32,000 bases of DNA from Candidatus Peribacter riflensis. Its GTDB lineage: Bacteria > Patescibacteriota > Gracilibacteria > Peribacterales > Peribacteraceae. The notes beneath the pieces are model-generated. The model made no database searches and had not been told where the DNA came from. It saw nothing but the letters and a program-made list of their open reading frames with translations. Positions 1-32,000 of the stretch are shown here, one piece after another (the stretch's first letter is position 1; each line of letters begins with the position of its first letter). Made by a program: the position numbers and the translations under genes. The stretch is taken from the NCBI GenBank assembly GCA_001430755.1, contig CP013062.1, positions 240,001 to 272,000 of the forward strand. Reading direction: 5' to 3'.

Positions 1-1356
1 ATCCCACCGCGATCCGGTGCTGATTTTTTCCTGCTCCCGGGCGAGCATGTTTCTTTTCGAAAATCCCAGACAGCCCTTCCGCTCGATAACAGCGGCGAGC
101 GCGTGAGCCTCATGAGCGGCTCTATGCTCATCGATGCGTTTGCGTATCCTCTGACGGCGGAAGAAGTGAGCTTCGGACGCGATCCCAATCCTCCCTTTGC
201 GCTTCATGCATTCTGCGTCCCAAGCGAAGGAAGAAAGAATGTCAGCGAGCCGCTCGCTCCGCGCATCATCATCCAGGATGCCGGTGCAGCCACAGTCGGC
301 AGCGCGTTCGTCGTCGGCGAAGGGCATGTCACGCTCAACCTGCAGGCCGCACTGGGAGCGGGTTCCCTCGCTTCCGCAGCATGCGTGTGGGATTTCGGCG
401 ATGACGCGGTGAGCAGCGCGTGTAACCCGTCATCGCACACGTTTTCCGATCCCGGCGACTATGCCGTGCGCCTCACGGTGCGCGATTTCTGCGGCGGGAT
501 CTCGGTGAGTACGCTTGATGTGACTGTGCTGCCAGAAGAGGAATCCGTCGTGCACTCTTCTGTTTCTTCTGCATCCTCGATTTCATCGGTTTCCTCTCTT
601 TCCTTTAGTTCCTCTATTTCCTCTATTTCTTCGCTTCCCTTTATCCGTGTAGAAACCGGAGTCATCTTGAGTGAAGTGCAGATGATGGGTGATGAATGGA
701 TCGAACTCTGGAATCCGACCGACCACGAAATTTCTCTCGGAGGCTGGATGCTCGATGACCTCCGTGAAGGCGGGCTTGCCCACCGTAGCTCGAAGAGCGG
801 AGGCGGGAGTAAGCCATGGAAGCTTCCTGTGGATTCCAGAATCCGAGCAGGGGAGTATCTGATTTTTTCCAGAAATGAAACCAAACTCCAGCTCAATGAT
901 TCGGGCGATGACGTGTGGCTCATCGCTCCCGATGGTTCCTGGTCGGATCACGTCACGATTCCGAAGCTGAAGTCGGGCATATCGTTCAGTTTCTGCGATG
1001 GGGAATGGAGAAGTTCCGACCCCACTCCGGAGTTACCGAATGCTTGTCAGACAACGGTGTCGTCACCTGCCCCATCTATTGCAGTCACAAAGAAATCCAT
1101 CGTCGCGACCACGCCCGCATTTTCGCGAACGCGCTACGTCGTGGCTTCTCAATCCTCTATTTCTTCTATTTCCTTTTCATCCTTTCAATCCGGTTCGTTC
1201 CTCATGTCCTACGCGCTGTCTGAACTCCCAGCCACCCTTACCGCCGCAGGCCCTGTTGCAGAACAGTCCTCCGTCCCCGAAGTGGGCGCGCTGGGGGCGC
1301 TTTCGGGGCTTGGGATTGCCCTGATGTGGTTTGGTCGCAAATGGTGGGGGCTTTGA
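1..1356 (+). CDS. Cell-surface protein, 5' end outside the window: lamin-tail (LTD) domains, one PKD domain, poly-Ser linkers, C-terminal membrane anchor
   Basis: Frame 1 has no stop from nt 1, so the GTG at 103 in the ORF track is not the true start. nt 1-150 encode ...LPLDNSGERVSLMSGSMLIDAFAY, the typical end of an LTD. PKD-like signature: WDFGDD...HTFSDPGDYAVRLTVRD. Second LTD signature: ILSEVQMMGDEWIELWNPTDHEISLGGWMLDD...LQLNDSGDDVWLIAPDG. There are two poly-Ser tracts. The C-terminus is VPEVGALGALSGLGIALMWFGRKWWGL (motif + TM helix + basic tail). Confidence 0.8.
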   Translation: MPPRSGADFFLLPGEHVSFRKSQTALPLDNSGERVSLMSGSMLIDAFAYPLTAEEVSFGRDPNPPFALHAFCVPSEGRKNVSEPLAPRIIIQDAGAATVGSAFVVGEGHVTLNLQAALGAGSLASAACVWDFGDDAVSSACNPSSHTFSDPGDYAVRLTVRDFCGGISVSTLDVTVLPEEESVVHSSVSSASSISSVSSLSFSSSISSISSLPFIRVETGVILSEVQMMGDEWIELWNPTDHEISLGGWMLDDLREGGLAHRSSKSGGGSKPWKLPVDSRIRAGEYLIFSRNETKLQLNDSGDDVWLIAPDGSWSDHVTIPKLKSGISFSFCDGEWRSSDPTPELPNACQTTVSSPAPSIAVTKKSIVATTPAFSRTRYVVASQSSISSISFSSFQSGSFLMSYALSELPATLTAAGPVAEQSSVPEVGALGALSGLGIALMWFGRKWWGL

Positions 1357-1363
1357 GGATCTC

Positions 1364-1392
1364 TTGAAATTGCGTACACATTTGTGTACACT
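1364..1392 (+). promoter_or_regulatory. sigma70-type promoter TTGAAA-N17-TACACT with a 16-bp perfect palindrome (1374-1389) overlapping the -10 box; likely antitoxin operator
   Basis: TTGAAA at 1364-1369 and TACACT at 1387-1392, spacer 17 nt, TG at 1385-1386. The palindrome GTACACATTTGTGTAC lies at 1374-1389. The antitoxin ATG is 25 nt downstream of the -10 box. Confidence 0.5.
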
Positions 1393-1417
1393 ATGGATCG
1401 TTCTTCCCCTTCATACC

Positions 1418-1726
1418 ATGGCAAAGACCCGCACGATTGGCGTCCGCTCCCTCCGGGCGAATATGCAGAAGATCCTCAACGAGGCACGGAGGGACAATGT
1501 CCACTTCGTCATCATGCGCTTCGGCGAGCCGGTGGCTCATTTAGTCCCCGTAAAACCGCGAAGGAAGCGGACAATGGAGCAACTGGAAGCGGATATCGCC
1601 GAGGCCCGGAGGCAGATCGCGAGAGGCGAGTGGTACACGACCGAGGAGGTCCGGCAGATGCTCGGACTCCCAGCATCAAAATATCGTCGTCAGCGCATCA
1701 AGACCTCGCGCAGTTACCGCCAATGA
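1418..1726 (+). CDS. Type II antitoxin, Phd/YefM family
   Basis: The internal ATG at 1418 gives MAKTRTIGVRSLRANMQKILNEARRDNVHFVIMRFGEPVAHLVPV, the typical Phd/YefM N-terminal fold pattern. Its stop TGA (1724-1726) overlaps ATG 1723 of the downstream toxin frame (ATGA). The upstream part of the track ORF (from TTG 1331) overlaps the previous gene and the promoter. Confidence 0.75.
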   Translation: MAKTRTIGVRSLRANMQKILNEARRDNVHFVIMRFGEPVAHLVPVKPRRKRTMEQLEADIAEARRQIARGEWYTTEEVRQMLGLPASKYRRQRIKTSRSYRQ

Positions 1727-1929
1727 TCGCTGCGCGCATCCTCGACAAGATGGAGTGGTATGCCGCCCATGTCGATCCGCTGCACTTTGCCAAACCGTTG
1801 CAAGGCAGCCGTCGGGGTTTATTTCGGTTCCGTGTGGGTGATTATCGCATCCTCGTGGATGTGAAGGGCCGTATGCACGTCATCGAAGTCTTTGCCGTCC
1901 GCCACCGCAGAGAGGCCTATCAGTCATAG
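1630..1929 (+). CDS. Type II toxin, RelE/ParE superfamily (start uncertain: GTG 1630 or ATG 1723)
   Basis: The C-terminal part GLFRFRVGDYRILVDVKGRMHVIEVFAVRHRREAY matches the RelE/ParE beta-sheet core (R.RvGdYRiiy...i.i..v.hR..aY). The family's N-terminal strand/helix pattern (IKISSSAHQDLAQLPP..IAARILDKM) lies upstream of the only ATG (1723). The nearest in-frame canonical start is GTG 1630. Confidence 0.65.
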   Translation: MVHDRGGPADARTPSIKISSSAHQDLAQLPPMIAARILDKMEWYAAHVDPLHFAKPLQGSRRGLFRFRVGDYRILVDVKGRMHVIEVFAVRHRREAYQS

Positions 1930-1972
1930 GTCCCTCCCGTTCTTGGCTTCAGCGAAGGCTTTAAGCCTCCCC

Positions 1973-2001
1973 TTGAGAGAAAAGGCGATTTTTGGTACAA
2001 T
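1973..2001 (+). promoter_or_regulatory. sigma70-type extended -10 promoter TTGAGA-N17-(TGg)TACAAT for the 1876-aa gene
   Basis: TTGAGA at 1973-1978, TG at 1993-1994, TACAAT at 1996-2001. The ATG at 2013 is only 11 nt after the hexamer, so the predicted leader is about 5 nt. No Shine-Dalgarno motif. Confidence 0.5.
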
Positions 2002-2012
2002 AGTGAGATTTT

Positions 2013-5000
2013 ATGACACAAAAACTCTTTCCGTATTTCGGGTCTGAGGGCCTGCGCGAAGCGCGACTGATTTTTATGTCTTCCGAGAAGCCGAGTGAGC
2101 GCAGCGGCGAGGCCATGCGCGAGAATCTGGAGAAGCTCGGTCCGCGCTATGCCGAGGTCATCAAGCAGCTCCATGACGCTGCCAGCTATGCCGGTGATGC
2201 GAATCTGGCGAAGCTTCTGGAGGATCCCGAAACGCAGCAGATGATCGCCGCACAGGTGGAGCTTCCCCCGGGGGAGCTCACGAAGAAATGGCTCAACGAA
2301 ATCGCCTTGGTCTTCCTCAGAAAAGCGCATGAGGCCTTCAAGAGCGAAGACAGTGAAGTGCGCGGCTGGAAGGACAAAACGACGGACCAGGCCAAGAAGT
2401 GCGCCGAGATCTTCCGCACGACCCTGAGCGAAATCGATGCTGCGAAGAAGACGTACGGCGAGGAGCTGCCGGGCTTCGGCGGCGACGAGGGCAAGGCACT
2501 CTTGGAGCTCATGCGCCGGGGAGCCGATCAGCCCAAACTCAAAGAGAAATTCGACAAGCTGCTGGATCTGCAGAAAGAGATGCTCTGGGCGGACGAAACT
2601 GCACTGGGCAAGACCGCGCATTGGAAGGCCAGGCTCACGACAGTCGGCGTCGCCGATGCCGCTCTTGCTCCTCTCGATGCGACGGTCGATCCCACGGCCC
2701 GCCGAAAGCTCCTGCTGGAGCTCGTGCGCAGTGCCGCAGGCGTGCTGGAATCAAAAGACCAGAAGATCGTAGGCGACGCGATCGGCAAGATCGATGAAGC
2801 GCTGACGCGGGTGGATGACGAGAGAAAGGAACATTTGATGCGGCGCTTTCCCGAGCGCCTGAAGTACCTCTACCGCCTCGGCGGTTCCGACATGGATGCG
2901 GTGCTCGAGAATGCGGTGGCGCGGGATGGCATGTTCTCCTTCGATATCTTCGAGACGAACCTGCGCGAGCTCATGGGGGTGAAACTGGAGCCGAAGAACC
3001 GCACGGATCTTCTGCGCACTCTCGGTCTGGCGAGTGATAAAGAGCGCAAGGTGGTCACGGAAGACGCCATCAAAAAAGCCGCGGAGTACCTGCGTGCAAC
3101 CCTGAAGCTCAATAATCCCACGGGCATCTCGCTCTCGGCGCTCGCCCTGCGTGCGCGACTGCCCGAGGCGGCCGCGAATGAACTGGCGGAATCAAAACTG
3201 CAGATCGGTCTCGGAACACTCATCGAGATGGCGCAGAAAATTAATGCGCTTGCGGTTGGTCCTGTGAGTGATCCTGTCGAGAAATACCTGGAATCTGTTC
3301 TGCTCGATTCCAAGCAAATCAATGGAAAGGATCGCAAGGTGCTGAAGGACAAGGCCAGGTTCATGGAGATGGTCGGGTTCCTGCTCTACGGCGACGGCGC
3401 CAATCCTCTCGAGAGGGGCGCCAAGGCGGCACAGGCAGCCGAAAAATTCTGGAAGGACACCATCGGGGATCCGGGACTCGTCGAGACCATTGACGGCACG
3501 GGGGTGGTGAAAGAAGGCAAAGAGCCGGCTGTGACCAATGCAATCAAGACGCTGCAGGTGACGGTCAAGGCGAGCGAGTGGCACACGGCCATGCGCGATG
3601 GCGGCGTGCACGAGCTCACGTGGAAAGACACTGCGAAGCAGTATGCGAGCGCGCTCGGAACAACTGTCGCCGCAGCGGCGCCCATCTGGTGGGACTACAT
3701 CAAATCCATTCCCCGCAATTTCTGGGATAGTGAGGGTGATCCTGCCCTCCGCACGATCCTCGATCGCCGCAAGGGTCTTGAGCAAGGCAAGGCCGCTCTC
3801 GGGTCGCTGCTCACCACCTCCAACGGGGCCAAAGATCTGCTGCAGAGGTCCGAAGTCGGACTCGGGCACCTCAAGGCCGCACAGGAGCAGGCGATCAAAG
3901 GGGATGCGGTCACCTCGCCCAGAGACAACATCGAGCAGGCCCGGGCGCTGCTCATGGCCAACCAGTATGTCATCGGACAATTGAATGTCCTCGGCTGGAA
4001 TATGCGCTCAAAGAGACTCCGCCAATTGACGCTCTGGATGTCCATGTTCAAGGGAACCACGAAAGATCCCGAAGCGGGCCTGAAAGCGGCAAAGCAACTG
4101 CTGCAGGCTTCTGCGGCTCTGGTGACGCCCGAGGCACAGGACACATTTGTGGATGAGCAGATGGCGAAGATGAACGCGACGGACAAGCAGGCATTCCTGG
4201 GCTACACCGATGCGCGTGCCCTGGTCGAGAATCAGGAGGGCCGCGACATTACGGCGCCCTTGAAGCAGCGCGGTCTCACCTTAAAGCCCCGCGCTTTAGA
4301 CCTCCTCCGCCAGACAAAAGATCCGGCGAATCCCGCACTCAATCTGGCGGCGAACGTGGGCCGCTGGCTCATGGATCCGCCCGACAGAGTCAGCGCTTCG
4401 CTCCTCATCGTGTTGCAGGATTCCCCCGCGAAGGCGGCGTTCATCACGGCGTTCATCACAGGCGCGGAACAGACCTACACCCATCAGGGTCGCGAAGAGA
4501 AAGTCACGGTGGCCGATGCCCGCATGGCGGTGGATGTGCTGCAGCAACGCCTCCTCTTCGAGATGCGCGGCTCGATCAAGGCCCGCGAGCAGATTGAGGA
4601 TGAAGACGAATTCACAAATCCCGTCGACCGATGGCTGCGCACTGGTATCGAATCCATGAAGGAACTGTGGAATACCGATATGGTGGGCAAGGCCGAGGTC
4701 ATTGCCATTCTCTTTGCCGCCTACTGGATGATTAAGGAGGCGTGGAAGAGCAAGAAGGGCAAGTTTGTCCTCCTCGGTCTCCCGGTTCTGCTCGGCGCGA
4801 ATGCGATCATCAAGCAGCGCACGGGCCGCGATCTCATGGGTGAGAACCTGCGCTTTAAGAATAAGGAGGACCGTGCCTCTCCGCTCGAGGCCTTCCGCCG
4901 ACGCGGCGCGGCCTTAGACAAGCGCTATGCCGTACTCATGCAGCCCTCGGGGCAGGCGGCGATCCGCGCCCTCATGAATGAGAAGAATCCCGTGAGCGTT

Positions 5001-7643
5001 GCAGAGCTCCTCGACTGGCGCAATGCCGTGAAGTCCGGCGGCGGCAAGAAGTTCTCGGTCGGAAAGCCCGCATCACTCCAGATCACCGATATCGCAGATA
5101 ATCTTGGTACAATAGATTCCACAGAAAAGCCGTATGAGATTGCATATCTCGCTTTCGAAGCCCTGTGCGCGGATGTCGCGCGCATCAACGGGCTCACCGG
5201 AGGCAATACCGATACCAATGCCGAGCAGGGCGCGGACCTCATCCGGCAGCGCTACGTCATGAAGCGTTCCGCAGGGCTGCAGCCTGCCACGATGTTCGAG
5301 GTGATCATGTCGGAGTGCCAGATGCCCACGAAAGAGATGCTCGAGAACCGCAGTTACCTCGAGGCCGTCGCCGACCTGTTCGGTTACACCTACGATGAAG
5401 CTGCGGCGCTCGTGAAGAAGTACGGCGTGCAGGCGTGGGTGATGATGAAGCAGGGGGTGCATAAGGTGCCGGAGATTGCGGGGGCGGCAGTCGATTACGC
5501 AGGAGCCGGATGGGATGGTTTCAAGAACTGGGCGGCACTTACCTGGGCCAAAGGGAAGCCGGAGATGACAGAAAGTATTTCTGCGCTGTGGAGGTTCCTC
5601 AGTACCACAACGGTGGCAGGGGGGATGACCCTCGTGAGCGTGACGCCCGATGCGGCCTCGTGGGTGATCGACAAATCTATCTTCGTCGCAAACGGGGGAA
5701 AAGATATCGCCCTTGCCACCTACCGCACACTGCTCAGGAATGGGGTCACGGGGCCAATACTTGATTCCTTTATCAAGGAGTTGAAGTCGGTCACCGGCTG
5801 GGATATCGATGCCTCTTGGAAGACTCCCGAACACAAAGAAAAGCTTTCGGATCTCGGCACTTTCATTGAAGAGCTCTCAAAACAGGTGAGCTCAGTCGCA
5901 GAATTACCGCCCAATCATGAGGTGTATTTCAAAGATCTGCTCAAGAGCATCAAGGGTTTTGTCATAGATGGCGGTCCCGAGAAAACGCAGGACCGTCTTC
6001 TCACGTACGAGCTTGCACGGAGACAGGTTTTCTCTTTCCTCGCCGCCGAACGTATTCGCGCAATCAAGTCGCTCAAGGGGAAGCCGGCAAAAGATCTTCA
6101 TCTCACGCTTCCGCTAAGGCCATCCTGGACTGCCGATGCAAAGCAGTTCCACACAGAAAATTCGAAGGATCTTATCTATCCCTATTTTTATGACAACTAC
6201 AGTCTTTCCGTGATGCTTTCGGCGCTCGGTAATCAGCAAACGTTCGTCGGACTGATGAAGCTCTTTGTCGAAAAGAGGCCCGATCTGATTCGAAGTCAGG
6301 TCTTCGATTGGCTTCTCTGGCCGGGAATCCACGAGTACGTCACGCGTGATGAAGCGGGGGCATTCCTGCTCAAGCAGATGGAATCCTATATCGGGAATCT
6401 GCTCATGGACGCGGAGAAGACCCTTAAGCCGGATGAATTCAAGCGTTACAAGGCGTACGTCTCGACGCTCATGACAAATGTCATGGCTGAGATGATCTTG
6501 GATACCGATGCTGACAAAAAGCCCGTTGATCTGAAGCTGCTCAAGGGTCAGGCAAAGGAGTTTTACCGGCAGTTGCTTATGCGGCGCGGGACACTCGATT
6601 CGCATACGGATATGGCGAGGGCAAACCTCGAACTCTACGAACAGTTTGCACAGCCTGCAGTGCCGGGTAAGCCTCAGCTCGACGAACCTGTCGATCTTCT
6701 GGAGGTGGCGAATGATAAGGATCTTCGCTGGATTCTGCTTGGCGAGGCACCGCCGGAATCGGCTCCGGCTGCACCTGCGGCTCCTGGTGCGCCTCCTGCA
6801 GCGCCGACGCGGATGCCCACCACTGATGTGGATCGTCTGCGCAGTCAGCTGGATACAAAAATCGGGAGTCCGGCTGGCCGTAAGGAACTTCTCGCAGCGC
6901 TCAACAGGCCGGGTATTGGTGCCCTGGAGGGGGAAATTCGTGCGAAATTCGATGCACTGCCAGTGCTGGCGAATCCGGATATGGGTGCCAAACCGGAAGA
7001 TGTTGAGCAATTTGTCACGGGGTTGCTCGGTAAGACCGCGCCCAAGGCAGAGGCCATAGGAAAGAAATATCTCGATGATTTAATAGAGAACAGGGGCATG
7101 ACAGAGGATCAACGGATGCAGTTTGCGGATTGGTTCGCCAATGAAATTGCATCCAAGCGATCCGAGTATCCCGGGCATCCCCGCTTTCAGCGTTTCCTTG
7201 ATCAGGGAGCAGCTGCTCTGCTCTCTCAAACGGCGGAGGCACTCAGTAAGATTCCGCGGGCCACACTTCTTTCAGATCCACGGATCAAGGCCACGTACGA
7301 GCACACGCTTCTCGCTCTCTATCAGATGACGGCGGAGGGCAAGGATCATGTGCTTTCGGATGATGCCTCTCGATTACTTGAGTATGTGCTCTTTGGCGGC
7401 GAGAAAGGGAAGTATCAGGAGTATGTGAATTATCTGACGGCGCATGGCAGGCTCGCGCCTCCTTCCCTGCTCACGGGCGGCGGCCGGAGAATGCGTAATC
7501 CCGGAACGTGGTTCTCGCCTTACGCGACAGATGCCGAAATGCGTCTTTCACTGGGGGCTTCTATGAGTGCATCGACCATTGCATCGATTGCAAACAATTT
7601 CATCCAACCGCACCACACAGATGCAAAAGCAGTCCCGTGGTAA
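2013..7643 (+). CDS. Giant (1876 aa) orphan protein, mostly helical/charged, with a central bilobed hydrophobic hairpin and a Pro/Ala linker
   Basis: Uninterrupted 5.6-kb ORF with an ATG start behind a promoter-like site. No signal peptide, Walker A, HExxH or GxSxG recognised. Hydrophobic hairpin VIAILFAAYWMI-KEAWKSKKGK-FVLLGLPVLLGANAII at aa 896-933 (nt 4698-4811). Linker APPESAPAAPAAPGAPPAAP at about nt 6750-6810. Confidence 0.85.
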   Translation: MTQKLFPYFGSEGLREARLIFMSSEKPSERSGEAMRENLEKLGPRYAEVIKQLHDAASYAGDANLAKLLEDPETQQMIAAQVELPPGELTKKWLNEIALVFLRKAHEAFKSEDSEVRGWKDKTTDQAKKCAEIFRTTLSEIDAAKKTYGEELPGFGGDEGKALLELMRRGADQPKLKEKFDKLLDLQKEMLWADETALGKTAHWKARLTTVGVADAALAPLDATVDPTARRKLLLELVRSAAGVLESKDQKIVGDAIGKIDEALTRVDDERKEHLMRRFPERLKYLYRLGGSDMDAVLENAVARDGMFSFDIFETNLRELMGVKLEPKNRTDLLRTLGLASDKERKVVTEDAIKKAAEYLRATLKLNNPTGISLSALALRARLPEAAANELAESKLQIGLGTLIEMAQKINALAVGPVSDPVEKYLESVLLDSKQINGKDRKVLKDKARFMEMVGFLLYGDGANPLERGAKAAQAAEKFWKDTIGDPGLVETIDGTGVVKEGKEPAVTNAIKTLQVTVKASEWHTAMRDGGVHELTWKDTAKQYASALGTTVAAAAPIWWDYIKSIPRNFWDSEGDPALRTILDRRKGLEQGKAALGSLLTTSNGAKDLLQRSEVGLGHLKAAQEQAIKGDAVTSPRDNIEQARALLMANQYVIGQLNVLGWNMRSKRLRQLTLWMSMFKGTTKDPEAGLKAAKQLLQASAALVTPEAQDTFVDEQMAKMNATDKQAFLGYTDARALVENQEGRDITAPLKQRGLTLKPRALDLLRQTKDPANPALNLAANVGRWLMDPPDRVSASLLIVLQDSPAKAAFITAFITGAEQTYTHQGREEKVTVADARMAVDVLQQRLLFEMRGSIKAREQIEDEDEFTNPVDRWLRTGIESMKELWNTDMVGKAEVIAILFAAYWMIKEAWKSKKGKFVLLGLPVLLGANAIIKQRTGRDLMGENLRFKNKEDRASPLEAFRRRGAALDKRYAVLMQPSGQAAIRALMNEKNPVSVAELLDWRNAVKSGGGKKFSVGKPASLQITDIADNLGTIDSTEKPYEIAYLAFEALCADVARINGLTGGNTDTNAEQGADLIRQRYVMKRSAGLQPATMFEVIMSECQMPTKEMLENRSYLEAVADLFGYTYDEAAALVKKYGVQAWVMMKQGVHKVPEIAGAAVDYAGAGWDGFKNWAALTWAKGKPEMTESISALWRFLSTTTVAGGMTLVSVTPDAASWVIDKSIFVANGGKDIALATYRTLLRNGVTGPILDSFIKELKSVTGWDIDASWKTPEHKEKLSDLGTFIEELSKQVSSVAELPPNHEVYFKDLLKSIKGFVIDGGPEKTQDRLLTYELARRQVFSFLAAERIRAIKSLKGKPAKDLHLTLPLRPSWTADAKQFHTENSKDLIYPYFYDNYSLSVMLSALGNQQTFVGLMKLFVEKRPDLIRSQVFDWLLWPGIHEYVTRDEAGAFLLKQMESYIGNLLMDAEKTLKPDEFKRYKAYVSTLMTNVMAEMILDTDADKKPVDLKLLKGQAKEFYRQLLMRRGTLDSHTDMARANLELYEQFAQPAVPGKPQLDEPVDLLEVANDKDLRWILLGEAPPESAPAAPAAPGAPPAAPTRMPTTDVDRLRSQLDTKIGSPAGRKELLAALNRPGIGALEGEIRAKFDALPVLANPDMGAKPEDVEQFVTGLLGKTAPKAEAIGKKYLDDLIENRGMTEDQRMQFADWFANEIASKRSEYPGHPRFQRFLDQGAAALLSQTAEALSKIPRATLLSDPRIKATYEHTLLALYQMTAEGKDHVLSDDASRLLEYVLFGGEKGKYQEYVNYLTAHGRLAPPSLLTGGGRRMRNPGTWFSPYATDAEMRLSLGASMSASTIASIANNFIQPHHTDAKAVPW

Positions 7644-7644
7644 A

Positions 7645-7675
7645 TTGACAAAAATCCATAATTGTTTATCATTAT
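7645..7675 (+). promoter_or_regulatory. Possible internal promoter TTGACA-N19-CATTAT in the AT-rich 37-nt gap before the 854-aa gene
   Basis: Perfect TTGACA at 7645-7650. The best -10 candidate is CATTAT at 7670-7675, with a long 19-nt spacer. The ATG at 7681 is 5 nt after the hexamer. The gap is much more AT-rich than its surroundings. Confidence 0.3.
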
Positions 7676-7680
7676 AAACC

Positions 7681-10245
7681 ATGCCCATCATCCCTCCAGA
7701 AGACAACGGCGATATCCCATCTGAGGACAAGGGTCAACCGAACCTGCCGCGTGGTGGTCTCAGTGATGTGCAGTGGCAAGAGTTTGAGGATTGGTTTTAC
7801 CATGGTGCGGATTTAAGATTAGATGGTCCTGAGGATCTCACTCCTGAAGAATTACAGAGAGAAATTTCTAAATTCCATGAAGAGAAACAGCATGGTGAAA
7901 CACCAAAGATGGGAGTATCCGAGAATATTGCAGGTCAACGTGAGGCAACTGGAAAAAAAGCACAGGACATAGCCGGTGAAGCTGCCGGAGAGGGCGGAAT
8001 ACAGTTTCTGATGTCTGACGGCAATCCCGCGGATCCTCCCCTCGTTGCTGAATATGTACGATGGAGAGATCAGAAATTCATCCCACCTCTTCCGGACGGG
8101 TGGACTCGGGATAATCAACAGAATTTGTTTCAGGAGTTTCTTGAGGAACGTTCATTGGGTGGTGCTGCCACTGAGCCCTGGAACAATACTGCGGGATCCG
8201 GAGAGCAGAGCAGACCGCAGGCACAACGTCCTGACACATTGGCGGAGCGACATGAAGGATATTATCAAGAACTTATGAGACTCCGTTCTCATGCGGAGCG
8301 CGTAGCAGGAATTGGTTTCTATCTTGATAGAGGTTTGATTACTGAAGACATAGCAGAGATTTTCCGTGATCGTTTGCGTCACGAACCGCAGGAAGCTGTG
8401 GCTGAAGCGGATGATTCGCGCAGCGAATCAGGTGATGGTTATGCTGTAGAAACTCCTGCAGCAGGAACGCCTGCGATTCTTGCTGCGGCGAAACAAAAAA
8501 AGCAGAAGAAGAGCTTATATCGTAGATATCGAGAAAGTCGCCAACGTTGGAAGCAGCTTGGGCATACCATTGACCATGGAGTGCGTGGTACCGTTACGGG
8601 TGGGGTTGTAGGAGGTATCACGGGTCTCACCGCATTGCAGGGATTCCAGAATCTTCTTGGGGTGGGAGGGGCAATGGGCAGCGGATTTGCGAACGTTGTC
8701 TGCATGGGGCTGCCGGCGGCTCCACTGCTATACCGGCCCGCTTGTTGGGTGTACGCAAAAAGGAAACACGAGGATATCAAAATCGCATATGATCAGTGCA
8801 CAAAAGATTCCCTGCACCTGGATGGTGTCCCATTAGAGGAGCATCAGCGAGTGTTCCAGCGCGAAATCAACCAACCGACCGTTGAATTGATCGATCAACC
8901 AGGAGAGCAAGAGTTCATCAAGGCGTTTCACATGGTCATACGCGATCGTCTCGCCAATATTCCCCATTTGTTAACCGAGGAACGGTATGCACAATACTGC
9001 TTCACGGTGATGGTGGAGGCGTGCAAAAATTCAGCTGCCAAAGAGGAGAATGCGCGGAACGGAGCGGAAAAGATTCTGGCGAACTATCACCCGTTTGATA
9101 CTGCGGGAAACCGATTACCCGATGCTGCAGAAAGAATTTTGCACATGCGGCAGATTTCCATCACATACGGCAAGATGCTCGCCGAACGTGAGCGCCAGGA
9201 GGGTGAGAGTCAGATCACGGGTGCCATTGTCGGCGCATCGATTGCGCTCCTCTTCACCTACGGACCCCTAGCTCCCATTATCGGTGGCATCGCATGGACC
9301 GGGCGGAGGCTGTGGTGCAGGCATAAGGAAGCGCAAGTGCACATTGAGGTGAATGAGCGAAATGAACTGGTAGGGAAGGAGGGTCAGCCGATTTATAACC
9401 CTACAACCTATCGTAGTGATGTGGTATCACTCTATCGAAACGGTGATTTTGTCACACAGGCGGAGGACGAGGCGAAGCGCAAAGAATGGCGTGAGGAGGA
9501 AGGGGTAAAGTCGTGGTTGAAATCTATCGTCATACCTGCGGAATCAGTACAGCGCTGCCGGACCGGCGCCATAAAGACGCCGCGCGGCTTGGCTCTGGAG
9601 ACCGCTCCGCGGGTACAGGAGCAACTGAAAAATCAGAGAATTGAACACCGGCCTCCAGTGAACACATCAAAAGTACGCGAAATTGAAATGCAAATTGAGG
9701 CGGAGACCGAGGACCTAAAGAATTTGCGTGCTCAGCGAAGCCCTTCAAAAGATGCGCTGGATCAGTGCGCAGCGAGACTGAAGGAACTGCGAAAAGCGCT
9801 CTCTGCAGAAAAGAACCCCAAACCACGATCTGGACCAGATGGAGTGATCCTCCCATTAACAATTGAAGAGATTGGAAAAAACGTTGATGCCGGTAAAGCC
9901 TTTGCCATTGCTGTTGTCGAAACCTTCCAGGCGAATGCCAAGCAGGGTTGGGTGCGCAAGAAGACTGGAGAGGCACTCGCTCCCGTTGGTTCTGCTTTTA
10001 AAGAAGCCGCGATTGACGTGGTAGTCAAGCCAGTCATCGTCGGGGGGTTGTCGGTTGGAGGTGTCTTTCTCGCCGGCAAACTCATAGGCGTGTTGGGGGG
10101 CATAACCGTCTCAACACCTGTCACTCTGACGATTGGCGGAGCGGTCGGAATTTATGCGCTTGTCCGAATGGCGGCATCTGCCATCAAGGATTTCAAATGG
10201 GGCAAAGGAGCCCATACAGAAAAGAAAGAACCGGATAAGAAATAA
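7681..10245 (+). CDS. 854-aa orphan membrane protein with three Gly-rich hydrophobic regions, an acidic N-terminus and a coiled-coil-like segment
   Basis: Long ORF with an ATG start. Hydrophobic, Gly-rich regions at aa 303-358 (nt 8587-8754), aa 512-541 (nt 9214-9303) and aa 779-833 (nt 10015-10179). No signal peptide and no recognisable enzymatic motif. Confidence 0.85.
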   Translation: MPIIPPEDNGDIPSEDKGQPNLPRGGLSDVQWQEFEDWFYHGADLRLDGPEDLTPEELQREISKFHEEKQHGETPKMGVSENIAGQREATGKKAQDIAGEAAGEGGIQFLMSDGNPADPPLVAEYVRWRDQKFIPPLPDGWTRDNQQNLFQEFLEERSLGGAATEPWNNTAGSGEQSRPQAQRPDTLAERHEGYYQELMRLRSHAERVAGIGFYLDRGLITEDIAEIFRDRLRHEPQEAVAEADDSRSESGDGYAVETPAAGTPAILAAAKQKKQKKSLYRRYRESRQRWKQLGHTIDHGVRGTVTGGVVGGITGLTALQGFQNLLGVGGAMGSGFANVVCMGLPAAPLLYRPACWVYAKRKHEDIKIAYDQCTKDSLHLDGVPLEEHQRVFQREINQPTVELIDQPGEQEFIKAFHMVIRDRLANIPHLLTEERYAQYCFTVMVEACKNSAAKEENARNGAEKILANYHPFDTAGNRLPDAAERILHMRQISITYGKMLAERERQEGESQITGAIVGASIALLFTYGPLAPIIGGIAWTGRRLWCRHKEAQVHIEVNERNELVGKEGQPIYNPTTYRSDVVSLYRNGDFVTQAEDEAKRKEWREEEGVKSWLKSIVIPAESVQRCRTGAIKTPRGLALETAPRVQEQLKNQRIEHRPPVNTSKVREIEMQIEAETEDLKNLRAQRSPSKDALDQCAARLKELRKALSAEKNPKPRSGPDGVILPLTIEEIGKNVDAGKAFAIAVVETFQANAKQGWVRKKTGEALAPVGSAFKEAAIDVVVKPVIVGGLSVGGVFLAGKLIGVLGGITVSTPVTLTIGGAVGIYALVRMAASAIKDFKWGKGAHTEKKEPDKK

Positions 10246-10253
10246 CCTATACA

Positions 10254-11216
10254 ATGATGAGCTTCCGTTTCATCCCATCTTCGGCTCTTCCCCTCCCGCA
10301 TCATCGTGCGGAAACCTCCACTGAGGCCGAACGGCGCCTGCTCTTCAAAGAAAAGACGCCCGAAGCCTCTGCGGAAGCACCGAAAGGAAAAGAAAAACCG
10401 AAGGAAGGTGGAGAGAAGCCCAAAGACGATAAGGGTGACTCTGTGGAAAAGAAGGTGGGTAAGGAGACCAAAGAAACAGGAAAAGCCGTCAAAGATGTCG
10501 TGCCCGAGGCAGATGCACCTCTGGTGCCAGAACCGCTCAAGCCGAAAGAAGGTCCGCAGTATGTTCAGTTGCCTTCCATCACTGAGGGGCTGAAGCAAAC
10601 GCGCAATGCAATCCTCACGGCAATCGGAATTGCTCTGCCTCCACTGGGAATCGCGGGATTGGCCGCAGGCGGGACTGCGCGGTATCTCAGCAGTAAGAGG
10701 ACAGATGCCCCTCTCAGCCTTGGTCGCGCGGTGAAAGACACTTTCGTCACTGCGCCGAAGGAAGGGGTCAAGAGCATTTTCAGGGCGCTGACGTATCCGT
10801 TCCGTCTAGGCGGAGCTGCCGGTATCAACACGCTCAAGTTCTCCGGAGACAAGCTCTATCGCGGACTCGATGCCACGGTGGGCGAGCTCTATCGCGATCT
10901 CAGGACTGCGATCAATCACAAATTCCAATTTCCCGAGGGGACCAATCTGCTTGCTGCAGTGATGCTCGGGATCAAGCGCACACTTCTGTTCCCCAAGGAT
11001 GCTGTGAGGTGGTATGCGGGCATGTGGAAAGCTCATCCCAAGACCACGCTTGCCGCCACCATCGCAATTCCGTGGATCACCATGCATGGAGCCTGGCCCG
11101 AGGTGATTGCATGGGGCAGGGATCTCTCGATCGGGATTCTGAATATCATTCAGGGCATCGCTGGCAAACTTGTCGCTCCCGGGGCGATTCCCCCTATTGT
11201 GCCTCCCATTCCATAA
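10254..11216 (+). CDS. 320-aa orphan membrane protein with a Lys/Glu/Pro-rich N-terminal region
   Basis: The ATG lies 8 nt after the previous stop. aa 30-100 are low-complexity KEKPKEGGEKPKDDK. There is a hydrophobic hairpin at aa 118-141 (AILTAIGIALPPLGIAGLAAGG) and further hydrophobic segments near the C-terminus. Confidence 0.8.
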   Translation: MMSFRFIPSSALPLPHHRAETSTEAERRLLFKEKTPEASAEAPKGKEKPKEGGEKPKDDKGDSVEKKVGKETKETGKAVKDVVPEADAPLVPEPLKPKEGPQYVQLPSITEGLKQTRNAILTAIGIALPPLGIAGLAAGGTARYLSSKRTDAPLSLGRAVKDTFVTAPKEGVKSIFRALTYPFRLGGAAGINTLKFSGDKLYRGLDATVGELYRDLRTAINHKFQFPEGTNLLAAVMLGIKRTLLFPKDAVRWYAGMWKAHPKTTLAATIAIPWITMHGAWPEVIAWGRDLSIGILNIIQGIAGKLVAPGAIPPIVPPIP

Positions 11217-11223
11217 TTTCTCC

Positions 11224-11529
11224 ATGTCTTTCAATCTATTCAACATCTTTCGGCCCCGTTCACCCGAAGAGGCGTCGAAAGCCGGAGTGAAAGTGGAGGC
11301 GCCGGGCTGGGCGGACTATGTGTCGCAGACCATCGGTGGCATCGGGTATGCAGCCAAGAACGCCTTGCGTGCGGTCGTCACCGCCCCCACGCACCTTGCG
11401 ATGGGCACGCTTGCACTGGGCAGGCGCAGCGTTGAAGGGACGCTCAGCGTTCTCACGAATCCCGTGTTCCGGCTCATCGATGGCTACCATACACGCATCG
11501 ACAAGCTGCTGGCGTTCGGGGGAAAGTGA
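11224..11529 (+). CDS. 101-aa orphan protein, last gene of the block
   Basis: The internal ATG at 11224 lies 7 nt after the previous stop; the track ORF start at 11170 would overlap the 320-aa gene. The N-terminus MSFNLFNIFRP resembles MMSFRFIPSS of the 320-aa protein. A VTAP...NPVFRL motif is shared with that protein. Confidence 0.6.
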   Translation: MSFNLFNIFRPRSPEEASKAGVKVEAPGWADYVSQTIGGIGYAAKNALRAVVTAPTHLAMGTLALGRRSVEGTLSVLTNPVFRLIDGYHTRIDKLLAFGGK

Positions 11530-11534
11530 GCGAG

Positions 11535-11552
11535 TTTCCTCGTGAGAGGAAA
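11535..11552 (+). terminator. Hairpin after the four-gene block (7-bp stem, GTGA loop), no U-tract
   Basis: TTTCCTC-gtga-GAGGAAA starts 6 nt after the stop at 11529. It is followed by gtacagg, not a T-run, so terminator function is doubtful. Confidence 0.25.
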
Positions 11553-11685
11553 GTACAGGATCGGGTAGAGCGTCTTCTTTTCTTCGTGTACCCTGCCCGC
11601 GACACATGGCCACTCTCATCCTTGCAGACCCGACTTCGCCTCGCTCCACTCGGCTCCGCCGGGCAGGCGGCACCATTTCTCTTTA

Positions 11686-12813
11686 ATGTCTCAACTCATT
11701 CTCCAAGATGGCTCAACATTCAAAGGTGAGTCATTTGGTGCACCAGTCGATACCGATGGTGAGGTGGTCTTCAACACGGGCATGGCTGGGTATGTCGAGA
11801 GCCTCACGGATCCCAGCTACGAGGGGCAGATCCTCGTCTTCACCTACCCGCTCATCGGCAATTACGGCGTACCCACCGAGGAGAAGAACGAGTACGGGTT
11901 TGCCTTAAACCTCGAGAGTGAGCGCATCCACGTGCGCGGTGTGATCATGGCACAGGGCAGCGAGGACTTCAGTCATCAGGCTGCGGCCAGCTCGCTTCGG
12001 CGGTGGCTGGAACATCACAAGATCCCTGCCATCACGGGGGTCGATACGCGGGCCCTGACGAAGAAGCTCCGCGAGCACGGTGTGATGCTGGGGAGGATTG
12101 TCCAGGGTGAAGAATTAGGAATAAAGAATAAAGAATTAAGCACGACGATTGAGGATCCCAATGAGCGGAATCTGGTTGCCGAGGTGAGCTGCAAGGAACC
12201 CGTGACCTATGAACCTCAAGAGAATGCGACCGGCAAGTCCGTCATCGTCTTCGACTGCGGCATCAAAAATAACATTCTCCGCAGTTTTCTCAGGAGGGGC
12301 ATCACCGTGCACCGCGTTCCGTGGAATTATGATCTCGCGTCTTCACCACTCACGTTCGACGGGGTCTTCATCAGTAACGGTCCCGGCGACCCCAAGAAGT
12401 GCGACGCGACGATCCGGCAGATCCAGTGGAGTATCGCAAAGAACCTGCCCACCTTCGGCATTTGCCTGGGCAATCAGCTCATGGCGCTTGCCATCGGCGG
12501 CGATACCTTCAAGCTCAAGTACGGCCATCGCGGGGTGAACCAGCCGTGCGTGGAATGGGAACTCGGGAACTCGGGAAATTGGGAACCCGGAAAGCGGTGC
12601 ATCATCACGTCGCAGAACCACGGCTTCGCGGTGAAGCCAGATGCGCTGCCCGCGGGCTGGCATATCTGGTTTACGAACGCGAATGACGGCACGGTGGAGG
12701 GGATAGCGCACGAATCGGGCAGGTTCTTCTCGGTGCAGTTTCATCCAGAAGCAACCCCGGGACCAGAAGACGCCAATTACCTGTTTGATGAGTTTGTGAA
12801 AGTGCTGGAATGA
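11686..12813 (+). CDS. carA: Carbamoyl-phosphate synthase small (glutamine amidotransferase) subunit
   Basis: The N-domain GEVVFNTGMAGYVESLTDPSYEGQILVFTYPLIGNYGVP is diagnostic. The GATase nucleophile elbow GICLGNQ and the FHPE motif are present. The length (375 aa) fits. No carB is adjacent. Confidence 0.95.
   Translation: MSQLILQDGSTFKGESFGAPVDTDGEVVFNTGMAGYVESLTDPSYEGQILVFTYPLIGNYGVPTEEKNEYGFALNLESERIHVRGVIMAQGSEDFSHQAAASSLRRWLEHHKIPAITGVDTRALTKKLREHGVMLGRIVQGEELGIKNKELSTTIEDPNERNLVAEVSCKEPVTYEPQENATGKSVIVFDCGIKNNILRSFLRRGITVHRVPWNYDLASSPLTFDGVFISNGPGDPKKCDATIRQIQWSIAKNLPTFGICLGNQLMALAIGGDTFKLKYGHRGVNQPCVEWELGNSGNWEPGKRCIITSQNHGFAVKPDALPAGWHIWFTNANDGTVEGIAHESGRFFSVQFHPEATPGPEDANYLFDEFVKVLE
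12557..12588 (+). repeat. In-frame G3N5 x4 tract inside carA (GGGAACTCGGGAACTCGGGAAATTGGGAACCC)
   Basis: Four GGG runs are separated by 5-nt loops on the sense strand. The tract encodes ELGNSGNWEP, about 9 aa more than E. coli CarA between the HP and ITAQNHG positions. Confidence 0.8.
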
Positions 12814-12835
12814 GAATGTACGATTACACCCTTTT

Positions 12836-12859
12836 CCACCTTTGTCGTCACAAAGGTGG
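12836..12859 (+). terminator. Perfect 10-bp hairpin downstream of carA (no U-tract)
   Basis: CCACCTTTGT-cgtc-ACAAAGGTGG lies 23 nt after the carA stop. It is followed by agccaaaag. Confidence 0.3.
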
Positions 12860-13089
12860 AGCCAAAAGACTGGCGCGCCGACGCCCGCTCCGCCCGGCCC
12901 CGTGTCTCCTCGTCAGCTCCTACAAGGATTCGGAGCTGACTCGTCGACGCTTCGCAAACAGGGCCTTCCCCTTCACCCCCCGCGGCGCGCCCCTCCCAAT
13001 AGTGCTGTGAGTGTGTTGAATGTGGAAGGCATGGAGAGACGGTTCAGATATTCTTCAGCTTCTTCCATTATTCCTTGTACAATGCCACT

Positions 13090-13707
13090 GTGAATTTTGT
13101 TGTGCTCAGTTCTTCCCGGGGTACTACATTCCAAGCCGTCATCGAGGCGATGCAGAAGGGCGCACTCACGGCGAAGTGCCTGGGGCTCGTGACGGACAGT
13201 GCGGACAAGGCGTGCATCGACAAGGCGAAGGCGGCGGGGCTGCCGTTCAAGATTGTGCCGAAGGTGAAGGGGGAATCGCGCGAAGACTTTGACCGGCGCG
13301 TGCACGACGCCGTTGTTTCTTTGGGGGTGGAGAAGAACACGGTCATCGCGGCGCTTGGCTGGATGTTTATTTTCAGCTCCTGGTTCATCCAGACGTGGAA
13401 GGACCGGATCATCAACGTGCATCCCGCGCTGTTGCCCAAGCACGGCGGCAAGGGGATGTACGGTCATCACGTGCACGCGGCGGTGCTCTTGGCGCAGGAG
13501 AAGGAGAGCGGGGTCACCATCCACCTCATGGATGAAGGCGTGGATACCGGCCGCATCCTCCTGCAGAAAACCTGCCCCGTGCTGCCCGGCGACACGCCCG
13601 ACACGCTCCAGAAACGCGTGCAGGAGCTGGAAAAGGAGTGGTATCCCAAGGTATTGCAGATGGTGGAGACGGGGGAGATTCTGCTACCTTCTCGGCTGTC
13701 ACCCTGA
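13090..13707 (+). CDS. purN: Phosphoribosylglycinamide formyltransferase
   Basis: A GTG start at 13090 gives MNFVVLSSSRGTTFQAVIEA, colinear with E. coli PurN MNIVVLISGNGSNLQAIIDA. Motifs NVHPALLPKHGG and HLMDEGVDTGRIL are present. The track start at 13075 is a TTG overlapping a TACAAT -10-like box (13078-13083). Confidence 0.9.
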   Translation: MNFVVLSSSRGTTFQAVIEAMQKGALTAKCLGLVTDSADKACIDKAKAAGLPFKIVPKVKGESREDFDRRVHDAVVSLGVEKNTVIAALGWMFIFSSWFIQTWKDRIINVHPALLPKHGGKGMYGHHVHAAVLLAQEKESGVTIHLMDEGVDTGRILLQKTCPVLPGDTPDTLQKRVQELEKEWYPKVLQMVETGEILLPSRLSP

Positions 13708-13784
13708 GCTCTGTCGAAGGGTGACGTTCCTGTCATGGTTCGATCCTTCGGCACCGCTCAGGACAGGCTCCGCTCACCATGACA
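13698..13784. repeat. Double-hairpin intergenic repeat, copy A
   Basis: Hairpin 1 is GTCACCC-tgagctctgtcgaa-GGGTGAC (13698-13725). The second arm pair is GTCATGG (13732-13738) and CCATGAC (13777-13783). It shares 18-, 12- and 13-nt identical blocks with 22763-22847. It overlaps the purN stop codon and the first ATG (13779) of the next ORF. Confidence 0.6.
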
Positions 13785-13802
13785 TGGCTTTCCTTACACA
13801 TC

Positions 13803-14522
13803 ATGCCCACTCCCACCTTCACCGCCCGCTGCACCAGCTATCGCAAGATCGCGCATGACGTGTACGAGTTCACGCTCGCAACCCCGCAGGGCTTCTCGTT
13901 TCAGGCGGGGCAGTTCGTGATGTTCCAGGTACCGCTCGTCGAGAGCAGATCCGATGTGCAGGGTCGCGCCTTCTCCATCGCCTCCGCGCCGAGCGAACCT
14001 GAGCTGCTCTTCGTCGCCAAGATCAAGCAGGGGGGCCGCGCGGGACGGTGGATTTCTGAGGTGCTCACGGTTGGGGATGACGTTTTGTTCCAGGGGCCGC
14101 TGGGGAACTTCACGCTTGCCCCGAAGGCACAGGAACAGCAGCTCCTCTTTCTGGCCACGTGTTCCGGTGTCGCGCCGTTGCGCTCCCACATCGTCGAGGC
14201 GCTCCACCAGGGCGACACGCGGCCGATGGATCTGGTCTTCTGCGTGCGGAAAGATGAAGACCTGTTCTGGGCCGATCAGCTTTCGGCGCTCGCGCAGGCA
14301 CATGCCAACCTCCACCTGCATCTCACGCTCAGCCAGCCGTCGTCTTCGTGGAAGGGGCACACCGGCCACGTGCAGGATGTTGCCGAAGAGGTCATCGGCA
14401 ATCTCGCCGAGCGCAGCATCTACGTGTGCGGCGGGCCGGAAATGGTCAAGGCCGTGCGGATCAGGGCGCTGGAGCAATGGAAAATCCCGAAGGAGCGGGT
14501 GCACTCGGAGGATTACGTGTAG
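13803..14522 (+). CDS. FAD/NAD(P)H-binding oxidoreductase, Fre/ferredoxin-NADP reductase family
   Basis: Family motifs present: RAFSIAS (RxYS flavin-binding), GPLG, ATCSGVAP (GxGxxP-type NAD(P)H site) and YVCGGPEM. Overall colinear with E. coli Fre. The start is placed at ATG 13803 because ATG 13779 lies inside the intergenic repeat. Confidence 0.85.
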   Translation: MPTPTFTARCTSYRKIAHDVYEFTLATPQGFSFQAGQFVMFQVPLVESRSDVQGRAFSIASAPSEPELLFVAKIKQGGRAGRWISEVLTVGDDVLFQGPLGNFTLAPKAQEQQLLFLATCSGVAPLRSHIVEALHQGDTRPMDLVFCVRKDEDLFWADQLSALAQAHANLHLHLTLSQPSSSWKGHTGHVQDVAEEVIGNLAERSIYVCGGPEMVKAVRIRALEQWKIPKERVHSEDYV

Positions 14523-14544
14523 TTGTTTCTGCCTCACCCCCTAT

Positions 14545-14603
14545 CCCCCTCTCCAAACCCATCACACACCCGCCCTGGAGAGGGGGAACACCCTTTCTTT
14601 TTG
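14545..14603 (+). terminator. Hairpin CCCCCTCTCC...GGAGAGGGGG plus T-tract; candidate terminator of the flavin reductase gene
   Basis: The 10-bp arms lie at 14545-14554 and 14577-14586 (22-nt loop), followed by ccctttcttttt. It is part of a four-copy arrangement of the same 10-mer. Confidence 0.4.
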
Positions 14604-14620
14604 AATGAGCATGTAAACAG

Positions 14621-14671
14621 AAAAATGTGCGCCCCCTCTCCCTGCAGGCGTTGGCAGGATGGGAGAGGGGG
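14621..14671 (-). terminator. Mirror hairpin built from the same 10-mer; candidate terminator of the CofE-like gene
   Basis: The arms lie at 14632-14641 and 14662-14671. On the minus strand the hairpin is followed by cgcacattttt. Confidence 0.4.
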
Positions 14672-14687
14672 TTGGGGGGTGAGGCCT

Positions 14688-15548
14688 TCAGAACGCCCCC
14701 TTGAACAGATCATCCTCCGGTTCGATGCCCGGCACCCAGTCGCAGAAATCGTTCAGAGCAACACCATACTCGCGGATGATGGCCGCAGGGATGGACTGAT
14801 CGGCATTGCCCATCACCGCATTGGCGGCGGTGGCCAGCTGGTCCGCGACTGCTTCCACCGTCATCGTGAGGGGGCGGCCGAAGAGGTCCTTTCTCCCGAT
14901 CTGGGAGGTGAGAGGCTGCAGGCCGCATGCGACGAGCGCGAAGGCCGTCACGCCCCACCGACGCGGCCGGCAGCAGCTGTCGCTCACGATGACCGCGAGA
15001 CGCTTACCGGTTGATTCCTGCAGACGCGTCCGGAGGAGTGTGGCCGAGGCGATGGGATCCAGGGGCCAGCCGATAGCGAAGCCATCCGGCACGTTCGATT
15101 GATCGAGTCCGGCATTGGGCACGAGCAGCGTTCCCTTCAGCCCCTCTGGTGAAACTTCGGTGAGCATGGCGAGTTCACTCCCGCCCACCACGCGTCCCTT
15201 CAGTCGCTTCGTCTCGTCGAGCACGGCCTGACGGAACGTGGGCGATCGGCCGCTCCGCCTGGCCCACTCCTGCGCTTCGGGCGAGGGCTGGATTTTTTGT
15301 AAATCAATCCGTGCGCCTTGCACGGTGGCGATGGCTTTCGAAGAGATGACGATGATGTCGCCCTCGAGAAATTTCTCGTGAGCGGCGAGCAGAGCGGCGA
15401 GATCATCACCGTCTTTGAGGATGGGGGTGGTGAGAGGGAGGATAAGCACCGGCGCATTGTCGCATAACTCTCTGAGATGTGCTTTCAGAGTCGTGGTCGG
15501 ACAAGATTGATCAAATTCAACAAATATTGTATAATAACTGAAAGACAT
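14688..15548 (-). CDS. F420-0:gamma-glutamyl ligase (CofE) family protein; maximal ATG-initiated ORF shown, homology-supported start probably GTG at 15449
   Basis: Family motifs present: ILPLTTPILKDGDDLAALL (N-terminal GDDL), NAGLDQSN, SDSCCRPRRWG and GRKDLFGRPL. The track ORF (to 15881) extends through the divergent gene and is not credible beyond 15548. The 33 codons from ATG 15548 to GTG 15449 are AT-rich and contain promoter-like boxes. Confidence 0.8.
   Translation of the reverse strand: MSFSYYTIFVEFDQSCPTTTLKAHLRELCDNAPVLILPLTTPILKDGDDLAALLAAHEKFLEGDIIVISSKAIATVQGARIDLQKIQPSPEAQEWARRSGRSPTFRQAVLDETKRLKGRVVGGSELAMLTEVSPEGLKGTLLVPNAGLDQSNVPDGFAIGWPLDPIASATLLRTRLQESTGKRLAVIVSDSCCRPRRWGVTAFALVACGLQPLTSQIGRKDLFGRPLTMTVEAVADQLATAANAVMGNADQSIPAAIIREYGVALNDFCDWVPGIEPEDDLFKGAF
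15507..15535 (+). promoter_or_regulatory. sigma70-type promoter TTGATC-N17-TATAAT for the 559-aa gene
   Basis: TTGATC at 15507-15512 and a perfect TATAAT at 15530-15535, with TG at 15528-15529. The ATG at 15553 is 17 nt after the hexamer. Confidence 0.5.
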
Positions 15549-15553
15549 TCCAA
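15526..15553 (-). promoter_or_regulatory. Divergent promoter TTGGAA-N16-TACAAT on the minus strand, its -10 box overlapping the plus-strand -10 box
   Basis: The minus-strand TACAAT is the complement of 15526-15531, and TTGGAA is the complement of 15548-15553. Together with the plus-strand box this reads ATTGTATAAT. Confidence 0.35.
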
Positions 15554-17232
15554 TGCCTATGTTGCTCCCCCTGTATCCGGATAGGGATGATGCGCTCCTG
15601 CACGAAGCCCGCCTGCTCGCGCTGGAGGGCGCGGATAATCCCTTTGAAATGCTCAGGAAGAGAGCCCAACCGGAGCAGAAGGAGAACGCAGAGCCGAAGC
15701 CGAACACTCCCGCTCCGCAGGAACAGCCAAAAGAGAAGCCGAGTTTTGACTGGCTCCTCAGAGAAAGAAATAAAGAGAAGCCTCTTCCGCGCCAAGAAGA
15801 AAAGGAACCGACGCCCGCGCCCGCCGTGCCACCGGAAGATTCGCAGGTTCGCCGCCGCTTCGATGCGGCGCAGGCACGCACACGGAACCTGGAGCAGATC
15901 TACCGGCAGCGCCGCAGCGGATCGCCGGCTGAGTGGGATGCCTACTGGCAGACCTTCTCTGGCCGCATCGCCGACCTACAGAGATTCTGGCAGCTCTCGG
16001 AAATCGAACGCGGTACCGCACTCGCTCATCTCGAAGAGACACTGCATCTCTACGAGGAACAGATGAGAGAACCAGCTCCCCAAAAGCCAGAAGAGCAGTC
16101 GAAGATTCCGGTGTCCTGGCGGGTGCATGTCGATCCTCCTGCACTGAACCGGTGGCTGGCGGAGATCAGGGCTCATCCGGGGATGCCGCTCAGCTCGCCC
16201 ACGTGGGTGGCGGAACAACTCGCGAAGGAACACGTTCCGTTCAAGCAGAACGGCAACATGATCTTGGTCATGATCGACGGGTACGAGTGGCAGGTGTCGC
16301 GGGTGAGGGGCGGACTGCTGGAGACTTCGTATGTGCTGCAGGCTTCCGTGAATCCGCAGGTCAAGGCGCACATTGAACCGTCGGCATTCGGCAGCGGCAC
16401 CCATCTTCTCTCGGTGTTGCGTGCGTACGCGCATGCATCGATCAGGCGTTACGAAAGCGAGCAGAGGGATGCGGCGGGCATGAAACACTTTGAACTCGCC
16501 GGCCAGGAACCCCTGGGTTATGTAGAAATTGCAGACCTCTCGAATGATCTCATGAGAGAGAGCGTCAAAGGAACAGCCCTGTTTGCGCAGGCACTGGCCA
16601 CCCGCTACAACGTGGTGACGCCGCAGGGCGGTTCGGTGATCGACGGCTCCTCCGGCGCTCTTGCACCGCACGCCGCTCTGCACGCACGCATCCAGCAACT
16701 CCATGACGTCGGCGTGCGCAATTTCTACGTGAACATTCAGGCCCACGGGCTGCCCTCCGGTTTCGGATTCGGTGCCAACCGCTTGTACCCTTCGGAGGTG
16801 ACGAACCTCTTCGCTCATTTTTCTGATTCCCGTTTCACTCTCAACACCATTGCATGTTACGGGGGAGGGATGCACGAGACCTTCGCGCGATATGCCGATT
16901 ACACCACGGCGCCCCAGGGCAGAGTGACGGTCATCACCCAGACGAAGGGGGATACGACCAACTGGGCGCCGCGTTACGGGACAGAAGAAAAACGATCAAC
17001 AGCCTATCAGGCCGTCCTGGCCGATGCGCTCGTGAATGGCGATACGAACGGACGACGGTTGACCTTCGGCGAGGCGCACCTGCTCGCCGACCGTACGGCG
17101 CGCGATCGCGGCCACACCGATGCCGGTGCTTTGCGCAGTAATCCGGGTGCATTGCCTCACCAGACCGCGGAGGAGCAGAAGAAACACAGGCCCGCGCCGG
17201 AGCGGCCGGAGGGGGAACGCGGCATCGTGTGA
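15553..17232 (+). CDS. 559-aa protein: disordered Pro/Glu/Lys-rich N-terminus plus a C-terminal domain with a clan-CD (caspase/legumain-like) His-Cys dyad pattern
   Basis: FYVNIQAHG (His398, nt 16744-16746) and FTLNTIACYGGGM (Cys435, nt 16855-16857) lie 37 aa apart. Both follow hydrophobic strands. This is colinear with legumain FIYFTDHG...[13 protein letters not shown]. Confidence 0.8.
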   Translation: MPMLLPLYPDRDDALLHEARLLALEGADNPFEMLRKRAQPEQKENAEPKPNTPAPQEQPKEKPSFDWLLRERNKEKPLPRQEEKEPTPAPAVPPEDSQVRRRFDAAQARTRNLEQIYRQRRSGSPAEWDAYWQTFSGRIADLQRFWQLSEIERGTALAHLEETLHLYEEQMREPAPQKPEEQSKIPVSWRVHVDPPALNRWLAEIRAHPGMPLSSPTWVAEQLAKEHVPFKQNGNMILVMIDGYEWQVSRVRGGLLETSYVLQASVNPQVKAHIEPSAFGSGTHLLSVLRAYAHASIRRYESEQRDAAGMKHFELAGQEPLGYVEIADLSNDLMRESVKGTALFAQALATRYNVVTPQGGSVIDGSSGALAPHAALHARIQQLHDVGVRNFYVNIQAHGLPSGFGFGANRLYPSEVTNLFAHFSDSRFTLNTIACYGGGMHETFARYADYTTAPQGRVTVITQTKGDTTNWAPRYGTEEKRSTAYQAVLADALVNGDTNGRRLTFGEAHLLADRTARDRGHTDAGALRSNPGALPHQTAEEQKKHRPAPERPEGERGIV

Positions 17233-17238
17233 ACCTGC

Positions 17239-17961
17239 TCACCAGAGCAGCGTGCTGCCTTCCTGCACCAGGATGATATCCCGCTCCACGGTATCTTTCT
17301 CCAGATCCACGCGCGTCAGCCGTACCTCTGCAGAGACACCGGAAGGATTGTGCAGCAGGATGGTGGCGGGCGGGGTGAGGTCGAATGAGACGATCGCGCC
17401 GGGCGGCAGGTGGTAACGTGTGAAGCCGAACGTCGGGGGATCCATGGTGACGGCCGCGAAGGGCACGCCGCCCACTTCGCGCTTCGACCAGGAGGAGGGC
17501 ACGCTCACGGCAATCGTTTCGAGGGCGTCATGGCGCATGTCTGCCACGCCCTTCGCGCCATTCGTGGTGAGTGACAGAGCGAGGGAGACAGGCTTCTGGT
17601 GCTCCAGCCCGATTTCGGATCGCTCGCCCGTCGTCACCTGCGCCGTGAGGGTGGGTGCATCGCCGCGCAGGGCTCCCTGCGAAACGGCAACGACGGCCAC
17701 GATGGCGGTGAGGGCGGCCACAGCGTGGAGGGCGAAGCCCCGCGTGGGTGTCGTGAGGGATGGCAGGACGGGGGCCGGTGCCAGTGCAGCAGGAGCGGGC
17801 GTCGCAGTGAGTTTCTTTCCGCGGGGCGCACGATGAACCCGCACAACGGCGTCCTGTGCGGACTGTTCTTCGTGGCGCGAAATCCGTTGCGGGCGGGGCA
17901 CGGAATGGAAGTGTAGCGCCTCTGTCTTCGCGTGTGAAATCGCCTCTTTGGCACTGGTCAT
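17239..17961 (-). CDS. 240-aa single-pass membrane protein (cytoplasmic basic N-terminus, one TM helix, beta-rich exterior domain)
   Basis: ATG start at 17961. TM helix FALHAVAALTAIVAVVAVS at about aa 76-94. Its stop is 6 nt from the stop of the convergent 559-aa gene. No recognisable domain. Confidence 0.75.
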   Translation of the reverse strand: MTSAKEAISHAKTEALHFHSVPRPQRISRHEEQSAQDAVVRVHRAPRGKKLTATPAPAALAPAPVLPSLTTPTRGFALHAVAALTAIVAVVAVSQGALRGDAPTLTAQVTTGERSEIGLEHQKPVSLALSLTTNGAKGVADMRHDALETIAVSVPSSWSKREVGGVPFAAVTMDPPTFGFTRYHLPPGAIVSFDLTPPATILLHNPSGVSAEVRLTRVDLEKDTVERDIILVQEGSTLLW

Positions 17962-17965
17962 TTCT

Positions 17966-17994
17966 TTGAGTGCGCGGCCCCTTCGTGGTATACT
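17966..17994 (+). promoter_or_regulatory. Extended -10 promoter TTGAGT-N17-(TGg)TATACT for the Zn-ribbon gene
   Basis: TTGAGT at 17966-17971, TG at 17986-17987, TATACT at 17989-17994. The ATG at 18003 is 8 nt after the hexamer, so the mRNA is predicted to be essentially leaderless. Confidence 0.5.
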
Positions 17995-18002
17995 GGAAAG
18001 AG

Positions 18003-18413
18003 ATGGAGATCGATCCTCACACCTTGCAGCAAATCCTCCTCAGAATCCGCCAGCAGATGCGGTGCCCGCAGTGCGGCAAGCAGGTGCCGGTGGACTTTGG
18101 CAACGTGCGCGTGGTCGACGAGAATGCCATGCTCCTGCAGCTCAAGTGTGAGACCTGTAACGCCTTCATCGTGTTGCACGCCTCCCTGCAGGGGATGGAG
18201 AAACTGGGGGCGCATCCCATCGAAACAGATGCCCGTCAAAATGCCTCTTCTTCACTCAAACTGAGCGATCACGAGGTCAGGATGCTGCACGAGGCGCTCG
18301 ATCAATCCGACGGGTCCTTCGAACAGCTCTTCCGCAAGTTCGGCATGGAGCAGGGCTTATCGGCCGAGGCCCCGAACAGGGCCGAAGAGGGGAACGGTTC
18401 TACTATCGCGTGA
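18003..18413 (+). CDS. 136-aa four-Cys zinc-ribbon protein
   Basis: CPQC...(27 aa)...CETC in MEIDPHTLQQILLRIRQQMRCPQCGKQ.... The start is placed at ATG 18003 because the track GTG at 17970 lies inside the promoter. Confidence 0.7.
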   Translation: MEIDPHTLQQILLRIRQQMRCPQCGKQVPVDFGNVRVVDENAMLLQLKCETCNAFIVLHASLQGMEKLGAHPIETDARQNASSSLKLSDHEVRMLHEALDQSDGSFEQLFRKFGMEQGLSAEAPNRAEEGNGSTIA

Positions 18414-18417
18414 TCGT

Positions 18418-18756
18418 ATGATGACACGCCGCGCCCGATCCGGCGTGACAGGGGGATCCTCGCTCCTGCTCGTGTGGAGCTTTTTCGCTCTGGCACTCCT
18501 CCTCTCTGGTTGCGCGCCGGTCGAACGTCAGCAGGCCCGTGCCCGGGAGTGGTGGGCGCAGCTCACCGGCACAGCGAGCGGTGCAATCGCCGTAACGCGC
18601 GCAACAGTGGAGGGGACGGTTGAGACGGGCAAGCAGGCTGCGGAGGATGCTCAGGAAATGCTGCAGGATCTTCAGGATCGTACTGCCAAGATGCAGGAGG
18701 GGATTGAAAAGATCCAGGAGGGGAAGAAGCTGATCGAGGAGGGAATAGGGAAGTAG
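18418..18756 (+). CDS. 112-aa lipoprotein with a helical Glu/Gln-rich mature part
   Basis: Signal peptide with basic n-region (MMTRRAR), hydrophobic core and lipobox LLLSGC (Cys32). It starts 4 nt after the Zn-ribbon gene stop. Confidence 0.75.
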   Translation: MMTRRARSGVTGGSSLLLVWSFFALALLLSGCAPVERQQARAREWWAQLTGTASGAIAVTRATVEGTVETGKQAAEDAQEMLQDLQDRTAKMQEGIEKIQEGKKLIEEGIGK

Positions 18757-18770
18757 GGAAATAGGAGAGA
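18741..18770 (+). repeat. G3N4-5 purine tract spanning the lipoprotein stop codon (GGGAATAGGGAAGTAGGGAAATAGGAGAGA)
   Basis: Three GGG runs plus a GG. It shares the 11-mer GGGAATAGGGA with the tract after fusA. The TAG stop (18754-18756) is part of the repeat. Confidence 0.6.
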
Positions 18771-18800
18771 TTTGGCTTGGAGAAGGGCTCAAATAACGCA

Positions 18801-18829
18801 TTGAGGGAGAAATAGCTTTCTGTTATAAT
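18801..18829 (+). promoter_or_regulatory. Extended -10 promoter TTGAGG-N17-(TGt)TATAAT for the 106-aa/1141-aa gene pair
   Basis: TTGAGG at 18801-18806, TG at 18821-18822, perfect TATAAT at 18824-18829. The ATG at 18855 is 25 nt downstream. Confidence 0.55.
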
Positions 18830-18854
18830 AGTAGGAAAGAACACACAAACTCCC

Positions 18855-19175
18855 ATGAACCACCAAACCTTCTCTCAAGAACTGGAGAAACTCACTGCCC
18901 TTCCCGAAGAGCAGGTTGCCCGGGCGAAGGAGGCTTCGCAGGGTCTGAATGAGGCTGATCGCGCGGAGTTTTTGAAGCAGCTCACCGCCTCCGACCAGGA
19001 GCTTGCGGGTGTCTTGCAGCAGCAGAACGATGCAGCGGAGGCATTTGCCGTCGCGCTCACCGACGCCGAGAAACAGATGAACCGCGTCGAACGCTCCTCG
19101 GTGGAATCTGCGGAGAAGCGAGAGGAGATCAAAGAGGCCGAACAAGGCATTTCTGATCTTCCCGCCGCCGCATGA
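18855..19175 (+). CDS. 106-aa acidic helical protein, translationally coupled to the 1141-aa gene
   Basis: ATG start behind a strong promoter-like site. Its stop TGA (19173-19175) overlaps ATG 19172 (ATGA). The composition is Glu/Ala/Gln-rich with no hydrophobic segment. Confidence 0.65.
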   Translation: MNHQTFSQELEKLTALPEEQVARAKEASQGLNEADRAEFLKQLTASDQELAGVLQQQNDAAEAFAVALTDAEKQMNRVERSSVESAEKREEIKEAEQGISDLPAAA

Positions 19176-22100
19176 CACCCAATCAGAATTCCGGCCAGCC
19201 GCGCATGAGGGGTCACTCAGACCTTTTTCATGAGCAGATGAAATCGTACCGGGAGGGGGGTGACCGGCAATTCGAGAGCTGGAAGCAGGCCAAAGCACAG
19301 ATCAACGCCCGGCTGCAGCAGATTGATCAGCGCAGACAGACGCTGGTCGCAGCGCTCCAGAAGCGCGTTCAATCGATCGGGAATCCGGAAACCGCGAGGC
19401 AGTTTCAGGCCATCCTCGATCAATTGCAGCAGCAGTATGCTCAGGGCTGGAACGAGATGGTGCGGCAGGCGAATGCCGGCATTACCAGCATCCAAGAGGC
19501 ACACACAGGTTTCCAGCTTCCGTCATCGGAGGTCTTCGTTACGGCGCTCACTGCCGAACGTCAGGCTGTGGAACAGCTCAATGGGATCGTGGATGTCTAC
19601 TGGGAGCGTGCGAAGGGAAAGCAGGGCGAATTGCGTCAGACAAATGAGGGCATTAGAAAAGAGACGGATCAGATGCTCGCCAACTACGATGTGCTTCTGG
19701 ATAAGGTGTACGGAGACAAGGCCATCCGACAGGCGAAGCAGCAGGTGGCAGCCGCGAAGAGCGCTCTGCAGGCTGCGAAGGTGAATGCGGCAGATCAGGG
19801 CCTGCCTCAATTGAAGAAGAACAGAAACAAGCTCGATCGGGAGCGGACCACCAAGCAGACGGCGCTCGACGCAAAGAAGAGAGCGCTCGATACCGCCAAG
19901 GCCAAAGTGCAGACCGAGACCGAGGCCAAGGCGAAGCTCGATGCGCTGCCGGTTGAGATCCAGAAGCTGGAAGACGATCTGAAGCCTGTGAAAGATGCGG
20001 CGGATGCCGCGCAGCTGGCAGTGGACCAGAAGCGAACGGAGGCAGTGGCGAATAACGTTGACGTTGCCTACCTCGACCCGACGAAGAAGGTGGATGACAT
20101 TCTTATTGTCCGCAATCAGGCGGCCGATGCGGAGAAGGCAGCGGTGGTCGGAGGCCCCGTCCTCCGTGCCCAAGAAATCGCAAAAATCGACGCCAAACTC
20201 AATAAGGATATCCCGCTGATCCGTGCCTTCTACGAGGCCAAAGCAGAGCTGGATGGAGCGAAGAGGAAAGTGACAGCCGCCCAGAAAGCTCTGACGGATG
20301 CGCTCAAGAAAGTGACTGACGAAGAGACGGCGCTCAGAATCGCTCCCGTACCGGCCAAGCCGTGGAGGGAACGCATTGCCGCCGCGACCGAGGCGCGACA
20401 GAAGCTTCTCGACAAAGCGCAGGCGAAAGTGACACCCCTGGAAGATGCCGTCCTGCCCCTCGAACAGGAAATGGACGAGAAGTACACGACGCCACTGCAG
20501 GAACTGGATGACCAGATTCAATCGCTCCAGGATCCCGTTACGCAGGCACAAGAGGCGGTGCGTACTGCGGAGCAGAGGGTCACGAACCTCAGGGGAGTGG
20601 TGGTCACGCCCGCTTCTCCGGAACAGCAGAAAGATTTCCTGGGTCAGTCACGCACGCTCCTCACGCAGATCAATAAGGAGGGCAAGTACATGCGTGACCA
20701 CTTCAGCGGCGAACAGGCGGTCGAGAGCCGTACCATCGATCTCGTCAAGCGACGCACCGATGTCGCGGCCGAGATCGCCGAACGCTCCACAGAGGAAAAG
20801 GATGTTCGCGCGGCGCTGAATTATGCGAAGGAGGAATACCGCTGGCTCAACAAGCAGGCCGACCAGCATGCGGATCGCATCGCCGAGCTTCTGCCGATTG
20901 TGCGCAGCCTTTCACAGAAGTACTGCGAAATGCTCCAGCAGAAGACCGAGGCATCGATCGGAAAGTCACTCGACGAGCGGTGGCAGCCCATTCAGCAGGA
21001 GCTCATGGCCCTGCAGGAGTACCAGCCGGTCACGGGTAAGGCGCGCATCGAAGCGCTGAAGCAGCGCGCCGACCAGCTCGTGGATGAACGGCACGCGCCG
21101 CTCAAGCTTGTGACGAACACGGCGATCATCGAGTGTGACGGCGGCAGCGTGACGGAAGATTTGCTCCGCCACACGCTCTCCGCCATCAACCGCGAAGGGG
21201 TTTTTCTCAAGAAGTTCGGAGACCGCAGCAATCGCTTCGCGTACCTCCGCGAGCAGCACGCGAAGTTCACGCAGCAGCTTGCGGAAAAGCGCGGCGAACA
21301 GTTGCGCGGCGAGGCGACGCGCGTGGCCAACACGGGCACAATGGGTGGAAAGAGGAGCATTGATACGATCCGGGATCTGATCGACACCGAGCGTGGCATG
21401 GGTGAAGGGACCAATGCGCGTTCCCGGCAGGATGTCGAAACGCTGAAACAGGCGCAGTTGGAACCACTCGCGCAGGAAACCGATCGCGTGCTCATTCCTG
21501 CGATCAACAATCCTGACAGGAGCGCGAAGATGCGGGCACTCACGACGCTCCTCGAAGAAGTTCAGGTTCTCTTCACACATTTCCTCGATCGCAGTGCAGA
21601 TCGCATTGCTCAGCTGCGTGCCGTAGCCGAGACACTCCTCAAGCAGATTGCCGAGCAGTCGGATACCGCCGCCGAACGCGCCACCGCAGACGGGGCGACA
21701 GACCGGCACTTCCGCGAGGGGTACAGCCTCCTTGCGCAGGAACGTTCCTTCCTGACGAACAATAGTGCGCTTGTCCGGCTCGTTCCGAACCGCCTGGCGA
21801 CTCTGCAGAGCACCGAGAATGCGCTGGATAAACGGCTGATCGACAAAGCACAGGCCGCGGAGCAGCGTGCGCTCGAAACGAAGACAGTCGCAGACCTCGA
21901 TGCGGCAGATCAGTTCCTGCGGCTGATGGGCGAGCGCGTGCCGTTCATAGCGCCGGAGCAGAGAGTCATCATCACGGCGGCTGTGGAGAAGGCGCAGCGT
22001 GCACTCGGTGCGGTGCGTGCGCAGAGCGCCGAGCGCGAGGGGCTTAAGCGCGCCGGAGTCGAAGTGGATGTAGAGTCGAAGATCGACGAGATTCATCAGC

Positions 22101-22597
22101 GCCTGCAACGCGTCCAGATCGAGTCACCCAGTACGTGGGAGGAGACCAATCAGCGCGAGCAGATGGTGGCACAGCTGAAGAAGGACGCGCAGGTGCTGCA
22201 GGAGAATCTCCCCCGTGCCTCCAATGCCCAGCGCATCCGCATGGAATTCCTCATCACGCAGATCGCCGATGCAACCTGGGAGAAGCTCAACACGCAGGAA
22301 GAGAAAGAGAAGATCTACAAGAAGAATTTCTCTCTGATGCTCGGTGAGGCGAAGACGAAGCTGGCCGAGATGCGTAATCCGCTCGCAAGCCCCACACTCG
22401 AGCAGTATGACGCGATCATCCGTGCGGGTCAGGTGGTGCACGGCAAGGCGCAGGGGTACGTCGACGTGGCTGCCACCTACAGGATGGATCCGAAGCAGGT
22501 GGAAGCGCTCAGGGATCTCATGACGGAACTGACGGCCGAGATCACCCGGACACAACAGGTCGTGGCGACCTTCAAGAGAAGCGCACCGCGGTCGTAA
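19172..22597 (+). CDS. 1141-aa orphan all-helical, coiled-coil-like protein with no TM segment or signal peptide
   Basis: 3.4-kb uninterrupted ORF. Long Ala/Lys/Gln/Glu/Leu-rich heptad-like stretches (for example KQQVAAAKSALQAAKVNAADQGLPQLKKNRNKLDRERTTKQTALDAKKRALDTAKAKVQTETEAKAKLDAL). No nucleotide-binding or catalytic motif recognised. Confidence 0.85.
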   Translation: MTPNQNSGQPRMRGHSDLFHEQMKSYREGGDRQFESWKQAKAQINARLQQIDQRRQTLVAALQKRVQSIGNPETARQFQAILDQLQQQYAQGWNEMVRQANAGITSIQEAHTGFQLPSSEVFVTALTAERQAVEQLNGIVDVYWERAKGKQGELRQTNEGIRKETDQMLANYDVLLDKVYGDKAIRQAKQQVAAAKSALQAAKVNAADQGLPQLKKNRNKLDRERTTKQTALDAKKRALDTAKAKVQTETEAKAKLDALPVEIQKLEDDLKPVKDAADAAQLAVDQKRTEAVANNVDVAYLDPTKKVDDILIVRNQAADAEKAAVVGGPVLRAQEIAKIDAKLNKDIPLIRAFYEAKAELDGAKRKVTAAQKALTDALKKVTDEETALRIAPVPAKPWRERIAAATEARQKLLDKAQAKVTPLEDAVLPLEQEMDEKYTTPLQELDDQIQSLQDPVTQAQEAVRTAEQRVTNLRGVVVTPASPEQQKDFLGQSRTLLTQINKEGKYMRDHFSGEQAVESRTIDLVKRRTDVAAEIAERSTEEKDVRAALNYAKEEYRWLNKQADQHADRIAELLPIVRSLSQKYCEMLQQKTEASIGKSLDERWQPIQQELMALQEYQPVTGKARIEALKQRADQLVDERHAPLKLVTNTAIIECDGGSVTEDLLRHTLSAINREGVFLKKFGDRSNRFAYLREQHAKFTQQLAEKRGEQLRGEATRVANTGTMGGKRSIDTIRDLIDTERGMGEGTNARSRQDVETLKQAQLEPLAQETDRVLIPAINNPDRSAKMRALTTLLEEVQVLFTHFLDRSADRIAQLRAVAETLLKQIAEQSDTAAERATADGATDRHFREGYSLLAQERSFLTNNSALVRLVPNRLATLQSTENALDKRLIDKAQAAEQRALETKTVADLDAADQFLRLMGERVPFIAPEQRVIITAAVEKAQRALGAVRAQSAEREGLKRAGVEVDVESKIDEIHQRLQRVQIESPSTWEETNQREQMVAQLKKDAQVLQENLPRASNAQRIRMEFLITQIADATWEKLNTQEEKEKIYKKNFSLMLGEAKTKLAEMRNPLASPTLEQYDAIIRAGQVVHGKAQGYVDVAATYRMDPKQVEALRDLMTELTAEITRTQQVVATFKRSAPRS

Positions 22598-22762
22598 GGT
22601 GCCCAAGTAGGGGGCAGACAATTCGCACGGGAATTCCTTGCATGGTTCTCTGCGGGCGTTTACGATGCTCACGAAATCGCCGGAGTTTTTCCCCTATTTC
22701 AGACGAATAGTGCGGAAGAGCTGCGGTCTTTTGTACGCTGATTCCGTTCTTTCATTCCCTGC

Positions 22763-22847
22763 GCGTGTCATCCTGAGCTCTGTCGAAGGACGACACGCAG
22801 ACAAGTGATTTCATCTTAGTCATGGTTCGACAGAGCTCACCATGACA
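22763..22847. repeat. Double-hairpin intergenic repeat, copy B, 27 nt upstream of rpoC
   Basis: Hairpin 1 is GCGTGTCATCC-tgagctctgtcgaa-GGACGACACGC (22763-22798, one A/C mismatch). Hairpin 2 is GTCATGG-ttcgacagagctca-CCATGAC (22819-22846). The two 14-nt loops are exact reverse complements of each other. Confidence 0.6.
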
Positions 22848-22873
22848 TCGCATTTCTACTCCCAATCCTCATC

Positions 22874-26818
<3,945 letters not shown>

Positions 26819-26884
26819 TTTTCCTTGCCATCCCTTTTGCTTCCAAGTACCCTTCCTCGGCTTTCTTCCCTCGTATAGCCCAGC

Positions 26885-27307
26885 ATGCCAACGATCAATC
26901 AGCTCATCCGGCACCCACGCAGACAGCGGCGACGCAAGTCCAAGGCGCCGGCACTGCAGTACACCTGGAACACGCTGCATATGCGGGCCGTGCCGCTCCC
27001 CAAGGGCGCGCCATTCAAGCGCGGGGTCTGCATCAAAGTGACGACCATGACGCCGAAGAAGCCGAACTCCGCTCTGCGCAAGATCGCCCGCGTGCGCCTG
27101 ACGAACGGCCACGAAGTGAAGGCGTACATCATGGGTGAGGGGCACAACCTGCAGGAACACTCGATGGTTCTCGTCCGTGGCGGCCGCGTGAAAGACCTTC
27201 CGGGCGTGCGCTACCACATCGTGCGCGGCATCCTCGATACCGAGGGTGTGCAGAACCGCAGGCAGGGCCGCAGCCGTTACGGCGCCAAACGACCGAAAAA
27301 AGCCTGA
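26885..27307 (+). CDS. rpsL: 30S ribosomal protein S12
   Basis: MPTINQLIR..., [10 protein letters not shown] and [17 protein letters not shown] are present. It is the long form, with an insertion before GAPFKRGVC at the same position as in Bacillus-type S12. Confidence 0.97.
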
Positions 27308-27399
27308 ATTATGAATCAAGAATTCCATATTATTGGCTTCCTCTCTGCTTCAGTTCTCCGTTATTCTTAATTCCTTATTCTTCATTCTTCGTCGTTCCC
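27308..27399. repeat. AT-rich, pyrimidine-rich low-complexity spacer between rpsL and rpsG
   Basis: The sequence ...ttattcttaattccttattcttcattcttcg... has the reverse complement gaagaatgaagaataaggaattaagaataa. That resembles the in-frame tract gaagaattaggaataaagaataaagaattaag in carA (12109-12140). Confidence 0.4.
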
Positions 27400-27852
27400 A
27401 TGCCCAAGCCCATCAAATCCTACATCCCCGAAGGTTCCGATCCTCTCATTGAGAAGTTCATCTGCTGCCTCATGAAGCGCGGCAAGAAGTCCACGGCTCG
27501 CCGGGTGTTCTGGGATGCGATTGAAGTGGTGAAGGGCCGTACCAAAGATCAGCCTCTCGAAGTCTTTCAGAAAGCGCTGCTCAATGTCACCCCTCTTGTG
27601 GAGGTGCGTCCCAAACGTGTGGCCGGAGCGGTGTACCAGGTTCCGGTGGAGGTGAACCCGCACCGTCAACAGACACTCTCGATCCGCTGGCTGCTCATCG
27701 CGGCCCGCAGTCGCAAGGGCATGCCCATGTCCCAGCGCCTCGGTTTGGAGCTGCTCGATGCTTCTTCGGGGCAGGGTGCTGCAGTGAAGAAGAAGGAAGA
27801 TGTGCTGCGGATGGCGCAAGCCAACAAGGCCTTCGCGCATCTGGCGAAGTAA
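27400..27852 (+). CDS. rpsG: 30S ribosomal protein S7
   Basis: The S7 pattern KRGKKSTARRVFWDAIE...PLVEVRPKRVAGAVYQVPVEV...KKKEDVLRMAQANKAFAH is present. 150 aa. Confidence 0.97.
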   Translation: MPKPIKSYIPEGSDPLIEKFICCLMKRGKKSTARRVFWDAIEVVKGRTKDQPLEVFQKALLNVTPLVEVRPKRVAGAVYQVPVEVNPHRQQTLSIRWLLIAARSRKGMPMSQRLGLELLDASSGQGAAVKKKEDVLRMAQANKAFAHLAK

Positions 27853-27870
27853 CCCGTGAGCAACGTCGTC

Positions 27871-28425
27871 TCACGCTTCGGCGTGTTTCTGTGCGGCCGC
27901 GTCCGTTTCTGGCGATTCCAGCGCGAAGATGCGAGGCAGGAGTTGTTTGGTGCGCAGAGAGGCGAGCAAGGGCGCAGGAGGATTGCGCAGCACAATGGCG
28001 CCTTGGGGATAACCGAGGTCCTTCCAGAATCCGACGAGGACGGCAATGCCGCCTTCACAGATTGAGCCGTTCTGGCCCAGGTCCGTACAGTCGATGACAT
28101 ACAGACCGTGGGGCTCGCCGTGCGCGATGGTCTGCAGTGCCGCGCGGAGATCCGTGATCCCATTGGGTTCACTGATATCCTCCAGAATGCGTGCGGAAGG
28201 GTCGGTGTCGTTGTCCCGTTTGCCACGCAGGGGCAGGACCAGGGACCGCTGCGTGCCCTGTGTTTCGCTCGTCACGGCACCCAGAAATTCCGGGCTCTTG
28301 CGTACCTGCTGTGCCGCTTTCTGCTGTCCGGCGATGATCCGGTTGATGACCGCGAAGGCCGGAGAGACGTTCCCGGTTTCCTGCGGGGACGGGCGTTCGG
28401 AGGGGTGTTCCTGCTCGTGCAGCAT
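27871..28425 (-). CDS. 184-aa protein on the opposite strand between rpsG and fusA; possible STAS/anti-sigma-antagonist-like fold (tentative)
   Basis: The ORF exactly fills the 750-nt rpsG-fusA gap. Third codon positions are strongly G/C, like genuine genes here. ATG at 28425 sits behind a promoter-like site. The C-terminal half LVLPLRG...ITDLRAALQTIAHGEPHGLYVIDCTDLGQNGSICEGGIAVLVGFWKDL...GAIVLRNPPAPLLASLRTKQLLPRIFAL follows the strand/helix rhythm of STAS domains. That assignment is weak. Confidence 0.65.
   Translation of the reverse strand: MLHEQEHPSERPSPQETGNVSPAFAVINRIIAGQQKAAQQVRKSPEFLGAVTSETQGTQRSLVLPLRGKRDNDTDPSARILEDISEPNGITDLRAALQTIAHGEPHGLYVIDCTDLGQNGSICEGGIAVLVGFWKDLGYPQGAIVLRNPPAPLLASLRTKQLLPRIFALESPETDAAAQKHAEA
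27872..27890 (+). terminator. Small intrinsic terminator after rpsG (CACGC-ttcg-GCGTG + TTTCT)
   Basis: 5-bp GC stem with a UUCG tetraloop at 27872-27885, followed by tttct. It lies 20 nt after the rpsG stop and overlaps the last codons of the convergent minus-strand gene. Confidence 0.5.
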
Positions 28426-28431
28426 GCCATA

Positions 28432-28459
28432 AAATTACTATTGATATGGATATTGTCAA
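28432..28459 (-). promoter_or_regulatory. Minus-strand promoter TTGACA-N16-TAATTT placing the transcription start at the ATG of the 184-aa gene
   Basis: TTGACA is the complement of 28454-28459, and TAATTT is the complement of 32-37 (28432-28437). Six nt separate the hexamer from ATG 28425. Confidence 0.4.
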
Positions 28460-28603
28460 CGCAGCTCCCTGTGGCAGTTTCCCCCCAGAATATTTGCACG
28501 GGATCGCCCCTTTCCCTATAGTTTGCCCACTTCGAGAGGATGCCCAGAGCATCCCGTGCTCAGGATGCACGTTTCATCTGTATTCCGTTTTCCTCACCTT
28601 TCC

Positions 28604-30706
28604 ATGGATCTCAAGAATCTGCGCAACATTGGAATCATCGCCCACATCGACGCCGGGAAGACGACGACGAGCGAGCGCATCCTCTTCTACACGGGCAAGA
28701 ACTACAAAATCGGCGAGGTGCATGAGGGTGAGGCGACCATGGACTGGATGGAACAGGAGCGCGAGCGCGGTATCACCATCACCTCTGCGGCCACGCAGTG
28801 CAGCTGGAAGGCCAAAGATATTGATGGCAAAGATACCGTCTTCACGATCAACATCATCGACACTCCCGGGCACGTGGATTTCACGGCCGAGGTGGAGCGA
28901 AGCCTCCGTGTCCTGGATGGCGGCGTGGTGGTCTTCGACGGCTCGCAGGGCGTTGAACCCCAGAGCGAAACCGTCTGGCGCCAGGCCGATAAGTACGCCG
29001 TTCCACGGCTGGCGTTCATCAATAAGATGGATAAGACCGGAGGGGATTTCTACATGTCCCTTGGCAGTATCCACGACCGTCTGAGCAAGAACGCCGTGGC
29101 GATTCAGCTCCCCATCGGCGCGGAATCCGATTTCACGGGCGTCGTCGATCTCATCGCGCAGAAGGCGTATAAATTCGAAGGAGAACACGGTGAGACGATC
29201 ACCGAGATCCCCGTCCCGGAAGATCTGAAAGATGAGGTGTCGGAGTACCGTGCCGTGCTCATGGAGAAAGTCGCGGAGGCCGATGACGACCTTCTGGACG
29301 AGTACCTCAAGAACAACGCCCTCACCGATGCACAGATCATCAAGGGGCTCCGCGTCGGCACCGTGAAGAACAAGCTGTACCCGGTGGTCTGCGGTTCCTC
29401 TCTCAAGAACATGGGCGTGCAGCTCATGCTCGACGCGGTGGTGGCCTATCTGCCCTCTCCGCTCGATGTTCCCCCTGCGAAGGGCATCAATACCGATACC
29501 GACAAGGAAGAAGAGCGCAAGGCTTCCAATGATGATCCGCTCACCGTCCTCGCCTTCAAAATCGCCACCGATCCCTTCGTGGGACGCCTCACGTTCGTCC
29601 GTGTGTACTCCGGCGTGATGAAGGCCGGCACGTACATGATCAACTCGCGTTCGGGCACCAAAGAACGTATCGGACGCATTGTTCGCATGCACTCCAATCA
29701 CCGCACCGAGATCACGGAGGTGGAGGCGGGCGACATTGCAGCAGTGATCGGCCTCAAAGACACGCGTACGGGAGACACACTCTGCGGGGAAGATCAGTCC
29801 ATCCTCCTCGAATCCATCAAGTTCGCGGAGCCGGTCATCCACATGGCCGTGGAGCCCAAGACGAAGGCTGACCAGGAGAAGATGGGATCCGCCCTGCAGA
29901 AACTGGCCGAGGAGGATCCGACCTTCTCTGTGCGCACCGATGACGAAACCGGACAGGTCATCATCGGGGGCATGGGCGAGCTGCACCTGGATATCATCGT
30001 CGATCGTATGCGTCGCGAGTTCAAAGTGGAGTCGAACGTCGGCACGCCGCAGGTGGCCTACCGCGAGACGATCCAGAAAGAGGTGGAGCACGAAGAGAAG
30101 TACATCAAGCAGACAGGCGGCCGCGGACAGTACGGTCACGTCATTTTCAAGATCATTCCGCAGGAGCCGGGCAAGGGGTACGAATTCGTGAACGAGGTCG
30201 TGGGAGGCCGTATTCCCCGCGAGTACATCTCGCCCTGCGACAAGGGTTTCCAGGAGGGCATGACGCGCGGTATCCAGGCCGGCTACCCGGTGGTGGATGT
30301 GAAAGTGGAGCTCCTCGATGGTTCCTACCACGATGTCGACTCCTCTGAAATGGCCTTCAAGATCGCCGCATCCATCGGTTTCCAGAATGCCGCCAGAAAG
30401 GCAGAGCCGATCATCCTGGAGCCGATCATGAAGGTGGAGATCGTCACGCCCGAGGAGTTTCTCGGCGACGTCATGGGCGATATCAACTCCCGCCGCGGCG
30501 TGATCCAGAGTACGGGCGATCGTGGCTCAGCCAAGACGATTCAGGTGAACGTGCCGCTCTCCGAGATGTTCGGCTACGCCACGGATCTGCGCTCCCTCAC
30601 GCAGGGCCGCGCCAGCTACTCCATGGAACCCAGTCACTATGCCAAGGTGCCGGGCAACGTGGCAGCCGAGGTGATTGCCAAGCGGGTGGGGGTGGTGAAG
30701 AGGTAG
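28604..30706 (+). CDS. fusA: Translation elongation factor G
   Basis: The start at ATG 28604 gives [31 protein letters not shown] (G1 motif). DTPGHVDF (G3) and NKMD (G4) are present. 700 aa. The track start at 28523 adds a non-homologous extension. Confidence 0.97.
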
Positions 30707-30773
30707 GGAATAGGGATTAGGGATTAGGACTTAGGACGAAGGGAAAAGGGAAAAGGGAAAAGGAAGAAGGATT
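30704..30773 (+). repeat. Purine-rich tandem tract at the fusA stop: (TAGGGAWT)n followed by (AAAAGGG)n
   Basis: The sequence is tagggaatagggattagggattaggacttaggacgaagggaaaagggaaaagggaaaaggaagaagg. It holds six GGG runs on the sense strand. The TAG stop is the first repeat unit. Confidence 0.8.
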
Positions 30774-30781
30774 GGATGATA

Positions 30782-30810
30782 TTGACTATATAAAATATAT
30801 ATTGTATATT
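30782..30810 (+). promoter_or_regulatory. Strong sigma70-type promoter TTGACT-N17-TATATT in a 35-nt AT-only patch
   Basis: TTGACT at 30782-30787 and TATATT at 30805-30810, with TG at 30803-30804. The downstream ATG at 30909 implies a leader of about 90 nt. Confidence 0.55.
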
Positions 30811-30825
30811 CTTATTTGTCGGTTT
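30811..30825. repeat. Left arm of a perfect 15-bp inverted repeat (CTTATTTGTCGGTTT)
   Basis: Its reverse complement AAACCGACAAATAAG occurs at 31239-31253. The two arms bracket the 107-aa gene. Confidence 0.7.
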
Positions 30826-30908
30826 TTCACAACTCGTACCTTGGGATGACCCACGATGGGCATTCCGCAAACTTTCCTCTTACCGGGGAAAGAGAAAGGT
30901 GAAGAGAC

Positions 30909-31232
30909 ATGATCGTCTTTCTCACCGCCGTTTCTACTGTCGCTCTCGTGAACTTCTTCCGCGTCCTCGCACGCGATGAGATGTTCAAGGCGGGGATGTT
31001 CCTCGTCACCGCAGTCATCTGCGGTCTGTGGGCGACCGAGCTGCACGTTCCGGGTATGCGGGACTTCATTCCCGGGCCACTGGTGGCTCTGGGAACACTG
31101 TTGTTCTGTATCAGCCTGGAGCGGCATGAGAAGCCTGTCGCACGATGGGTCCTCGGACCCCTCGGGCAGATTCTCGGCGGAGGCTTGGCGATCGCCGGCC
31201 TCATCCTGGCGCAGATCTGCGTCGCGTGGTGA
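30909..31232 (+). CDS. 107-aa integral membrane protein (about four TM helices), family not recognised
   Basis: ATG preceded by an SD-like AAAGGTGAAG. Four hydrophobic segments: MIVFLTAVSTVALVNFF, MFLVTAVICGLWA, PLVALGTLLFCISL and LGGGLAIAGLILAQICVAW. Confidence 0.75.
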   Translation: MIVFLTAVSTVALVNFFRVLARDEMFKAGMFLVTAVICGLWATELHVPGMRDFIPGPLVALGTLLFCISLERHEKPVARWVLGPLGQILGGGLAIAGLILAQICVAW

Positions 31233-31238
31233 GGCGCC

Positions 31239-31253
31239 AAACCGACAAATAAG
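31239..31253. repeat. Right arm of the 15-bp inverted repeat (AAACCGACAAATAAG)
   Basis: Exact reverse complement of 30811-30825. It begins 7 nt after the stop of the 107-aa gene and abuts the terminator hairpin. Confidence 0.7.
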
Positions 31254-31285
31254 CGCGGGAGGTATGACCCCCTCTCGCGCTTTCG
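31253..31285 (+). terminator. Intrinsic terminator after the 107-aa gene
   Basis: GCGCGGGAGG (31253-31262) pairs with CCTCTCGCGC (31271-31280), with one G-U pair. It is followed by tttcgtct. Confidence 0.5.
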
Positions 31286-31316
31286 TCTGCCTCCACTATT
31301 TTAGTGTATTATCACA

Positions 31317-31345
31317 TTGACACACTCATTCGGACACGGTAGGCT
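31317..31345 (+). promoter_or_regulatory. Possible promoter TTGACA-N17-TAGGCT for the TrpR-like gene
   Basis: Perfect TTGACA at 31317-31322 and a weak -10 TAGGCT at 31340-31345. The ATG at 31355 is 9 nt after the hexamer. No SD motif. Confidence 0.35.
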
Positions 31346-31354
31346 TCTGCTGTT

Positions 31355-31735
31355 ATGGGAAAAAGACGCTTCACCGAAGGCACCTGGAGAACGGATCCAT
31401 TGTTCCGGCGTCTCTGTAAGGCATTTCTCGCCTGCAAGAAAGAGAAGGAGGTAGGGGATTTCCTTCGCGACGTCGCGACCCTTGCCGAATTGAAGGCACT
31501 GAGCGAGCGTCTGGAAGTGGCACGGCTCCTCCTCGCAGGTATCAGTTACCGCGAGGCTGCGAAGTGCGCTCCTTCCAGTACAGCCACCGTCACACGCGTT
31601 GCGGGGTTCCTGAACGGCGGCGAAGGCGGCTACCGTTCCGTCCTCAAGACTCATAGACATCATTCTTCCAAGCGCCCACCTTCGCGCACAGCGCTACGGC
31701 GGGCAAGCGGGGAGAGGATGGTGTCGAAACAGTAA
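31355..31735 (+). CDS. TrpR-related DNA-binding protein, YerC/YecD family
   Basis: The pattern LAELKALSERLEVARLLLAGISYREAAKCAPSSTATVTRVAGFLNGGEGGYRSVL matches the YerC/YecD helix-turn-helix (..tYreI....g.StATItRv.r.L..G.gGY). Confidence 0.8.
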   Translation: MGKRRFTEGTWRTDPLFRRLCKAFLACKKEKEVGDFLRDVATLAELKALSERLEVARLLLAGISYREAAKCAPSSTATVTRVAGFLNGGEGGYRSVLKTHRHHSSKRPPSRTALRRASGERMVSKQ

Positions 31736-31879
31736 GCGCTTTGTCCGATCGACCTCATCTCCTCCTCGCAGTGCGACGAGGGCGTTCTTTCTCTGTTTCA
31801 ACAGGCGAAGTCCGCTGCATGCGGATCCCACTTTCGGGAGAACGTAGTTTGTCCTTTCACATTGTCGGAGGAACGAAAG

Positions 31880-32000
31880 ATGAGCGTAGACACGCGGTAC
31901 AACGAGGTTGGTCGGAACGCCGGACTGCGGTATGGCATCATAGAGGTCACAACCCGATGCCAGCTGCGGTGCCCGGGTTGCTACATGGTCCGGCGTAATG
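31880..32000 (+). CDS. Radical SAM protein, N-terminal fragment (continues beyond the window)
   Basis: The frame-2 ATG at 31880 is preceded by GGAGG (31868-31872). Translation is MSVDTRYNEVGRNAGLRYGIIEVTTRCQLRCPGCYMVRRN, which contains CxxxCxxC. It is too short in the window to appear in the ORF track. Confidence 0.6.
   Translation, partial: MSVDTRYNEVGRNAGLRYGIIEVTTRCQLRCPGCYMVRRN

Follow-up and report, generated by a model that had tools for sequence, protein, structure and literature searches.

Four adjacent orphan genes of Candidatus Peribacter riflensis: a conserved cluster of Peregrinibacteria with a mosaic giant protein and a shared N-terminal tag

Four adjacent genes on the + strand of Candidatus Peribacter riflensis, a groundwater bacterium, occupy 30% of the window, the 32,000-nt stretch of DNA analyzed here, and are separated by gaps of 37, 8, and 7 nt. 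They are the published genes _234 to _237, each annotated as "hypothetical protein," and are termed g1 to g4 below. Comparison of loci shows that the genes of this cluster are conserved together, that for none of its proteins could a relative of known function be detected, and that the giant protein g1 is built from a conserved core between recombining N and C arms, which are present as divergent alleles. The conservation of the block, a shared N-terminal tag, and the exchange of arms suggest a membrane-associated apparatus. As a tentative best explanation, given less than even confidence, the cluster would encode a tag-assembled, non-enzymatic multiprotein scaffold, confined to Peregrinibacteria and attached through hairpins to the cytoplasmic side of the membrane.

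The four open reading frames, delimited with the same gaps in a preliminary description of the DNA, are real genes (Table 1). Orthologues of the block are present on at least 16 contigs, and comparison with the locus L016 gives dN/dS values below 1 that reflect purifying selection (0.27 for g1, 0.25 for g2, 0.15 for g3, and 0.60 for g4, with 0.08 for carA). The notion that the reading frames are spurious, or decaying and functionless, has missing annotation as the sole point in its favor; it is already refuted by the conservation found, which extends over the full length at 22–80% identity in 67 g1 clusters, and both the dN/dS range of 0.15–0.6 and the conserved promoters speak against it, so that its probability is practically nil. 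Both flanks that had been named are present, a toxin-antitoxin module upstream and carA downstream. The module adjoins the block here but marks no boundary of the system, being an insertion at a variable spot.

Table 1. Features of the block and its flanks, in positions of the window
Feature	Position	Strand	Remarks
LTD/PKD surface protein gene, 3' part	1..1356	+	Published gene _231, 755 aa; 5' end precedes window; Pfam LTD + PKD
Phd-like antitoxin gene	1418-1726		Upstream flank of block
RelE/ParE-like toxin gene	1723-1929		Upstream flank of block
g1 promoter	1973..2001	+	Consensus scan; conserved in 14 loci
g1, giant all-alpha orphan protein, 1876 aa	2013..7643	+	Published gene _234
g1 N-terminal tag, aa 1-26, MTQKLFPYFGSEGLREARLIFMSSEK	2013..2090	+	Core motif E-x-R-L-[ILVC]-[FY]
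g1 variable N arm, aa ~100-600	2310..3812	+	Divergent alleles by sliding identity
g1 conserved core, aa ~650-1150	3960..5462	+	Densest invariant columns
g1 hydrophobic helical hairpin, aa 890-937	4680..4823	+	AlphaFold model and family alignment
g1 variable C arm, aa ~1200-1876	5610..7640	+	Allelic type co-varies with downstream gene set
g2 promoter	7645..7672	+	Consensus scan; 11/12 consensus positions
g2, 854 aa	7681..10245	+	Published gene _235
g3, 320 aa	10254..11216	+	Published gene _236
g4, 101 aa	11224..11529	+	Published gene _237
Hairpin 3' of g4	11533..11550	+	TTTCCTC-GTGA-GAGGAAA: 7-bp stem, GTGA loop
carA	11686-12813		Downstream flank of block

An exhaustive profile search for relatives of g1 yielded 67 cluster representatives, of which 58 reach E<=1e-30. 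Nearly all are 1,600–2,340 aa long (the longest has 2,338 aa), and the homology spans the whole length. The gene order was the same in all contexts inspected: rny, the LTD/PKD surface protein, the giant, an optional protein of ~850–1,330 aa, proteins of ~300 and ~100 aa, and carA. The neighbors are housekeeping genes (rny, carA, purN, and similar), and the cluster is present as one copy at a fixed core-genome position. As far as could be found, it is confined to Peregrinibacteria and, in the favored explanation, vertically inherited. Co-occurrence of the four families elsewhere, one of two checks by which the preliminary description could have been refuted, was borne out for g1, g3, and g4, which are found together in every sufficiently long locus, and in about half of the loci for g2. 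The block is nevertheless no fixed set of four: g2 is optional, other genomes have additional orphan genes, and the LTD/PKD gene is always adjacent. In every context the latter adjoins the giant gene in the same orientation, at a distance of 47–115 nt where there is no insertion; relatives of its product begin with a signal peptide and end in "PE[VM]G + hydrophobic helix + basic tail." The surface protein is a possible partner of the cluster, the link being drawn from synteny. That synteny is the sole tie, and that g1 has its own conserved promoter, count against this association.

Searches of Pfam, NCBIfam, PHROGs, and PADLOC returned no significant match for g1 to g4, and no match at all for g1, g3, and g4. 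The g2 protein gives a weak hint of BAR and I-BAR (IMD) domains at aa ~635–710 through two independent matches that both fall below the family threshold: one to Pfam BAR (E=0.0049, 17 bits, cut-off 28.5) and one to BAIAP2 in the published annotation (19.9 bits, threshold 55.8). Its match to REase_II (E=0.0097) is not significant. Twelve g3 relatives gave nothing under E=0.039 against curated families, the precomputed Pfam annotation is empty for all homologues, and PDB sequence profiles gave no significant match for the block proteins. An AlphaFold model of g1 aa 600–1799 is almost wholly helical (pLDDT 76.9); a Foldseek search with it against PDB and BFVD returned nothing at E<=1e-3. Profile and fold searches, set by the preliminary description as the check that could refute it, thus place no protein of the block in a characterized family. 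Its statement that known domains and catalytic signatures are absent also holds: motif searches of g1 to g4 found no Walker A, HExxH, or lipobox, the sole GxSxG match is GLSVG within a hydrophobic stretch of g2, and no conserved His or catalytic-looking motif was found in the cluster proteins. Inspection of the N-termini, which are polar in all four and lack a hydrophobic region, agrees with the claimed absence of a signal peptide; one of the Sec or lipoprotein kind would combine a positively charged N-terminus, 7–15 hydrophobic residues, and a cleavage site or lipobox. The all-helical make-up, coiled coils, and K/E/P-rich linkers were counted in favor of a scaffold, as were, below threshold though they are, the two weak g2 matches to membrane-curvature domains.

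The mosaic structure of g1 is apparent at several levels. Sliding identity to P0004 is 18–40% in the N arm versus 76–96% in aa 1100–1876, and alignment with L016 at the nucleotide level gives no match over 2079–3934, the remainder aligning at 81%. Between loci of types A and B, C arms reach only 0–2% normalized BLAST score, and g1 cores score up to 87% between loci, with types A and B interleaved, so that replacement of the C-arm type is incongruent with the core phylogeny. Motifs conserved throughout the family (LLxWR, AFEALCxDVA, AExGA..I...YV, and TMxDV) lie in the core. Comparison of loci further shows that the C-arm type changes together with g2 and g3, with which it appears to be inherited as a unit. 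Mosaic alleles with fast-evolving partners are commoner in proteins exposed to other organisms than in internal scaffolds, an observation that weighs against a scaffold.

The partners of g1 differ in their conservation. The g2 protein evolves fast, with 21–28% identity where g1 has 40–49%; its family was detected in five of 12 loci and in L016, and L022 has an analogue of the same design. Its N-terminal region is acidic (pI 4.5), and the protein further has three hydrophobic segments rich in Gly and Ala (aa 304–351, 510–541, and 776–835) and a coiled-coil stretch. Iterated HMM searches join the g3 family in all 12 loci tested, B-type variants included. In g3 an N-terminal tag (aa 24–38, EAERRLLFKEKTPEA) is followed by a K/E/P-rich linker, a hydrophobic segment at aa 118–139 that is kinked by Pro-Pro, and a basic C-terminal half. 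The small, basic g4 (pI 10) falls into two divergent subtypes; its family is present in 10 of 12 loci, and identity to the L016 copy is 31%, where g1 to g3 have 68–73%.

The tag of g3 recurs in g1 and in further cluster proteins. It spans ~25 aa (M..H..F......E-x-R-L-Φ-F) and leads into a low-complexity linker rich in Pro and Glu. In the g1 family the strict motif occurs in 22 of 67 representatives and a relaxed form in 36, ~17–24 residues from the initiator Met. When the first 60 residues of 777 ORFs were screened, 17 had the motif and 16 of these lay in the cluster, distributed among five unrelated families; by this screen the tag is nearly absent outside the cluster. A conserved N-terminal tag on unrelated proteins is also typical of dedicated export substrates, a point against the scaffold. 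The tag bears some likeness to Tat signal peptides (S/T-R-R-x-F-L-K), in that E-R-R-L-[IL]-F-K is found close to the N-terminus of g3 and of several other proteins of the cluster. The first Arg is variable in the cluster, however, g1 having E-A-R-L and others H-R or K-R. Tat substrates were rejected as candidates: only the second Arg is conserved, and behind it lies a charged Pro/Glu/Lys-rich linker, with no hydrophobic region and no A-x-A.

Hydrophobic hairpins had been described in all four proteins, a view that is only partly supported. Kyte-Doolittle values of 1.8–2.0, as in transmembrane segments, are attained at g2 aa 512–541 and 776–833 and at g3 aa 118–139 (1.95–2.0 for the last two). 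Canonical transmembrane hairpins have two hydrophobic helices of about 20 residues each, and the g1 hairpin is not of this kind: in aa 896–933 the maximum is 1.51, with hydrophobic runs of 14–16 residues interrupted by conserved Gly, Pro, Asn, or Asp, and g4 has no window above 1.5 and no transmembrane-like segment. The segment of B-type g3 relatives that corresponds to aa 118–139 is not transmembrane-like. Membrane hairpins are thus plausible in g2 and g3, marginal in g1, and absent from g4; from composition, association of the cluster proteins with the membrane is plausible. In the AlphaFold model the g1 hairpin consists of helices at aa 890–912 and 914–937 (pLDDT 54–63), with G-[LIV]-P, N/D, and K..TG.D conserved in the alignment of the family. 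Averaged over 32 diverse relatives, the net charge amounts to −1.4 before the hairpin, +2.5 in its loop, and +2.4 behind it. Probably the g1 hairpin serves as a membrane anchor of interfacial or monotopic type; alternatively, it may be buried. AlphaFold confidence is low exactly at this hairpin, which tells against the scaffold. The hydrophobic segments of g2 and g3 have basic residues on either side; g2 aa 268–303 carry +10 directly before the first segment, and the tail behind the last is basic as well. These charges, the basic loop and downstream flank in g1, and hydrophobic runs that lack the length or apolar character of an ordinary membrane span were counted in favor of a cytoplasmic-side topology.

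The block's own extended −10 promoter, noted earlier, was recovered as TTGAGA, 17 nt, and TGgTACAAT, 11 nt 5' of the g1 ATG, and the element "TTGAnn-17-TGGTACAAT-agtnGGATTTT-ATG" is kept upstream of g1 in the 14 loci, distant ones included. The promoter spacing predicts a near-leaderless g1 mRNA with a leader of ~4–5 nt. A second promoter precedes g2 (TTGACA, 16 nt, TATCAT, 8 nt to ATG). The eight type A loci examined all have it, the −10 box and ATG being 7–9 nt apart, and the comparison of loci found it absent in type B; the distance implies a leaderless g2 mRNA. The hairpin that had been placed at the end of the block is also found, with no T-run directly behind it and no call there in a terminator scan.

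How might such proteins work together? They would be made without a Sec or Tat signal, and the common tag would gather them at one site, where short hydrophobic helical hairpins with Pro or Gly kinks and basic flanks would be pushed into the cell's own membrane from the cytoplasmic face. The g1 protein would serve as the central scaffold, its C arm binding the matching set of g2 and g3, with g4 as a small basic accessory. The assembly would probably lie beneath the adjoining LTD/PKD surface protein and serve the envelope or contact with other cells. The preliminary description had proposed a membrane scaffold or post-translational insertion into the membrane of the cell or of a partner. That idea is plausible, and it gains indirect support from the shared N-terminal tag and the mosaic evolution.

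In the main rival account, possible though unlikely, the proteins would instead be exported and inserted into another cell's membrane in the manner of translocons or effectors. The short Gly/Ala-rich hairpins would then keep them soluble until they enter a host or prey membrane, the tag would signal an export route other than Sec or Tat, and the variable arms and partners would track hosts. A tag common to five unrelated families at a fixed distance from Met is what such a route might use, and the allele-like mosaic arms of g1, the fast evolution of g2, the two g4 subtypes, and the constant proximity of an adhesin-like surface gene fit as well, as does marginal hydrophobicity, which suits a switch from soluble to inserted forms. 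Peribacter is predicted to be a symbiont (PMC4736985), and Vampirococcus lugosii, a characterized species of the neighboring Absconditabacteria, preys epibiotically and has giant membrane proteins (PMC8080830). In ~12 contexts, however, the cluster and its surroundings contain no export machinery; neither an ATPase or known secretion gene nor a type III secretion system was found within 10 kb in any context inspected, and the published genome analysis of Peribacter names nothing beyond Sec, type II secretion, and type IV pili. The great size of the proteins, up to 2,338 aa, is a further objection. Effectors are usually variable in whether and where they occur, but this cluster is single-copy and fixed in the core genome with a highly conserved core, and basic residues on either side of the hairpins are just as compatible with insertion from the cytoplasm of the producing cell. 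The narrower proposal that the tag is the recognition signal of an undescribed Peregrinibacteria targeting or export route, by which giant proteins with hairpins reach the host contact zone or membrane, seems improbable. If true, such a route would represent a new cell-to-cell interaction apparatus in candidate-phyla-radiation bacteria, and the recombining g1 arms and their matched partners would set host specificity.

Replacement of the C-terminal third of g1 and the following genes as one cassette, incongruent with the core phylogeny, recalls conflict systems of the polymorphic-toxin type, in which g1 would be a delivery part with a swappable C-terminal toxin and the downstream genes would encode immunity proteins. 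The large proteins CdiA, Rhs, and LXG likewise join a conserved part to an exchangeable C-terminal part that is inherited with downstream genes. Here, however, the cassette types are few, each C arm being ~600 aa, helical, and under purifying selection (94–96% identity to P0004 in stretches). The conserved part is central, the N arm recombines too, contrary to the model, and there are no orphan cassette arrays. No member has a known toxin, immunity, or delivery domain, and the location is in the core genome in every case, so that this account is quite improbable. More remote still is a phage origin, in which g1 would be a tape-measure-like protein left, together with membrane-active accessories, by a prophage or phage tail. 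Long helices and hydrophobic segments rich in Gly also occur together in tape measure proteins, and these head the Foldseek list against viral models (E=5.7e-3), but at a TM-score of 0.07 the fold scores are meaningless. The phage origin is strongly opposed by the lack of any PHROG match, by the absence of any relative on 2.9 million viral contigs, and by a neighborhood in which no phage genes occur and the rny-to-carA position is kept across the lineage; it is scarcely credible.

Several known systems resemble the cluster in part. The alpha-helical pore formers with a buried hydrophobic hairpin (the colicin pore domain, the diphtheria toxin T domain, and the Bcl-2 family) are likewise all-helical, with a central Gly/Ala-rich hairpin of marginal hydrophobicity, but there is no fold match, g1 is about ten times larger, and in its hairpin polar positions are conserved and the flanks are basic. 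Chlamydial Inc proteins and type III translocators (IpaB/YopB and IpaC/YopD with a small chaperone) are defined by a two-lobed hydrophobic domain of 40–60 residues in otherwise soluble, coiled-coil-rich proteins, a description that may apply to g2 aa 304–351 and 776–835, and to g1 and g3 only loosely; they also lack a Sec signal and belong to clustered, orphan, fast-evolving families. In contrast to the cluster proteins they are far smaller, have no conserved N-terminal motif and no fixed core-genome position, and are substrates of type III injectisomes, of which none is known in Peregrinibacteria. In bacterial microcompartments, encapsulation or targeting peptides, short terminal sequences with a flexible linker that unrelated products of one gene cluster have in common, bring the cargo to a common structure, as the tag would here, but the motif is different, there are no shell proteins here, and the cluster proteins look membrane-associated rather than like luminal enzymes.

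The attachment organelle of Mycoplasma, a bacterium with a reduced genome, contains the scaffold proteins HMW1, HMW2, and HMW3 together with the P1 adhesin operon. No similarity of sequence or fold connects these with the cluster, Peribacter is walled, and the HMW proteins have no hydrophobic hairpins, shared N-terminal tag, or known segmental allele exchange. The likeness lies in the overall design: lineage-specific orphans that include one helical protein of ~1,800 aa, acidic or proline-rich low-complexity regions, an adhesin as neighbor, and, as proposed here from the genes, a non-enzymatic scaffold under the membrane.

The cluster has been found only in the Peregrinibacteria, is vertically inherited, and has no known relatives. 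A word-indexed search returned 14 relatives of the 1876-residue giant protein (g1), all the named ones from Peregrinibacteria, Peribacter, or Peribacteraceae; one further relative is named Candidatus Peribacteria. HMMER was run exhaustively against 1.84 billion representatives with a profile of the g1 core and found 67 clusters, 58 of them at E ≤ 1e-30; nearly all are 1,600–2,340 residues long with the core in a central position. Among 185,579 species genomes scanned, seven loci emerged, six of them in Peregrinibacteria, and a metagenome scan with a narrower alignment added only five. The seventh locus is a 723-bp stretch that terminates a contig placed in an Omnitrophica bin (RIFOXYB12_FULL_50_7, or L010), whose positions 9999-10721 match window 5029-5751, within g1, at 100% identity. 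The rest of L010 contains no other match to the window, and the terminal fragment probably stems from chimeric assembly or from mis-binning of the contig end.

Homologues of the four genes occur together elsewhere, in one gene order in every context inspected. The order begins with rny on the opposite strand, followed by the gene for a surface protein (the LTD/PKD protein), sometimes small variable genes, and the giant; after the giant come an optional gene for about 850–1,330 residues, genes for about 270–320 and about 100–130 residues, sometimes more orphans, and finally carA. Iterated HMM searches of neighboring genes detected the g3 family in 12/12 and the g4 family in 10/12 of the loci tested; g2 was found in only 5/12 and additionally in locus L016, with an analogue of the same design in locus L022. 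Two layouts can be distinguished: g1-g2-g3-g4 (type A), and g1 followed by a divergent g3, one or two opposite-strand genes, and g4 (type B). The opposite-strand genes of type B (L003:16605-17687 and L011:17066-19778, both on the minus strand) encode proteins in a style like that of the cluster, which combine an N-terminal membrane helix and a hydrophobic hairpin with K/E-rich coiled coil; the pair in L011 are paralogues of each other. One genome has an expanded cluster, with at least seven orphan genes ahead of carA.

The block is a base-for-base match to the published complete genome of Ca. Peribacter riflensis RIFOXYC2_FULL_PER-ii_58_32 (PMC4736985, supplementary file 2). Published coordinates are obtained by adding 240,086 to window positions, so that the whole window spans genome positions of about 240,087-272,086 and its genes are the published genes _231 to _238 and onward. 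Each of _234, _235, _236, and _237 is labeled “hypothetical protein” in that genome, and the genome paper does not discuss them (PMC4736985); the four sequences are thus already public yet uncharacterized. The published call for _235 is shorter, at 524 residues, than the Glimmer call of 854 (PMC4736985), and the published start of g3 is the second ATG (10257). The preliminary description holds for the four ORFs with their lengths and intervening gaps of 37, 8, and 7 nt, and for the toxin–antitoxin pair upstream and carA downstream.

Genes of the cluster and carA in the published annotation (PMC4736985)
Gene	Published gene	Genome position	Window position
g1	_234	242,099-247,729	2013-7643
g2	_235, Glimmer version	247,767-250,331	7681-10245
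g3	_236		10257-11216
g4	_237		11224-11529
carA	_238		11686-12813

The lack of any known family, claimed previously from the sequence, withstood profile and fold searches. None of the four proteins has a significant match in Pfam, NCBIfam, PHROGs, or PADLOC; Pfam finds nothing significant in 12 relatives of g3, the precomputed Pfam annotation is blank for all homologues of g1–g4 in about twelve genomes, and sequence-profile searches of all PDB sequences with four alignments came back empty. AlphaFold models of the g1 core reached a pLDDT of 61.8 from 9 sequences and 76.9 from 32 diverse sequences, and the latter model retrieved only nonsignificant generic helical repeats and tape measure proteins in Foldseek searches of PDB and BFVD. 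Comparisons by hhalign detect neither mutual homology among g2, g3, and g4 nor internal repeats among four segments of g1, and Rfam finds no RNA family in the whole window. Regular-expression scans of the four proteins confirmed the absence of Walker A, HExxH, and lipobox motifs, and the polar N-termini agree with the claim that signal peptides are absent. A catalytic site in the g1 core was considered and rejected: there are conserved Asp and Glu residues and one conserved Cys (C1052, in mid-helix), but no conserved His and no recognizable active site. At aa 635-710 (window 9583-9810) the g2 protein has two independent subthreshold matches to membrane-curvature domains, which may reflect mere coiled-coil similarity: one is to Pfam BAR (E=0.0049), and the other, from the KEGG-HMM annotation of the published genome, is to BAIAP2/IRSp53, with 19.9 bits where 55.8 would be required.

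What the cluster encodes is a helical giant whose core is conserved and whose arms are exchangeable, accompanied by partners that co-vary with the C-terminal arm. The core of g1 (aa ~650-1150) is 55–96% identical to those of all Peribacteraceae. Comparison of g1 with its relative P0004 gives 18–40% identity over aa 100-600 and 76–96% over aa 1100-1876; with the relative P0003 the identity is 70–78% at the N-terminal end and 26–33% over aa 1600-1876. At the DNA level the window aligns with L016 at ~81%, equal to the level in carA, over 3935-7954 and 8854-11167, and does not align over 2079-3934 or over g4. In a matrix of normalized BLAST scores among loci, the core scores interleave type A and type B loci (P0008 of type A versus P0010 of type B, for example, scores 87), whereas C arms of type A and type B score 0–2 against one another and have essentially no similarity. 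The B-type C arms score 12–39 among themselves, even where the cores from the same genomes score just 13–26. This pattern indicates that the last third of g1 has been swapped jointly with the genes that follow it; in the simplest reading of these sequence comparisons, the C arm and the downstream gene products would cooperate physically. The N-arm alleles are independent of C-arm type, and neither N-arm type nor g4 subtype was seen to co-vary with the LTD protein or with the type of C arm or g3. The two divergent subtypes of g4, ~31% identical (window 11224-11529 versus L016:10070-10423, L004, and L007), likewise do not follow the g1 core or the types of either arm in their distribution.

Proteins of the cluster also share a cluster-specific N-terminal tag. 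The g1 of the window opens with MTQKLFPYFGSEGLREARLIF and that of a distant relative with MKFKHTYTFWTKRFSLRERRLCF, two examples of the starting peptide conserved in the family. When E-x-R-L-[ILVC]-[FY] was sought in the first 60 residues of 777 six-frame ORFs of at least 100 aa from the window and 14 loci, 17 ORFs matched: nine g1 orthologues, four g3 proteins (that of the window reads EAERRLLFKEKTPEA), three more cluster proteins of 510, 1,110, and 976 aa that are mutually unrelated and come from distant genomes, and, as the sole match from elsewhere than the cluster, a likely FtsW-like protein of the Omnitrophica-labeled contig L010, at its N-terminus. Given a frequency of 9.3e-5 per residue for the motif anywhere in these ORFs, a rough estimate of the chance that four independent non-g1 families carry it N-terminally is ~1e-7. 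Alignment on the R-L pair puts the motif 17–24 residues from the initiator Met, with His and aromatic residues before it. For the 976-aa protein the tag, MQHLFSHSAFTLKEKRLLFVE, lies upstream of the called gene (L014:23353-23445, equivalent to L022 ~13765-13857), in a 31-codon extension that abuts the preceding gene. The start seems to have been called too far downstream, and the gene probably begins 31 codons further upstream. A related start, LFNIFRPRSPEE, occurs in g4, and B-type g3 proteins begin with TSPEAEP. The evidence for a second N-terminal motif, [ST]PE[AE] (13 matches versus ~9 expected), is weak, since the matches are mostly in g3 and g4 and are orthologues.

The cluster can be assigned promoters of its own from conserved upstream sequences. 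A consensus promoter scan found 4 sites versus 4.8 expected, no excess over chance; two of the four directly precede g1 and g2, and both are conserved across loci. The putative g1 promoter, which bears out the earlier proposal that the block has its own, reads TTGAnn-17-TGGTACAAT-agtnGGATTTT-ATG in 14 loci, leaving a leader of ~4–5 nt. In all type A loci g2 is preceded by TTGACA-16/17-TAT(C/A)AT and then, 7–9 nt later, by the ATG, a spacing that predicts a leaderless mRNA. The interval from g1 to g3 in type B loci lacks a promoter, and no Shine-Dalgarno-like sequence lies ahead of g2, g3, or g4.

Membrane hairpins had been proposed for all four proteins. The proposal holds only in part. It is plausible for g2 and g3, whose segments at aa 512-541 and 776-833 (g2) and 118-139 (g3) reach Kyte-Doolittle values of 1.8–2.0 and equal the C-terminal anchor of the neighboring surface protein on a crude biological-hydrophobicity sum; it is marginal for g1, where the segment peaks at 1.51, and finds no support in g4, where nothing exceeds 1.5. 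The g1 hairpin helices (aa 890-912 and 914-937 in the AlphaFold model, pLDDT 54–63) are among the best-conserved parts of the family, with G-[LIV]-P, an Asn or Asp, and K..TG.D, and the mean net charge in 32 relatives is -1.4 before the hairpin, +2.5 in its loop, and +2.4 after it. In g2 the first Gly-rich segment comes after a stretch of net charge +10 (aa 268-303), with basic residues also behind the segments; the 22-residue hydrophobic segment of g3 has a central Pro-Pro and basic flanks on both sides. Short runs, central Pro or Gly, and basic flanks would fit hairpins that dip into the membrane from one face better than full spans. Just three cysteines, all conserved, are present in g1; the genome-average Cys content is 1.67%, and the proteins that this organism exports are very rich in Cys (PMC4736985).

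The reading that we prefer, tentatively, is that the cluster proteins form a nonenzymatic assembly on the cell's own membrane, at its cytoplasmic face. The common tag would recruit them to that face, short hairpins would hold the assembly there, and g1 would act as its hub, perhaps beneath the neighboring LTD/PKD protein, a surface protein that bears a signal peptide and is anchored by its C-terminus. The main rival, which we regard as rather doubtful, takes the tag as an export signal and has the hairpins insert in the membrane of a partner cell. The mosaic arms of g1 and the fast evolution of g2 speak for such a role, as does the predatory way of life of the related Absconditabacterium Vampirococcus lugosii (PMC8080830). 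However, no export machinery was found in any context, with no ATPase, protease, or known secretion gene within 10 kb, and both the size of the proteins and their housekeeping kind of conservation argue against export.

Other origins are less probable still, and what probability remains goes to some explanation outside those named here. That the locus is a polymorphic-toxin-like system seems unlikely, and a phage remnant very unlikely, viral contigs having yielded no relatives. It is scarcely credible that the ORFs are spurious: to judge from the full-length alignment of g1 relatives to g1, at 22–80% identity, and from dN/dS, they are real genes. The dN/dS values relative to L016, the closest locus fetched, are 0.27, 0.25, 0.15, and 0.60 for g1, g2, g3, and g4 and 0.08 for carA, figures that are rough because dS is close to saturation.

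Several features of the surrounding genes may be recorded. The toxin–antitoxin pair consists of two genes in different frames with a 4-nt overlap, a Phd-like antitoxin (1418-1726) and a short RelE/ParE-like toxin of 68 aa (1723-1929), and the Pfam ParE match reaches ~16 codons upstream of the toxin ATG. Elsewhere the interval between the LTD gene and g1 is an insertion hot spot for small genes, including toxin–antitoxin and HNH genes. A coiled-coil-rich orphan of 1,141 aa without a Pfam match (19172-22597, plus strand) lies directly upstream of rpoC, in the position expected for rpoB, and L003 (1,182 aa) and L022 (1,032 aa) likewise have large orphan genes there. Two more ORFs lack Pfam matches, 15553-17232 (plus strand, 559 aa) and 17239-17961 (minus strand, 240 aa); the former overlaps an opposite-strand F420-ligase-like gene and may, given that overlap, be spurious.

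A large part of bacterial diversity belongs to the candidate phyla radiation, and much of the gene content of these bacteria is “hypothetical”; to our knowledge, their means of attaching to other cells and exploiting them are poorly understood. The cluster occupies ~10 kb of a ~1.2-Mb genome and is retained lineage-wide beside core genes. Its three testable features are a tag common to unrelated proteins, a core with exchangeable arms, and partners matched to the C arm; the tag, the arm–partner matching, and the conserved hairpin provide handles for experiment that go beyond mere “four hypothetical proteins.” Should the tag prove to be a signal for docking or export, it would define a new targeting system whose clients could be listed by sequence, and if the arms track hosts, the locus could be used as a host-range marker.

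Two elements of the locus recall known sorting systems. The E-R-R-L-L-F-K of cluster proteins looks like a Tat motif, but the tag is followed by a Pro/Glu/Lys-rich stretch instead of a hydrophobic region, and is thus neither a Sec nor a Tat signal. The LTD/PKD protein (window 1-1356; also L001, L003, and L011-L015), whose orthologue in L014 has an SNase nuclease domain in addition, ends in PE[VM]G, a hydrophobic helix, and a basic tail (...SSVPEVGALGALSGLGIALMWFGRKWWGL in the window), a C-terminus that resembles PEP-CTERM-type sorting signals.
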